Below are positions 1-64,000 of a stretch of DNA of 64,000 bases, piece by piece. The stretch spans positions 2,304,001-2,368,000 of the forward strand of contig OZ250172.1 in assembly GCA_965237905.1 (NCBI GenBank). The letters run 5' to 3'. This stretch comes from Nitrospinaceae bacterium (GTDB lineage Bacteria > Nitrospinota > Nitrospinia > Nitrospinales > Nitrospinaceae). The position numbers and the translations under genes are program-made. Numbering within the stretch: position 1 is the first letter of the stretch; each line of letters opens with the position of its first letter. The notes under the pieces were generated by a model. It was not told the DNA's origin. It saw only the letters and a list, made by a program, of their open reading frames with translations, and made no database searches.

Positions 1-669
1 CATCTGGCTCAATTTTTTCGGGTCCAGATTGGGCGCCAGCTCAATGAATGTTTTTTCCTTTATTTCTTCAGGTGTGAATCCCGTATCCACGCATGCCAGG
101 GAATTGGCTTTGATAAACTGAAACGTCTGTGGTTGAAAGACCAGAACCTCCCGGTAATATTCGTCCAGAGAAGGGATGACATTCTGTAAAGGGTCGTCTG
201 CATTGGATTTGGTTTTAGGATCAGTGGAGGCTGCTAGCCCAGTTGAAATTTTTCGGGAACGTGCTGACAGAGTTTTCATAATGGCCATAAGGGCCTGGGG
301 CTGTGTGGCAAAATATTCCTGAAACTGGGTTTCACTGATTTCTAACAGCACCGATGGAACAAGAGCCCGTGCCCCGGCCGTTCTCGGGCGGGACTCAATC
401 AGAGACATCTCACCAAAAAACGTTCCCGGCAACATATTGGTAAGGGACTTATCGCCCTGGTAGATCAATATTTCCCCTTCCAGAACGATGTACATCGCGC
501 TTCCCGGGTCCCCTTCATTGAATACGACCGTTTCGGATTTTAGGGAGACTTCCTTGCTTTCCTGAGCCAGCCGTTCCAGGGTAGATTCGTGGAAAAAGCT
601 AAGAACGTCGATGGTCTTCAGGATTTCCTTTTTTTTGTCGGAAGAAATAGATGACGTGGAATTAGGCAT
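1..669 (-). CDS. cyclic nucleotide-binding (cNMP) domain + PAS domain signalling protein, 3' end outside window
   Basis: Not in ORF track because there is no stop in the window. My translation from ATG 669: MPNSTSS...VVFNEGDPGSAMYIVLEGEI...FFGEMSLIESRPRTAGARA (cNMP motif), then PAS-like LDEYYREVLVFQPQTFQFIKANSLACVDTGFTPEEI. Confidence 0.85.
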   Translation of the reverse strand, partial: MPNSTSSISSDKKKEILKTIDVLSFFHESTLERLAQESKEVSLKSETVVFNEGDPGSAMYIVLEGEILIYQGDKSLTNMLPGTFFGEMSLIESRPRTAGARALVPSVLLEISETQFQEYFATQPQALMAIMKTLSARSRKISTGLAASTDPKTKSNADDPLQNVIPSLDEYYREVLVFQPQTFQFIKANSLACVDTGFTPEEIKEKTFIELAPNLDPKKLSQM

Positions 670-974
670 TTTGATATTAGGATTGAATGTGGCTGAAGTA
701 GGAATACACCACTAATTCATTCATTTTAGCAGATAAAATCCAATGCGCCAGTTGTTATACCCCTTGAGAGTATCAGGGATGAAAAATAGTATCCTTATAT
801 CAAAGAATGAACAGTCTCGTGGGTATCGACATTAATTTTTAAAATTTTGCCGGAAATAATTCTGGAGGGGTGTCGATGCGATTATTTGAAAGGGGCCTTT
901 TGGAGAGGTGAGCGGAAGGAGATATGAGCCCGATCCGGGCCGGGTAATATCTTCAAGAATATAACTAAAACAAA

Positions 975-1047
975 GGGTACCCGCCAGGGTCAATGGAAGC
1001 AACATTGGCAATGGCTTCTCTAGGGAGGTTCAACCCTGACGGGCCCC
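975..1047 (-). terminator. long GC-rich hairpin followed by a U-rich tract downstream of luxR (terminator or small RNA)
   Basis: On the minus strand GGGGCCCGTCAGGGTTGA pairs with TTGACCCTGGCGGGTACCC, followed by TTTGTTTT. Confidence 0.45.
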
Positions 1048-1189
1048 ATTTTAAAATAGTCCTAAAATAGAAAAGCTCACCCTATATAGGGACCCTTTAA
1101 GCCGGAAAATATTCCCGGAATTTTGTTTTATGGAAGTTTTGAAAAGGGGAGTCAGATAATTCGAAGAGAGGGTGCGGGTCCTGAAGGTC

Positions 1190-2173
1190 TCAGGCAAAAC
1201 CGCCATCATGGGCTTCATCTGCATGCTGGTTGAGATACGCAACCAATTGCGTGCGTGAATTGACTTGCAGTTTCTTATGAATTTTTTTCAGGTGGGTTTT
1301 AACCGTGTGAGCACTGATAAAAAGCCGTTCGGCAATTTCGTTTCGTCCCAAACCATCGTGGATCAAACAGCAGATTTCCATTTCGCGCCAGGTGAGGCCC
1401 GCCTTTTCAATCAACCGGTTGGACTTTGTGAACGGATCGGCGGCAGGATGGATGCGAAGAAGCCATAGGTCGGTATCGTTTAGGTCCCGGACCTCCAGAG
1501 GAATCAGGTTCAACTTGTAGGTTCCTTGGGGAAGGGTGAAAAAGGAAACTTCCCGGCCCCGCTCTTCTGCTTCTTCCTCCGGATCGGATGTATCCAGATT
1601 GGCTTGCTCCCTTTCAAGAACCTTAACCAGGTTCTGGGGAAGCTCTGTCCCGGAAGTCATATTAAAAATTTGGCGAAAGGCCTGATTCGCAGTAATCACT
1701 TTTTTAGTATCATTAATTACGGATACTATGGCAATTCCTGAAAGCGATTTTAACAGGCCCTGCACCATGGCCTGCGATTTAACCAACGTCTCTTCCAGTG
1801 ACACGGATTTAATTTTGTGGGCGAGAAACGAAAAGAGAGTCTGAGCCTCATTTTCATCTCTTAAATAAATTTGTTCGCTGACCTCGTTTTGGAGCAATAA
1901 GAGTTGAGCAAGGGGATCTTCTTTAAGATAGGACCGAATCACTTCCTGATCCTGAATACTTAATGTGGAGCACCCTATTAGGGGCGGAGGTTCGGTTTCG
2001 GATACCTGAATTACGAAATGGCGAAAATCGTCCTCGAAAGCGGGATAGATATGGTCTTTGATCGCTTTACGGAGTTCCTCCCGGTTTCTGCAATCCAGCA
2101 GAACTTTAAACGCTTCCTGTAAAGAAAAATTTCCAGATTGTGCCATAGGTGGAGGCGCGGCTTTTGTATTCAT
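1190..2173 (-). CDS. LuxR-family HTH transcriptional regulator with no receiver domain; possible PAS-like middle region
   Basis: C-terminal LTWREMEICCLIHDGLGRNEIAERLFISAHTVKTHLKKIHKKLQVNSRTQL. Confidence 0.9.
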   Translation of the reverse strand: MNTKAAPPPMAQSGNFSLQEAFKVLLDCRNREELRKAIKDHIYPAFEDDFRHFVIQVSETEPPPLIGCSTLSIQDQEVIRSYLKEDPLAQLLLLQNEVSEQIYLRDENEAQTLFSFLAHKIKSVSLEETLVKSQAMVQGLLKSLSGIAIVSVINDTKKVITANQAFRQIFNMTSGTELPQNLVKVLEREQANLDTSDPEEEAEERGREVSFFTLPQGTYKLNLIPLEVRDLNDTDLWLLRIHPAADPFTKSNRLIEKAGLTWREMEICCLIHDGLGRNEIAERLFISAHTVKTHLKKIHKKLQVNSRTQLVAYLNQHADEAHDGGFA

Positions 2174-2386
2174 AATCGCATTCAGGATTACAGGAAAATT
2201 TTATTAAGCCATTGGTTTCCATGATCATAATTTAATTTTGAGAAGATGTCAAAGCAAACCCCCTCCCCGTCCAGTTGAGGTTGACTGGCGGGGGAGGGAG
2301 TGGAGAAAAGCCCAATAGAAATTCAACTTCTCCGGGAATCCCCAATCGGAAGGAAGGATTTGCAAGAAAGTCAAACAAGGCATAAA

Positions 2387-2418
2387 AATACCCTTAATGG
2401 GGTATTGTATGGGGTCGA
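2387..2418. promoter_or_regulatory. palindromic NarL/LuxR-like operator AATACCCTTAATGGGGTATT plus an extra ATGGGGT half-site
   Basis: 7-2-7 inverted repeat in the divergent intergenic region next to luxR. Confidence 0.45.
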
Positions 2419-2579
2419 TTTCATCGATAGTCTTACATCTACTCTAAGATTGAAAAAGATCACTGTAAATTAAAACCTCCTTTTAAAAGTCTTTTAAATT
2501 GGGGATTTAGAATCAATCCATGGAAAGGGCCTGAATGGGAATGGCGCTTGGTGCCATTATTCGGAGCGTTTTACGGTTT

Positions 2580-2849
2580 ATGAAGAAAAAGCTCAATTTC
2601 TGGACCATTAATTTTTTCCTGACGGCGGTAGCCTCATTCCTGTTCAACGGCGGAGTATTTGCCGAGCATACGGGGGCCATCCCCCTGAGTAAAGGGGGAA
2701 TGGGTACCATCAAGCTTTCGGGTAAAAACCCCTCCACCCATGTTAGGGGCAGGAGTTCGATTGCCTCACATCCGTTCCGCGAACATTTGGGGCAGGGTAA
2801 TAATCGGATCAGGATCCAGCAGAAAGGGGAGAGATGGTCAAACAATTAA
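2580..2849 (+). CDS. small hypothetical exported protein
   Basis: MKKKLNFWTINFFLTAVASFLFNGGVFA resembles a signal peptide; ORF track start is 2535. Confidence 0.35.
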   Translation: MKKKLNFWTINFFLTAVASFLFNGGVFAEHTGAIPLSKGGMGTIKLSGKNPSTHVRGRSSIASHPFREHLGQGNNRIRIQQKGERWSNN

Positions 2850-3067
2850 GAAGAAAGATCACCCGTCCGGGTCTGATGTTCCTGATTCTCTGGTGGGTTC
2901 TTTTAACGTAAAGCCTGAGTGTTGCAGAAGCCATCGCATTCCATGGGTGGATGCATCTTCCTATCAGAGACTAAAATTCACGTCGCCGGAAACTTTCTTT
3001 ATCCTTGCTCCCCTAAGGACTCCGCAGAAGAAAGTTTACGAGCCCGGCGGCGTGTTACAATCTTTCA

Positions 3068-3463
3068 ATGGTCCCATTGAAATTTAGACGCCTTTGGACT
3101 GCCATCGGGTACGGCCTGGTTGTTTTGGTGGTGGTGCTATCACTTTACCCTTCATCACTTTCACCGGTAGACTTTCTCTGGGCGGACAAGGTTTATCACG
3201 CTTTGGCCTACGGAGTTCTGATGCTCTGGTTTGCCCAGCTTCATCCAAAATCCCGGTATGGATGGTTGGCAGGCGGCTTTATTGCGTTGGGGATTCTTAT
3301 GGAGGTTTTGCAATCCCAGTCGGCTACCCGGAGCGGGGAGGTATGGGATGTCGCCGCCAATAGTCTCGGAACGGTTTTGAGTTGGCGGCTGGCGCTCATG
3401 GGGATGAGCACCTTGTTTCATCAATTTGAGGCTTGGTGTCTGACACCCGGCAATGAAAATTAA
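3068..3463 (+). CDS. VanZ-family membrane protein
   Basis: DKVYHALAYGVL, GILMEVLQ, RSGEVWDVAANSLG motifs. Confidence 0.85.
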   Translation: MVPLKFRRLWTAIGYGLVVLVVVLSLYPSSLSPVDFLWADKVYHALAYGVLMLWFAQLHPKSRYGWLAGGFIALGILMEVLQSQSATRSGEVWDVAANSLGTVLSWRLALMGMSTLFHQFEAWCLTPGNEN

Positions 3464-3481
3464 TGTTCGTGGCTAACTCAG

Positions 3482-4546
3482 CTAGGTTGACCGCTTCAAT
3501 ACATCCTTACGGTTCAGTCCTGCCAGCTTCAGGTCGTGCTCGATCATCATTTCCACCAGTTCTTTGAAGGATGTTTTGGGAGCCCAGCCCAGTTGGGTCT
3601 TCGCCTTGGTGGGGTCTCCCAGCAACGTTTCCACCTCTGACGGCCGGAAATATTTGGGGTTCACTTCCACCAGAACCTTACCGGTGGCTTTGTCGACTCC
3701 CTTTTCATTCACCCCCGAACCCTGCCAGTCCAACTCAATTCCGCAAAAACCGAAAGCAAGGTTAACGAATTCGCGGACCGTGTGTTGCTCTCCTGTAGCC
3801 AGCACATAATCTTCAGGCTTGTCTTGTTGAAGCATCATCCACATGCCTTCGACGTAATCCTTGGCATAGCCCCAGTCGCGTTTGGCATCCATATTGCCCA
3901 AAGACAAATTTTCCGCTTTTCCCTGAAGGATTTGCGCCAGGGTCATGGTGATTTTGCGAGTCACAAAATTTTCTCCACGGCGCGGGGATTCGTGGTTGAA
4001 CAGGATACCGCTACACGCGAACAGGTCATACGCCTCCCGATAATTGATAGTGATCCAATGGGCGTACAGTTTGGCGACGCCGTAAGGACTGCGCGGATAA
4101 AACGGAGTCGTCTCCTTTTGCGGGGTTTCTACCACCTGACCGTACAATTCGCTGGTGGAGGCCTGGTAAAAACGTGTTTTATTTTTGAGCCCCATATTGT
4201 TGATCGCATCCAGAACGCGGAGAGTTCCCATCGCATCCACTTGCGCAGTGTAATCGGGTGTGGCAAAACTGACTGCGACATGACTTTGCGCCGCCAGATT
4301 GTACACTTCGTCGGGTTGAATCGTGGCGATCAATTTATTGAGACTGGAGGAATCGGTCATGTCTCCGTAGTGCAGTTGAAATTGGCCGGATGTTTTAGTT
4401 TCCTGGCGAATGTCCTCGATCCTCCCCCGATTGAAAAAAGACGAGCGGCGTACCAGTCCATGCACCTCGTAACCCTTCTCAAGAAGTAATTCAGAGAGGT
4501 AGGAACCGTCCTGCCCTGTGACCCCGGTAATAAAAGCCTTCTTCAT
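3482..4546 (-). CDS. gmd: GDP-mannose 4,6-dehydratase
   Basis: [45 protein letters not shown]. Confidence 0.97.
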
Positions 4547-4612
4547 AAACGCATTTCCCTATAGGATTTTTAAGAGTTCGTTCACAAACAGCGAAATCAG
4601 TATGTTTACCTA

Positions 4613-5593
4613 TTATTGCAACAACGATTGAAAATATTCAAGGTCCGACTGAACCATTTTCCGCACCATATCCTCGAATGAAACTTTCGGCTCCCATTGC
4701 AATTGGGAACGAATCCTGCCCGCATCGCCGACCAGCGGGACATCCTCTTTCGGACGGTAAAATTCCGGATCGATCACCAGATATTCCTCGTAATCCAAAT
4801 CCAGTTCCTCGAAAGTCTGTTCCAGAAAATCTTGGATGGTGTGCGTCGTTCCGGTAGCGATGACATAATGATCCGGTTGGTCGGCGTTCAACATGGCATG
4901 CATGGCGGTCACAGTGTCTCCGGCGTAACCCCAGTCCCGTTCGGATTCGATATTGCCCAGCCGCAGTTCGGTTTCCATGCCCAGTTTGATTTTCGCCGCA
5001 GTCGAAGTGATTTTACGGGTGACAAACCGGGTGCCCCGGCGGGGCGACTCGTGGTTGTATAAAACCCCGGTACAGGCGAACAGGCCCAGGTGATCCCGGT
5101 AATAACGGATCAGGTCATGTCCGATCACCTTGGATACCCCATAAATCGACCGGGGGTTGAACGGAGTATTTTCATCTTGGGGTGCTTCCGAGGCCGCCCC
5201 GAACATTTCGGACGACCCTGCGAAAAAGAAACGGCAATCCGGTACAAGGTTCTTTAAACCCAACAGCAGGTGATGGGTGCTTTGAGTGTTGGCTTTCAAA
5301 ATAGCCGATTCATCCTCCAGTGAATTAAACACGAACGTCTCGGCCGCGAGGTGGTAGCATTCATCGGGTTGAACCGTTTGGATGATGGCTTCCAGATTGC
5401 TGTAATCCTCCAGATTGCCTGCATGCAGGAACAATTTATCCCGAATCGATTGGATTCGCCAAAAGGAACGGTCCTCTTCGGTGCCGGCGTTCGGGCGTAT
5501 CAGACCGTGAACCTCATATCCCTGGGCGAGAAGATATTCGGCAAGATAGCTTCCATCTTGTCCTGTGATTCCTGTGATCAACGCTTTTTTCAT
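4613..5593 (-). CDS. gmd: second GDP-mannose 4,6-dehydratase-family protein
   Basis: [34 protein letters not shown]; shorter and more diverged paralog. Confidence 0.85.
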   Translation of the reverse strand: MKKALITGITGQDGSYLAEYLLAQGYEVHGLIRPNAGTEEDRSFWRIQSIRDKLFLHAGNLEDYSNLEAIIQTVQPDECYHLAAETFVFNSLEDESAILKANTQSTHHLLLGLKNLVPDCRFFFAGSSEMFGAASEAPQDENTPFNPRSIYGVSKVIGHDLIRYYRDHLGLFACTGVLYNHESPRRGTRFVTRKITSTAAKIKLGMETELRLGNIESERDWGYAGDTVTAMHAMLNADQPDHYVIATGTTHTIQDFLEQTFEELDLDYEEYLVIDPEFYRPKEDVPLVGDAGRIRSQLQWEPKVSFEDMVRKMVQSDLEYFQSLLQ

Positions 5594-5632
5594 ATCGGTC
5601 AGGAGGATGGTGAGAGGTGGTTTTCCCGGGAG

Positions 5633-7291
5633 TCAAGCTCCAGGTTGTTTATCCTCTATCCGTTTGCAAATGAATAGTTGAATATCGCCAAAACTGAACG
5701 GAATCATAATATTCTTGAGGCGCGTATCACCGATCTTTTCTCCCAGAAACTTGGCTCCGAAAACGCCCAGTGCATCCAGTTTGACGAAGAAGTATTCCAG
5801 AGTAATGATGTGAGTGTATTTTTGAACGTGCACAAGTTCCAGGCCGGCCTTGTTCAATAATTGTTTCATGGAATCCAGCGTAAAATAGAACAGGTGCATA
5901 TCCATATACCAGGGCCATCTTTCTTGCATGATTTTCGGATACCAGTTGTCGATGGAAAGGGTGGAAAATGCGAAGAATCCGCCCGGTTTCAAACGGGAAT
6001 GGATCAGCTTCATCTCCTCAATGGGATGCGGCAGGTGTTCCATGACATCCCACATGGTAACGACGTCGAAGGGTCCTTCCTCCATCGGCAGGTCGTTGAG
6101 GGTGCCCTGAAATACGCGCTCCCCCATCACTTCTTCTGAATAGTGCGCCGCCCACTTGGAAGGCTCGACCCCGAGGGTTTCAAATCCGTTTTCATGCGCA
6201 ACTTTAAGAGAGACACCGCAATAAGACCCGACATCAAGCAACTTTCCGGAAGCGGGAATATAGGGTTTGATTTTTTCAAAATTATACCGAAATGTTTTGA
6301 AGCGCGAGTCAATGTTTTTTAAATAACCCTGGTCTTCCACATCCGAGTAAAAACTGAGAAGTTTTTCTGCATCATGCCGGGTTTCGTTGAACACCAGGCC
6401 GCAATGCAGGCATTTCAGAATCCTTCCATGGGTTCGATGGCCGCTACTGGTGCACTGGTAAACGGAGGCATCTTCATTTTCCGCATACTTTGCCGGAAAC
6501 ATCTCCATATGAAATATGGATCTGCAATTTTCGCAGGGCTGAGGCTTTGTGTTTTTTTTATCCGGTTGATAAACGGTAAACGGGATGACAAACAATCTCC
6601 GGTAAAACAGTCGGCCGATATTGTAGATCGCCTTGAAGATTTCGCGTTTGGAGATTTTGGACGTCCCGGCACGGCGGTCCTCAAAATGAATGGGGAATTC
6701 GGCCAATTTACGCGTGGCCAGCCGAACGATGAAAATGGATTCCATGAAGAATGAATATCCGTCCGACCAAATAGAGTCCAAATCCATCTGTTTGAGCAGG
6801 TCAAGAGAAAAACCGCGGTAGGAAGTTGTGGCTTCGTGGGTTGGGACACCCAGCAGATACCGCGCCAGGGTATTGGCGGTTTTGCTTATCAGGGTGCGGG
6901 CGAATCCGTAGTCGCACCGGCCGCCCTTGGCGTAGCGCGATCCGATGACAAAATCATTATCCTCCAAAAGTTGTTTTATGATCGGAAGGTATTTGGGGTT
7001 ATGGGAAAAGTCGGCGTCCATGGTGATGAGCTGATCGTACTTATGGTGGATGGCATATTTCATCGCCAACAGATGGGCCGTCCCCAAGCCCAACTTGGAA
7101 GGGCGGTGGATCACATGGATGGCCGGGTTGGCAGTCGAGAGCCGGTCTAAAAGGGCACCCGTTCCGTCCGGAGAGTTGTCGTCGACTACGAGAATTTCCG
7201 CATCCGGCAGATGTTGGAAAATTTCGTTGAGAATACTTTCGACGTTGTCCGATTCGTTGTAGGTAGCGGTAAAAACCAAAGTTTTTGGCAT
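5633..7291 (-). CDS. polyprenol-phosphate glycosyltransferase (GT2, DPM1-like) fused to a class I SAM methyltransferase
   Basis: ATYNE, VVDDNSPDGT, MDADFSH, GSRY; CENC/CLHC Zn-ribbon; LLDVGSYCG and WDVMEHLPHP. Likely start MPKTLV at 7291 (ORF track 7357). Confidence 0.88.
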   Translation of the reverse strand: MPKTLVFTATYNESDNVESILNEIFQHLPDAEILVVDDNSPDGTGALLDRLSTANPAIHVIHRPSKLGLGTAHLLAMKYAIHHKYDQLITMDADFSHNPKYLPIIKQLLEDNDFVIGSRYAKGGRCDYGFARTLISKTANTLARYLLGVPTHEATTSYRGFSLDLLKQMDLDSIWSDGYSFFMESIFIVRLATRKLAEFPIHFEDRRAGTSKISKREIFKAIYNIGRLFYRRLFVIPFTVYQPDKKNTKPQPCENCRSIFHMEMFPAKYAENEDASVYQCTSSGHRTHGRILKCLHCGLVFNETRHDAEKLLSFYSDVEDQGYLKNIDSRFKTFRYNFEKIKPYIPASGKLLDVGSYCGVSLKVAHENGFETLGVEPSKWAAHYSEEVMGERVFQGTLNDLPMEEGPFDVVTMWDVMEHLPHPIEEMKLIHSRLKPGGFFAFSTLSIDNWYPKIMQERWPWYMDMHLFYFTLDSMKQLLNKAGLELVHVQKYTHIITLEYFFVKLDALGVFGAKFLGEKIGDTRLKNIMIPFSFGDIQLFICKRIEDKQPGA

Positions 7292-7466
7292 GGAATCACG
7301 ACTGTCTGGAGACAGGAAACAGTTTAAATGGATGTCTGGGAGCAGGCTGATCCTCAAATTACCTGAGATGCCTATCTTTTTATTATAGGGGCAACTTTTA
7401 AGGAAAGCAGTTTTTATTTTCTGCTTGTTGGGAGTGCCGTTTAAGAATTTAGAAAAAGTCCGGGAG

Positions 7467-8372
7467 TCATCGGCGCAGACAATATTTGAGCGTTACATCC
7501 CAGGCAGGAGGAGCGATGCCGAATGCCGACTTCAACTTTTCTGTGGAAAGGGTAGAGTTTTGGGGGCGTTTTGCGGGAGTGGGATACTCAGACGTAGGAA
7601 TGGGGATCAGTTTTGTATCTTGCGATGATGAAGACGCCTCCAGAATCGCCTGAGCGAACCCGAACCAGCTGGTTTGTCCGCCACACACCAGGTTGTACAG
7701 ACCGGAAGCCTGTTCAAAATGGGACAGATCTCCCGGCGAACTCTGCGGCAGGATTTGCGTCAGGACGTTAGTGGTCGCTTGGGCAATGGTCCGGCACCAG
7801 GTGGGAGATCCGATTTGGTCATCGACAATTTTCAGTTCATCCCGCTCTTTCGCTAATCGTTGTATGGTGAGAAGAAAATTGTTCCCCTTCAGTCCGTACA
7901 CCCAGGCAGTCCGGAAAATGAGGTGCGGCAGGCCCGTGGATTGAATGGCTTCGTCACCGGCCAGCTTGGTTTGTCCGTAAACGCCCAGCGGGTTCGGCGA
8001 ATCCTCTTCTGTATAGGGCTCTTGCTTTTCTCCGTCGAATACATAATCGGTGGAATAATGAACCAACGCCGCGCCCAATTTTTTGGCTTCTTCAGCGAGG
8101 ATGGCCGGAGCGGTTCCGTTGACGGCCAGGGCGAGATCCGGCTTCTCCTCGGCTTTGTCCACTGCTGTATAAGCGGCGGCATTGACAATGACATGCGGCT
8201 GAACGTCGCGCAGTTTTTCACGAATGCGGTCCACTTGAGTCAAATCCAAATCCTCTTCTCCGAAGATGATGAGCTCTCCAAGAGGTTGCAGGAGAGAAGA
8301 CAGTTCTCCGCCGACCTGACCCTCTTTGCCGATCAAAAGAATTTTCCATGTGTTTGCAGAAGATGGGGTCAT
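7467..8372 (-). CDS. rfbD: dTDP-4-dehydrorhamnose reductase
   Basis: GKEGQVG, NAAAYTAVDKAE, STDYVFDG, YGQTKLAG, DQIGSPT. Confidence 0.95.
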   Translation of the reverse strand: MTPSSANTWKILLIGKEGQVGGELSSLLQPLGELIIFGEEDLDLTQVDRIREKLRDVQPHVIVNAAAYTAVDKAEEKPDLALAVNGTAPAILAEEAKKLGAALVHYSTDYVFDGEKQEPYTEEDSPNPLGVYGQTKLAGDEAIQSTGLPHLIFRTAWVYGLKGNNFLLTIQRLAKERDELKIVDDQIGSPTWCRTIAQATTNVLTQILPQSSPGDLSHFEQASGLYNLVCGGQTSWFGFAQAILEASSSSQDTKLIPIPTSEYPTPAKRPQNSTLSTEKLKSAFGIAPPAWDVTLKYCLRR

Positions 8373-8396
8373 TGCTGTAAAGAGGAAACGAGTGTG

Positions 8397-9284
8397 TTAA
8401 TGGAAAGGACGGTCCTGTTTGAGCAGTTCCAGCAGGTATTGGCCGTAGCCATTTTTTTTGAGAGGAGCGGCCAGCTTCTCCAGCTGGACAGCATCGATGA
8501 GTCCCCTGTTGAAAGCGATTTCCTCCGGACAGGAAATCTTGAGGCCTTGCCGTCTTTCAATGGTCTCGATAAAATTGGTAGCCTCCGTTAATGCATAATG
8601 TGAGCCGGTATCGAGCCAGGCGAAGCCGCGTCCCAAGATCTCAACGGTGAGGTTTTCCTGCTCCAGATATTTTTTATTGACGTCAGTGATTTCCAGCTCG
8701 CCCCGCGCCGAAGGTTTAAGATTGCAGGCAATGTCCACCACATGGTTGTCGTAAAAATAGAGACCGGTCACCGCGTAATGTGATTTGGGTTTCTCCGGTT
8801 TTTCCTCCAGACGGGTCGCTTTACCCTGGGCATCGAATTCCACCACGCCGTATTCCTCCGGATTTTTGACCCAGTAACCGAACACCGTTGCGCCGTTGTT
8901 CCGTTCACGGGCTTTTTTGACGAGATCGGCCAACCCATGCCCATAAAAAACGTTATCGCCCAGGATGAGGCAGCATCCATCGTTCCCGATAAAATCTTTT
9001 CCGATAATAAATGCCTGGGCCAACCCTTCCGGTTTGGGTTGGGGAGCGTAACGGATGTTGATACCCCACTGGCTCCCGTCCTGGAGCAGTTCCTGAAACA
9101 TAGATTGATCGTGCGGAGTGGTGATGATCAGAATATCGGTGATGCCCGACAGCATCAAGGTGGACAGGGGGTAATAGATCATCGGTTTGTCGTAAAGCGG
9201 GAGCAATTGCTTGCTGACCACCGTAGTCAGCGGGTACAGCCGGGTGCCCGATCCACCCGCCAGTATAATACCTTTAGTGATCAT
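8397..9284 (-). CDS. rfbA: glucose-1-phosphate thymidylyltransferase
   Basis: [40 protein letters not shown]. Confidence 0.97.
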
Positions 9285-9296
9285 GGTTGGTTTGCC

Positions 9297-10361
9297 TCAC
9301 TCGTTGCCCAATCCCAGACGCTCACCCCGGTATTCCCCGGAACTGATGCGTTGCGACCATTCCCGGTGGTCGAGATACCACTGGATGGTTTTGCGAATTC
9401 CTGTTTCAAAGGTTTCCTCCGGTTGCCATCCCAATTCGCGTTGCAGTTTACTTGCGTCGATAGCATAACGGCGGTCATGCCCCGGACGATCTTTCACGAA
9501 ACTGATCAGCGCGGCATGCGGTTTGTGCGGAGAATCCGGAACCATTTCGTCGAGCAGGCCACAAATGATTTTCACCACATCCAGATTAGCCATTTCATTA
9601 TGCCCGCCGATGTTGTAGACCTCGCCCACCTGACCGGCTTCCAGAACTTTCAGGATAGCGCGGCAATGATCCTCCACATACAACCAGTCGCGCACTTGGA
9701 GTCCGTCTCCGTAAACCGGGAGCTTTTCGCCTGCCAGAGCCTTTTGAATAATCAGGGGAATCAGCTTTTCCGGAAATTGAAAGGGGCCGTAGTTGTTGGA
9801 GCAGTTCGTCGTTAACATCGGCAATCCATAAGTATGATGATACGCCCGTACCAGATGGTCCGCCCCCGCTTTCGAGGCCGAATAGGGAGAGTTGGGGGCG
9901 TATGAGGTCTCTTCCGTAAAGAAACCTTCCGCGCCGAGACTGCCGTACACTTCATCGGTGGAAACGTGGAGAAAGCGGAGTACTGCGCGGTCTTTCTCCG
10001 GAACCGAGGCATGGTAATTTCGAAACGCTTCCAGTAACTCAAATGTGCCAACCACGTTGGTCTGAATGAACTCGCCGGGGGAATCGATGGAACGATCGAC
10101 ATGAGACTCCGCCGCAAAATTAATGATTGCAGAAGGTTGATGTTGGCCAAGAAGGCTGTTCACCAGTTCCCGGTCCAGAATGGTTCCCTGCACAAAAATA
10201 TGATTGGGGTTGTCCATGACCGGGGCCAGGGTGTCCATATTCCCGGCATAGGTCAACGCGTCCAGATTGATGACCTTGACATCTCCCCGGTCCATGAGAC
10301 CCAGAACGAAATTTCCTCCGATAAAACCAGCGCCACCGGTTACTAAATAGACTTGAGTCAT
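9297..10361 (-). CDS. rfbB: dTDP-glucose 4,6-dehydratase
   Basis: [46 protein letters not shown]. Confidence 0.97.
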
Positions 10362-10517
10362 TGCGGGTCCGTTAAATTATGAGGATGGATTGACCTTTTA
10401 AGAGTTTGATAAAGCTATCGAAAAGTTGGGCAAACTCCAGTAAAGTATTTTAAACTAAATTACCGGCACTGTAAAAACTATATTAAAATTAAATAGTCAT
10501 TCCTTTTAACCTTGTTT

Positions 10518-12173
10518 ATGGAGCGCACCGGATTGAAAATTGCCCTGGCCCAGTTGAATCCCACCATCGGAGATTTTGAGGGGAACTCCCGGAAAATTAT
10601 ACAGGCCTGCCAGGATTCCGAGAAGGCGGGGGCCGGCCTCGTGGTTTTTCCCGAACTGGTTCTCACGGGTTATCCTCCCCGGGACCTTCTCTACAAGCCG
10701 GATTTGGTTTGCGAAGGACAAAAATCGTTGGAGTCCCTGGTGGCCCGTATTCAGGGTCCCGCCGTCCTGATGGGTCATGTCGGGAAACGCGAGAACGGAG
10801 CAGGCAAAGGTTTGACCAACTCCGCCGTGCTTTTCCAGAACGGTCAGGTATTGACTCAGGCCGATAAGGTGCTTCTACCTGCTTACGATGTTTTTGATGA
10901 AACCCGCTATTTTCAAGCGGCGCAGCACCCGGTGATTTACGAATTATCGGGGATTAAACTGGGCATCACTGTTTGCGAGGATATCTGGAACTTTCCCGGT
11001 TTTTACGATCAGGATATCTATCTTTCCAATCCGGTGGAGGAATTGGCTCAGGCCGGAGCGGATATCATCCTGAATGTCTCCGCTTCGCCTTACCGCGTGG
11101 GCCGCTGGCAAACCCGATTGAAACTGGGACAGCATATTGTGGACCGGTTCAAACTTCCTTTCGTGTTGGTCAACCAGGTCGGCGGCAATGACGACCTGCT
11201 GTTCGACGGCCACAGTTTCGCGTTGTCGGCCACGGGTGAGGTCATCGCGCAAGCCAAAGGATTCGAGGAGGATTGTGTTGTCGTGGACCTGGATCAGGGG
11301 CAGGGCGATGTTCGCCCCACGCCGGAATGCGACGAAGATGAAATGTTTCGCGGCCTGGTGATGGGCGTCCGCGATTATCTGAATAAATGCGGTTACAGCA
11401 AAGCGGTGGTGGGTCTTTCCGGAGGCATCGATTCCGCCGTGGTCGCGGCGATCGCCGCGGAAGCATTGGGGGCGGAGCAGGTGATGGGTATCAGCATGCC
11501 CTCCCAGTACACAGCCTCCCAGAGCATTTCCGATGCGGAACGCTTGGCCGGTAATCTGGGTATTACGTTTTCTGTCGTTCCCATCGAAAAGTTGTTTGAA
11601 GAATACAAAAAATCGCTGAGCCCGTTGTTTCCGGGTATGGCGGAAGACGTGACCGAGGAAAACATCCAGGCGCGCATTCGCGGCAACATTTTAATGGCCG
11701 TGTCGAACAAGTTGGGAAGCATGGTGCTTTCCACCGGCAACAAAAGTGAGATGTCGGTGGGCTATTGCACCTTATATGGAGATATGGCCGGGGGATTATC
11801 GGTGATTTCCGACGTGCCCAAGATGAAGGTGTACGCGTTGGCCAATTGGATCAACCGCAAAAGGGAAATTATTCCACGCGCTATTATCGAGCGGCCGCCG
11901 ACGGCAGAGCTAAAGCCCAATCAAACCGATCAGGACAGCCTGCCGCCTTACGAAGTACTCGATTCCATTCTGGAAGGATACGTGGAGAAGCACTGGTCGG
12001 TCGAACGGTTGATCAAAGAGGGGTACGAAGCCGAAATGGTCCGGCAGGTAGTGCGCCAAGTGGACCAAAATGAATACAAACGCAACCAGGCCGCCCCCGG
12101 CCTCAAGGTAACCGCCAAAGCTTTCGGGTCCGGCCGACGCAATCCCATCGCACAAAAATTTCGGTGGTACTAA
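10518..12173 (+). CDS. nadE: glutamine-dependent NAD+ synthetase
   Basis: Nitrilase domain (FPEL, K, VCEDIW) plus synthetase domain (GLSGGIDS, ENIQARIRG, TGNKSE, PPTAEL). Confidence 0.96.
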   Translation: MERTGLKIALAQLNPTIGDFEGNSRKIIQACQDSEKAGAGLVVFPELVLTGYPPRDLLYKPDLVCEGQKSLESLVARIQGPAVLMGHVGKRENGAGKGLTNSAVLFQNGQVLTQADKVLLPAYDVFDETRYFQAAQHPVIYELSGIKLGITVCEDIWNFPGFYDQDIYLSNPVEELAQAGADIILNVSASPYRVGRWQTRLKLGQHIVDRFKLPFVLVNQVGGNDDLLFDGHSFALSATGEVIAQAKGFEEDCVVVDLDQGQGDVRPTPECDEDEMFRGLVMGVRDYLNKCGYSKAVVGLSGGIDSAVVAAIAAEALGAEQVMGISMPSQYTASQSISDAERLAGNLGITFSVVPIEKLFEEYKKSLSPLFPGMAEDVTEENIQARIRGNILMAVSNKLGSMVLSTGNKSEMSVGYCTLYGDMAGGLSVISDVPKMKVYALANWINRKREIIPRAIIERPPTAELKPNQTDQDSLPPYEVLDSILEGYVEKHWSVERLIKEGYEAEMVRQVVRQVDQNEYKRNQAAPGLKVTAKAFGSGRRNPIAQKFRWY

Positions 12174-12223
12174 TCAGGGAGAGGTTCCGGTCGTGTGCTT
12201 GCTTGATGAGAAAAGGCGGGGTC

Positions 12224-13747
12224 TCAGGAAAAAAACGACTTGGCTTTTCCGACCGCATATTCCTGTTGTTCGGCTGTGACCTCGTTGGCGACCGGCAGGG
12301 CCAGGGTTTCCGCCGCCGCTTTTTCAGCTTCCGGAAAATCCCCTTGTTTGTGGCCGAGGTCCTTGAAACATTCCTGCAGGTGCAGGGGAACCGGATAGTA
12401 AATCTCACAAGCTACATTTTGACCGTTCAGGTATTCCCGCAACGCATCCCGTTTTCCATCGGCGACTCGAACGATGTACTGATTGTAAACATGCCTGGGG
12501 AAAATTTCCTTGGGCAGGGTCAGCTGGTCGGTGAGTCCAGACTTCTGGAAGAGTTTTTGGTAGCGTTGGGCGTTTGTGCGGCGGTCATCCACCCATCCCT
12601 CCAGATGGGGAAGCTTGGCGAGAATGACGGCCGACTGCAGGGCATCGATGCGGAAATTGCCGCCGACCATTTTGTGATAATACTTTGGTTCCATGCCGTG
12701 TACCCGAAGCACTTTCATTTTTTCGTAAAGTTCTTTGGAGCGGGTGGTGACCATTCCAGCATCCCCGAAACCCCCCAGGTTCTTGGTCGGAAAAAAAGAG
12801 AAACAGCCGAAGTCTCCCAAACCGCCGGCGCGTTGGCCTTTGAACTCCGAGCCGATCGCCTGACAAGCATCTTCGATGACCCACAGCTTATGTTTTTTCG
12901 CCAAATCCTGCAGAGGCGTCATGTCTACGCATTGTCCGTACAGGTGGACCGGCATGATGGCTTTGGTTTGGGTCGTGATAGCCGCCTTCGTTTGTTCTAT
13001 ATCCATGTTGAAGGTGACCGGATCGATATCCACAAACACCGGTTTGGCGCCCGTTCGCACGATCGAACCCGCCGTCGCGAAAAAAGTATATGTTGAGGTG
13101 ATCACTTCATCTCCGGGTCCGATGTCCGCCGCCATCAACGCCAACAGCAGGGCATCGGTGCCGGAGGAGACGCCGACCGCATACGGGACCTGGCAATAGG
13201 CCGCAGCTTGCTTTTCCAGTTCGGCCACCTTGGGACCCAGGATGAAATAGCCCGACCGCACCACGTCGAACATTTCCTGTTCCACAGCGTTCCATATTTG
13301 TGGGAATGTGGCGGGAATATTCAGTAAAGGAACCTTGTCTACTTTTGCGAGATCGTCTTTCAGGACTTGCGGTAATTCGTCCGGTTGCAGTGCGCGAATT
13401 CCTGATTGGGCGAAGACTTCCGGCTTCAGAGTGATGATCCCGTCCAGCTTGAACAATTCCACTGTGCGCACTGCCAGGGAATCCAGATAATCCATTTTCG
13501 AAGCGGGCGGCGTTTCCAGCATCTCGGACCCGGTGAGTGAGGCTACCGCAATTCCCTGAAGGACTTTATTGATAGAGGAATGAGCCGCATCTATTTTCAG
13601 GGTTTTGCTCAACTCCGAATGAATGGCTGCCAGAGAGTTCGACAGAACCCATCCCGCGGAATTTTTGTCCCGGCATTGTTCTAAAGTTTTGTGGTCGTTG
13701 CTGGTAATCGCTTGGGTGATAACAGTATGGTGTAGTAAAAATTGCAT
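12224..13747 (-). CDS. DegT/DnrJ/EryC1/StrS PLP sugar aminotransferase with ~130 aa degenerate PIN-like N-terminal extension
   Basis: SSGTDALL, PVHLYGQ, IEDACQAIG, SFFPTKNLG; likely start MQFLLH at 13747. Confidence 0.9.
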   Translation of the reverse strand: MQFLLHHTVITQAITSNDHKTLEQCRDKNSAGWVLSNSLAAIHSELSKTLKIDAAHSSINKVLQGIAVASLTGSEMLETPPASKMDYLDSLAVRTVELFKLDGIITLKPEVFAQSGIRALQPDELPQVLKDDLAKVDKVPLLNIPATFPQIWNAVEQEMFDVVRSGYFILGPKVAELEKQAAAYCQVPYAVGVSSGTDALLLALMAADIGPGDEVITSTYTFFATAGSIVRTGAKPVFVDIDPVTFNMDIEQTKAAITTQTKAIMPVHLYGQCVDMTPLQDLAKKHKLWVIEDACQAIGSEFKGQRAGGLGDFGCFSFFPTKNLGGFGDAGMVTTRSKELYEKMKVLRVHGMEPKYYHKMVGGNFRIDALQSAVILAKLPHLEGWVDDRRTNAQRYQKLFQKSGLTDQLTLPKEIFPRHVYNQYIVRVADGKRDALREYLNGQNVACEIYYPVPLHLQECFKDLGHKQGDFPEAEKAAAETLALPVANEVTAEQQEYAVGKAKSFFS

Positions 13748-13799
13748 AGAGTCCTTAATGGGAATGCCCGGCAAGAGCCGGAGGTTGGTTTGTCAATGT

Positions 13800-15104
13800 T
13801 CAGGCTTTGATGATTTTATCCGACTTGATTTTGGAGCAGGCGTTGCGGGTATCCACGACAAGACGGGATTGTTTGACGATGGCTTCGTAATCGTAATCCG
13901 AATGATCGGTTAGGATGACGGTGATGTCAAATTGGCCGATGCTTTCCAGAGAAACCCGTTTTTTGCCGGTGAACTGGGGGTACTCCCGTTTGATGCCGAT
14001 CGATTCAATATAAGGATCATGAAATTCCACTTCGGCTCCGTATTGTAGCAGGAGCTCCATGATTTTGTAACTGGGAGATTCGCGGTCGTCATCAATATTT
14101 TTTTTGTAGGCAAACCCGAGAATCAGAATGCGGCTGCCTTTCACACTGATTCCTTTTTCATTCAACGCCAGCAATATTTTATTGACGACGTATTCCGGCA
14201 TGGCCACGTTGATTTCACCGGCCAACTCGATAAATCGGGTAGTGATTCCGAATTCCCGCGCCTTCCACGTCAGATAGAATGGATCGATGGGAATGCAATG
14301 TCCGCCCAGGCCGGGGCCGGGATAAAAAGGCATGTAGCCGAACGGTTTCGTGCTGGCCGCCTGGATCACTTCCCAGATGTCGATTCCCATCTTGTCAAAA
14401 ATGACTTTCAATTCATTGACCAACGCAATGTTGACGGACCGGAAGATGTTTTCCATCAGTTTGGTGGCTTCCGCCGCCTGCGTGCTGGAAACGGGTACCG
14501 TCTTGTTGATGAACGAAAGGTAAAGTGTGTTGGCGCATTCCATGGCATATTCGGAATCGGCGCCGATGACCTTGGGGATGGTGCTGGTGGAGAAATCTTT
14601 ATTGTTGGGATCTTCCCGCTCTGGAGAGTACGCCACGTAAAAGTCCTGATTGGCCTTCAAGCCGGAACCCGATTCCAGTTCCGGAATCAGCACGTCACGG
14701 GTGGTGCCGGGATAAGTGGTGGACTCCAGGATTACCATCTGGTCTTTTTTAAGGTGAGGAGCGATCTCCCGGGCCGTTGCTACAATAAAACTCATGTCCG
14801 GTTCCCGGTTGGAATTCAAGGGGGTCGGGACACAGATCAAAATACACTCCAAGCTGGAGACGGAGGAAAAATCTGTGGTGGATTTGAATTGCTTCTGCTC
14901 CACCAGTTCCCGGAGGGTTTTCGATGGGATATGTTTGATATAGCTTTCTCCCCGGTTCAATTGGTCCACCTTGGCGGGGTCGATATCCAGTCCCACCACC
15001 TGGAATCCGGCCCGGCCGAATTCGATCACCAGCGGCAGGCCCACATAGCCCAATCCGATAATTCCTATCCGAGCCTGTTTCTGTTTGATTTGTTCCAGAA
15101 GCAT
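13800..15104 (-). CDS. nucleotide-sugar (UDP-GlcNAc/ManNAc) 6-dehydrogenase, WbpA/WecC-like
   Basis: GLGYVGLP, LESTTYPGTT, YSPERED, KLMENIFR, GGHCIPIDP, DDRESP. Confidence 0.93.
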   Translation of the reverse strand: MLLEQIKQKQARIGIIGLGYVGLPLVIEFGRAGFQVVGLDIDPAKVDQLNRGESYIKHIPSKTLRELVEQKQFKSTTDFSSVSSLECILICVPTPLNSNREPDMSFIVATAREIAPHLKKDQMVILESTTYPGTTRDVLIPELESGSGLKANQDFYVAYSPEREDPNNKDFSTSTIPKVIGADSEYAMECANTLYLSFINKTVPVSSTQAAEATKLMENIFRSVNIALVNELKVIFDKMGIDIWEVIQAASTKPFGYMPFYPGPGLGGHCIPIDPFYLTWKAREFGITTRFIELAGEINVAMPEYVVNKILLALNEKGISVKGSRILILGFAYKKNIDDDRESPSYKIMELLLQYGAEVEFHDPYIESIGIKREYPQFTGKKRVSLESIGQFDITVILTDHSDYDYEAIVKQSRLVVDTRNACSKIKSDKIIKA

Positions 15105-15437
15105 TCTATATACCGCCCCGACAAAGAGGCCGGGCCTGAGTTGAGGTGAAACCTTGATATTGAAATGATTGTACTATTGTTGTTCGATCCGGAAACCTGA
15201 TTTCCCCATGTCTTCAACGGAGATGGAGTCGGTACACCCGTCGGGCAGGGGGACCGATGATGCATTTGTTCCTTTATTAGTATAAAAGCAATTTCCATGA
15301 ATCAGGGTAGGGAAAAAGCAGTCCGGGCGGTAATTTTTACATTTTGAGGAATTTCCACCCCCAAACCGGGAAAATCTGGCAAAATGGTCTTGGATAATAG
15401 CCATCCCCGAATCAGAAACCAAGCCGAGGTGGGTTTG

Positions 15438-15605
15438 ATGATCGACGAAATCAATTATTTCCCTGAACGGGAAAACTACCAGAAAAAGAAAAAAGTCGAT
15501 GAGGACTGGAAGGAATTGAAAAAGCAGAAGATTTTTCACGATTCCAAAAAAACGAATAAGCCGGACGCTACCCGCAAACCCAAGCCGCCTCCGAAAAAAA
15601 AATAA
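15438..15605 (+). CDS. small Lys-rich hypothetical protein
   Basis: GAGGTG RBS-like sequence upstream of ATG 15438; MIDEINYFPERENYQKKKKVDEDWKE... Confidence 0.45.
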   Translation: MIDEINYFPERENYQKKKKVDEDWKELKKQKIFHDSKKTNKPDATRKPKPPPKKK

Positions 15606-15763
15606 TCCATTCCGAAATTCATTCTCTTTCTGAGGAATCACCTTCAAAAAACAGTTTTTTAAGTTTGGTTTATTCTGCTCTCCTATTATATAATTTCCGG
15701 GAAAATCCTACTATTTAAACCATTCACTTCATCCTTGGAGCCGTGTCAAACGGTTGATTTATA

Positions 15764-17035
15764 ATGAAATTACATATGCTATCCCTATTTAGAGTTTCCT
15801 CTTTTTTAATGATTGTCTGTTTGTTTTTACCTCAATCCCTTTGGGCTGATGAGAGGCCGTGGCTGGCCAAGGGCGATCAGGCGGTCATGGACCAAAAGTA
15901 TGGCCAGGCGGAGAGTCATTATTCCAAAGCCCTGAAGGCCGACCCCGAAAGCCCCAGAACTTTGCGCGCCCTGGCGGAGGTGAAAGTCGCCCTAAAAAAA
16001 TACAAAGAGGCAAAAGTCTTGATCGATAAGATACTGGCCATGCCCGTGGCCAATGGACGGGATGTCCTGGTGTTTTATAAAGGAGAATCTCAGGGACAGG
16101 AAGCCGAGTTGGTGGATGAATTGGTGATCTCCCCCCAGCGCATCAATAGCAACATGAGGAACTATCTCGATACCCAAAGCGACAAGCCGATTCCCCACTA
16201 CCGATTGTTTTTCAAAAAGAAGGGCAAGATGGAATTGGTGCCGCAAAGTGTGGTGCGCCTCAAGTATAAAGGTGTCCTGCGCCGGGTGTATGAACATGTT
16301 GAGGAACTGAACCGGGAGGTCAACCGGCACCTCATCGCGGCTAAGGGAAGCCGGGGCGCCGCCGAGATGGTAGTGCTCAAGGGCGGATGTTTCAAGATGG
16401 GAAATGACAAGGGGTTGCCCGACGAGCAACCGGCCCATGAAGTCTGCTTGTCTCCGTTCAAAATGGACAAGTACGAAGTGACGCAGGCTGAATTTCAATC
16501 CGTGATGGGGCTGGACAATCCCTCGCATTATTCCGGAGCGGAGTTCCCGGTCGACAGCGCCACCTGGTTCGAGGCGGATCGATATTGTAAAAAATTGAGC
16601 AAGCGTTTGCCTACGGAAGCCGAATGGGAATATGCCGCCCGCGGCGGAACCACCACCCGTTTCTATTGGGGGGATACCGTGAAAGGCAAGGAAGCCAATT
16701 TCTGCGACAAGAGCTGTGTGTTGAACACGCGGGTCGCATCCATCAGCGATGGTTATTCGGGACCCGCGCCGCCGGGAAAATTTCCCGCTAACCCCTACGG
16801 CTTGTACGATATGGCTGGTAACCTGGCGGAGTGGACCAACGATTGGATGAATGAAAATTATTACCGGAACAGCCCCAAAGACAATCCGCCGGGATCGCAT
16901 CCCACCACTGCCAAAGTGGTTCGGGGCGGCAGTTGGGAAAGCACCGCCGGGTTTTTGAGAAGTTCCAACCGGGCCGCTTACTGGGTCAAAATGCGCAACT
17001 ACGCCATCGGCTTCCGCTGCGTTTCCAGTTCGTGA
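15764..17035 (+). CDS. exported TPR + formylglycine-generating-enzyme (FGE-sulfatase/SUMF1) domain protein
   Basis: Signal peptide, TPR; MDKYEVT, RLPTEAEWEYAARGG, NPYGLYDMAGNLAEW, RGGSW, GFRC. Confidence 0.9.
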   Translation: MKLHMLSLFRVSSFLMIVCLFLPQSLWADERPWLAKGDQAVMDQKYGQAESHYSKALKADPESPRTLRALAEVKVALKKYKEAKVLIDKILAMPVANGRDVLVFYKGESQGQEAELVDELVISPQRINSNMRNYLDTQSDKPIPHYRLFFKKKGKMELVPQSVVRLKYKGVLRRVYEHVEELNREVNRHLIAAKGSRGAAEMVVLKGGCFKMGNDKGLPDEQPAHEVCLSPFKMDKYEVTQAEFQSVMGLDNPSHYSGAEFPVDSATWFEADRYCKKLSKRLPTEAEWEYAARGGTTTRFYWGDTVKGKEANFCDKSCVLNTRVASISDGYSGPAPPGKFPANPYGLYDMAGNLAEWTNDWMNENYYRNSPKDNPPGSHPTTAKVVRGGSWESTAGFLRSSNRAAYWVKMRNYAIGFRCVSSS

Positions 17036-17070
17036 TTTTTAGGGACGGGTCAGGAGCTGGGTTTGCCCTC

Positions 17071-18624
17071 TCATGCCGGGTTCAGGGCGGCCCGAACTTC
17101 TTCCCGGAGCTGGGTCTTTAGAATTTTCCCAACCGTGTTTTTGGGCAGGGTTTCATAGAATTGGAAATGGTCGGGAACGCTGAAGGGGGGCAGTTTCTCG
17201 CGGCAGTATTGTTTTAATTCCGACTCCGTTGCTTGCTGGCCTTCTTTCAAAACGACACAGGCCACGACCTGTTCCCCCAACCGTTGATGAGGAATTCCCA
17301 CCGCTGCGGCTTCCATGAGGGCCGGGTGATTGATCAGAACATTTTCGATGGCCAGGGGCGCGACGTTTTCTCCAGCGCGAATGATCAAATCCTTTTTTCT
17401 GCCTGCGGAGATATACAAACGGCCCTGTTCGTCGAGATGCCCCAAGTCTCCAGTTTTAAACCAACCGTCTGCGGTTAACGCCTCGCGGCTTTCTTCCGGG
17501 AGTTTCCAGTAACCCGACATCACCGTTGTCCCCTTGACAAAAATTTCTCCTACGTCGCCCGGCGGGACGGCTTGTCCCTGTTCGTCAACGATTTTCACCT
17601 GTACGTTGGGCAGTACCGGGCCGACGGAGCTCACCACGCTTCCCTCCTTTATCGTATTGACGGAAATCACAGGTGAGGTTTCCGTCAGGCCGTAACCTTC
17701 GAGGACGGTGACCTTCATCACATCTTCGACCTTATGGAGCAAGGCGTGGGGAAGTGCCGCTCCACCCGAAATGCAATAACGCAACGAGGAAAGGTTGTAT
17801 TCCCCGCGCGCCACCAGTTGCACCAGGAACGAATAGATCGTTGGGACAAGGGGAAGCACTGTAGCCTGATGCCGGTCGATGATGGACAAAATGGCTTTCG
17901 GTTGAAACTGAGGCAATAGGATCAATGTGCCCCCGACGCGGAGAATCAACAGCGCGATCATGTTGCCGAACGAATGGAACAGGGGGAGAGCCATGATTGC
18001 CCGATCTTCGCGTTGAAGCGGCAAATGAACCTCAACCCCTTTCGAGTTGGCGTCAAACATGCTTTCGTTCAATATCACACCCTTGGGTTTTGCGGTGGTG
18101 CCGGAAGTGTACATGATGACGTCTGGAATCCCTTCAGTGCGTGAATGGCGGGACTGCGCCTTATCCGGTTGGGCCGACTGGAGAAAGTCATCGAACGGGA
18201 TCGTGCCTTCAACGGGCAACCCTAAATCCGGAGCCGGAGAAGTGGTGATGCGCACTTTAAATTTCGAAAAAAAAGGTGCAGTCTCCGGTTTGATGAAAGC
18301 CGGGTTGACCACCAGATGATCCACCCCTGCGTCCTGGGTGATATAGATCAGATCCTCGGGTGTCAGCATAAAATTGTAGGGAACCACCGGCAGGCCCTTG
18401 AGCAGAGCGCCGAGAAGAGCGATCAGGTATTCTTTCTGATTGAGGCACAACAGACCCAATTTGCTGTCAGGTTTGAGCGCAAGAGAATCGAGCCCTCCGG
18501 CAAAGCGCTCCACCTGATCCAACAATTGGGCATACATGACCGTGGTTTCGCCATCGATAATAGCGGGATGGTCCGGTTGGGCTTCGGCGTGAGTTTTAAT
18601 GAATTGGTAAAATTCGAGAGCCAT
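17071..18624 (-). CDS. long-chain fatty-acid--CoA ligase / AMP-binding enzyme
   Basis: YTSGTTAKPKG, EGYGLTE, WFKTGDLG, LPKNTVGKILK. Confidence 0.92.
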   Translation of the reverse strand: MALEFYQFIKTHAEAQPDHPAIIDGETTVMYAQLLDQVERFAGGLDSLALKPDSKLGLLCLNQKEYLIALLGALLKGLPVVPYNFMLTPEDLIYITQDAGVDHLVVNPAFIKPETAPFFSKFKVRITTSPAPDLGLPVEGTIPFDDFLQSAQPDKAQSRHSRTEGIPDVIMYTSGTTAKPKGVILNESMFDANSKGVEVHLPLQREDRAIMALPLFHSFGNMIALLILRVGGTLILLPQFQPKAILSIIDRHQATVLPLVPTIYSFLVQLVARGEYNLSSLRYCISGGAALPHALLHKVEDVMKVTVLEGYGLTETSPVISVNTIKEGSVVSSVGPVLPNVQVKIVDEQGQAVPPGDVGEIFVKGTTVMSGYWKLPEESREALTADGWFKTGDLGHLDEQGRLYISAGRKKDLIIRAGENVAPLAIENVLINHPALMEAAAVGIPHQRLGEQVVACVVLKEGQQATESELKQYCREKLPPFSVPDHFQFYETLPKNTVGKILKTQLREEVRAALNPA

Positions 18625-18908
18625 ATTGCTTACAGAAAAGAGGGTTCCGAAGGCCGATCGAGCAGGCGGTTTACTAATAACACGGATTTACCGATAAGGA
18701 CAACATGCAAAAAGGTGTTATAAATATTTTACCCATCCTCTGCCCTGAAATTATCATCTAACAGGATGAAACATTTAATGGATCAAACATACTCAAAAAA
18801 AGGGGGCTCAGAAGTACCTACGTTTTTATTGTTATTTTTATTTATATTATTGTTTGTAATCGAATTACCGATATAAGATAATGTAATACAATCACTTTTA
18901 GGAAGACT

Positions 18909-20288
18909 ATGGCTCATTGGACACGACATACGGGATTCTGGAAAACCCTTGTGGGAAAACGGCTTTCCCTGGGGGCCGTCGCCGTGGTGCTGGCTTTTGT
19001 GTTGGCTTGCTCCCAGACGAAAACGGAGGAGTCCGCAAAAAAGAAAAACCGGGAGCTGGTCCTCCCGGTCCAAATCGGCAAGGTGGTCTTCAAGGATATC
19101 GTCGATGAAATCAATTCGGTGGGCAATGTCGTGGCGGAACAACGGGTGGTCATTACTTCCGAAGTGGAAGGGCGCCTTAAATCGTTACTTGTTGACGAGG
19201 GATCGAAAGTCAAGGAAGGGCAGGTGCTGGCACTCATCGATATCCGGGATTACCGCCTTCAGGTAGAACAGTTGCGAGCCGAGCAGATCAGCGTCCGGAA
19301 GGAATACGAAAAAACTTTAAGCGGCCTCCGCCCTGAAGACAAGGAAAAACTCCGGGCCCAGGTCCAGGCGGATCAGAGCTCCCTCGATCTCGCGGTTAAA
19401 GAACACAGGAGAATGGAACAACTGGTGCTGGATGGTGTGGTATCCCAATCGTTGTTGGATGAAGCCAACGACAAGGTGGCCCGCGCTCAGGAAACCCTGC
19501 GTTCCAGCAAGGCGGCGTCGATGGCGGGGGGGAAGTCCCGGCAAGAAGATATTTCGAAAAGTAAATCCAACTTGGACTCAGTCACCAAAAAACTGGAAAT
19601 GGCACAGTTGGATCTGTCCAAGGCCATCATTAAAGCGCCCTTTGATGGTGTGATCATCTCCAAAAAAATCGAGGTGGGTGCCTATGCCGGTTCTGGTACG
19701 GCTATTCTGGAGATGGTTGGATCTTCAAAACTGAAAGCGGTGTTGGAAATTCCCCAGAGTTATCGCGGCAAACTGGAGAAAATCAGCCGGATTGATTTCA
19801 AGGTGAACGAGTTGGGTCTTGGTTTCATTATGGATGAAAATCTGAAACAACAGGTGCGCGTGATTCCCGATGCCAACATTTTTTCGGGCAATATCAAAGT
19901 GCAGATAGAGTTGCCCGGCCATCTTAGGACCTTGTTCCCCGGATTGACCGTCGAAGCTCGCCTGCAGTTTGATACCCGCCGCCAAGTTAAGCATGTACCG
20001 TCCATTTCACTGGTGATCGGTGAAAAAGGAACGGTGGTTTATATTGTAGAAAATGAACATGCCAAGCTGGTTCCGGTGCGGGCATTCAAGGAACGAGACG
20101 GACTGGTGGAGATCGATGACTTCACCCATCAGTTGAATCGGGACATCCAATTGATCCAGCGTGGGTCCGGTGCGGTTTTCCCCGGGGTCAAAGTGTTGCT
20201 GACCAATCCCGAACCGAAGGCCGATCCTCCTTTCAATGCCGTCGAAAAAGGAAAACCCCGGCCCAAAGGCGGCCCACGGGGCACCTGA
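18909..20288 (+). CDS. RND efflux periplasmic adaptor (membrane fusion protein)
   Basis: Lipobox VLAC; biotinyl-like halves VDEGSKVKEGQVLA / IKAPFDGVI flanking a long coiled coil. Confidence 0.92.
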   Translation: MAHWTRHTGFWKTLVGKRLSLGAVAVVLAFVLACSQTKTEESAKKKNRELVLPVQIGKVVFKDIVDEINSVGNVVAEQRVVITSEVEGRLKSLLVDEGSKVKEGQVLALIDIRDYRLQVEQLRAEQISVRKEYEKTLSGLRPEDKEKLRAQVQADQSSLDLAVKEHRRMEQLVLDGVVSQSLLDEANDKVARAQETLRSSKAASMAGGKSRQEDISKSKSNLDSVTKKLEMAQLDLSKAIIKAPFDGVIISKKIEVGAYAGSGTAILEMVGSSKLKAVLEIPQSYRGKLEKISRIDFKVNELGLGFIMDENLKQQVRVIPDANIFSGNIKVQIELPGHLRTLFPGLTVEARLQFDTRRQVKHVPSISLVIGEKGTVVYIVENEHAKLVPVRAFKERDGLVEIDDFTHQLNRDIQLIQRGSGAVFPGVKVLLTNPEPKADPPFNAVEKGKPRPKGGPRGT

Positions 20289-23200
20289 TGAAACTTGTCG
20301 ATAGCTCCATCCGCAACTACCACACGGTGACAGTGGCCATTGTGATGACCACTGTCCTCGGTATCATTTGTTACAACACCCTGCCGCGACAACTCACCCC
20401 TACCGTAGACAAACCGCTGATCGAAGTGCGGACCGAATACCGTGGGCTTTCGCCCAACGAGGTCGAGCGCAATATCACGCGCCGATTGGAAGAGCAACTG
20501 GAGACGGTGGAGGGTCTCAAGAAAATGACTTCGCGGAGCCAGCATGGTGAAAGCTCCATTACCCTGGAGTTTGAATGGGGCACCGACAAGAAAATCGCCA
20601 CCATCGACGTCAATAACAAACTCCAGCAGGTGAAGGACCTTCCGGTTCTTGCGGACAAGCCCGTACTGAAATCTATCTCCACCGACAACTCCAATCCCAT
20701 CATGTGGGTGATCGTGGAGAAGCCCAACCCGAAGATGCCGGACATCAGCCAAAACTACATGTTCAAAGCAGGGGAGGACTTGATCGTCCCGCTCCTGCAA
20801 CGGGTGGAAGGGGTTTCGGAGGTTTGGCATTTCGGCGGCGAAGACCGGGAGATGCGGGTCGAGTTCGATCCTTACAGCATGGCCCGGCTTCACATCACCT
20901 ACAAGGATGTGATCAAGAAACTTTCCAGTGAAAACCAGAATACCCGCGCCGGGTTTCATGATGAAACGAACCGCGAGTATACCGTTCGTACCCTGGGGGA
21001 GTTCAAGAATCCTGAGGATATTTTAAAAACAGTCATCAAGCGCGACGGTGATAAAACCATCCGGGTGCGCGATTTCTCCAAAGTGGTCGACGGTTACCAG
21101 CGAACCTCGTCACTGGTCCGGATCAACGGCCGGATATCCAACGCGTTCGGCATTATCCGGGAGCAGGGCGCCAATGTGGTCAGCACCTGCAACCTGGCTA
21201 CCGAAGCCATCGAAAAATTAAACCGCGAACTCCTCAGCCGTGGTATTCCGATGCGGCTTAAAATCGTCTACAAGGATGTGGATTACATTGACGAGGCGAT
21301 GTCTCTGGTTAAAACCAATCTGGCCTTGGGCGCGGCCCTGGCGGTTATTGTCCTTCTATTATTTTTGGGATCCGTGCGGTCGGTGTTGATCATCGCAATC
21401 AGCATACCTGTCAGCCTGGTGGCTGTTTTCATTGTTTTGAAATTGCTCGGGCGAAGCATCAACATCATTTCGCTTGCCGGAATGGCTTTTGCCGTAGGCA
21501 TGGTGCTGGAGAATATCTACCGTCATCTCACCCTGAAGAAGGGCGTGTTCAAAGCCGCCTACGATGGCACGGTGGAGGTATGGGGGGCGGTTCTGTCGTC
21601 AACCTTGACCACGCTGGCCGTATTTCTACCGATCGTGTTTATCCAGGAGGAAGCCGGGCAGTTGTTTCAGGATATCGCCATCACCATCAGCGCCAGTATC
21701 GCGCTGTCCCTGCTGGTGTCCATCACCGTGATCCCAACGCTGACCACATTGTTGATCCATCTGCGGCCGGGCGAGACCTACGAGCCGGGTTTTCTGCACC
21801 GCGGACCATTGAGACCTCTAGTTGTTTTTGGAGAGGCGCTGTCCGCAGGTTATTCACGGACCATGAAATATGTTCTGGGGACAGGAGCCGGCCACATGTT
21901 AGTGAAGGTTGGAGTGATAATCGGTATCGCGGGATTGTTGGTGTGGAGCACTTTGATCCTTCCGGAACGGGATTACCTGCCCACTGGCAACAGCAATATG
22001 GTGTTCATGTTCATAGACCCGGTAGCGGGTGTGCCGGTGAGGCAAAACATGAAATACTTCGCCGATTACGAAAAGAAAATGACCCAGATGGAAGATGTGA
22101 GCAACAACTTTCTGGTGTTTTCCAACCGCTTCAACGGCGGCGGGGCGATCATCAAACCCGAACTGGCCCGGGGCCAGGCCGGCGAAGTGAAAATGGCAGT
22201 GAAATCCAAGGAAATGGGAGGACGCATTTTCCAGATACCCGGATACCGGTTCGCTTTTGCTTCGCAACGCCCCATCTTTCGATCTGCCTCCAAAACGTTT
22301 GATATTGAAATTGTCGGGCCGGACATTTCCGAATTGAAACGGATTGCCATGGGCTTAATCAAAGATATCACAGGCAGTGAGGGCGTTCATTCCGTTCGGC
22401 CGGAGTTCAAGTCGGGCAATCCCGAACTGCGTTTCATTCCCCGGCGGTTGAACAACGCTCGCCTCGAAATGGGAGTGCCGGAAATCGGCGACATCATCGA
22501 ATCGTTGAATGCCGGAAAATATCTGGGGGAATTCAATGACCGCGGCGAACCCATCGATTTCGTTCTGGTGCGGGCAGATGCGGAAAAACTGGGCCTGAAC
22601 GATTATAAAAACCTCCCTGTCTGGACCGATGAAAACATGATGACCAACCTGGGTTATCTGGTGGATACCGAAATCGCGTCGGGCCCGGCACGTATTGATC
22701 ATATCGAAAAAGAACGCGCGGCCAAACTGCTGGTCCAGGTGCATAAGTCCTACCCCATGCAGAAGGTGATCCAGCGCGTGGAAGAAGAGTACCTCGTTTC
22801 CGTAAGGCGGAACCTGTCGGAGGAATACGGATTGAGCATCGGTGGCACCGCGGATGACCTGGCATCGACCGAGAAGTCTTTGCTGAATAGTTTTATCTAC
22901 GCGGTCGGATTCATTTATTTATTGCTCGTTGCGTTGTTCAAATCGTTCATGCGACCTTTCATTGTCATGTTGACCGTGGCCCTGGCGGTCTCGGGTTCTT
23001 TCTTCGGTATTGCCGGGAACAATGTTCTGCAAAGAATGAATATCAGAGGCATTCTCGAAGATCTTGAGGTGCCTAATCCCGAAGCCATGCTTCAGGGGTG
23101 GGACTGGATCACATTCGACATTTTGACGCAGTTGGGAATCATCATTCTCGCGGGGATCGTGGTGAACAACGCGATTCTGATCGTGCATCAGATGCTGAAT

Positions 23201-23524
23201 AACATTCGTTCCGGTATGGACGAACGCGAAGCCCTGTTGAAATCCTGCGAAACGCGCCTGCGGCCTATCATGATGACCGTTATTTCCTCAGTGAGCGGTA
23301 TGCTCCCTCTCGCTTTTGGCGAAGGCGCGGGCACGGAATTGTACCGCGGCATGGGCACCGCCCTGATTGGCGGATTGATGTTCTCCACGATCTTTACCTT
23401 ATTCCTCGTGCCCGTTTTAATTTCGCTGATGACCGACCTCGGCCTGCACACCCGCAAAGACGACCTGGTGAAGGAATCTCTAAGCCGGGACGATTTTAAA
23501 ACGGTACCAGGAGCTGGGCAGTGA
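20288..23524 (+). CDS. RND (AcrB/AcrD/AcrF-family) permease; TM4 appears to lack the VDNxIVV segment
   Basis: ITRRLEEQL, SIPVSL, GRSINIISLAG, GIVVNNAIL, RLRPIMMT; start codon overlaps the adaptor stop (TGATG). Confidence 0.93.
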   Translation: MKLVDSSIRNYHTVTVAIVMTTVLGIICYNTLPRQLTPTVDKPLIEVRTEYRGLSPNEVERNITRRLEEQLETVEGLKKMTSRSQHGESSITLEFEWGTDKKIATIDVNNKLQQVKDLPVLADKPVLKSISTDNSNPIMWVIVEKPNPKMPDISQNYMFKAGEDLIVPLLQRVEGVSEVWHFGGEDREMRVEFDPYSMARLHITYKDVIKKLSSENQNTRAGFHDETNREYTVRTLGEFKNPEDILKTVIKRDGDKTIRVRDFSKVVDGYQRTSSLVRINGRISNAFGIIREQGANVVSTCNLATEAIEKLNRELLSRGIPMRLKIVYKDVDYIDEAMSLVKTNLALGAALAVIVLLLFLGSVRSVLIIAISIPVSLVAVFIVLKLLGRSINIISLAGMAFAVGMVLENIYRHLTLKKGVFKAAYDGTVEVWGAVLSSTLTTLAVFLPIVFIQEEAGQLFQDIAITISASIALSLLVSITVIPTLTTLLIHLRPGETYEPGFLHRGPLRPLVVFGEALSAGYSRTMKYVLGTGAGHMLVKVGVIIGIAGLLVWSTLILPERDYLPTGNSNMVFMFIDPVAGVPVRQNMKYFADYEKKMTQMEDVSNNFLVFSNRFNGGGAIIKPELARGQAGEVKMAVKSKEMGGRIFQIPGYRFAFASQRPIFRSASKTFDIEIVGPDISELKRIAMGLIKDITGSEGVHSVRPEFKSGNPELRFIPRRLNNARLEMGVPEIGDIIESLNAGKYLGEFNDRGEPIDFVLVRADAEKLGLNDYKNLPVWTDENMMTNLGYLVDTEIASGPARIDHIEKERAAKLLVQVHKSYPMQKVIQRVEEEYLVSVRRNLSEEYGLSIGGTADDLASTEKSLLNSFIYAVGFIYLLLVALFKSFMRPFIVMLTVALAVSGSFFGIAGNNVLQRMNIRGILEDLEVPNPEAMLQGWDWITFDILTQLGIIILAGIVVNNAILIVHQMLNNIRSGMDEREALLKSCETRLRPIMMTVISSVSGMLPLAFGEGAGTELYRGMGTALIGGLMFSTIFTLFLVPVLISLMTDLGLHTRKDDLVKESLSRDDFKTVPGAGQ

Positions 23525-23528
23525 AAGA

Positions 23529-26300
23529 TTATTTTTCAATGTGGAAGGGCACCTGCCAGGTATCCTGCCGGGGTGCGTACACGATTTTCATGTAACGAGT
23601 CTGCGGCGGCACGCGGACTTCGGCTTGCCACACCACTTTCTTTTCGGAATCGGTCCTTTTGATACGCACATTCCTTTGCTTCAAAGGTTTCCGGGAACCG
23701 TCGAGTGGTAGAAACTGGACCAGCGTTTCGCGTGGTCCTTCGATTTCCATCAGGATCCGGTCCTGGTCGATACCCGTGAACTTGGCTTTCAGTCCGTTGG
23801 CCGCTTCTCCGGCGTTGCCGAGTTCGTTAAGGTCCAGGCGAAACGAATCCAGTTTGCGCGGCAGGCGGATAGTCAGATAACCTTCAAAACCCACCGGAGT
23901 CAAATGTTCGGCATCCGATGCCACCGGACCCGCCTCGATCTGGAATTGCGCTCCCTTCAGGGGCGGCGCATAATTGGAGTCGATCACTAAAAATTTTTCA
24001 CCCTTCGCTGGCAGGGTTTTCTTTTTTGAGGGGGAACCGTCTTGGACGATCACTTTCTCAACCGTCATCTCGGCGGCGGAAAGATTGTGGGTGATGACCC
24101 CTGTATCCTGGGAATGCACCAGAAAAGAACCCGAAACATATTTTCCGGTTTGTTTCCATTTATCCCGCATATAAAGATTTTCACTCATGCAGAAGTAAAA
24201 AGCGCCGGATTTGAATTTGGCATAGCTTCTGGAACACACTTCCCGCTTGGGACTGGAACGCCGCTTTTGCAGAAACGCCCGGCGGGACTGGGTATCAACC
24301 CGGACGTGTTCAAAAAATTGATCCGCCGGGTAAGCGGGGCGTTGGAATGTGAATTGGAAAGGATAAGTTTCCTGGGTAGATTTTCTGGCCAATACGAATT
24401 CCACGGTTTTGGGTTGTCCGCGAAACCGCTTATTCTTACTCATCCCCTGCCCGAGGAAAAGGGAGGATGACGAGGAGCCTGCATTTTGAAGATATTTTCC
24501 CGAGCCGTTCAGGGCGCGGGTCTCGAGCAGGCGGCCCACTTCGCCGCTGGCGGTGAAGTTGACTGCGTTGTCCTTTGTTTCTTTCAATTTGATTCGAACG
24601 CCGCCGGTTTGTACGACTTTATTCTTGAAGGGCATCCGAACGCGTTTCTTGACGATATCCGAAGGCAGTTGAAGCTGTATTTCGCCTTCGATGGATGTAA
24701 TGTCCGACAGCATGATTCCCCGGCGCAGGTGAACGGTTTTGGTTCCCTGAAGAACGTTGAGCGTCAGGTTGGACCACCGGGGTTTGTCCTGAATCAGCTT
24801 TTGAATGACTCGGGTCTTCTTAACGCGCTTCACATCCACATTCCGGAATCCCTTGCGCAGAGCAGCATATTTTGAGTTACGGTCCTTGCCGCAGGGTTCG
24901 TCCAACAACAACTCGCGGCCTCTTGCATCGCGCACGTGGGTGACCCGTAACCAGGCACCGGCTCCTTCGCCCACCTCCGCAAAGGAATTGATTTCTATTT
25001 TTGGAACCGAACTACTTACGACTTCCAGATGCAGATCGATGTTTCCGGTTTGATCCGGGTTGATGGAAATCCCTTTGACCCGGATACCAAAAGGACCGGT
25101 AGTGGCGATGAAACTTTCGCTCGGATTGGCCGTAGCGTCGAATGGATCGAGGTCTTTGGGCTGAAACGAATTTTTATATTGATTGACTTCTTTGAACGGA
25201 ATGGTCTGTTCGCCCGCTTTTTTCCCACCGCTCGAAATGGATATGGACGATGAAATGGAGGAGGCGAGTAAATCCAATCCTTCCTGAAAAACATTTGCGA
25301 TATTTTTGACCAGGGCGTCGTTGATTTTCGCCTTCAAAACCAGTTGCCGATCCGTGGCCTGTAAATCCAGATAGTTCATCAGACTTTTAGCGGTTTTGAA
25401 CTCCGGGGCGATTTCCTTGATGGTTTTCTTTTTCCAGTCCAGAAACTTCCGGCGCTGTTCCTGATTCCATTCCGCGTTTGCGGTTTCTAAAAGCAATTCC
25501 AGGTCGATGCCCTTGGGTTTCCATGTGATCGTGCCGCCGCCGTAAATGCTTGTGACCGGAGCTATTTGCTTTTTCGCGCTGTGAGCAAACATGCGGGCCA
25601 TCCCATTTTGTGAAACATTTTCCAGGTTTTTGGGAACCAGTACCGCGAAGGCGCCAAGTTTCCCTTTTCGGTAATCACGCCATTTGCCAAGATCCTTTTC
25701 CGCCTTTGGCCGGTCCAGGCGTGGCAGGAGCCAGGCGACGGCCTCGGGATCGCCAACAATCAGACGATGATTTTCGACAATCATGAGTTCCGGTGGAGAG
25801 GGTTTGCAGGTTTCTTTATCGACGCGGGACCACAACCAGGCGGTTCGGCCGTTCACTTGTGTTTGTTTGATGTTTTTGTCTTTTTGCCATTCTTGTTCAA
25901 TGGACTCCACTGGAAAGTTTCCAAGTGCTACCTGCACCTGGCCGCCACCCTTGAGGCCGTCGAGGAAACCGCCGAGGATGTAATCTACCGATTCGCCCGG
26001 ATTCGGGGTGGACCGGCGCAGGAAATTGAGAAAAGAATCATCCTCTTTATTTTCCTTACCCGCGGAGGTGGGCAGGGCCAGAGCGTCTCCCTCTCCTATA
26101 AAAACCTTCTCAAGGCGCAGGGCGTAGTCCACGTCGAGATAAAATAATCCTATCAGGTTGGGTCCAGCCAGGGCGTCTTCCAATGCGATCAACTCGGGAG
26201 GAGCGGGTTGGGGATCAACTTTTTTTGCGGGGTTCGCGTATGCCGGAAAGGCAACAGCCAAAGAAAGTGCAAGTACAAAAATTTTAAAAATCCGAAGCAT
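23529..26300 (-). CDS. large exported hypothetical protein with an internal duplicated module
   Basis: Signal peptide MLRIFKIFVLALSLAVAFPAYA; 923 aa open frame; GGAG-like RBS. Confidence 0.75.
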   Translation of the reverse strand: MLRIFKIFVLALSLAVAFPAYANPAKKVDPQPAPPELIALEDALAGPNLIGLFYLDVDYALRLEKVFIGEGDALALPTSAGKENKEDDSFLNFLRRSTPNPGESVDYILGGFLDGLKGGGQVQVALGNFPVESIEQEWQKDKNIKQTQVNGRTAWLWSRVDKETCKPSPPELMIVENHRLIVGDPEAVAWLLPRLDRPKAEKDLGKWRDYRKGKLGAFAVLVPKNLENVSQNGMARMFAHSAKKQIAPVTSIYGGGTITWKPKGIDLELLLETANAEWNQEQRRKFLDWKKKTIKEIAPEFKTAKSLMNYLDLQATDRQLVLKAKINDALVKNIANVFQEGLDLLASSISSSISISSGGKKAGEQTIPFKEVNQYKNSFQPKDLDPFDATANPSESFIATTGPFGIRVKGISINPDQTGNIDLHLEVVSSSVPKIEINSFAEVGEGAGAWLRVTHVRDARGRELLLDEPCGKDRNSKYAALRKGFRNVDVKRVKKTRVIQKLIQDKPRWSNLTLNVLQGTKTVHLRRGIMLSDITSIEGEIQLQLPSDIVKKRVRMPFKNKVVQTGGVRIKLKETKDNAVNFTASGEVGRLLETRALNGSGKYLQNAGSSSSSLFLGQGMSKNKRFRGQPKTVEFVLARKSTQETYPFQFTFQRPAYPADQFFEHVRVDTQSRRAFLQKRRSSPKREVCSRSYAKFKSGAFYFCMSENLYMRDKWKQTGKYVSGSFLVHSQDTGVITHNLSAAEMTVEKVIVQDGSPSKKKTLPAKGEKFLVIDSNYAPPLKGAQFQIEAGPVASDAEHLTPVGFEGYLTIRLPRKLDSFRLDLNELGNAGEAANGLKAKFTGIDQDRILMEIEGPRETLVQFLPLDGSRKPLKQRNVRIKRTDSEKKVVWQAEVRVPPQTRYMKIVYAPRQDTWQVPFHIEK

Positions 26301-26433
26301 GAGTCCGCCTTGAATAGTGGTTGAGTGTATGTTCTCAGTGTAAAGGCAAAGTTTTAGACAGACAAATACTTTGAGAAATTTTATCGGTCAAAAAGATTGG
26401 GAAATGTAAATCTGGTGGGATAAGGAAAGAAGC

Positions 26434-27108
26434 TTATGCCTGATAACCTTTTTTAAGCTCAAGAACTTTTTTCTGATTGTATTCCGGCGTCACGATTCCC
26501 ACTGAAATGATGAACTTAATGCCTTCCTCCACCGACATCGTGAGCTCGATGATTTCCTCGTTGGCCACGAATACCAGGAATCCGGAAGTGGGATTGGGGG
26601 TGGTCGGCACAAATACGTTGACCAGTTTGGCGTCGGTCAACTCCTGCACTTCGCCTTCGGTGTAGCCGGTGATAAATCCTACGGAGTAGATTCCTTTGCG
26701 CGGAAACTCCACCAGAACGACTTTGCGGAAGGCTTTGGTGTCGGCGTGGGCGATGGTGGTCACCACCTGCTTGGCGCCGGTGTAGATGCTTCGCACCACG
26801 GGGATGCGGTCGACGATCATTTCACCGAGTTGGATCAGCTTGGCGCCAAAAATGTTTCGGGTCAATACTCCCACCACGAAGATGAGCAGAATGATCAGAA
26901 GCAAACCCAGGCCAGGCAGGTGGAAGTCTTCCGGAATGGGAGTGCCGATTTTGATCAACCATTTTATGAACCAGGGAACGACCAGATCGTCCAGAATTTT
27001 AAACAGGAAATTGAGGATGAACAGGGTGAAGGCCACCGGAATGGTGATCAGGATTCCCGTGATGAAAATGTTGCGGAGGCGGCGTTTGAGGTTGCTGAAC
27101 ATAGTCAA
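26434..27108 (-). CDS. DUF502 membrane protein
   Basis: RIPVVRSIY, VLVEFPRKG, VFVPTTPNPTSGF, MSVEEGIKFIISVG. Confidence 0.92.
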   Translation of the reverse strand: MTMFSNLKRRLRNIFITGILITIPVAFTLFILNFLFKILDDLVVPWFIKWLIKIGTPIPEDFHLPGLGLLLIILLIFVVGVLTRNIFGAKLIQLGEMIVDRIPVVRSIYTGAKQVVTTIAHADTKAFRKVVLVEFPRKGIYSVGFITGYTEGEVQELTDAKLVNVFVPTTPNPTSGFLVFVANEEIIELTMSVEEGIKFIISVGIVTPEYNQKKVLELKKGYQA

Positions 27109-27334
27109 TTGAGTGGGTGAATTGGATTTAAGGTTTAAGTGTGGCGCGCTATCAGCCGAGCCTCAGGGCCGGGTGAACCGTTGCGGTGGTATCGGCGTAT
27201 CCAATTATTATATAGCGATTTATGGGGAAGGCAAGCTGGAAGGGAAGGGGTGCCGGAGCCTGAAAATTCAATATGAAACGGTAGGGAAATCTGCTAATAT
27301 CGGTAATCTTAGGACGCAAAACGACTGAAAAATT

Positions 27335-27407
<73 letters not shown>

Positions 27408-27501
27408 CTCCTAGCCGGAGGGGCGGCGTATTTAGGCGGCATTAATAGGTCAGCCGAAATGCTCCGCCTCTTTTTTCTTATTTTTCCTCCCTTGTAAAGG
27501 G

Positions 27502-27690
27502 TGCGGCTGGACGCAACGTTGAAAGGCGTTATGTTCAGCCGCTTTTTTTTGCCTAAGGAGGACTTCTGCTCCCCCCTGCAAAGGGGCGTGGCCGCTGGAC
27601 CCAACGCTTAATAGCGTTGCGATCAGGCGGCATTTTTTTGTTTTTTATTTCCTGACTCGGTTTGCCGACCGCTTTTAATTACAGGCTCTA
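27502..27690 (+). repeat. hairpin/terminator block, copy 1
   Basis: TGCGGCTGGACGCAACGTT...AGCGTTGCGATCAGGCGGCATTTTT...GACTCGGTTTGCCG...GGCTCTA, shared with 30371-30520. Confidence 0.75.
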
Positions 27691-29696
27691 TTTAAAAAAA
27701 TTTCTTCGTATAATTTTTTGTATTTTTCAGGAGCCTCTTTAATCTTTGGTTGGTAAACAGAATCAATAATCTTTTTGACATCTTGATCTTCTACTAAGTA
27801 CAAGGCTCGTTGAAAAAAAGAGATCCAATGGGGACTTTCTGTGTCAATGCATTCGAGAAATTCATTTTCATTTTCAACGGTCCATAGAATTTTCTTTATG
27901 GAGTTGTAGGACTTAAATTTTTTGATATAGCGGTTAATTCGGTAATAATCATAAAAACGCTTATCTTTTGTGCGAAGACATTCTTTGATTTCATCCCAGT
28001 AGTTGGGAATGTAACTGTCTGGCAGAGAAAGCTTGTATCCGTAAAGATTGTCGCTATTATCAAAGGGACCTGTTAGGAGTTCCTGATCGATAGCTATCTT
28101 AGCTTTCCTGGCAAATTTTATTTTAAAATCTTCTGGAGCTTTATCCTCATAATAATCAAAAATTTCTTCGAGAAGAGGAAGCAAAAATGTAATATCAAAA
28201 TTCAGCAAGTCGTTGTGGTTTAAATTAAACACTTCAAAATACTTTATGTAGCTTGAAAAGTTACTGAAAGGCCGGTTAGTAATGTAATCTTCAGATACAC
28301 GAAGTTGTTCTTTGGTTGTATTGGTAATATTTAGAATAAGTTTTGTTTCGTTTTGATAAGTGTTATTTGCATATGCTGCTAACATGGATCGATCAAAAAC
28401 TTCAAGATTCTCGGTTTTTTGTAGGTCATATGGGATGGTTAAAGTTTCGGTAGTTTTTAATGGCTCAATATAAACCGAGGATTTATTTTTAACTTGCAAG
28501 GCAATTTGTAAATTTTCTGTGGAGTAGTAGTTGGAGTAATCTGAGTATCCGTCTCTATTCAGTTCAGTAAAAAGAGAAACTGTTTCCCACCCGTTGGGCA
28601 TATCTACTGAAACGGAATCACCGCCAAAAGTATTGAACGCTTCATAAATTTGCTGTGAGTTTACGAGATTAGGCCTGATGGTATCTCCCGCAAGAAGGTA
28701 CTCTTCAGTTTCATACATGGATACTACGAATTTGATAGTGGCATGAGCTATATTTGTGGTGATGCCAACCCCATTAATAGTGAGAATGTATGGGATTGTC
28801 TTTCCATCCAGATTAATTTCAGTAAAAAAAATATAACCAATTGGTGGAGATTTCGTATTTTGATCTTTATAAATCCAGTAGGTGCGAGAGCTGTTTAAAA
28901 TCGGGTAAAAGGGAATGCTCATCAAAGAGCAATCTCCTCCAAGTACCCCTCTAAATATAGCGATGGAATTTGGCACTTCTGTAAAATAGATTTCTCGGGT
29001 CTTTATGCTTTTTTTACTAGTATTGAATATTTTGAAGGTTTCGGCAGCATCTCTTTTAATAAAATTATTTAGAATAGATAAAGTAATATCATTCAGTTGG
29101 CCGAAACCTTTATTGTCTGCCAAAGAAATAAATATAGGTGCTAAGGATTCAGGAAAAAAGTCTCTATAATAATTGTCTAGCTCTTCGATTTCAATATTAT
29201 CAAATTTCGTGGCCAGTTCATCAAGTTTAGAAATATGAGCTGAACCATCAGAATTATAAGTCAATGGTGACAGCTTGATAAGAGCTAAAAATGCCTTTTT
29301 TGTGGCCTTAGTAAGATCAGTCGTGGAACGAGAAAAGATGGTTTTTTTTAACCAAAAAATATCATTTTTGATGCTAGTAAAAGTATCAAGTTCATACTTT
29401 TTTAACAAATCTATTTGGTTTGTGAGTTCACGTTTAAATGTATTTACTAAGTTGTCGTCATAAGAGTAATTAGTATCACTGATGTACTTGATGCCTTTAA
29501 ACTTACTTTCGCTAATGCTTAAGTGAAGGTTCACGGGATCAAGTTCTTCAATGAGCTTTGGTGCAGCCTTTAGAATCGAAAAAAAGTTTCTATTGTACTT
29601 TAGATTTTTTTTAAGCAGGTAAGGATGGAATTTTATAATAGTGGAAATGAGGTCGAAGTGACCTGAGAGGCATTGTAGTGTATTGCGATCATTCAT
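27675..29696 (-). CDS. AT-rich hypothetical protein (islet cargo)
   Basis: 673 aa ORF with AAGGA RBS; no family recognised with confidence; central motif IAIFRGVLGGDCS. Confidence 0.75.
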   Translation of the reverse strand: MNDRNTLQCLSGHFDLISTIIKFHPYLLKKNLKYNRNFFSILKAAPKLIEELDPVNLHLSISESKFKGIKYISDTNYSYDDNLVNTFKRELTNQIDLLKKYELDTFTSIKNDIFWLKKTIFSRSTTDLTKATKKAFLALIKLSPLTYNSDGSAHISKLDELATKFDNIEIEELDNYYRDFFPESLAPIFISLADNKGFGQLNDITLSILNNFIKRDAAETFKIFNTSKKSIKTREIYFTEVPNSIAIFRGVLGGDCSLMSIPFYPILNSSRTYWIYKDQNTKSPPIGYIFFTEINLDGKTIPYILTINGVGITTNIAHATIKFVVSMYETEEYLLAGDTIRPNLVNSQQIYEAFNTFGGDSVSVDMPNGWETVSLFTELNRDGYSDYSNYYSTENLQIALQVKNKSSVYIEPLKTTETLTIPYDLQKTENLEVFDRSMLAAYANNTYQNETKLILNITNTTKEQLRVSEDYITNRPFSNFSSYIKYFEVFNLNHNDLLNFDITFLLPLLEEIFDYYEDKAPEDFKIKFARKAKIAIDQELLTGPFDNSDNLYGYKLSLPDSYIPNYWDEIKECLRTKDKRFYDYYRINRYIKKFKSYNSIKKILWTVENENEFLECIDTESPHWISFFQRALYLVEDQDVKKIIDSVYQPKIKEAPEKYKKLYEEIFLNRACN

Positions 29697-29933
29697 TTAA
29701 ATCCTTATAAATAGACTTTGCAATAATAAAGCTAAAGTTCAACCCTAAAAGGGTATCATTTGTTTAAATCTTAATCGATTTTTTATACAGTTTCTAACCA
29801 GTTGGCACATATTTAATATGGAAGCAAGAAGAGCGTCAATCTAGTGTAAAGGAAGGGCCATGTGTTGAACGCAAAACCCAATAAGAGCAGATTCGGAAAA
29901 TGAGTATGAAGGCTTCTGTGAGTAAGTAGAGAA

Positions 29934-30269
29934 TCATTGAAATGGCCATAAATGTTCTCTAAGTTGTTCCCCATTATTTTTTAAAATCATTGTATTTAAA
30001 AGCCCTGTTAAGGCAGTTGGGTGAATATCCTGCTCATATAGTTCTTTAACAGTTTGAATGGTTCCCAGCTCACCTTTGTGATCTATCGAATTGCCATTGG
30101 CTTTACGCTTCCCATAAGTCCTATGGTGATCTTTATGGAACTTTCCAGGCGTTCTTGCGGCTATTCCATACTTGAGCAAAAGACTTCTGATATGGGTTTT
30201 TGAGCACGAAAACTCCTTGGCAATTTCCCTCATCGAGAGGCGATTTTCGAGGTATTTTTGCTTGAGCAC
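29934..30269 (-). pseudogene. HTH + recombinase-like domain fragment, probably truncated
   Basis: LKQKYLENRLSMREIAKEFSCSKTHIRSLLLKYGI (HTH), then YGKR...DHKGELGTIQTVKELY...LLN, which degenerates before the expected end. Confidence 0.5.
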
Positions 30270-30370
30270 GCCTTCAGATATAGATACAGAAGCTATGTAA
30301 ATATATGATTTTATTGAAAACTTTGGATTAAGCAGGCATTCTGCGCTCTGGTCGGCTCAGCCCACCAACC

Positions 30371-30520
30371 TGCGGCTGGACGCAACGTTCACGGCGTCGG
30401 CTACCGCTACGACCCCTAACTAGCGGGCCTCTAGGCCCAATGTCTGACAGCGTTGCGGTCAGGCGGCATTTTTTCATTTTTCGACTTGGTTTGCCGCCCA
30501 CTTTTTAATACAAGGCTCTA
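30371..30520 (+). repeat. hairpin/terminator block, copy 2
   Basis: Diverged direct repeat of 27502-27690, immediately after the tRNA-end copy. Confidence 0.75.
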
Positions 30521-30553
30521 TGGGGGATGCCCCGTAGGGCCTTGTTTTTTTTT
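30510..30553 (+). terminator. intrinsic terminator-like hairpin
   Basis: ACAAGGCTCTATGGGG-GATG-CCCCGTAGGGCCTTGT followed by a T run. Confidence 0.6.
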
Positions 30554-30662
30554 GGATTTTGCCTTTGGTTCTTAAGGTTTTGTTATTATATTAGTTAAGG
30601 GGCCAGTAAAGCTCGCCGGGACCAGAAATGAAACGTTCTGGAAAGCTGTTTGCGTCTATTTC

Positions 30663-33479
30663 GTGAGGAAAGGTAACAAATCGGAGTTCCATATTTTGAA
30701 AAATAATGGAGAGATCATAGCTGAGAATAGGGTAGGTTTCCCGGGTTGGGTGATTCACCTGACCCTTTTTACTTGTGCCGTACCATTCTTGCTGAACCTG
30801 CTCGGGGTTGATTTTGGAGCTCCTTCTGATTCTATTGACATCTCACCCAAGGGGAGTCCCCTTCACACCAAAATTACGAAAGAAATTTCAATAGAATGGA
30901 CCACTCATGCTCTGCTGGAGTGGAGTTCTTTTGGCCTGGCTGCTTTTGCCGCTATGCTGGCTTTTATCCATTATTCCATGAAGGGGGACAGGGTCTCACC
31001 CGTCATTGGAATAACATTGTTGTTGATGGGGTGTTCGGACGCGTTTCAAGCATTGGCGGTGGATCACCTCGCCGAGTGGATCACCGATGTCCATACCTAT
31101 ATTCCCTTTACCTGGGTGGTTTCCAGAACCTTGAGCGCGTTGATTTTAGTTGCGGGGGTGGGGTTTTTAGTGTCAACCCGTGATCAAAATTACAACAAGG
31201 CCCTTCCAGCGGTGGTCATCATGTCTGTAGTGCTGGCTTTTCTGGCCTACGGCACCATTTATATCACTACGATCACCCATTCGATCCCCCAAACCCTTTT
31301 CCCGGAATCGTTCATGACACGGCCCTGGGAATTGGGACCTCTGGTTGTCTATCTGTTTGCCGGGGTATTGCTGTTTCCACGATTTCATAAGGAGAAACGG
31401 AACTATGTATCGCACTCTCTTATGATCAGTATCATTCCTCACGTGGCCGCTCAGTTGTATATGGGCTTCGGCTCTCAAATTTTATTCGACCCTTATTTCA
31501 AAGCCGCGCATTTCACAAAGATCCTCGCATATCTTCTTCCTTTGTCAGGCTTGGCGATGGAAATTTTGAAAACGTACCAGCACGAGAGACTGATCGTCGA
31601 GAGTTTCGGGATGGTCCAAAAAGAGCTGAGGAAGCTGGACGGCCACAACAAGCTGGTTTTGGACACTGTGGGAGACGGTGTTGTTGGCCTCGATTCCGAA
31701 GGAACCATCACTTCCATCAACCCTTCAGCGCAATTGATTCTCGGGTATACCGAGGAGGAGTGTGTTGGCAAGCCCGCCCAGAAATTGATATTTCCTTCCA
31801 ATCCTGAAAGAGAAGACCTTATCAGTGCGTCTATTCAATATGGAAAGGTTTACAGGGAAACCGACGATGTGTTCCAGCGCAAGAACGGCTCCACGTTCAG
31901 TGTGGAATATATGGTCACCCCGATTCTGGAGGATGAACAGGCCATAGGGGCCGTCATCACCTTCAAGGAAAGCACGGAACAGGCGCTGATCGAAGGTTAT
32001 TTTTATAAAGCTCTCCAGGAGGTTTCCAAAGCCCGGGAGGAGGCCGACCGCCTGAGGGAATTCGCCGAGTCCTCCAATAAATCCAAAAGCATCTTTCTTT
32101 CCGTCATGAGTCATGAGATTCGCACTCCCCTGAGCGTCATTTTGGGATATGCTCAAATCCTGCAAAGAGATCCTTTATTAAATTCAGAGCAAAAGGATTT
32201 TGTCGGGAAAGTAGAAACCAGCGGGAATCATCTTCTCGAGCTGGTTAACGATCTTCTCGATATCTCCAAAATCGAAGCGGGTGAAGCAGTACTAAACTTA
32301 ACCGACTTTGACCTTCATGAGCTTATTGATGGACTTGCGCTGATGTTCAGGAATCGATGTGAAACGAAGGACCTGAGATTCTCCTCGGAGGGAATGGGTG
32401 AAAAGCCAATTTATGTTCATGGGGATGAAGGAAAACTGCGCCAGATCCTGGTTAATCTATTGGGGAATGCGGTTAAATTCACCGGCGAGGGAGAGGTGAC
32501 TTTGACTCTGGAAAGCCAGCCGGATAACAAATTCAGGTTTACCGTCAGCGATACCGGAAACGGCATCCGCCCCGAGGATCAAGTCAATATCTTCGAACTG
32601 TTCAAACAGGGAGATGAAGGGCTCAGTAAGGGAGGCACCGGATTGGGATTGGCGATTGCCTGGAAACTATCAGAGCTGATGAATGGAGAACTCTCCCTGG
32701 AATCTGAAATTAATAAAGGTTCCCACTTTTCTTTTGCCTTGGAATTACAGCCTGCAAAAAATCCGGTTCCAGCGCGATCGAGAAGAAACCGCAAAGTGAA
32801 AAGGCTGGCGGGAGGGGTGCACTTGAAAGCGTTGGTGGTTGATGATGTTGAAGTAAACCGAGTTATGCTGTGTAAGATTCTGAGATCCATCGGGGTTGAT
32901 ATTATTGAAGCAGAAGATGGGCAAAAGGCGATTGAGAAGCTCAGGGAATTTGAGCCCGATATTATTTTTATGGACAAACATATGCCCGTCATGAGCGGAG
33001 AGGAAGCAACCAGGAGGATTTCTAAGAAATATGGGGCGGAGCGATTCAAAATCGTCGGTGTTACGGCCTCTGCACTTTCCCATGAGCAAGAAGTTATGTT
33101 AACTGCCGGATGCAGCGTTGTCATTGGTAAGCCTTTTCGAGTCGAGCAAATTTTTAAATGTATTCAAGATCTCCTGGGTGTGGAGTATGAATATGAAGAT
33201 GCCCGGAAAGATCAGAAAAAAAGTCCAAAGAAAACTTCGCCTCAATCGAATGAATTTTCTGATATGAATATTCCTGCCAAGATGTTCCTGGAATTTAAAG
33301 ATAGTATTGATAAGGGTGATTCCTCTGCATTGGAAAAACAGCTAGCCAACTTTGGCGCTTTGGGTGATAAAGAAAAACTCCTGGAAACGCGCCTTTCAGC
33401 TTTAGTCAAGGAAGACGATTTTGAAGGGATTTTGGATATATTGGAAAAAATTCCGGTGGTTGGGATCATGCATGACTAA
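30663..33479 (+). CDS. hybrid sensor histidine kinase (MASE3-like membrane domain, PAS, HisKA, HATPase, receiver)
   Basis: HALLEWSS/TWVVSRT membrane domain; PAS; MSHEIRTPL; NLLGNAVKFT; DTGNGI; GTGLGLAI; VVDD...FMDKHMP. Confidence 0.93.
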   Translation: MRKGNKSEFHILKNNGEIIAENRVGFPGWVIHLTLFTCAVPFLLNLLGVDFGAPSDSIDISPKGSPLHTKITKEISIEWTTHALLEWSSFGLAAFAAMLAFIHYSMKGDRVSPVIGITLLLMGCSDAFQALAVDHLAEWITDVHTYIPFTWVVSRTLSALILVAGVGFLVSTRDQNYNKALPAVVIMSVVLAFLAYGTIYITTITHSIPQTLFPESFMTRPWELGPLVVYLFAGVLLFPRFHKEKRNYVSHSLMISIIPHVAAQLYMGFGSQILFDPYFKAAHFTKILAYLLPLSGLAMEILKTYQHERLIVESFGMVQKELRKLDGHNKLVLDTVGDGVVGLDSEGTITSINPSAQLILGYTEEECVGKPAQKLIFPSNPEREDLISASIQYGKVYRETDDVFQRKNGSTFSVEYMVTPILEDEQAIGAVITFKESTEQALIEGYFYKALQEVSKAREEADRLREFAESSNKSKSIFLSVMSHEIRTPLSVILGYAQILQRDPLLNSEQKDFVGKVETSGNHLLELVNDLLDISKIEAGEAVLNLTDFDLHELIDGLALMFRNRCETKDLRFSSEGMGEKPIYVHGDEGKLRQILVNLLGNAVKFTGEGEVTLTLESQPDNKFRFTVSDTGNGIRPEDQVNIFELFKQGDEGLSKGGTGLGLAIAWKLSELMNGELSLESEINKGSHFSFALELQPAKNPVPARSRRNRKVKRLAGGVHLKALVVDDVEVNRVMLCKILRSIGVDIIEAEDGQKAIEKLREFEPDIIFMDKHMPVMSGEEATRRISKKYGAERFKIVGVTASALSHEQEVMLTAGCSVVIGKPFRVEQIFKCIQDLLGVEYEYEDARKDQKKSPKKTSPQSNEFSDMNIPAKMFLEFKDSIDKGDSSALEKQLANFGALGDKEKLLETRLSALVKEDDFEGILDILEKIPVVGIMHD

Positions 33480-33494
33480 AGAACAACACAGGTG

Positions 33495-35504
33495 TTACGC
33501 TTGCCAAAATAACCTGAGAATATTTTCATCTTCCAATGCAGAGATCACCATCACCAGCCACGCAGTTCCCGCCACTGACGAATTCCTGGAAAACTGATAA
33601 CGAAGATATTCCGTGGCATAGGGCAAGCCACCTTCTCTGTCCTGCAGTTTTACCATCGATTTTATTAATTCCACGGCTTGTTCATTTTTTTTCAATTTTA
33701 GATACGCCATGGCGACCCCTAAAGAGCCTTCAGGCCAAATCATGGGGAGGTCATTCCAGTTTTTCTCTGGAGCTTCAGGATAAAAGAGGGTGTTTAACTC
33801 GGTGTCTTCATAGAGAAGCAGGTCGGCGTAAGGTTTGTAGCCTTGATGTTGATTGGATTTGACAAGATAACCGGCAGTGGAATTTAATGATGTTAAGGCT
33901 TTGGATTCTTCCCCGACAGCCTGGAGAAATACCGCTCCCCATGAGGCGCAGTCGAGTGCCTTGGCAGGGTCGGCCCCGTCAAGGCGCTGGCCTCTATTGA
34001 GCTGACCGGTTTTCTCGTTCCAGGATTTTTTAACCATTGATTGCTTGAGGATATTTGCAGGAGACGCATACTTTTTTTCCCCGGTCAGTACGGCCAAGTC
34101 GCGCAGTAAAAAGTAAATATCAATATTATGCTCTATGCTGGCCCATTGGATGGAGCCGGGAATAAAATATTCCTCAATAGTATTGATCTCTTTGTTCCAT
34201 CGATAAGAATATCGGCCTTCCCCGCCTGTAAAGAAACCGTATCGGGGATCTGTTGGATCCGTGATCTGTCGCAAAAGGATTTTGTCAGCAATCGATTGGG
34301 CAAGCCTCAGATGGTTCATTGCTTCATTGTCCTGCTGAAGCAAATTCGGATTATCTGTCAACCGGGTTTTTAAATAAAAGGTGATGGCATAACCCAGCCA
34401 GGCAGAGGCTCCGCTACGCACGATGGCTCCGGCATGATCGTTTTTATTGGGCCAGGAGTTATGAGTATTAAAGGTAAACCAGAGATCATTATCCGGGGAA
34501 AGGACACGCGAGGAGGCTTCAATGATCCGTTCTGCCAGGCTATATTCCCCAACCATGGAAAACGCAATAACGGCCAAGGCATTGTCATAAAGAGAGGCCT
34601 TGCTGAAAACGTAGCGATAAACTTCCGAATCTTTGGGAACTTTGTAGCTGATTAAAAGATTTCTTCGGTCCTGAGCGGGTTCTTTAACAATGCTATTCGG
34701 AACGACCTGCGATTTGAGCCAGGCGACGGCCTTTTCCTTGTAGGGAGTCCATTCCGTGCGGACGGATTTTTTTTCCGAATCCACTTTTGAGAGGACGGGG
34801 GTAAATGTTTCGGCGACTTCACTCTTATTCAGGTTCACCTTCAATTCGGAGAGTTGCTTGATAAAATCGAGGGCACTCTTTTCAGCATCCTCCAGGGAGG
34901 GGTCAATGATAACGGACAAACGCAGCATGACCAGGCCATCGGTGATATTGCGGCGGGAATCGGGCCACAAATACCAGTACAACACGAGATGCTTTGTGTC
35001 CTCTTTTTCGACGACTGCGTAGCGTACTTGGAAAACTTCATTTCTTAAGCTTATGGATTTAAACCGTCTTTCTTCAACTTTCCAACCGTCTCCGATATAA
35101 CAGACCTCAGGCGTATGAAACTGGCTCTCGTTGGTGCCGTGTACGGCCATTAAGTAAATTGCCGCATTGGTTTTAGGATTCTTATAGAAACGGTGGTAAA
35201 GGATGTTGGGATCATTCGAATCCAGATTTTCACCTCCCCAGTCTCCGAGTTGAAATGGAATATTTTTCAGGTTCGGTTTGTAAAGATAATCCGTATTGGA
35301 AACGAATTTTCCTTCATGCGACGTTGAGAAGTAATGGGAGGTATCCGAAGTGAACTTATAAACTTTGGAAATGGAGGAATCCGCTTTGTGTGCGCCATCC
35401 CCCGTAGAGTTGCATTGGCTACAGCCAGCTCCCGTTGCGAATAACAGGCAACAAGACCAGAGGTAAAGGAAAAGACGCGATTTATTATTAAGCTTCTTTT
35501 GCAT
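33495..35504 (-). CDS. EpsI-family exosortase-associated domain fused to an (alpha/alpha)6 glycoside-hydrolase-like domain
   Basis: IPFQLGDWGG, FHTPEVCYIGDGWKV, LVLYWY (EpsI); YDNALAVIA, SIEHNIDIY, WPEGSLG, SVAGTAW; likely start 35504. Confidence 0.75.
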   Translation of the reverse strand: MQKKLNNKSRLFLYLWSCCLLFATGAGCSQCNSTGDGAHKADSSISKVYKFTSDTSHYFSTSHEGKFVSNTDYLYKPNLKNIPFQLGDWGGENLDSNDPNILYHRFYKNPKTNAAIYLMAVHGTNESQFHTPEVCYIGDGWKVEERRFKSISLRNEVFQVRYAVVEKEDTKHLVLYWYLWPDSRRNITDGLVMLRLSVIIDPSLEDAEKSALDFIKQLSELKVNLNKSEVAETFTPVLSKVDSEKKSVRTEWTPYKEKAVAWLKSQVVPNSIVKEPAQDRRNLLISYKVPKDSEVYRYVFSKASLYDNALAVIAFSMVGEYSLAERIIEASSRVLSPDNDLWFTFNTHNSWPNKNDHAGAIVRSGASAWLGYAITFYLKTRLTDNPNLLQQDNEAMNHLRLAQSIADKILLRQITDPTDPRYGFFTGGEGRYSYRWNKEINTIEEYFIPGSIQWASIEHNIDIYFLLRDLAVLTGEKKYASPANILKQSMVKKSWNEKTGQLNRGQRLDGADPAKALDCASWGAVFLQAVGEESKALTSLNSTAGYLVKSNQHQGYKPYADLLLYEDTELNTLFYPEAPEKNWNDLPMIWPEGSLGVAMAYLKLKKNEQAVELIKSMVKLQDREGGLPYATEYLRYQFSRNSSVAGTAWLVMVISALEDENILRLFWQA

Positions 35505-36312
35505 GTGGACGATTAAATCCAAAGACGATTAAATACCAGGGGATAAATAATAAGATAAGAGTAAAGATAAAAAATATAATGTTGCCCGTATCATGCCAGA
35601 AATCGTGCGCGGCGGTGGCTCCGTAAGAGTTTGCCACGATGAACAATGTCACGATTCGAAGCAGGTTTCCCAACATCGCAGTTGGGACGATGAGAAGGTA
35701 TAAATAAATCTTTTTACACGATGAAGTCTTCGTAAAATAGACGATGGGAACCATCAGGGTCAAAAGAGCAATGAGTGACTGAATACCACTCGATGGCTCA
35801 CCGATTAAAAAAGTGGCATTCGGGAGATATACCGTGGCCCCTTCAGAACTGATCTGGTATCCAAAGATCTTCATAAGACCGGTTGAAAGGGCTGTCATGG
35901 CAAATTGAAGAAACGCGGTCAGTTCCGGCAGAAAAGGAATGGGGACCGCTATTATCGGGAACAACAACGGGAAGCGCAGGCGATGGGCCGGAATATAGTT
36001 TGAAAGCAGATAAACGATAGAGAGCAGGGTGAAAAAAATCGGGACCGTTTTCAGGTAATTGAGACCGGTCGTTATTCCAATGAGATATAAAACGATACTG
36101 GCTACCAGGAAATAAATCCAAAGATGGTTTTTGCCCTCGGTAGCTTTGGATTTTACAATCCTATGTACCGTCATGGCGATCGCCGCTAAAGCGACGACGA
36201 AGCCATGCTGGTAGTAGGGATTGACGATCCACGACTCAATCAACCAGCGCATCGGCTGGAAATAGGCAAACCCGCCACCCACCAGCAGAATCAGGGCTAA
36301 AGCAACCTTCAT
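35488..36312 (-). CDS. exosortase/archaeosortase-family protein with catalytic Cys replaced by Ser
   Basis: NPYYQHGFVV, FAMTALS, IGEPSSGIQSL, GNLLRI, FWHDTG; 8 predicted TM segments. Confidence 0.88.
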   Translation of the reverse strand: MKVALALILLVGGGFAYFQPMRWLIESWIVNPYYQHGFVVALAAIAMTVHRIVKSKATEGKNHLWIYFLVASIVLYLIGITTGLNYLKTVPIFFTLLSIVYLLSNYIPAHRLRFPLLFPIIAVPIPFLPELTAFLQFAMTALSTGLMKIFGYQISSEGATVYLPNATFLIGEPSSGIQSLIALLTLMVPIVYFTKTSSCKKIYLYLLIVPTAMLGNLLRIVTLFIVANSYGATAAHDFWHDTGNIIFFIFTLILLFIPWYLIVFGFNRPHAKEA

Positions 36313-36596
36313 GCTTTCAGGGCGGGTTTCTTATTCCGATTTCGTATTAGATAAACGATACCCCCTGATACCAAAATCAGGGCTAAACCACCGGGAATCA
36401 TATATCGAATGGGGAACTCGGAAACCGTCGGAGGCGGGCCACATTTGTTTCCTTGGCAAGTATGCCCAGGCTTATGATGTGCCTCGGCAACCGATACCAT
36501 GCCAATGGGCCCCAAGCTCAAGGCTGAAAATAAAACCGCCCCAAAAAATGCGGTCACAAGAACAAAATTGACTGGTTTTTCAAATAAACGTTTCAT
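36309..36596 (-). CDS. small secreted peptide precursor with a C-terminal VSEFP-TM-basic sorting signal (putative exosortase substrate)
   Basis: Signal peptide ending AEA; HHKPGHTCQGNKCGPPPT; VSEFP; hydrophobic helix; RNRNKK; AAGGA RBS; ATGA overlap with the exosortase gene. Confidence 0.8.
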   Translation of the reverse strand: MKRLFEKPVNFVLVTAFFGAVLFSALSLGPIGMVSVAEAHHKPGHTCQGNKCGPPPTVSEFPIRYMIPGGLALILVSGGIVYLIRNRNKKPALKA

Positions 36597-36599
36597 AGG

Positions 36600-37565
36600 T
36601 TATTCCTTCTTCTTATTCGGCGGCCTCAATTCCAATACCACCCCTAACGGATACAACCACTGCAATAAGGGGTCGATCGTGAGCGCCATTTCTCCTTCTA
36701 AAGCTACATTATTAGTATCAAGGTTCAATCGAAAAAGGTCAATATCCCAGAATTTGCCTGCCGAGCCATCCCAATCATCTTTACCGGAAATAGCCTTGCC
36801 ATTGAGGAGATTGCCCGATCCATTGCCCGCCCGACCGTGACCCCCAATAATCCCAATAGAACTCGGCTTCATGAAACCCTTTGGTAAATGCGATGTTAGG
36901 GAGAGGTCGTAGGTCTCGCCGGGCTTCAGAACCTGAAGCCCCGCCAGAAAAATCACAGAATGGGTTTCATCGCTATTCCGATCTTCTGTGACGATCAATA
37001 AAGCCCATCCTGCGACCGAATAAGGGTCCTTTCCGCCAGGATTCACCCCATCCGAGGATAGGTTTTTCACCCCGTACGAGCCATTGCCCGTGACATACTG
37101 GGTGACATCCGCCAGTGCCGAATAAAGGATTCCCGTGGAGTTTTTCTTCCAAATGCGTTGAGCGGTGATCCGGTGTTCCTTGTTTTTGGGTCCAAGGAAA
37201 TGGATCTTTCCTGCATTTTTATTTTGTTCTTTAACTTCCCCTGACCAAATAAGGAAAGCTTTTTTAATCGGCGAGGACACCTTTAGTGGAACGCGACTTA
37301 CCTTTTTTATCTTCTTTTCGATTAACAAACTTTCCCCAATAATTTTAAATCCCAACCCTCGCGACGTCTGGCTATAAGTTGTTTCAAAACCATTTAAAGG
37401 TTTATGATTTACGGAGGAAAACTCGGAAGCTGAGAGGGGTTGAGATAATATTAAAAGGATTGTAAGTTGCAAAAAACATAAAAGGCCGAGAGGAAGGCGC
37501 CGACAAAAATATATTTTCTTCTTATCACTTCGGGAGATTTGCTTTATTGGTTTGATCTGAAACAC
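36600..37565 (-). CDS. exported beta-rich protein, DUF3344-like
   Basis: Signal peptide; KAFLIWSG, ADVTQYVTGNGSYGVKNL, AGWALLIVTED. Confidence 0.65.
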   Translation of the reverse strand: MFQIKPIKQISRSDKKKIYFCRRLPLGLLCFLQLTILLILSQPLSASEFSSVNHKPLNGFETTYSQTSRGLGFKIIGESLLIEKKIKKVSRVPLKVSSPIKKAFLIWSGEVKEQNKNAGKIHFLGPKNKEHRITAQRIWKKNSTGILYSALADVTQYVTGNGSYGVKNLSSDGVNPGGKDPYSVAGWALLIVTEDRNSDETHSVIFLAGLQVLKPGETYDLSLTSHLPKGFMKPSSIGIIGGHGRAGNGSGNLLNGKAISGKDDWDGSAGKFWDIDLFRLNLDTNNVALEGEMALTIDPLLQWLYPLGVVLELRPPNKKKE

Positions 37566-39526
37566 TATAACCTCAGCGTAAAATAAGTCTGATAAGTCTG
37601 TGTGATATCATCGTCTTTCAGAGTTTCAATGGAAAATCTTGCATCAACCGTCCAGGAAATCCAATCCGCAATCTCCCAGGTAAAGAATAAGGTTGTCGTA
37701 TGCTCCAACGACTTGTCCAAAGAGTTATAGGTGATGATGTAATCCGTCTCAAGGTTTAACTTTTCTTTAATTTTGTGCTGAAAATTGATAAAAAAGCTGT
37801 TTAATGTTTGGGCTGGTTTGGAGAGATGTCGGAACTGGTATTCCAACTGGATCTTTTTATAGAAAGGGAGGAGGTATCTCGCACGTATCACATAATCCTC
37901 GCGGGTGTCCGTTACACTGGAAAAATCACGCAACGAGGGATTCAGCAATAAAGAAAGGTGTTCGGTGATGTCGACATCATAAGAAGCTGAATAAATATTT
38001 ATACTATCCACTTCCGCGTTGCCGGAACTGGAAAAGGTATTTATAAACAATTCTCTTGAAACGGACGCAGTGAAATAATGCTTTCCGGATCTTTTGGTTG
38101 CAAGAAAGAAACCAGCAAGGTCGGTTTCTGAACCGTTCAGGTTGAAGGCGTTATTTCCCTTGTTTTCGAATTGACTGACATCAGCCCTGAACCGCAATGA
38201 AAAATTCTGGGGCAATTTTTGTGTAAAACCAACGGACCCAATGTTTGCGCCGATGTTATAAAGGGTCGCATTATTCACTTTATTTACTTGTTTCTGGTCT
38301 GAGCGTTGGTAGCGCAACTGTAATTTGGATTTTGCGGAAAAACTGTAAAAATAATCCGCGGTTTCACGTAAATCCCTGAAAACAACGTCGCGCAAACCCG
38401 TGCTTGGGTCCGGCTTATCCCGAAACTCAAAAAAGTCAAAGCGGGTGATCAGTGCAGGCGCTTGGAATTTTTGCAGGCGGTCGAGGGCTTGCCGTGCTTC
38501 CACATCGTTAGGTTGAATTTTCAGAGCCCTCCGGTATAGCCGTTCGGACACATCCCACTGATCATCATAAAAATAGGTTCTTCCCAGCCCGACCAGAGCT
38601 TCGGTGTTTTCAGGGTCAATTTCCAGCGCCTGGTTGTAAAGTTTTATGGATTCTTCGGTGTTTTTCTGCCAACTGTAAACCCGTCCCAGAGTGATGTAGC
38701 TGGAAACATCCCCACGAAACAAAGCGATTGATTTTTGAAGTTCCGTGACCGAATCATCCAGCCGTGCCATCCAACTGTATAGTGTTCCCAGCATCGCGCG
38801 AATGTCCTGGCGATCCGGCGCCATGTCCCTTGCCCGCTCCAGATACTTGATGGCATCCTCATGATTTCCTTCGTGGCTGTATAAAATCCCAGTGCCAATA
38901 ATGGCTTCCAGGTTGTTGGGATCCTTTTCAAGAATTCTTGAATACAGCTGAATGCCTTCCTTTGTCTTTCGCATCCATTTATATGTGGTGGCCAATCCCT
39001 TAATGGCTTCCATATTGTCCGGATAAATAGCGATGAGCTTCTTGAAGTAATCCACGCTCACTTCGAATTTTCTCTGCCAGGCGGTGACTTGGCCAAGCAG
39101 GAACAGGACGTCAAAACGTTTGGGATACTTGGAAAGGAGTTTCTTGAGGCCCTCTTCAGCGGGGGCGTGCTCTCCCTGCCAAGCCCTCAAGCGCAGGAGG
39201 CCTATTTCGCCATCCGGGATATCGGGCCGTATATCGCCAACTTTTCGATAGATGGCGCCGGCTTCCTGATATTTCTTTTGCCAGCTCAGGACCGTTGCAA
39301 GGCCGGTTAAGGCTTCAATATCCTTGGGATTTTCCTTTATCAGTTGTTGGTAAATGGCCGCCGCCTCATCGTAATTTCCCTTCCAACTCGTTTCGCGTGC
39401 TTTAAGCATTAAGGTGTCGCGTTCAATGGCCCATGCAGGGGAAGAGAACAAACAAAGCAATAGTGTCAGGAAGATGAAAAAGAGAATAGGGCGGGTCCAG
39501 CTGCTTTCTTTATTCTTCTGATTCAT
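37565..39526 (-). CDS. TPR-repeat + outer-membrane beta-barrel protein (YaiO/PgaA/BcsC-like export architecture)
   Basis: Signal peptide; many TPRs with LSWQ/AWQ; amphipathic strands ending QTYFTLRL; ATGA overlap at 39523-39526. Confidence 0.8.
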   Translation of the reverse strand: MNQKNKESSWTRPILFFIFLTLLLCLFSSPAWAIERDTLMLKARETSWKGNYDEAAAIYQQLIKENPKDIEALTGLATVLSWQKKYQEAGAIYRKVGDIRPDIPDGEIGLLRLRAWQGEHAPAEEGLKKLLSKYPKRFDVLFLLGQVTAWQRKFEVSVDYFKKLIAIYPDNMEAIKGLATTYKWMRKTKEGIQLYSRILEKDPNNLEAIIGTGILYSHEGNHEDAIKYLERARDMAPDRQDIRAMLGTLYSWMARLDDSVTELQKSIALFRGDVSSYITLGRVYSWQKNTEESIKLYNQALEIDPENTEALVGLGRTYFYDDQWDVSERLYRRALKIQPNDVEARQALDRLQKFQAPALITRFDFFEFRDKPDPSTGLRDVVFRDLRETADYFYSFSAKSKLQLRYQRSDQKQVNKVNNATLYNIGANIGSVGFTQKLPQNFSLRFRADVSQFENKGNNAFNLNGSETDLAGFFLATKRSGKHYFTASVSRELFINTFSSSGNAEVDSINIYSASYDVDITEHLSLLLNPSLRDFSSVTDTREDYVIRARYLLPFYKKIQLEYQFRHLSKPAQTLNSFFINFQHKIKEKLNLETDYIITYNSLDKSLEHTTTLFFTWEIADWISWTVDARFSIETLKDDDITQTYQTYFTLRL

Positions 39527-41457
39527 TGCTCTACTCGAATTGATGGTTTTTGTTTTTCCAACCAAGGTCGATAGCTTTCATATGAATGGATGACAAAACC
39601 GTTAAAGCTGGAAAACCGGCAAAGCTCTTTTTCCGAGTGTCGCATGACCTCTTCTAAATCCTTTAGTTTTTTCTGGTCGAAGGTGAGCTTGCTGGAGGGC
39701 ACCGGAACTCGGCGTGTCTGGTGTAAAAAAAGGGCTCCCTGGGCATCAAGGGTTTTCCCTTTCGGGATAAAGGTAATCCGGATTTTTTGTGAATCGATGG
39801 CTTTGATCATAAGCTGGCTGCCTCCCCCCTTTGGACCAAAGTCATATATTGTTTCATCGGGCAGCCAAACAGTTTCCAGACCGATGAAAACTTTTTTGCC
39901 TTTTTTGGCGGCATACCTGAGTTCATTGATTCCATGCGCAATCACTCCATCGGCACCATAGGCGATCGTTCGATAATCCATGATGCCTACATTATCCACC
40001 ACATCGATAATCCGTTCGCTCACCGGACGACCTTCGAGGGTTGCCGCAGGCTCAAAAAATTCATTGAAGCCATCAAACCAAAATGGGATATCGACGCCAA
40101 AGGCGAGTCCTGCTTTCTGAGCGAGTACCTGGGATTTCTCCGCCAACTCAAGATATTCTTTCAGCACGCTTTCTTTATGGATCCCTCCAAATTGAGGCAA
40201 AAGGTAGGGTTCGTTGTCATAGCGGATTCCGTAAAAGCGCTCCTTGGGTGAAACCGTTTGATTGTATTGAATGATTTTTTGGAGTAGGCCGATGGATCGA
40301 CCATGCCATTCTTTTAAAGCAAATCGGGGGTCTCCATCAAGGGCGTGAACTCTGATGCCGGCCTGGTTTAACTTGGAAAGCAGGGGACGCATCCCCGCTG
40401 AATCCCAGAAAATCGTCCACCCCGTTCCCTTTTTTTCAGCTTCATAGGGGATCTGCACAAAAAGGTCGGTGAGCTGGTGTCTTTTGCAAAAATCCAGAAA
40501 TGTTTTCTGTTCTTCCAGATTCTTTATTATTTTTTCCGTCTCCCATAACCACATGGCCTTATTGGATGAACACGACTGAGCCTGATCATTCCTTGCGCTT
40601 GCAATAGCGACTCCCTTTTTCTTTGTAAAAGCCAGGTCCTTTATAAAAATCCGCCCCGAACCGTTGCCAGCGACCTGAAAAACAACGTTCGCAAGTTCTT
40701 TTCGGTTGATGCGGGCACTCAACCGGGAAAGAGGAACCCAGGCGGTTTGCCAATCCTTTTTCGCTTTTCCATGAGGTAAAAAGGAGGAGACCTCTCCTAT
40801 CAAAAATGAGTCTTCCTTTTTCTCCATGGCTCGGTCTGCCATCCGGAGCAGGATTTTTTCATTGCCTTGCTCGCCCCGGAACGAGAAGGTCAGATAAGCA
40901 AAGGGAGTGGCATCCAAAAAAACCTGCTTGGAAGGAGGCGTTTTAAAATCAAAAAGGTGAATCCAAAAACCTGAGAAGCCCGGAGGTTGGTTCTCAAAAT
41001 AATAAGTCAGCGCGGGTCTATCATCCGAAGTCTGGGTGATGGACACAGTGGACTTTGAGGGATGTCTTGCAAACCCGTTAAAGTAGCCCCCCAGCCGATT
41101 GATATTTCCCTGGTTAAAATGGCTCACCAAAAAATAATCCCCCTCAAAGGAAGGAACGCGGCCACGGGGTCCTGCCGGGGTTTTTAGGATTGGCTTGTGT
41201 TCGCGAATATCATAGAGGACGATTTCATCCCCATCCTTTTTATGCAGGATACCCAACGAAAGATGGCCAATCTGTGAGGGGTGGCTTACACCCCAGTCGG
41301 GCAGGGAAATGATTTTGGATGGAAAAGAGTGGGCCACGTGGTTTGAAAAGCACAGGTTGCAGGAAACTGAAAGAAGGCTGAAAGCAAGCATGAGGCGGTA
41401 ACGATCCATCAGCTTGGGAAATAAGAAAACTTTAGCTAAAAGTTTATGGTATCGCAT
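39523..41457 (-). CDS. exported CBM11/CIA30-like domain + TIM-barrel putative glycoside hydrolase
   Basis: FSGFWIHL, LTFSFRG, WQTAWVPL, IFIKDLAF; AMWLW, VHALDGDP, GIRYDNEPY, DIPFWF, IMDYR, IGLET. Confidence 0.65.
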   Translation of the reverse strand: MRYHKLLAKVFLFPKLMDRYRLMLAFSLLSVSCNLCFSNHVAHSFPSKIISLPDWGVSHPSQIGHLSLGILHKKDGDEIVLYDIREHKPILKTPAGPRGRVPSFEGDYFLVSHFNQGNINRLGGYFNGFARHPSKSTVSITQTSDDRPALTYYFENQPPGFSGFWIHLFDFKTPPSKQVFLDATPFAYLTFSFRGEQGNEKILLRMADRAMEKKEDSFLIGEVSSFLPHGKAKKDWQTAWVPLSRLSARINRKELANVVFQVAGNGSGRIFIKDLAFTKKKGVAIASARNDQAQSCSSNKAMWLWETEKIIKNLEEQKTFLDFCKRHQLTDLFVQIPYEAEKKGTGWTIFWDSAGMRPLLSKLNQAGIRVHALDGDPRFALKEWHGRSIGLLQKIIQYNQTVSPKERFYGIRYDNEPYLLPQFGGIHKESVLKEYLELAEKSQVLAQKAGLAFGVDIPFWFDGFNEFFEPAATLEGRPVSERIIDVVDNVGIMDYRTIAYGADGVIAHGINELRYAAKKGKKVFIGLETVWLPDETIYDFGPKGGGSQLMIKAIDSQKIRITFIPKGKTLDAQGALFLHQTRRVPVPSSKLTFDQKKLKDLEEVMRHSEKELCRFSSFNGFVIHSYESYRPWLEKQKPSIRVEQ

Positions 41458-41566
41458 AATAAATTTAAGGAAACCTTAGACAAATAATCGTCTCATTAAA
41501 TGATCAGAAAATCGCGGGAAAAATCTTGGGAGGCATCCCTTTTTTGCTTAAGTCTTCCTGCGAATT

Positions 41567-42991
41567 TTAAAAACCCTTTCGAACCATTTTTCCCCAGCCA
41601 CCTTTTTTGCCTGTAAAATATTGGAAAAGGCCCACCAATCTGTACCAGACGGTCAAAGGCCTGTACACAAATACCTCAATAAACGAGAGTGCAATAAGCT
41701 TCATTATCATAGAAGTGTTGGGGTACCGCTGATAGGTCATTTCTTCAAAAATAACGGATCCAATGGAAAGCAAAATATTAAGAACGATGGTGGCTAAAAT
41801 AAACAGATAAATAAGGGGGTAAGCGACCATATTTAACTGCCAGGACACAAAAAATAATAAGAATCCAAATACTTCAATTATGGGACCTAAACCTTCAGCA
41901 AACAAAAAAAATGGATACATCACCAAGCCTATGATTCCATACTTCGGATTAAATAACATTTTTTTGTTGCCCAGCAAACTCTCCAATAATCCCCGTTGCC
42001 ACCGTTTTCTTTGCAGGCCAAGCACATTAAGGGTTTCCGGGGCTTCCGTCCAGCAGACGGGGTCGGGGATAAATGTAATATTGTAGGGTTCCTTCTTTTC
42101 CCTTAACCGGGCATGGAGTCTCAAAACCAGTTCCATGTCTTCCCCCACAGAGGCTGTATTATATCCGCCAATTTCAATCACTTTATCTTTTTTGAAAATT
42201 CCGAAGGCCCCGGAGATGATGATCAAGCCATTGACTAGCGAAAAAGCCATCCTTCCTGCCAGAAAAGACCTGAAATATTCCATTACTTGAAACTTGCCCA
42301 AAAGGCTTTTTGGGAGGCCGATCTTAGTTACTCTTCCGTTAAATATCTCACACCCATTAGCAATTCGAATGGATCCACCCGCGGCTACTGTCGTGTGGTC
42401 TTCTGTAAAAGGACGGACGATCTTCACAAGAACATCCGGTTCCAAAATGGAGTCTGCATCTAAGGAGCATATCAATGGATATTTGGAAATATTAATGCCG
42501 GCATTCAAGGCATCGGCTTTCCCCCCGTTCTCTTTGTCAACCACGGTAAGGTTAGAGTAAGTTGATGACTCATAAATTCCTCTGATATTCTGGGAAGGGA
42601 GCTCTCTTTTGAAAACATTTTTTGTCTTTATCAAATCGAAAGAATTTAATAATTTCTCCAGAGTATTATCGCTGGAACCATCATTGATCAGAATAATTTC
42701 ATATGCCGGGTATTGCAATTGCAGTATTGATTTGAGGCTCTCTACAATAGTCGCTTGTTCGTTATAGGCAGGAACAAGTAATGATACCGGTTTGGCAAAA
42801 GGTGAGAGGAAAAGATTCTTCATCTCCAGGGACCGAACGTGATGAGAGTATTTCTTGATTGCGCGGAATGCGATCATCAACATCAAAATATATACGGTAT
42901 TGATAAAAACAAAATAACCGGTAATGAAATAATTATTGAAACGAATAAAAGGATAGAGGAAGTCTAAGACAGTTTGATCGATTGAGGTCAT
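41567..42991 (-). CDS. processive GT2 glycosyltransferase (PgaC/IcaA-like polysaccharide synthase)
   Basis: PAYNE, NDGS, GGKADALNAG, LDADS, GEDMEL, QRKRW; N- and C-terminal TM helices. Confidence 0.92.
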   Translation of the reverse strand: MTSIDQTVLDFLYPFIRFNNYFITGYFVFINTVYILMLMIAFRAIKKYSHHVRSLEMKNLFLSPFAKPVSLLVPAYNEQATIVESLKSILQLQYPAYEIILINDGSSDNTLEKLLNSFDLIKTKNVFKRELPSQNIRGIYESSTYSNLTVVDKENGGKADALNAGINISKYPLICSLDADSILEPDVLVKIVRPFTEDHTTVAAGGSIRIANGCEIFNGRVTKIGLPKSLLGKFQVMEYFRSFLAGRMAFSLVNGLIIISGAFGIFKKDKVIEIGGYNTASVGEDMELVLRLHARLREKKEPYNITFIPDPVCWTEAPETLNVLGLQRKRWQRGLLESLLGNKKMLFNPKYGIIGLVMYPFFLFAEGLGPIIEVFGFLLFFVSWQLNMVAYPLIYLFILATIVLNILLSIGSVIFEEMTYQRYPNTSMIMKLIALSFIEVFVYRPLTVWYRLVGLFQYFTGKKGGWGKMVRKGF

Positions 42992-44376
42992 TGAGGCTTG
43001 GATAAAAATTGAGCGATGATACCCTTGGCGAAAGGGTCTCTAGTGTTTTTAAGAAAGTTTTGCAAGCATTTCTTGCCCGCTTCACCCATTTGGGATATTG
43101 CAGATGCGGAGTGAAATCGACACCACCAATCCCTATCTTCAAGTAACCGGGAGATGGGTCTCGCAGTGCTTTCATCCCCGAAAATACCCAGAGCTTTGGC
43201 AGACTGAGCCCTTATGACAGGATGTCCGCTATTCAGGTGATCGAGCAATAGAGGAATCGATTCTTCCGCTTCCAAATGGCCCAAAGCCTTAATCACGCTA
43301 ATCGTTTCTTCAACATTTTTTGAATTCTTTAAAAGATCGATCAGCACGGGCGCTCCTTCCACCCTTTTGATATATCCAATAAAATCGATCATTTTAATCC
43401 TGGCAGGCGCCGGGTATTTTTTATCCTTTTTGCTGAGGACTTCTTCGAGATTGATGGATTCATTATTCTCGTATTTAAGAATAATCTCATCCAATAGCTC
43501 CTCTGCCAAGTCTTCGTCTTCCAGTATAATGCTGACAGCCTTCTTTGAATTTTTCAAGCGGTTAATCAGCTTGGGCCCGCTTTCCGCTCTGGTGATTTGT
43601 TCGATGAGATTGGTGATTTTAAATCTGGCGGGTATGGGATATTTATCGACCTCTTGGCAAAGCAAAGTTTCAAGATTTATAGATCTCTTAAACTTAAGAA
43701 GAACCTCAGCGAACAGCTCCTCGGTAATGAGTTCGTTTTGGAGTAATGTGCTGACCACCTTTTTCATTAATGGGCGATCCCCCATTTTCAATAACGCGCC
43801 GGCGGCATTCAGGGCAACCGTGATTTCTTTATCATGCAATGCTTTGGTAAGATCCTTTATGTTGTTGGAATCCTTGAATACTCCCAACCTTTGAACGGCC
43901 AAGGCCCGTCTCCATGTGGAATTTGAATGTTTTAACTGACGACGCTCCCTTTTGACTACTCCGATTTCTCGTAAAATGTCGGTCATTCTTATCAGGCTGT
44001 CTCCCTTCATGTCATTTAAATAAGGGGTGATAAATTCCCCAAACAGTTCGTACTCACTTTTTTTTATGGTCTTTATTAAAGTTGAGATGTCTGCATCGTC
44101 AAGGATCAAAGGGAGAAAGTTTTGTTCCCAGACAACGAACTTACGGGATTTTAATTTTTGGTATCGATTGAATTTAAACCGTAGATAGATAACATATAAG
44201 AAAAGGAATACGGTGATCCCAATGAGAAGGAAAACAGAAAAAATCAGAGCAGTCGTGACCGGGTATTCCTGGAAGTGTTTATTAAAGGGAAAGAAAACCT
44301 GCTCGTTAATAAACCGCAAAAAGGAATTGTCGATTTTCAGATAACCGTCGAGTTCCCAGAATTTGGGAGAGTCCAT
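42988..44376 (-). CDS. membrane-anchored HEAT-repeat protein
   Basis: Single TM; RRALAVQRLG, IRAQSAKALG, DRDWWCRFHSASAI; ATGA overlap with the GT2 gene. Confidence 0.85.
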   Translation of the reverse strand: MDSPKFWELDGYLKIDNSFLRFINEQVFFPFNKHFQEYPVTTALIFSVFLLIGITVFLFLYVIYLRFKFNRYQKLKSRKFVVWEQNFLPLILDDADISTLIKTIKKSEYELFGEFITPYLNDMKGDSLIRMTDILREIGVVKRERRQLKHSNSTWRRALAVQRLGVFKDSNNIKDLTKALHDKEITVALNAAGALLKMGDRPLMKKVVSTLLQNELITEELFAEVLLKFKRSINLETLLCQEVDKYPIPARFKITNLIEQITRAESGPKLINRLKNSKKAVSIILEDEDLAEELLDEIILKYENNESINLEEVLSKKDKKYPAPARIKMIDFIGYIKRVEGAPVLIDLLKNSKNVEETISVIKALGHLEAEESIPLLLDHLNSGHPVIRAQSAKALGIFGDESTARPISRLLEDRDWWCRFHSASAISQMGEAGKKCLQNFLKNTRDPFAKGIIAQFLSKPQ

Positions 44377-44456
44377 CGTAGGGAGACGAATTTATTAATA
44401 GGTGAAAAGTGTTGCCATGAGTCTGATCCTGGCAAGTCAGGCAAGGTGTGTTGAAA

Positions 44457-44825
44457 CTAATTTGACTTTAAAGCCCTATTTACCCTTAGTATTAATTCCG
44501 CCGGGCTGAAAGGTTTGGACATATAATCTTGAGCGCCCAGTTCCAATCCTTTGATGATATCCTTTTCCTGGGCTTTTGAAGTCAGCATGATTACAGGGAT
44601 GTCTTTTAATTTGTCATTCGCTTTGACTTTTTTGAGAATTTGAATGCCATCCATATAAGGGACCATAATATCTGAAATAATCAAATCGGGTTTGAATGTT
44701 TTCAATATTTCCAACGCTTTCAACCCATCATTGGCCCATGTCAGGTCATGTTTTTCCTTTTTTAATTTATACTCAATGATCTTCCATATATGGGCGTCAT
44801 CCTCAATGACCAACACTTTTGCCAT
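44457..44825 (-). CDS. single-domain response regulator (receiver only)
   Basis: VIEDD, ISDIMVPYMDG, MLTS, MSKPFSP; GAAGG RBS before ATG 44825. Confidence 0.92.
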   Translation of the reverse strand: MAKVLVIEDDAHIWKIIEYKLKKEKHDLTWANDGLKALEILKTFKPDLIISDIMVPYMDGIQILKKVKANDKLKDIPVIMLTSKAQEKDIIKGLELGAQDYMSKPFSPAELILRVNRALKSN

Positions 44826-45131
44826 GGATTTACCTTCTTTAGGGGATGACACGCCATTAACCCTTTAATTTTAGTACTTTAAGGCTTATAAGACAAGTAC
44901 TTATAATTGTAGGGCAAATTCGCAATTTTTAAAAGGCTAGTTTTCGAATAACCCAAAAAAATGGGTTTAGGAGGAAACCCGATTAACGAAAATCCATGCC
45001 TCTCCTGGTCCCCCCCAAACCTTTTGAAAAATATGTATCAATGGACTATCCTGAGTTATGTCTTTGATAATATTCAGCATCCGGCCCCAAAGCGGAAACT
45101 TTGATTGACGGCGACACCTTATAAGTAAAAA

Positions 45132-47753
45132 ATGGAAAAATTAAAGTCGGTTATCCCGGCAGATGTATTGGCAGCGACCCAGGACCGGGTTGTTCGAAAC
45201 GCCTCTTCCAGAGACTATTATTTCTTGAAGCAAGGCGGTGGCGTCACCTTGGGGAATTCTCCCAGGGGCCGATTCGTTTATGGGTTTGATGGTTTTACTT
45301 TATGGTGCCAGGCCGATGGCCATATCTATGCTTCGGATGGCCTGCATCAGCTATTCTCTGCCACCAAAGAAGGAGACGAACCCTCTATCGCCTTTTTTCT
45401 CGACGTGTGGGGGAAGGTGATCTCTCTCCTGCCGACACCTTTTCTGGGTGACGGTGCGCAACGCTACACGGTGTCTGCCATCCATGCGACCTACTATTTT
45501 ACAGAATGGGAGGATATTGCGACCACCGTACGTGTGACGGCCAGCCCGACGAACCAACTGCTTTTTTCTCTCTTCGTTTCATTCCAGAAACCCCGTCAAA
45601 ATTGCCGCCTGTTAACCTATTGCTCTCCTTATGAAAAAGACGAGCTGGGTAAATCGGATGAAGATCGCTGGTTTCTGACGACAAAAACAACAAACCAGAT
45701 CAATCGGGACGGAAAATCAAGAGTCCTGTTTCCCCCTTGTTCCGTAACCGTCTTCGAAGATCCCGATCGATTTACATCGCTCACGCACCAATCGCTTCTC
45801 CGGGGGTCCTGTGCGCTGACTCCCGGAATCAAATTTCAGGACTATGAAAGTACCACCTCGCGCAAAGAGTTTGTTGGCGGCAATAACCGGAATCTGAATA
45901 ACCCCGTTGTTTTTGGAAGGCCACATTTTCCAGAGCAAAGGTCTGAAACGGTCTTTAATGATCAAGGCATATTTTCCAATGCGCTTTTTTTGGAGGCAGA
46001 GGGCCATTCAGCCCTGCGGCTCGATTATATATACCAAAGGGTGTTTAACCCAAGCGATTTGGAGAAGCTCGCCGGTGAGCCGGTAGTTCCCGTGCTTGTG
46101 GATAAAGCTGTTCAGGAAGTGGCGGATGAAACTTCGGGACATCTGCGTTGCCTGAAGATAGAGGGCTCATTTGATAAAAAGTACAGCGAACTCGATGATC
46201 AGGATTTTTTCTCATTTCTGATCACCCTGCAACATCAGGTAGCCGTTTGCTCCAAAATAAAAGGATATATGCAATTGGCCCGAAGATCGCTTGTGGGTAT
46301 CAGGGATGTGTTTCAGGCTTTAGAGGCCTATCTCTATTTCGCCCCGGAAAAAGCCAAAGAAAAAATACTGGAAGCGCTGGGTTACACCTGCTTGAGCGGC
46401 CGGTGCCTGAGGCAATATCTGCCTGGAAGCCCGATTGCAGACACGCGAGAATTTATTGACCAGGGGCTTTGGGTGATCAAAACGATCATCGAGTATGTCA
46501 AGGTAACAGGCGATCAATCCATTCTATCCGAAGAGGCGGGTTACCATGAAATCGTGGAGGACAACCCCTATATAGGAACAGTCAGGCCCATCGAAACCCA
46601 TGAGACGGTGCTCCTGCACTTGTTTAGGATACTTGAATATCTCATTAAAAATATAAATCCAAAAACCCAATTGTTGATGGCGTTGTATGGCGACTGGAAC
46701 GATGCCCTGGACGGTTTGGGTTTTACTGATAAAAAAGGCAAGCAATTCGGGACAGGCACCACTGTTATGGGAAGCCTGCAACTGTACCAAAACTGCAAGG
46801 ACATGATTGAGCTACTGCATTTTCTTGATTTGCAGGATAGCCACAAGGATGAGGTTGGGCTCTATCATAAAACAAAGGAAAAACTTTATTCGGGCCTGGT
46901 AAACAATGCGATCCTGGGTTCGGGTAGCGCAACACGAATCGCCCACGGTTTTGGAGATGGAGCGAAATATACCGTGGGGGGTCCCGAAGATCCTGATGGC
47001 GTTTCTCGATATGGTTTGACGAGTAACGCTTACTGGATAATCAGTGGTATTCACCAGGATGCAAAAACGAAAGAGGGCCTCGATCTGTTGCCCTCTATTG
47101 TGTCGGCTTATGAACAATTGGATGACAAATACGGATTGAGAACGTTTCACCCTGTCTTCGCCCGGGGAACGGAACATTGGTTTGGCCGCATACCCAGACT
47201 TCCTGCCGGTACAGCGGAAAATGGAGCCACCTACAATCACGCGACCCTGTTCGGAATTTGGTCGTTGTTCCAGGCAGGGCAATCCCAGGCGGCGTGGCGG
47301 CAATTGGAAAAAATGTTGCCGTTTACCTCCATACATAACAATTACAATCTCACGCCTTTCGTCATGCCTAATTCCTACATCCATAATATGGAGCAAGGGC
47401 TCGATGGAGAGTCCATGAACGATTGGCAAACGGGAAGCTCCAATGTTCTGCTTAAAATCCTGGTTTGGTATGTCTTCGGGTTTCGTCCGGAATTGAACCA
47501 TTTGAGAATACAGCCCGATCCCCGGAGTCCCCTGACTCAATTCAGCTACAGCGGAACCTACCAGAATAAAAACATCGTCATGAGTTACCAGAAAACCTCG
47601 GAGGTCAAGGAGCGGGTTATCGTTTGCAACGAAAAACCTCTCAAGCTATTTAGGGATGATGCATTAAACGCCCTGGTGGCCGACCTTCCTTGCGGCAAAC
47701 TCAAGAAAGAAAACCAAATCAAAATCTCCGACCCCCTGGTTATGGATCATTAG
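45132..47753 (+). CDS. GH94-like glycoside phosphorylase
   Basis: GIRDVFQ, FIDQGLW, GDWNDALDG (catalytic Asp), ENGATYNHA, WQTGSS. Confidence 0.8.
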   Translation: MEKLKSVIPADVLAATQDRVVRNASSRDYYFLKQGGGVTLGNSPRGRFVYGFDGFTLWCQADGHIYASDGLHQLFSATKEGDEPSIAFFLDVWGKVISLLPTPFLGDGAQRYTVSAIHATYYFTEWEDIATTVRVTASPTNQLLFSLFVSFQKPRQNCRLLTYCSPYEKDELGKSDEDRWFLTTKTTNQINRDGKSRVLFPPCSVTVFEDPDRFTSLTHQSLLRGSCALTPGIKFQDYESTTSRKEFVGGNNRNLNNPVVFGRPHFPEQRSETVFNDQGIFSNALFLEAEGHSALRLDYIYQRVFNPSDLEKLAGEPVVPVLVDKAVQEVADETSGHLRCLKIEGSFDKKYSELDDQDFFSFLITLQHQVAVCSKIKGYMQLARRSLVGIRDVFQALEAYLYFAPEKAKEKILEALGYTCLSGRCLRQYLPGSPIADTREFIDQGLWVIKTIIEYVKVTGDQSILSEEAGYHEIVEDNPYIGTVRPIETHETVLLHLFRILEYLIKNINPKTQLLMALYGDWNDALDGLGFTDKKGKQFGTGTTVMGSLQLYQNCKDMIELLHFLDLQDSHKDEVGLYHKTKEKLYSGLVNNAILGSGSATRIAHGFGDGAKYTVGGPEDPDGVSRYGLTSNAYWIISGIHQDAKTKEGLDLLPSIVSAYEQLDDKYGLRTFHPVFARGTEHWFGRIPRLPAGTAENGATYNHATLFGIWSLFQAGQSQAAWRQLEKMLPFTSIHNNYNLTPFVMPNSYIHNMEQGLDGESMNDWQTGSSNVLLKILVWYVFGFRPELNHLRIQPDPRSPLTQFSYSGTYQNKNIVMSYQKTSEVKERVIVCNEKPLKLFRDDALNALVADLPCGKLKKENQIKISDPLVMDH

Positions 47754-47754
47754 C

Positions 47755-50256
47755 GTGAATAACATTCAAGCCCCACTCCCCCAACTCAATGTATACCTGA
47801 ACTCTGCAGGACAGTGGACCTTTGCTTGCTTTGTGATCCTCCTGTTGGCGTACGCTTATTACCGTTGGAGAATAGGCGAGAAGACGAAAAATGAATCGTA
47901 CTCCGTTGCCGATGAGACCAAACGTTTCACCTGGTTCGTCGCAGGAGGAGCCATCATTGCTACCATGTTTGCCAGTGATACTCCTTTTGTTGTGGGTGAC
48001 TTTATTCGCTCCAGAGGCGGGGTGGGTTGGAATTGGTTCTGGCAAAGCGGATTGATCGCGTTTTCACTCGGAACATTCCTCTATGCCGAGATATGGGTGC
48101 GATTGAGATTATACGCAGACGCCGCACTGCCCTTGCTTCGTTTTGGAGGCAAGCGGGCGAAAATCCTTATGGTAACGCAAAGCCTGGTTGAATTGCTCGC
48201 CAGAAACAATGCGGTCATGGGAACGGTTTGCAAAGCAATGGTCATGGTGGTCCTGTTGGGGTTTAACGTTTCCGGGGTTTACTTTACGTTTGAAGGAATC
48301 GACCTGTTTCCGCATTTCCTGCCTCACGGAGAATCGTACCCTGCCAATGCGTCGCTGACCTTCGCGCCGGAGCCGTTTATTTTCTTTGTGATGCTCGCGC
48401 CCGTTGTCGTGTTCAGCCTCTTCTCGGGCTTCCGTGGGATGGTTCTGGCCGACAATGCTCAAATTATTCTGGCGGCCCTTATGTTTTTTGGAGCCATGAT
48501 TAACATATGGAATGATCACGGAATCGCAGGAACCGTAAACAAGGGCCAGGAAATACTCGCCAGCGGAGAAACCAGAAATTCTCTTGTGAAAGTCAACCGA
48601 TCCCTGTTTGACCGAAGTATCGCCAAGCCCGATCAATTGGTGCGCGAGGGTATTCTTATAGAAACCTCTCACTTGCCGGATGAATATGTTTTCAGCCCGG
48701 ATATTACCGGACTGAACCGGGAGATCATCCTGTCATCGGTCGGTTACGTGACGGAAGACCCCTTTTACCGGTTTTGGGAAACGAACTTTGTCCCCAAACG
48801 CGGGCGGTTCAAAAATCAGGAAACGATCGACCAACTGATCACCGCGGGACTTCTGGATGAACAGTTGTTTCCTCCGAAGCACATAACGAATATAAACGCC
48901 TACATTCTGGAACTCGATAGACACAACATCGAAAAAACGGAAATATGCGCTTCTCTAACCGGACAACGCGTCACCCACCCGGACACCATGGGAAGTTTGA
49001 TGCTCCATTACCCCTTCTCCAGCGAGTTGGTCTACACATTGGTGGGACTGTTCGCCTTGCTCGGTCTCCAGCCTATTTTAGGGTCCTTCATCGGCGGATA
49101 TGCGGTCCAAAGACTCAAGGATTGCAAAAATGAGTTCCACGCGGTCGGCGCAGGACTGTTCCATTCCACCTTCTCATTTGCCCTCAGGTATCATCCCTGG
49201 ACAGTGCTCGGAATAGCATCCCTGTTCCTGGTTCCGTCCATCTATGCCTATGGGGTCCACTTGAACGGAGAGGCGGGCGTCGCCATTGCCGGATTTCTCA
49301 TTTTTGGGACGGGGTTCTTCGGAGGGGCATTCATTTCTGTTGCCTATGGAGCCTATATGTCGACCATGACCAGTCAATTGTTTCATGGCGGTTCTTATAT
49401 CCTCGAATTATGGACGGCCGCCCGAAAAAAGAAAGCCTCTTCCCTTGAAGAATTCGTGGTCGGGAAAGTCGCCATCGTTCTTTTAATTTCCCTTTTACTC
49501 TATTACGTACTGCACGTGGACAACCTGTTGGCCGGTTGGGAGCTTGCGATCGAATTATTGGCGGGAGCCGGTCTTCCCACCGTGTTTATGTTCTGGTATT
49601 GGAGAATCAATTGCTATTCGATTTTGGCCGGGGTGGTTGGTTCTCTTGTGATGTACGTCCTGTTACATGGATTCGGCCCCATCGACGCGTTGGTGGCCTG
49701 GCTGTGGTCCCTCCAGGGGATATGGGATTTCGAATTGACCTACGGCGTTAAAATTTTTCATTACATCTCGGCGTATTTTTTCGGAGACACCTGGTATTTG
49801 GAGGAGGAATCTTTCCGACTGATTATCAGTGTCCTGACCGTCATGCCCCTGTGGATTGCTGTGACCTTCCTGACCGATCCGGAACCGCCGGAGGTGAGAA
49901 GGCGGTTTTTTGCACGGGCCCTGCCGTTCGGTTGGTGGCCGGAAGAAGTGAAGTACTTCAATTATCAGGAACATCACGTCATTTTCCCGTGGAGCAGGCT
50001 GGCCTGCGCCCTCACCACCTCACTGGCTGGAATTTTTCTGATTGTCGGGATCACCAAGCTGGTCTTTGGGGAGATGATCGGTTGGGTCTATATTCCACCG
50101 GCCCTGCTGCTGGGCTTCCTGATATTTAAAATAATGAAAAAAATTAATTTCACGAGACCGCCGATTCCCAAAGAACTGTACGACGCAGTATTCAAAGACT
50201 ACGAATACATCGAAATATTTGCAGAAACCCCAAGGGAAAAAGCGAGAGCGAGTTAA
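47755..50256 (+). CDS. sodium:solute symporter (SSS) family transporter with a large soluble insertion
   Basis: WFVAGGAIIATMFASDTP, GWNWFW, GGYAVQRL, AYMSTMTSQL, FWYWRIN. Confidence 0.82.
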   Translation: MNNIQAPLPQLNVYLNSAGQWTFACFVILLLAYAYYRWRIGEKTKNESYSVADETKRFTWFVAGGAIIATMFASDTPFVVGDFIRSRGGVGWNWFWQSGLIAFSLGTFLYAEIWVRLRLYADAALPLLRFGGKRAKILMVTQSLVELLARNNAVMGTVCKAMVMVVLLGFNVSGVYFTFEGIDLFPHFLPHGESYPANASLTFAPEPFIFFVMLAPVVVFSLFSGFRGMVLADNAQIILAALMFFGAMINIWNDHGIAGTVNKGQEILASGETRNSLVKVNRSLFDRSIAKPDQLVREGILIETSHLPDEYVFSPDITGLNREIILSSVGYVTEDPFYRFWETNFVPKRGRFKNQETIDQLITAGLLDEQLFPPKHITNINAYILELDRHNIEKTEICASLTGQRVTHPDTMGSLMLHYPFSSELVYTLVGLFALLGLQPILGSFIGGYAVQRLKDCKNEFHAVGAGLFHSTFSFALRYHPWTVLGIASLFLVPSIYAYGVHLNGEAGVAIAGFLIFGTGFFGGAFISVAYGAYMSTMTSQLFHGGSYILELWTAARKKKASSLEEFVVGKVAIVLLISLLLYYVLHVDNLLAGWELAIELLAGAGLPTVFMFWYWRINCYSILAGVVGSLVMYVLLHGFGPIDALVAWLWSLQGIWDFELTYGVKIFHYISAYFFGDTWYLEEESFRLIISVLTVMPLWIAVTFLTDPEPPEVRRRFFARALPFGWWPEEVKYFNYQEHHVIFPWSRLACALTTSLAGIFLIVGITKLVFGEMIGWVYIPPALLLGFLIFKIMKKINFTRPPIPKELYDAVFKDYEYIEIFAETPREKARAS

Positions 50257-50377
50257 ACTGCACTGCCTTCTTTCCAGGCCATAAATCCTTTGTAATATAG
50301 ATTTCTAAAATTTTCCCGCCAGCAAATGCTTTCTCCCCGATTCGTCAAAAGTCGCGATAAAGGGTGCTTCGTCGCTG

Positions 50378-50797
50378 TCATCTAACCAAATGCGTTTTTC
50401 CCGATTTGTCAATGAATGCGATAAAGGGTGCTTCTTCACCGTCATCAAGGCCCAGGCCGATGACCATTCGGTCTCGATGATGAGAATCTTTAAAAACTAA
50501 AACCGGAGACTCGTTTGCACCGGCGAGCCGGAAGAGCAGGCGCAATTCCCCCTCATTGTCTGAGAAACCAACAAGTGGAAGTCCTTTTTCCGCTTTTGAA
50601 TAGGAACCATCATAAGTGCCCAGTTGCAACCTTGGTTTTCTATCCGGTCCATAAAGAAAAATCTGGCTGCCTTGGAACACTTTATTATTCGCGGCTTCGG
50701 CCTGGGTGGGAGCCAACCAGAGCTGAGCCAAGGCCCCTCCGGAAAATCCCATAACGAGAATCATTAAAACGAAAAAACCTTTCTTGTAAAAAGTCAT
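50378..50797 (-). CDS. small exported hypothetical protein
   Basis: GGAG RBS, N-terminal hydrophobic segment, repeated beta-hairpin-like units. Confidence 0.7.
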   Translation of the reverse strand: MTFYKKGFFVLMILVMGFSGGALAQLWLAPTQAEAANNKVFQGSQIFLYGPDRKPRLQLGTYDGSYSKAEKGLPLVGFSDNEGELRLLFRLAGANESPVLVFKDSHHRDRMVIGLGLDDGEEAPFIAFIDKSGKTHLVR

Positions 50798-51130
50798 ATC
50801 TCCATCTCCTCAATTGAACAGGTTTATACGTCCTGAGTGCTTCCATGGCTCATCTCGTTTTTGCCGGATGCAAGGCAAGTTGACTTGTTTTGATGAAGGG
50901 GACCGCCTATCTCATTCGAAATGCCATAGATGTCTATTTAAGTGTAATGGCTAACACACTGATTTCAAAAGTGTTTTAAATTAGAGAGCTTACCACTTTT
51001 TAGGGAGTTGCCTGAAAGGGTAAAAAAGGCTTTTGAAGCCGGAAATGGCTCGGAACGGAAGGTATTTAATGGTACAATTACAGTTATGGTAAAAATATAA
51101 AACGTGGGCGTTTTTCCCGGAGTTTGTTCG

Positions 51131-51799
51131 ATGGCGGCTTGTCGCAGGTTTGCATGCCAATGGCTGGCGATACTCTTTCTTTCCGTGCTTCCAGTGAAAG
51201 AGGCTATTGCTTACGAGGGCCATCACTATTTTGGCGGTCAGTCGGTTTCCCTGTCCTTGAAGACTCTGGTCCAGCCTTGCGGAAAAATTCGGGCGCAATT
51301 GTATGCAACGACCCATGCCATGGAAGCCCCCATCGGAGACCAGGTTTTAAGTGACTGCTCCAAACCGCTTCAAATCAGTTTGCCGAAAGTCCGGGCTAAA
51401 ACGAAATTTACCCTGGAAATTGAATCTCTAACCAAAAAGGGATGGGTGGCTTCCGGCATTATTCCATTGCAGGCCTACCCGCAACAAATATTGACCCCTC
51501 TACGCGACTGGGCCGAGAAGAATGATCTTGTCGTGGCTGATTCCGACGGCAAACTGGAGCGGTTCCTCGAAAAACAGAATATTTCATTTACTGTGAATCG
51601 CCGGAAAACCCTGGAATCGCCGGAGGTTCATGTATTGGCAGGCGAGGGGGAAATTATTTTTAAGGAAGAGGCTGAAGGGATCCCAAAAATTTTTGTTAAA
51701 GGGAAAACGATCCTGGTAGAAATGCCTTTCCTGGATCAATTGGCTACACATCCTTCATTTCAATACGAATTCATTAAGATATTTCAGGAGATTTTGTAA
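51131..51799 (+). CDS. exported hypothetical protein, first gene of the CsgG-domain cluster
   Basis: Signal peptide ending EAIA; ORF track start is 51104. Confidence 0.65.
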   Translation: MAACRRFACQWLAILFLSVLPVKEAIAYEGHHYFGGQSVSLSLKTLVQPCGKIRAQLYATTHAMEAPIGDQVLSDCSKPLQISLPKVRAKTKFTLEIESLTKKGWVASGIIPLQAYPQQILTPLRDWAEKNDLVVADSDGKLERFLEKQNISFTVNRRKTLESPEVHVLAGEGEIIFKEEAEGIPKIFVKGKTILVEMPFLDQLATHPSFQYEFIKIFQEIL

Positions 51800-51824
51800 T
51801 CCCTACATATAAAGGAAAGCAATC

Positions 51825-52876
51825 ATGATTTATTTTTTCATTCGAAAATTCAATAGAATTCTGTGGGTTACCCTTTTGGTGGCCCTGTTCGGTCTGCTTC
51901 CTCGTTGGAATTCGCCGGCGAATGCGCAAAGCGGAGAGTTAACCACGGCGGTTCTGCCTTTTGCAGTTAAGGGACAAGAGACCGGTTTGATCAAGGAATT
52001 GATGTCCCGGGTCAAAAGCAGATCGCAGGATAAGCCCGACACCCTGGGGGAGGAGTTTGCTCTCCTGCTCACTCAAGAGCTTTCCGAAACACACGGGATT
52101 GCCCTGGTGGAACGGACGGAGTTGGACAAGGTTCTCAGTGAAATGGAATTGGGCGCATCGGGAGTAGTGGATCCATCGACCGCCGCTAAAATCGGACATA
52201 TTACAGGCGCCAAAGTCATAGTGACCGGGCGCATGTTCCAAGTTCAATCCAAAATGGTGATTGTGGCCAAAGTCATTGGCGTGGAAACTAGCCGCGTTTT
52301 TGCTCATACCGTTTCCATTCCAAGGAGAGGTTCCGTTCAGGAAGCGGCAAATCTGTTAGCCCTAAGGATTGCCGAGAAACTGACTGCCAAGGGTTCCACC
52401 TGGTGGCCAAGGTCGAGAACAAACAAAGCTCCATCGAAAAACTGCAAGGGTTGCTGAAAAACTATGATGCCAACGACTTTCCAGTGATTTCGATTCAGAT
52501 TTATGAAATGAGTATGGATAGAAAAGTCATGAACCCCGCCGCACAAACCGAACTAAAGTTCATTATGCAGGGCGTGGGTTTTCAGTTGGTTGACCCTGTC
52601 AACTCCGTCAAACTTCCCGATGTTCAGATACGAGGGAAGGCCTTCAGTGAGTTTGGGCTCCGAAGGGGCAACTTGGTTTCAAGTAAGGGAAGGGTGGAAG
52701 TGGAAGTCATCGAGCGGCAGACCGGAAAAATTCTGGTGGTGGATCGGGCAGTTGTTGTGGCCGTCGACCTTTCACCGGAAATTGCCGGCAAAAAGGCGCT
52801 CCAGAATGCCACGGCGCAAATTTCCGAACGACTGGTACCGGCTTTACTTGAAAAATTGAAAACCAGAACACAATAA
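51825..52876 (+). pseudogene. CsgG/HfaB-domain protein split by a 1-bp frameshift (ORFs 51825-52457 and 52403-52876)
   Basis: AVLPF, LVERTELDKVLSEMEL, AAKIGHITGAKVIVTG; adding one C at 52398-52400 restores ...KGSTLVAKVENK... Confidence 0.7.
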
Positions 52877-52885
52877 GGTCATTCC

Positions 52886-55800
52886 ATGAACTATAAGCGA
52901 ACCCGCCGATGGTTCATCGGCGCTCTTTTTGTTCTCCTGGTGGGAATTCCCCATCGGGGACACGCGGACACTCGCCCGGTCACCTTGACGGTCATGCCTT
53001 TCACCGCTTTGCAGGGGCAATCCCAAGCCTGGTTGAGTAAGGGGCTGGCCGACCTGTTCACCAAAGACCTGGGTCAGGTGAATTCCTTTGTTCTGCTGGA
53101 GCGGACCCGGATGCAGGCCTTCGTGAACGAACTGGAGTTGAGCCAGAGCGGTTTGATCGATAAGAATCAAGCACTGCGAATGGGACGAGTCGCACGGGTC
53201 GAACAGGTCCTCTATGGCAATTACTCGTTATCCGGCAAGGACATTCGCTTAAACATTTTTTTACTGGAAACGGATTCCCAGGAAATCGTACAAACGGCCC
53301 AGGCGTCTGGGAAATTAGAACAGATACGGGAACTGGCCCAACAGATGTCTTTGGATCTGATTAACAAACGGGGCATTCAATTAAGCCGGGAAGAAAGCAA
53401 AAAAATCCGCTTTGTGGCCACGGACTCTATTCAAGCTACGGAACATTTTTATACAGGTATGGATTTATTTGACCGCGGGCAATATGCAGATGCCTTTGGA
53501 CGCTTTTTCGCCGCTTCTAAAAACGATCCGAGTTATTGGGAAGCTCACCTGTGGATGGGGCGATTGTTGGAAGCCCAGAGCCAGGTTCGCGAATCGGTTC
53601 TTACCTATAAAAAACTATTCAAAAAAGCTCCGGCCATTGTGGAAGCGCAGGATGCAATGATGTTTGCCGGCCTGGCGGTCGAAAACCGATTACAAGACTC
53701 CGGCCAGGCGATAGAAATTTATAAAACCCTGTCCGTCAAAAAACCGCAGACTCCTCACAATATCGAAGCGTTGTTCCGGCTGGGCGGCCTGCTGGCCGAC
53801 AAAGGTCGTTTCCAGGAAGCGTACCGGGCTTTCCAGAAAGTTGTTGATTTCCACAAGGAGTATTCGAAAAAAGGATTGGAAAAACGTGTCGCACTCCGCA
53901 ACTCTTCTTATTTCGGTTGGCGTCACGCTTCAACATTGCACTGGGATTCCATAAGGCAGATGATCGGTCTGTATCCTGATCTCACGGAGGTTTTGCCTCG
54001 CAAACAATGGCCGCCCCTTCCGGCCGGGGCCTATCTGATGGACCCCAAGAACCCGGTTATAAAATCCCGCATGAAGGACATGCAGGCCTTCTTTAAAGAT
54101 GTACGCCGCAATCAGGAATGGGAGGAATACTATTACGCCATCGTCATTCCCAATGGCTATGAATTTACCGGAGTGGAGATGGAAGTCACCGGAAAGGTGT
54201 TCAGGAGAGGAACTTCGGGAGGCCAGTCAGGAGATGATTTCAGAATTCGTGTGCATCCTTTTCCGCTGGCCAGGGATGTCCATAGTTCCTGGTTGGGAGC
54301 CCTTTATGGTCAAACCCTGAAAACCACCACGTTGCGGAAGGGAGTGACTTTTCATGGTGAAAACCGGAGAATTATTGTGGTGGAAGTAGGCGCCGCCGGA
54401 GCCCAGATAGATGGATGGCAGATCAAGGGCCATATCCAGAAAAGAGGAAGAAAAACTCAGGCTTCTCCTCCCTTAACCGCACAAATTGGAAAAAATCCAG
54501 AAGCCCTGCACTTGAATACGATCCCCTTTCTCAGCGGACAATTTTCCGGAAGCAATCGGGAAAATCATTTTTACATTCCCAAAAAAGAATTGTCCATGGC
54601 CATGGACCGGAGCGGTCGTGTCGGCCTGATAACGCTTTCCGGAGCCTTGGATGATGCGGAAAGTGACCTGTGGTTTTCCCAAAGCAAAGACGGAAAAACC
54701 TGGGAAGCTCCCTTTCGGTTGCCGATCAACTCTTCCAGTCAGGAATACAATCCGCACCTGGTGCCTGCAGAGGATGGCAGCCTCCAGCTATTTTGGATTT
54801 CCGAACGTCGCGGCCAAGGCTGGGAACTTTGGACCAGTAAGCTTTCTCCAAATGACAAATGGTCACATCCCAGCCGTGTTCCTCTGGAAACGATTGAACC
54901 CTGGAAACCGACTTCCGTCCATATGGCGCGGAAGACCAAATCAAGCGTCAAGGGATTGTTGAAATCGCTGTTCACCAATGATGCGAAAACCAAGAACAGC
55001 AATTTTAAGGAATTTTCTCGTGTGGGTATTCCCAGGTTCTTGGAATATTCCGTGACTCAAAACCGCCGGGGGCAATGGGTCCTGGCTTATTATTCTTATG
55101 TGACGAAGGGTGTGGTGATTCTTCAGTCCACGAATTTGAAGGATTGGAAAAAGATTTCTGAAATCAATACCGGGAATCCAGTGTTTGGGCCTTCGTTGAT
55201 TCAGGACTCGAAGGGGGTTTACCGGTTGGCCTTGTTTGCGAACAGCGGTCGAGCCCAAGTCTACAGTTCCAACCAAGGCCGCCGCTGGTCCAAAAAGGAA
55301 TATTCCCTGAACTGTCATTGTCAGCAGTATTCCAACGAAGTCCATTCCATGCAACTCATCGCAAAGCCCGACGGGCGGCTGACCCTGCTACTTTCGGATA
55401 ATTTTTACGGACTGCAATATGCACATTTTAATCCGGATGTCGATCAACCCCGACTCGATCTGGTCAGCCGGGTCCGGACGGAGCCGTATGCGATCACTCC
55501 CTTTAAGAATGAAAAGTATTTGGTGGCGCTCAAGAAAGATAGGGGAGTAGGAATTTATCAATATAAGAACTTCACCACCAGTCCCGGAAATTCTGGAAAC
55601 CGTATCATTTATACGGAAACGTCTCAGGACCCATCCGGCAATCGTTGGGATCGGATTTTTGCTCACCGCCGTTTTATTTCTTCAGATGTTACGGCTCTGG
55701 CGATTGGTCCCAAAGGACGTATCTGGTGGGGAATCGAAAGCGGGCTTATGACCTTGAATGGAGAAGCGTTTTCCCTGCAGGACGTTTCCAATGGTTTTTT

Positions 55801-56548
55801 CCACAACTTTATTACAAACATCGCTCCCTGCTCCGACAGCCATGCCTGGGTCTCCTCAAGTTTCCATGAACACCCGGAAGTAGGCCGAGTCGGCGTCGAC
55901 CCAAGGGTGAAACGATCCTTTGTGCCCCTGCAGACCACCCGGGTCCGAATACCGGGTGCTCAAGGTGCCATTACTGTTATCAAGTGTGCGGAAAAAAATG
56001 GTGGGTTGTTGGTCGGCACGACCCAAGGACAATTCATCCAATTTAAGAATAACCGTGTGGTCATGAAGCATCAATTTTCTTCGTCTGTTACCGCGATTGC
56101 AGAGAACGGCCAAGGGAAGTATTTCGTCGGCACCGGGAAAGGGGAAATCCATTTCGTTCAAAACCAAATCTCAGTAAAAGCCAAAAGTTTCAAAGGACGG
56201 GTGAATGATTTGGTGGTCGATGCGCAAGGCGACCTTTGGGCAGCCGTGGAGGGGCAAGGGTTGAGCCGTTACCAAAAAGGAAAATGGAAAACGTTTTCTA
56301 CCAAAAACTCGAAGGTGGCTTATGACCGTATCGGAGCGTTGACCGCAGATAAATTTTTGGGTGTGTGGTATGTGGCTCACGGAGAGACGCGCTCTTTTGG
56401 AGTGGGATTTTTTGATGGCAAACAGCATGAGTTATACAACCCCCCGCAGAGATTTATTGAAAAACCCAGCTCCCTGGATGTCGACCCGGAAGGCCGCATT
56501 TGGATCGGGACCTGGTTCGACGGTGTCTATCAACTGGTGAAAAAATAA
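52886..56548 (+). CDS. exported multidomain protein: CsgG/HfaB, TPR, Asp-box/BNR propeller, C-terminal beta-propeller
   Basis: LLERTRMQAFVNELELSQSG; TPRs; SQSKDGKTW, SSNQGRRW; GPKGRIWWG, DAQGDLWAA, DPEGRIWIGT. Confidence 0.8.
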   Translation: MNYKRTRRWFIGALFVLLVGIPHRGHADTRPVTLTVMPFTALQGQSQAWLSKGLADLFTKDLGQVNSFVLLERTRMQAFVNELELSQSGLIDKNQALRMGRVARVEQVLYGNYSLSGKDIRLNIFLLETDSQEIVQTAQASGKLEQIRELAQQMSLDLINKRGIQLSREESKKIRFVATDSIQATEHFYTGMDLFDRGQYADAFGRFFAASKNDPSYWEAHLWMGRLLEAQSQVRESVLTYKKLFKKAPAIVEAQDAMMFAGLAVENRLQDSGQAIEIYKTLSVKKPQTPHNIEALFRLGGLLADKGRFQEAYRAFQKVVDFHKEYSKKGLEKRVALRNSSYFGWRHASTLHWDSIRQMIGLYPDLTEVLPRKQWPPLPAGAYLMDPKNPVIKSRMKDMQAFFKDVRRNQEWEEYYYAIVIPNGYEFTGVEMEVTGKVFRRGTSGGQSGDDFRIRVHPFPLARDVHSSWLGALYGQTLKTTTLRKGVTFHGENRRIIVVEVGAAGAQIDGWQIKGHIQKRGRKTQASPPLTAQIGKNPEALHLNTIPFLSGQFSGSNRENHFYIPKKELSMAMDRSGRVGLITLSGALDDAESDLWFSQSKDGKTWEAPFRLPINSSSQEYNPHLVPAEDGSLQLFWISERRGQGWELWTSKLSPNDKWSHPSRVPLETIEPWKPTSVHMARKTKSSVKGLLKSLFTNDAKTKNSNFKEFSRVGIPRFLEYSVTQNRRGQWVLAYYSYVTKGVVILQSTNLKDWKKISEINTGNPVFGPSLIQDSKGVYRLALFANSGRAQVYSSNQGRRWSKKEYSLNCHCQQYSNEVHSMQLIAKPDGRLTLLLSDNFYGLQYAHFNPDVDQPRLDLVSRVRTEPYAITPFKNEKYLVALKKDRGVGIYQYKNFTTSPGNSGNRIIYTETSQDPSGNRWDRIFAHRRFISSDVTALAIGPKGRIWWGIESGLMTLNGEAFSLQDVSNGFFHNFITNIAPCSDSHAWVSSSFHEHPEVGRVGVDPRVKRSFVPLQTTRVRIPGAQGAITVIKCAEKNGGLLVGTTQGQFIQFKNNRVVMKHQFSSSVTAIAENGQGKYFVGTGKGEIHFVQNQISVKAKSFKGRVNDLVVDAQGDLWAAVEGQGLSRYQKGKWKTFSTKNSKVAYDRIGALTADKFLGVWYVAHGETRSFGVGFFDGKQHELYNPPQRFIEKPSSLDVDPEGRIWIGTWFDGVYQLVKK

Positions 56549-56551
56549 AAG

Positions 56552-57331
56552 ATGAAGACCCTTCTAATAACTTTATTGCTGATGCAGGGGACCTTGGGAA
56601 TGCCGCCCCAAGGAAAAAATTCGTTGATGATTCTTCCCTTCGAAGCGGTGTCCGCACAACAGGATTATCAATCCCTTGAGAACGGGATACCCGATATCCT
56701 CATGGCGTGCCTCTCTGCGCATTCGGATTCCATTCAGGTGTTGGACCGCAGTCATTTGAATTCACTCGCCCAGGAATTGGGATTGGTCTATGAGGCATCC
56801 ATGAGCCGGGAAGGGGTGGCTCAAATTGGTCGCCTGGCCTCGGCTCAATTCATCCTGACCGGAAGTTTCTGGGTGAAAAAAGAGACCCTCGAAATCCAGA
56901 TGTTTATCTATGAAACCGAAACCACCCGCTTGATTGGATCGACGGACATTCGTATGCCGGTCGATTCCCTGGCATCGAGTTGCGGGTCATTCGCGAAGAA
57001 GATTTCAGTGCAATTCGAAAAAAACCGAAAATCCCCATTTCACAACCTCGATCCTGAAGCGCACCCCGAGATGAGCAATTATATGATTCAGGGTCTGGGC
57101 TTTTATTACAACGGGGAATTCTGGAAGGCCTTTCCGGCGTTCCTCAAGGTTTTGGAAATGGATCCCGATCATGCCAATGCCCGGTTCTGGCTTGGGAAAA
57201 GTTATATGCGTGCTGGAATGGGTGATCTGGCCAAGCTTTCACTGGAAGAGTTTGTCCGCAGGTTTCCCAAGCACGAGAAATGGCAAGAAGCGCAAAAGTT
57301 AATCAAGGAGGCGGATCATGAAAAACACTAA
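56552..57331 (+). CDS. CsgG/HfaB-like + TPR exported protein
   Basis: ILPFE, VLDRSHLNSLAQEL, QIGRLASAQFILTGS; C-terminal TPR. Confidence 0.78.
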   Translation: MKTLLITLLLMQGTLGMPPQGKNSLMILPFEAVSAQQDYQSLENGIPDILMACLSAHSDSIQVLDRSHLNSLAQELGLVYEASMSREGVAQIGRLASAQFILTGSFWVKKETLEIQMFIYETETTRLIGSTDIRMPVDSLASSCGSFAKKISVQFEKNRKSPFHNLDPEAHPEMSNYMIQGLGFYYNGEFWKAFPAFLKVLEMDPDHANARFWLGKSYMRAGMGDLAKLSLEEFVRRFPKHEKWQEAQKLIKEADHEKH

Positions 57332-57983
57332 ATCAAAGGTCCTGATACTGGGAGTCCTGGTTGTGGCTATGGTAGGAATTTTTATGAGCAAAGGTTTTTC
57401 CCAGAAGGATAAATCTCATATGGCCAACTGGCCCCCGCAAATTGGGCAGAAGTATCCCGATCTCGAATTGATCGATCAGGATGGAAAACAATGGAACCTG
57501 GCCCGGTTCAAAGGCAAGGTCATTTTAATCGAGCCGATCGGCATGAACTGTCCGGCGTGCCAGTCGTTCGCCGGCGCTCATATTAAAGGTTCGTATGGAA
57601 ATATAACTCCACAAAAGGGATTGGACGATTTTGAGGGATATTTCAATTCCTATACCGGCGGACTGAGTTTGGAGGATGACGGAATTGTCCTGGTGGAACT
57701 TCTGCTGTATGACCTGACCCTGGGGCAACCCACTCTCAAGGATGCCGAAGGTTGGGCCAAGCATTTTGGGATGAAAAGCGCCAATAATCATTTTGTGGTG
57801 ATCCCTTCAACCGATATGAGAAACAGGGCCAGCTACGATTTGATTCCAGGTTACCAATTGATTGACAAGCAATTCACGCTTCGTTCAGACAGCACCGGTC
57901 ACAATCCGAAAGATAACTTATGGAGAAAGTTGTTGCCGATGGTTCCCAAAGTTCTAATGGAAAAAGGGAAGGGCAGGGCATGA
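57318..57983 (+). CDS. exported thioredoxin-fold (CxxC) protein
   Basis: IGQKYPDLELIDQDG, FKGKVILIE, CPAC. Confidence 0.75.
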   Translation: MKNTKSKVLILGVLVVAMVGIFMSKGFSQKDKSHMANWPPQIGQKYPDLELIDQDGKQWNLARFKGKVILIEPIGMNCPACQSFAGAHIKGSYGNITPQKGLDDFEGYFNSYTGGLSLEDDGIVLVELLLYDLTLGQPTLKDAEGWAKHFGMKSANNHFVVIPSTDMRNRASYDLIPGYQLIDKQFTLRSDSTGHNPKDNLWRKLLPMVPKVLMEKGKGRA

Positions 57984-58552
57984 AACTTAAACTTTTAACC
58001 GGCATTCTTGCGGCGGCTCTCATTTACGCCCCCGATCTTTATGCGTTGTCGATAGATGAGGCTTACGAGGCCATACCGCATCGGCAAACGACATTCAATC
58101 TTGATGCGTCCAATGCGACCGCTAGAGATAAGGTTTTTCTCGGTAAGATTTTTAGCATTACCGATGAAGCCATGACCGCCCGTGTCGAGCACCTGCAATC
58201 TCTTTATTACTATAAAGGCCACGGAGAGACCGGAAATTCTCTCTACAACCGGAGAGTCGAACCATTGATCCAGCAACTGAAAGCGCTAAACCCTCCGGCT
58301 CCGTTGCAGAAGCATTATCAATTGGTGCTGGAGTCGATTCAGGAGCAGAAGCAATTCTTCAAGGAATGGGCGGAGGTTCCCAATTCAAAGAAAAATATTT
58401 TGAAGAAAACCTATTCGAAACACCCGTTGGTTCAAAGCTCTCATCACAAATTAATCGCCGCCTATGGTGAGTTGATGCGTCTTTTTCCGCAAGAAAACAA
58501 GCATAACAAGCAGGCTTTCTTCGATCATTTGTGTGCTTTGGATTTTCTCTAA
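57980..58552 (+). CDS. exported helical hypothetical protein
   Basis: ATGA-coupled start; signal peptide MKLKLLTGILAAALIYAPDLYA. Confidence 0.7.
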   Translation: MKLKLLTGILAAALIYAPDLYALSIDEAYEAIPHRQTTFNLDASNATARDKVFLGKIFSITDEAMTARVEHLQSLYYYKGHGETGNSLYNRRVEPLIQQLKALNPPAPLQKHYQLVLESIQEQKQFFKEWAEVPNSKKNILKKTYSKHPLVQSSHHKLIAAYGELMRLFPQENKHNKQAFFDHLCALDFL

Positions 58553-58601
58553 GAGAAGGATTAATGGTTCGCGGGTGTATGGAGTTGTGGCAAAGAGAGC
58601 T

Positions 58602-59669
58602 TCATTCCCTGCGGATGAGCTCCCGATCTATGAGTTTGCGGGAGGTCCATGAATGTCTCTTCCTCTTCAGGATTCGCAAATAGATCGTCTGCATTTTCGG
58701 GATCAAAAAGGGCTGCCACTTTTTGACAAAAAAGGGATCGTCCAACCATTTACTGATAACCCTGGACCGTCTCACCTCCTCAGGACCGAGTAAGTTCAAA
58801 TAGGTCACCTGAAATTCCACCGTTTGCCGGCGGCCGAACATGACCATTAAAACCGTGGCGAACTCGTCTTTCACCTTCCCGTTGGTGTTCAGGGGATAGT
58901 CCCACCGGTCCAGCAACACCTGCCCCGCCTCCCTCATCAGCGCAAACAAAATGACTTCATTGATTTTCCGGTTGTCCCTGAACCGGTCCTTGAGCTTTGT
59001 TAAATACTCCTTGCATAGATAAATAGTTTCTCCGCGGATAAAGGTATTGTCTTGATGGCAAGCGGCCAGTTTGAATGTTAACGGATCAACCACAAACGCG
59101 GTTTGAATCACTCGGCTCAACAATTTCAGAGGGTCGTTGCCTGTTAAACTTTTTTGGTCCTGTAAAGGATTCTCCTGATGATTCAGCCTGGCCTTGATCG
59201 ATAGGGAATATTTTCGCTTGGTGGCGCTTTTTCTGTTGTCCACAATCAAATAATAATTATCACTTCTGGGCGCGACGATGGAGAAGATGGCGCGGTTGCG
59301 GGTCTCGGTTCGAAACAGCGGTCGGGCCACCCTCGGATAACTTTTGAGCTGGGATTCGTTCACCAGAACCACTGTAGCCTGGCCGTTCAGATACAACTTT
59401 ACTTCCAAAGTAGCGCCCTGGTTCACGTTGGCGAGCCGAATAGCGGCCCAGCGGTGAGGCAGGACCTCGGAATGGACTTCGGCAGATTTTTCGGCTCCCC
59501 AAGCGAAGGGGATCGCTATAAAAAGGAACGAACTCCATGTCAGAGCAATTCCCCACCCAACGAGGGCGTGTTTGTTTTTACGTGATAACCCTTTGATTCC
59601 AAAAAGCATAATGATTTGGAGAGAGAGCCCTCTCTGGAAAATAGTTCGGTTATGGAAATTGAAAACCAA
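58602..59669 (-). CDS. exported beta-sandwich + DUF4344-like metallopeptidase-fold protein lacking HExxH
   Basis: YYLIVDNR sandwich; IYLCKEY...ALMREAGQVLL...KDEFA; start uncertain. Confidence 0.55.
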   Translation of the reverse strand: MVFNFHNRTIFQRGLSLQIIMLFGIKGLSRKNKHALVGWGIALTWSSFLFIAIPFAWGAEKSAEVHSEVLPHRWAAIRLANVNQGATLEVKLYLNGQATVVLVNESQLKSYPRVARPLFRTETRNRAIFSIVAPRSDNYYLIVDNRKSATKRKYSLSIKARLNHQENPLQDQKSLTGNDPLKLLSRVIQTAFVVDPLTFKLAACHQDNTFIRGETIYLCKEYLTKLKDRFRDNRKINEVILFALMREAGQVLLDRWDYPLNTNGKVKDEFATVLMVMFGRRQTVEFQVTYLNLLGPEEVRRSRVISKWLDDPFFVKKWQPFLIPKMQTIYLRILKRKRHSWTSRKLIDRELIRRE

Positions 59670-59900
59670 TTATGACAGCCCACTCCAATTTGTCAATTCG
59701 ACATATTTTTCGAAAAACTTTGTAAAAGGGGTATTTATGGGGTACTAAAAATAAATTCCGTACCTCTAGCCACCATCGAACTTAATAGGCACTCGTCCAA
59801 ATTCAGTTAGATCAAATACTTATCCCTGCATCTTAAATTGAGTGCTCCAAATCAAACAACTAACTAATGAATTACATTTAAAATTGCAGTTGTAAAGGTG

Positions 59901-59928
59901 TTGACAACTCACTTGAGAAGGCTAGATT
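59901..59928 (+). promoter_or_regulatory. sigma70-like promoter upstream of the giant repeat protein
   Basis: TTGACA-N16-TAGATT. Confidence 0.45.
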
Positions 59929-59988
59929 CCTACTCACAAGAAGCTCAATTTGCTAAGAAGGTCTTAATTATTTTTTGAGGGGAGAATA

Positions 59989-62900
59989 GTGGCCTATCCG
60001 TTCGCGCAATTTGACACCCGCACACCACCTGCCGCTGAAGGCTACGTTCCTTCTTTTTTAAGCAAACTTCCTTTTATCCGCCGTTCCTCCAAGGGGACCA
60101 CCGGCGGTTATCGCAAGCCTCCCGCCAACCAACATGTATTGGAAACTCTGGAACCGCGCGTTCTGTTGGCGGCGGATTTATCGTTCGGCGCCGCGACCGA
60201 TCTCACCCTGCAATATGATTCCCTTGCCAGCGAATACCAACTGATCGACGACCTCAGCAATGTGGTCAGTCAGATCACGGCCGGTACCGTCGATGGCGGC
60301 GATGGTGTGATTGATATCGACGGCAGTGCCGGAGACGACACGCTGGGCCTGGATTGGGCGACACTGCTGGGTGGCAAAAACATCAACTTTACGGGATTGG
60401 GCACGGATACGCTGTCGGTGTTATCGGACAGCGATATGAACCTGACGAGTACCCAGCTGACGGTGAACGGTCTGGGTTATACGGTATCGGGATTCGATGC
60501 GGCGCGTCTGACCGGTGGTGCAGGGGATAACATCCTGGATGCGTCAGGGTTCAGCGGTAATGTGAGGCTTGAGGGAGCCGGGGGCCATGACACACTGATC
60601 GGTGGTTCGGGAGATGATGTCCTCATCGGTGGCGGAGGCCACGATGTGTTGTTCGGCGGCAGTGGCACGGATTCTCTGGCAGGTGGTTTGGGCAGTGACA
60701 CGGTACGGGGTGCGGATAAGGCCAACGCCTGGCGGATCTCAGCCGGCAATCAGGGGAATGTCGATGGCGTCGCGTTCAGTGAAGTGGAGAACCTGATCGG
60801 GGGGAACTCGGCGGACATCTTCAGTTTTGACGATGGCGCGGGGATTACCGGTACGGTCACCGGCGGCGGCGGGGCCGATGAACTGGATTACGCTACGCGC
60901 ACGACCGGCGTGAACGTCAACCTGGGAACGGCTACAGCTTCGGATACCGGCGGCTTTGCGGATATTGAAAGTATTACCGGTGGACTGGGTACGGATACCC
61001 TGACGGGTGCGGATGACGCGAACATATGGAATCTCACCGGAACCCATACCGGTGTGGTCGGTGGCGTTTCTTTCAGTGGTTTGGAAAATCTGGAAGGCGG
61101 TGCGCTTGATGACACCTTCGCGTTAGCCGATGGTGCGTCGATTGGTACGGTAACCGGCGGCGGTGGCACAGACACATTAGACTACAGCACAAGAACGACG
61201 GGTGTGAACGTCAACCTGGGAACGGCTGCGGCCTCGGATACGGCTGGATTTAGTGGCATTGAGAGTGTTACCGGTGGTCTGGGTACGGATACCCTGACAG
61301 GTGCGGACAGCACGAACACGTGGATCATTGACGGATCAGGTGCCGGTAATGTGAGCGGTACGACGTTCACCGGAATGGAACACCTTGAAGGCGGTGCCCT
61401 CGATGACACCTTCCAGCTGACTCTGACCGGTGGATTGACCGGATCGATCTCGGGCGGTGCGGGCAATGACACGCTGATCGCCTCCGACAGCGACAATGTG
61501 TGGGAGATTACCGGAGCCGATCAGGGAACGCTGAACACGCTGGTGTTTGTGGATATCGAAAACCTCACCGGCGGTGCCGGAGATGACCTGTTCCGCTTCC
61601 TGAATGGCGGCAGTATCAGCGGCACCATCGACGGCGCGGGCGGCATCAATACCCTGGATTACTCGTCGCAGGTGGCGGGGGTTGCGGTCAACCTGGAAAC
61701 CGGCTCAGCCACGGGACTGAGCAACTTCACCGGTATCAACAAGGTGACGGGCAGCTCGGGTGCGGACACCCTGCGCGGTTTGGATGCCTCGAATGTATGG
61801 ACACTCTCCGGTCTCGATACGGGTTCGGTGGGCAGCACGGATTTTAGCGACATTGAGAATCTGGAAGGCGGTTCGGTTGCCGACACGTTTGTGGTGCAAG
61901 TAGGCGGCGGTTTGACCGGAACATTGTCAGGCGGTCTTGGGTTCGATGAGCTGTTTGGCGCGGACGGACTCAATACGTGGACGGTGGACGCGGGTGACAG
62001 CGGTACATTGAACGCTCTGCCGTTTTACGATATCGAAAGTCTGGTGGGGGGAACGAACGAAGACGAGTTTCTGTTCGCGGTCGCGGGCTTCATCTCGGGA
62101 CATTTTACCGGCGGTCCGGGACTGGACCGGGTACGGGGAGCCAACCAACAGAATACCTGGCGCATCAAGGGCAGTAACAGCGGCAAACTGAACGACCGCG
62201 ACTTCAGCGGGATTGAGAACATCGAGGGCGGCAGTGATGCCGACGACTTCATCCTCGAAGCGCTGGGTTCCATCAGTGGCACGCTCACCGGCGGCGCAGG
62301 ATCAGACACCCTCGACTACAGTGAAACCTCTGCCGGTGTCACCATCGATCTTTCCAATGGTACCGCAACCGGCACCGGTGGCATCAGCAGCATTGAGAAT
62401 GTGATCAGTTCCGCCGGGAACGACACGATCATCGGTGCGTTAAGCGCGGTTCTGCTCGACACGGGTGCCGGCACGGATACGCTCGACTTCTCGAACGTTC
62501 TCTCCAATTTAAATATCACGGTGCATGCCGCCGGGACGCTGAGCGTGACCGATGGCGTTGATTCGGTTAATAACATTGCCGGAGCCGAGAACATCATCGG
62601 CGGTACCGCTACCAATACCTATACCTTCGAAGATGGCGCATCGATCGCCGGTAACATCACCGGCGGCAGTAATGTTCTGAGCTACGCGGCGTACACGACG
62701 AATGTCTCCATCAATCTAAATACCAATACCGCGACGGGCACGGGTGGCGCTTCCAGCGTGGTGAACGTGATCGGTGGTGCAGGCTCCGACACGTTAACCG
62801 GTGCCGACAGTGCGAACACCTGGAACGTCACGGGAACAAACACTGGCAGTGTGGGCGGCACCAGTTTCAGTGGTGTCGAAAATCTCGCAGGCGGCACGGG

Positions 62901-64000
62901 CGCCGACAGCTTTACGTTCGCCGCCCTGAGTTCGGTGGACTCCGTAGCGGGTGGCGGTGGCAGTGACACCCTCGATCTGTCCTCCGACACGGCCGGTGTG
63001 ACGGTGGATCTGAATCTCGGCACGGCGAGTTATGCGGGTACGATCTCGGGTATCGAGGATGTTGTCACCGGTGCCGGGAACGATACGATCATCGGCGCGT
63101 TAAGCGCGGTGTTGCTCGACACGGGTGCCGGCACGGATACGCTCGACTTCTCGAATGTTGCTTCCAATTTAAATATCACGGTGCATGTTGATGGTACGAC
63201 CAGCGTGACCGATGGTGTGGATACCGTCAACAACATCGCCGGTGCCGAGAACATCATCGGCGGTACAGGCACGAACACGTATACCTTCGAAGATGGCGCA
63301 TCGATCGCCGGTAACATCACCGGCGGCAGTAACGTGCTGGATCATTCCGCGAATACCACCGGCATCAGCGTCAATCTCAATACGAATACAACAACCGGCG
63401 TAACGGGTACGGTGTCCAATATCGTCAACGTGATCGGCGGCAGTGGCAATGACACGTTGACGGGTGCCGATGCGGCGAATGCCTGGAGCATCACGGGTGT
63501 CAATACGGGTACGGTGGGCAGCACCAGTTTCTCTGGTATCGAGAATCTCGCCGGCGGCACGGGCGCCGACAGTTTCACGTTCGCCGCCCTGAGTTCGGTG
63601 GATTCCGTAGCGGGCAATGCCGGATCGGATACCCTCGATTTGTCTTCCGACACATCGGGTGTGACGGTGGATCTGAGTCTCGGCACGGCGAGTTATGCGG
63701 GTACGATCTCGGGTATCGAGGATGTTGTCACCGGTGCCGGGAACGATACGATTATCGGTGCGTTGAGCGCGGTGTTGCTCGACACGGGTGCCGGCACGGA
63801 TACGCTCGACTTCTCGAACGTTGCTTCCAATTTAAATATTACGGTGCATGCCGCCGGGACGCTGAGCGTGACCGATGGCGTCAATACGGTTAATAATATC
63901 GCCGGTGCTGAAAACATCATCGGTGGTACGGGTACCAATACCTATACCTTTGAGGATGGCGCGTCCATCACCGGTACCATTACCGGCGGCAGTAACATTC
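59989..64000 (+). CDS. giant LEPR-XLL-motif, RTX/Ca-binding repeat surface protein (adhesin-like), continues beyond the window
   Basis: Not in ORF track because there is no stop. GGGGAG RBS, GTG 59989; LETLEPRVLLAAD; GGxGxDxL nonapeptides; recurring NxWxxxG..F..IENLxGG units. Confidence 0.9.
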   Translation, partial: MAYPFAQFDTRTPPAAEGYVPSFLSKLPFIRRSSKGTTGGYRKPPANQHVLETLEPRVLLAADLSFGAATDLTLQYDSLASEYQLIDDLSNVVSQITAGTVDGGDGVIDIDGSAGDDTLGLDWATLLGGKNINFTGLGTDTLSVLSDSDMNLTSTQLTVNGLGYTVSGFDAARLTGGAGDNILDASGFSGNVRLEGAGGHDTLIGGSGDDVLIGGGGHDVLFGGSGTDSLAGGLGSDTVRGADKANAWRISAGNQGNVDGVAFSEVENLIGGNSADIFSFDDGAGITGTVTGGGGADELDYATRTTGVNVNLGTATASDTGGFADIESITGGLGTDTLTGADDANIWNLTGTHTGVVGGVSFSGLENLEGGALDDTFALADGASIGTVTGGGGTDTLDYSTRTTGVNVNLGTAAASDTAGFSGIESVTGGLGTDTLTGADSTNTWIIDGSGAGNVSGTTFTGMEHLEGGALDDTFQLTLTGGLTGSISGGAGNDTLIASDSDNVWEITGADQGTLNTLVFVDIENLTGGAGDDLFRFLNGGSISGTIDGAGGINTLDYSSQVAGVAVNLETGSATGLSNFTGINKVTGSSGADTLRGLDASNVWTLSGLDTGSVGSTDFSDIENLEGGSVADTFVVQVGGGLTGTLSGGLGFDELFGADGLNTWTVDAGDSGTLNALPFYDIESLVGGTNEDEFLFAVAGFISGHFTGGPGLDRVRGANQQNTWRIKGSNSGKLNDRDFSGIENIEGGSDADDFILEALGSISGTLTGGAGSDTLDYSETSAGVTIDLSNGTATGTGGISSIENVISSAGNDTIIGALSAVLLDTGAGTDTLDFSNVLSNLNITVHAAGTLSVTDGVDSVNNIAGAENIIGGTATNTYTFEDGASIAGNITGGSNVLSYAAYTTNVSINLNTNTATGTGGASSVVNVIGGAGSDTLTGADSANTWNVTGTNTGSVGGTSFSGVENLAGGTGADSFTFAALSSVDSVAGGGGSDTLDLSSDTAGVTVDLNLGTASYAGTISGIEDVVTGAGNDTIIGALSAVLLDTGAGTDTLDFSNVASNLNITVHVDGTTSVTDGVDTVNNIAGAENIIGGTGTNTYTFEDGASIAGNITGGSNVLDHSANTTGISVNLNTNTTTGVTGTVSNIVNVIGGSGNDTLTGADAANAWSITGVNTGTVGSTSFSGIENLAGGTGADSFTFAALSSVDSVAGNAGSDTLDLSSDTSGVTVDLSLGTASYAGTISGIEDVVTGAGNDTIIGALSAVLLDTGAGTDTLDFSNVASNLNITVHAAGTLSVTDGVNTVNNIAGAENIIGGTGTNTYTFEDGASITGTITGGSNI
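62412..64000 (+). repeat. near-identical intragenic tandem repeats with a ~660 bp period
   Basis: GCCGGGAACGA(C/T)ACGAT(C/T)ATCGG...GACACGGGTGCCGGCACGGATACGCTCGACTTCTCG at ~62413, 63073 and 63736. Confidence 0.9.

What the first reader, a model, noticed from the sequence alone, without database searches (positions are those of the whole stretch)
33495..44825. Candidate new system: polysaccharide synthase operon with a built-in exosortase and a dedicated peptide substrate
Seen in the sequence: nine co-directional genes, several translationally coupled (ATGA/TAGTG overlaps), in the order receiver protein > HEAT protein > processive GT2 (QRKRW) > CBM+TIM-barrel protein > TPR/beta-barrel > DUF3344-like > tiny sorting-signal peptide > exosortase > EpsI-glycosidase fusion. 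Established: GT2 + TPR/barrel + hydrolase is the synthase-dependent secretion plan (Pga/Bcs type), whereas exosortase/EpsI normally accompany Wzy-type EPS loci and PEP-CTERM proteins. Inference: a sorted, membrane-anchored peptide could prime or tether the polymer, under phosphorylation control through the receiver/HEAT pair. I do not know a described system with this combination.
Basis: partly seen in the sequence, partly recalled or inferred. Interest (0 to 1): 0.85.

Follow-up and report, generated by a model that had tools for sequence, protein, structure and literature searches.

The report
Peptide-sorting cassette coupled to polysaccharide synthase
Nine linked genes of a Nitrospinota bacterium join a widespread predicted sugar-polymer synthase to a rarer cassette, conserved in several phyla, of a membrane protein-sorting enzyme and its own tiny target peptide, which likely tethers the polymer to the cell surface.

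Summary
The nine genes, their order, overlaps and motifs are real. They form two separable modules. A receiver-HEAT-GT2 triad is widespread (61 of 251 Nitrospirota genomes carry the GT2). A five-gene cassette (TPR/barrel, DUF3344-like protein, 1-3 tiny peptides, exosortase, EpsI fused to a six-hairpin enzyme) is rare but conserved in Nitrospinota, Nitrospirota, Elusimicrobiota, Lindowbacteria and 'Deltaproteobacteria'. All 7 near-complete Nitrospinota genomes with the exosortase carry the GT2 (5 adjacent, 2 distant); elsewhere the GT2 lies beside 10 of 23 cassette loci. The peptide is a genuine dedicated PEP-CTERM-like target (20 of 20 loci). No named exosortase subfamily fits. Priming is unlikely, since the synthase mostly occurs without the cassette; tethering is my reading (about 45%) and is untested. 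Exosortase plus dedicated target plus QxxRW glycosyltransferase is already known in the Gram-positive XrtG system, so this is a new variant, not a new category. The scan earlier noted the triad and the Ser enzyme separately on other DNA.

The parts
44457..44825 (-). Stand-alone receiver protein (122 aa from ATG 44825); acidic pocket, D52, T82 and K104 present
   Evidence: PF00072 100 bits; residues
42988..44376 (-). HEAT-repeat protein with one N-terminal membrane helix; predicted partner of the synthase
   Evidence: HEAT_2 E 8e-21; helix 45-63; beside the GT2 in bacterial and archaeal records
41567..42991 (-). Processive-type GT2 (NDGS.D, DAD, GED, QRKRW); best named model PgaC/IcaA at 155 of 422 bits
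39523..41457 (-). Secreted CBM11/CBM30-like module plus (beta/alpha)8 glycoside-hydrolase-fold domain with invariant D414-x-E416
37565..39526 (-). TPR repeats plus a predicted C-terminal outer-membrane beta-barrel of about 296 aa
   Evidence: TPR; barrel inferred
36600..37565 (-). Secreted DUF3344-like protein, the strictest marker of the cassette
36309..36596 (-). 95-aa target peptide: signal peptide, about 15-20 residue His/Cys passenger, PPPTVSEFP signal (36411-36437), membrane helix, basic tail
   Evidence: the only match to a cassette-signal profile in the genome (E 4e-18, next 0.055)
35488..36312 (-). Exosortase of an unnamed subfamily with Ser174 (codon 35791-35793), Arg219 and His240 at the triad positions
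33495..35504 (-). Predicted lipoprotein: EpsI domain (about 48-220) fused to an (alpha/alpha)6 glycosidase-fold domain (245-666) with invariant D307, E458, D462, D518, E592
45132..47753 (+). GH94-like phosphorylase, divergent from the operon; possible salvage arm (association only)
   Evidence: adjacent to the receiver region in G032, G041, G042
47755..50256 (+). Sodium:solute symporter-like protein coupled to the GH94-like gene (association only)
   Evidence: ESM Atlas 0.96, PF00474 clusters; no Pfam hit

Best explanation
The cluster joins a widespread receiver-HEAT-GT2 triad, predicted to make a secreted polysaccharide, to a conserved five-gene sorting cassette whose exosortase likely cuts its own tiny peptide and fixes it, together with the polymer, at the cell surface as a tether rather than as a primer. 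Shown: the genes, motifs, folds, the one-enzyme/one-signal pairing, conservation across phyla, and the one-way dependence (cassette genomes have the synthase, most synthase genomes lack the cassette). Inferred steps: (1) the phosphorylated receiver binds the cytoplasmic HEAT domain and switches on the GT2; (2) the GT2 polymerises and extrudes a probably beta-linked glucose or N-acetylhexosamine chain; (3) the CBM-TIM and six-hairpin enzymes trim or remodel it, and the TPR/barrel passes it through the outer membrane; (4) the peptide is Sec-exported and held by its C-terminal helix; the exosortase cuts near PPTV-(S/A/P)E-(L/F)P, forms an acyl-enzyme (a Ser ester in Nitrospinota, a Cys thioester elsewhere) and hands the peptide to a lipid or to the glycan; (5) the EpsI-hydrolase fusion brings the glycan to the exosortase, and the DUF3344-like protein escorts the product to the barrel.
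For: Peptide in 20 of 20 genome loci examined and in 27 of 28 metagenome loci anchored on the DUF gene with 600 nt or more downstream; exosortase in 17 of 17 with 1.5 kb or more (some repeat genome loci). One orthologue (L041) has a canonical VPEPS signal. Among 57 near-complete Nitrospinota genomes, 7 have the exosortase orthologue and all 7 have the GT2, out of 8 that have it. In G041/G042 the triad is inverted and moved to the other end of the cassette yet stays adjacent. GT2 lies within 10 kb in 10 of 23 cassette loci, from four lineages. In 8 of 10 further cassette genomes the GT2 is on other DNA. The unlinked GT2s of G120-G122 group (support 100) with hydrolase-linked GT2s and not with 15 background Nitrospirota GT2s. 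The six-hairpin domain sits near this GT2 in 28 of 57 loci that lack an exosortase, so the domain fused to EpsI belongs to the polymer pathway. Exosortase, EpsI and hydrolase are one protein in 5 records. Exosortase dN/dS is 0.07-0.32 in 8 pairs, like its neighbours. PEP-CTERM proteins are reported to stabilise EPS-cell contact (PMC12188702, passages).
Against: No expression, cleavage, glycan or binding data. 13 of 23 cassette loci show no GT2 in the fetched DNA; some are short contigs, but L020, L021, L024, L041, G018 and G019 are truly separate. G031, G036, G128 and G129 (incomplete) gave no GT2. The GT2 background is 24% in Nitrospirota, and kin are not independent. The CBM-TIM gene is missing from most Nitrospirota and Elusimicrobiota cassette genomes. 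L159 and L163 have an EpsI without the hydrolase. The six-hairpin domain's nearest folds are mostly alpha-glycosidases, awkward for a beta-linked GT2 product. Ser at the nucleophile could mean no catalysis. Passenger sequences are unconserved (net charge -9 to +23). epsH disruption did not affect methanolan production (PMC1569441, passages).
Confidence: 0.45

Rival explanations
1. The cassette is an independent peptide-display system: the TPR/barrel exports the processed peptide or the DUF3344-like protein, and the synthase triad is only a frequent neighbour serving the same lifestyle.
For: The cassette stands alone in G018, G019, L019-L021, L024, L041 and several metagenome loci. The barrel-DUF-exosortase block is swapped as a unit: against G033 the window's GT2 is 85% and hydrolase 91% identical but the barrel 41%, DUF 66%, exosortase 63%. 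The window barrel matches neither YaiO nor PgaA models.
Against: The EpsI partner is fused to a hydrolase whose free-standing homologues sit with this GT2; linkage survives an inversion; unlinked GT2s track the hydrolase-linked clade.
Confidence: 0.2
2. In Nitrospinota the Ser174 exosortase is catalytically dead; it binds the uncut peptide, which remains a small membrane subunit that scaffolds the secretion complex.
For: Cys-x-Gly is described as invariant in the family (PMC1569441, passages). The His motif is also shifted: Gly at +3 in 88 of 90 Ser rows, at +4 in 39 of 47 Cys rows. The signal has lost its first Pro in 14 of 14 Nitrospinota peptides.
Against: Ser174, Arg219, His240 and Asn216 are at least 99% conserved in 89 Ser-clade rows, with varied Ser codons; a dead enzyme would be expected to tolerate Ala or Gly. 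A Cys member lies inside the Ser clade and a Ser member inside a Cys clade, so the two residues look interchangeable.
Confidence: 0.18
3. The product is a periplasmic or recycled glucan rather than a surface polymer; the GH94-like phosphorylase and the symporter next door recover its sugars.
For: The GH94-like gene is in 6 of 57 near-complete Nitrospinota genomes, all among the 7 cassette genomes. Its nearest solved relatives are cellobiose phosphorylases and the GH94 domain of cyclic beta-1,2-glucan synthase. A distant GH94 gene heads the operon in L027, L028 and L030.
Against: A TPR/barrel exporter is present; G033 has the cassette without the GH94 gene and G010 the reverse; a shared niche could explain the overlap.
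Confidence: 0.1
4. The peptide primes polymer synthesis: the GT2 starts its chain on the peptide.
For: A Ser or Thr lies within eight residues before the signal in 27 of 28 peptides.
Against: The GT2 family occurs in 61 of 251 Nitrospirota genomes against 1 of 251 for the EpsI-hydrolase, and in plasmid loci without a cassette. The GT2 active site is cytoplasmic and the passenger periplasmic (general knowledge).
Confidence: 0.07

Closest known systems
XrtG / Firmicu-CTERM system (TIGR03110, TIGR04145, TIGR03111, TIGR03766)
   Same: One exosortase beside one dedicated target and a QxxRW GT2: locus L101 reads GGDEF, EAL, Firmicu-CTERM, xrtG, GT2 (QRQRW), QueD-like, second GT; named as a system in PMC12854382 (one passage).
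   Different: Gram-positive; 190-aa exosortase; 220-aa target; no EpsI, barrel, HEAT or receiver in L101. The window proteins miss all XrtG cut-offs (GT2 118 of 364 bits).
PEP-CTERM / XrtA-EpsI systems (TIGR03109, TIGR02602, TIGR02914)
   Same: Eight-helix-type exosortase followed by EpsI; tripartite C-terminal signal; EPS association (PMC1569441, passages). Best scores are to XrtA and XrtV.
   Different: Below the cut-offs (100 of 208; 97 of 313 bits); one target type, not many; EpsI fused to a six-hairpin enzyme; synthase-type rather than Wzx/Wzy locus; Ser nucleophile in Nitrospinota.
PgaABCD / IcaADBC and Bcs synthase-dependent systems
   Same: Processive-type GT2, TPR plus barrel, periplasmic hydrolase; the TIM domain resembles PgaB GH153 at Z 16.2, among many hydrolases of similar score.
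   Different: GT2 far below the PgaC cut-off; HEAT/receiver pair instead of PgaD or a c-di-GMP receptor; no deacetylase in 0 of 23 cassette loci. [quoted passage not shown]
Receiver-HEAT-GT2-YaiO gene module (annotated in many genomes; no paper found)
   Same: Same triad, GT2 40-44% identical, in Mesorhizobium, Erythrobacter, Emticicia and a haloarchaeon.
   Different: Those loci have no exosortase cassette in the 14-15 kb shown; the barrel here is divergent from YaiO.
Thaumarchaeosortase (TIGR04297), from earlier scan notes only
   Same: Reported by earlier agents to carry Ser at the catalytic Cys position; not checked here.
   Different: TIGR04297 is not among the models hit by the window enzyme; the Ser clade here nests among bacterial Cys exosortases (which held no archaeosortase rows).

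Membership tests
Exosortase/archaeosortase superfamily | PF09721 and TIGR04178 above cut-off | tested here: met
   139 vs 25.7 bits and 51 vs 23 bits
Exosortase/archaeosortase superfamily | Cys-Arg-His triad | tested here: not met
   Ser174-Arg219-His240 in the window; Cys in cassette orthologues outside Nitrospinota
Exosortase/archaeosortase superfamily | Cleavage of a C-terminal tripartite signal | not testable with these tools
   needs proteomics or an assay
Named Xrt/Crt/Art subfamilies (NCBIfam 20.0) | Score above a subfamily cut-off | tested here: not met
   window, five cassette orthologues and two more all below every named cut-off; the genome's other exosortase passes XrtT at 623 vs 250
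PEP-CTERM | Signal peptide, motif, membrane helix, basic tail | tested here: met
   architecture in 28 of 28 peptides, one N-terminally cut by its contig
PEP-CTERM | PF07589 or NCBIfam CTERM model above cut-off | tested here: not met
   the window peptide is not found by PF07589 at E 1; 9 peptides reach no cut-off
XrtG system | XrtG, Firmicu-CTERM target and TIGR03111 GT2 | tested here: not met
Synthase-dependent polysaccharide secretion | GT2 with D,D,D,QxxRW and membrane helices | tested here: met
Synthase-dependent polysaccharide secretion | TPR plus outer-membrane beta-barrel exporter | tested here: inconclusive
   TPR certain; barrel from sequence pattern and weak YaiO hits in 3 of 24 homologues; not folded
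PgaABCD / PNAG | PgaC equivalog score and a CE4 deacetylase | tested here: not met
   155 of 422 bits; a profile of the deacetylase found beside related hydrolases has no hit among the genome's ORFs; other CE4 families were not searched
GH15 / MmpH-like six-hairpin glycosidases | (alpha/alpha)6 fold with conserved acids | tested here: met
   Z 34.6 to 9ju0 (rmsd 3.7, 359 aligned) and 7qsj (rmsd 2.8, 320 aligned), 11-12% identity; acids
GH15 / MmpH-like six-hairpin glycosidases | Sequence membership of a defined GH family and its activity | tested here: inconclusive
   no Pfam hit for the window domain; scattered weak clan hits in homologues; no PDB sequence match

The most novel reading that the evidence does not exclude
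A synthase-dependent exopolysaccharide is covalently tethered to the cell through a minimal exosortase-processed peptide: the EpsI-fused six-hairpin enzyme transfers the chain to the peptide (or the exosortase transfers the peptide to the chain), and in marine nitrite oxidisers this is done by a serine-nucleophile exosortase. This would be a new way to make a capsule and the smallest natural system for finding the unknown acceptor of exosortases.
Probability: 0.2. Interest if true: 0.85.

Novelty: new variant of a known kind. Interest (0 to 1): 0.62.

Why it matters
What exosortases attach their substrates to, and how those substrates cross the outer membrane, are open questions (10.1101/2023.06.07.544157 and PMC12188702, passages). 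This cassette packs one enzyme, one short target, a candidate pore and a candidate glycan-handling partner into about 6 kb, so both questions become testable by expressing a few genes. Natural Cys and Ser versions of the same cassette allow a direct test of the nucleophile. It also gives a handle on the unstudied receiver-HEAT-GT2 synthases and on the cell surface of uncultured nitrite oxidisers.

Tried and rejected
Expression: no RNA holder listed; not evidence either way. Promoter and terminator scan: 28 vs 19.5 +/- 3.7 promoter-like and 18 vs 14.7 +/- 3.9 terminator-like sites; uninformative. GT2-hydrolase fusion P0097/L067: set aside as fusion evidence because a signal-peptide-like stretch lies between the domains, suggesting a lost stop. 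Idea that a cationic peptide replaces the deacetylase: the exclusion is real (0 of 23 vs 38 of 57 loci; 0 of 14 vs 23 of 31 well-flanked loci), but passenger charge runs from -9 to +23 and lineages are not independent. Strict co-variation of Ser enzyme with the Pro-less signal: held in 14 vs 14 peptides but is broken by L148, a Cys enzyme with a PPTISEIS signal. GH8 (BcsZ-type) identity of the six-hairpin domain: no GH8 entry recognised among the 50 rows; not excluded. Xanthomonas xagABC as the known counterpart (recalled lead): the passages read (PMC3826837) give no gene content; unresolved. Haft, Payne and Selengut 2012 was not held, so its subfamily descriptions are recalled only. Paper searches that found no description of this cluster: (open-licence library only; supplements not read). 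The GT2 tree is a quick tree; the careful search did not finish.
Full report
OBSERVATION. The nine ORFs exist as described, with ATGA or TAGTG coupling at four junctions, a 3-nt gap and a short overlap at two more, and gaps of 80 and 109 nt after the receiver and the GT2. Close homologues are labelled Nitrospinota. Pfam confirms the receiver, HEAT, GT2, TPR, exosortase and EpsI domains. AlphaFold models show a CBM11/30-like sandwich plus a (beta/alpha)8 barrel (pLDDT 80; best Z 18.1 to Cwp19, with many hydrolases including PgaB at 15-17), and EpsI plus an (alpha/alpha)6 barrel (pLDDT 91; Z 34.6 to a dextran dextrinase and to MmpH, then GH15, GH76 and epimerases). A shared fold shows no activity, but both domains keep invariant acids. 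The outer-membrane barrel is inferred, not folded.

THE PEPTIDE IS A REAL DEDICATED TARGET. The genome has two exosortases, each beside one target; the other is XrtT. A profile of 28 cassette signals finds only the window peptide in the genome (the window peptide was in the profile). A peptide with signal sequence, low-complexity passenger, Pro-rich motif, helix and basic tail occupies the DUF-exosortase gap in 20 of 20 genome loci examined, as up to three tandem copies; one has the canonical VPEPS motif. Anchoring instead on the DUF gene in metagenomes (36 loci) gave a peptide in 27 of 28 loci with 600 nt or more downstream and an exosortase in 17 of 17 with 1.5 kb or more; several of these repeat genome loci, and one locus without a called DUF ORF was left out. 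Dedicated one-to-one sorting systems are a known design (10.1101/2023.06.07.544157, passages). No named subfamily cut-off is met.

TWO MODULES. Of the 80 loci kept from 142 confirmed matches to the hydrolase domain, 23 carry an exosortase or EpsI. The DUF gene is in 19 of these 23 and 0 of the other 57; a CE4 deacetylase in 0 of 23 and 38 of 57; the GT2 in 10 of 23 and 28 of 57 (contigs are often short). The cassette occurs in Nitrospinota, Nitrospirota, Elusimicrobiota, Lindowbacteria and MAGs titled Deltaproteobacteria. The receiver-HEAT-GT2 triad is far commoner: on plasmids of Mesorhizobium, Erythrobacter, Emticicia (HEAT position annotated hypothetical) and a haloarchaeon, and the GT2 is in 61 of 251 Nitrospirota genomes against 1 of 251 for the EpsI-hydrolase, that one being the genome the sample was centred on. 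The synthase therefore does not need the cassette, which argues against priming.

THE CASSETTE SEEMS TO NEED THE SYNTHASE. Among 120 Nitrospinota genomes the exosortase orthologue is in 10, the GT2 in 10 and the hydrolase in 12; among the 57 near-complete ones the counts are 7, 8 and 8, nested (the eighth, G077, has triad, TPR and a free hydrolase). In three of the 7 the order is as in the window, in two the triad is inverted at the far end, in two it is more than 1 Mb away but intact. Two incomplete cassette genomes gave no GT2. Of 10 further cassette genomes without a GT2 in the fetched DNA, 8 have it elsewhere; in two it lies between CBM-TIM and TPR genes on another contig. In a FastTree of 70 GT2s, those of G120-G122 join the hydrolase-linked clade rather than 15 background Nitrospirota GT2s, and one of three G123 copies is sister to a cassette-linked GT2. 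Cassette-linked GT2s are scattered over the tree. Related genomes are not independent, so no P value is claimed.

SERINE EXOSORTASE. The family motifs are Cys-x-Gly, Asn-x-x-Arg and His-x-x-x-Gly (PMC1569441, passages). The window enzyme has Ser174, Arg219 and His240. Of 139 aligned rows (some duplicates), 88 of 89 at 45% identity or more have S-R-H (one fragment); of 50 below that, 44 have C-R-H, 2 S-R-H, 3 Cys with Glu or Asp for His, and 1 is a fragment. The Ser codon varies (TCG, TCA, TCC in the window and 8 loci read). dN/dS is 0.07-0.32 in 8 pairs. The Ser clade (support 95) contains one Cys row, and a separate Cys group contains one Ser row. I read this as a working serine variant but cannot exclude a dead scaffold. 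I found this, before seeing that earlier agents had noted it in another Nitrospinota genome and had reported Ser in thaumarchaeosortases (the archaeal claim is not checked here).

MECHANISM. Most likely (about 0.45) the triad makes a secreted polymer under receiver control, the two hydrolase-fold proteins process it, the TPR/barrel exports it, and the cassette adds a processed peptide that ties it to the surface. The strongest link is the fusion of the exosortase's partner EpsI, and in five records the exosortase itself, to a domain that elsewhere belongs to the polymer locus. The sugar is unknown: the GT2 scores best with PgaC/IcaA, deacetylases accompany sister loci, the CBM resembles beta-glucan binders, and a GH94-like gene tracks the cassette in 6 of 57 genomes, whereas the six-hairpin fold neighbours are mostly alpha-glycosidases. 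Rivals are an independent peptide-display cassette (0.2; supported by free-standing copies and by block exchange), a dead Ser enzyme (0.18), a periplasmic or recycled glucan (0.1) and priming (0.07).

COMPARISON AND NOVELTY. It works like a Pga/Bcs machine plus an XrtA-EpsI-type sorter but belongs to neither by the models' cut-offs. The XrtG system already couples an exosortase, a dedicated target and a QxxRW GT2 (PMC12854382, one passage), which removes the claim of a wholly new combination. [quoted passage not shown] Nine searches of the open library found no description of this cassette, of the triad, or of a Nitrospinota exosortase; the 2012 subfamily paper was not held and no supplements were read. 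Papers were seen as search listings or keyword passages only (also PMC6098224; PMC12188702; PMC3826837; PMC9239080). Earlier scan notes describe the triad in at least nine genomes; look-ups by place and by sequence returned nothing. Verdict: real, a new variant of known kinds, interest 0.62.

Noticed in passing
window 35488-38464 compared with G032, G033, G029: The barrel-DUF-peptide-exosortase block has a different history from its flanks (barrel 41% to G033 but 76% to G029, while the GT2 is 85% and 75%); allele swapping of a surface pore, as might follow phage pressure.
   Followed up: partly
window 45132-50256: GH94-like phosphorylase plus sodium:solute symporter in a chemolithoautotrophic lineage; the GH94-like gene is in 7 of 120 Nitrospinota genomes, 6 of them cassette carriers.
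   Followed up: partly
window 30663-33479: MASE3-PAS hybrid histidine kinase convergent on the operon, stop codons 15 nt apart, kept in that place in G029 and G031; a candidate kinase for the receiver.
   Followed up: no
G000:C1:952008-955693 (L002, L003): The genome's only other exosortase is a Cys-type XrtT directly followed by its single 711-aa PEP-CTERM target.
   Followed up: partly
L033-L090 (Spirochaetota, Desulfobacterales, Myxococcota loci): A sister system: the same six-hairpin domain as a free protein beside a CE4-type deacetylase, with receiver, HEAT and GT2, and no exosortase (38 of 57 loci).
   Followed up: partly
L014, L015, L017, L018: Two or three tandem peptide paralogues with very basic coiled passengers ending in a C-x-[RK]-x-P-x-x-C motif before the signal.
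   Followed up: no
L027, L028, L030, L038, L044: Targets carry a Thr/Ser/Gly-rich, strand-like passenger of up to about 140 aa instead of a charged linker.
   Followed up: no
P0189-P0192: A separate exosortase group (a cluster member is labelled Dehalococcoidia) with one Ser and three Cys members: a second Cys/Ser switch.
   Followed up: partly
P0300, P0309, P0314, P0324: Distant homologues of the six-hairpin domain are fused to RHS, CdiA-type or deaminase domains.
   Followed up: no
window 27675-29696: 673-aa ORF in a low-GC stretch (34% at 28-30 kb) with no Pfam or NCBIfam hit.
   Followed up: no
L041, L024 exosortases: His of the triad is replaced by Glu or Asp in some Elusimicrobiota cassette exosortases.
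   Followed up: no
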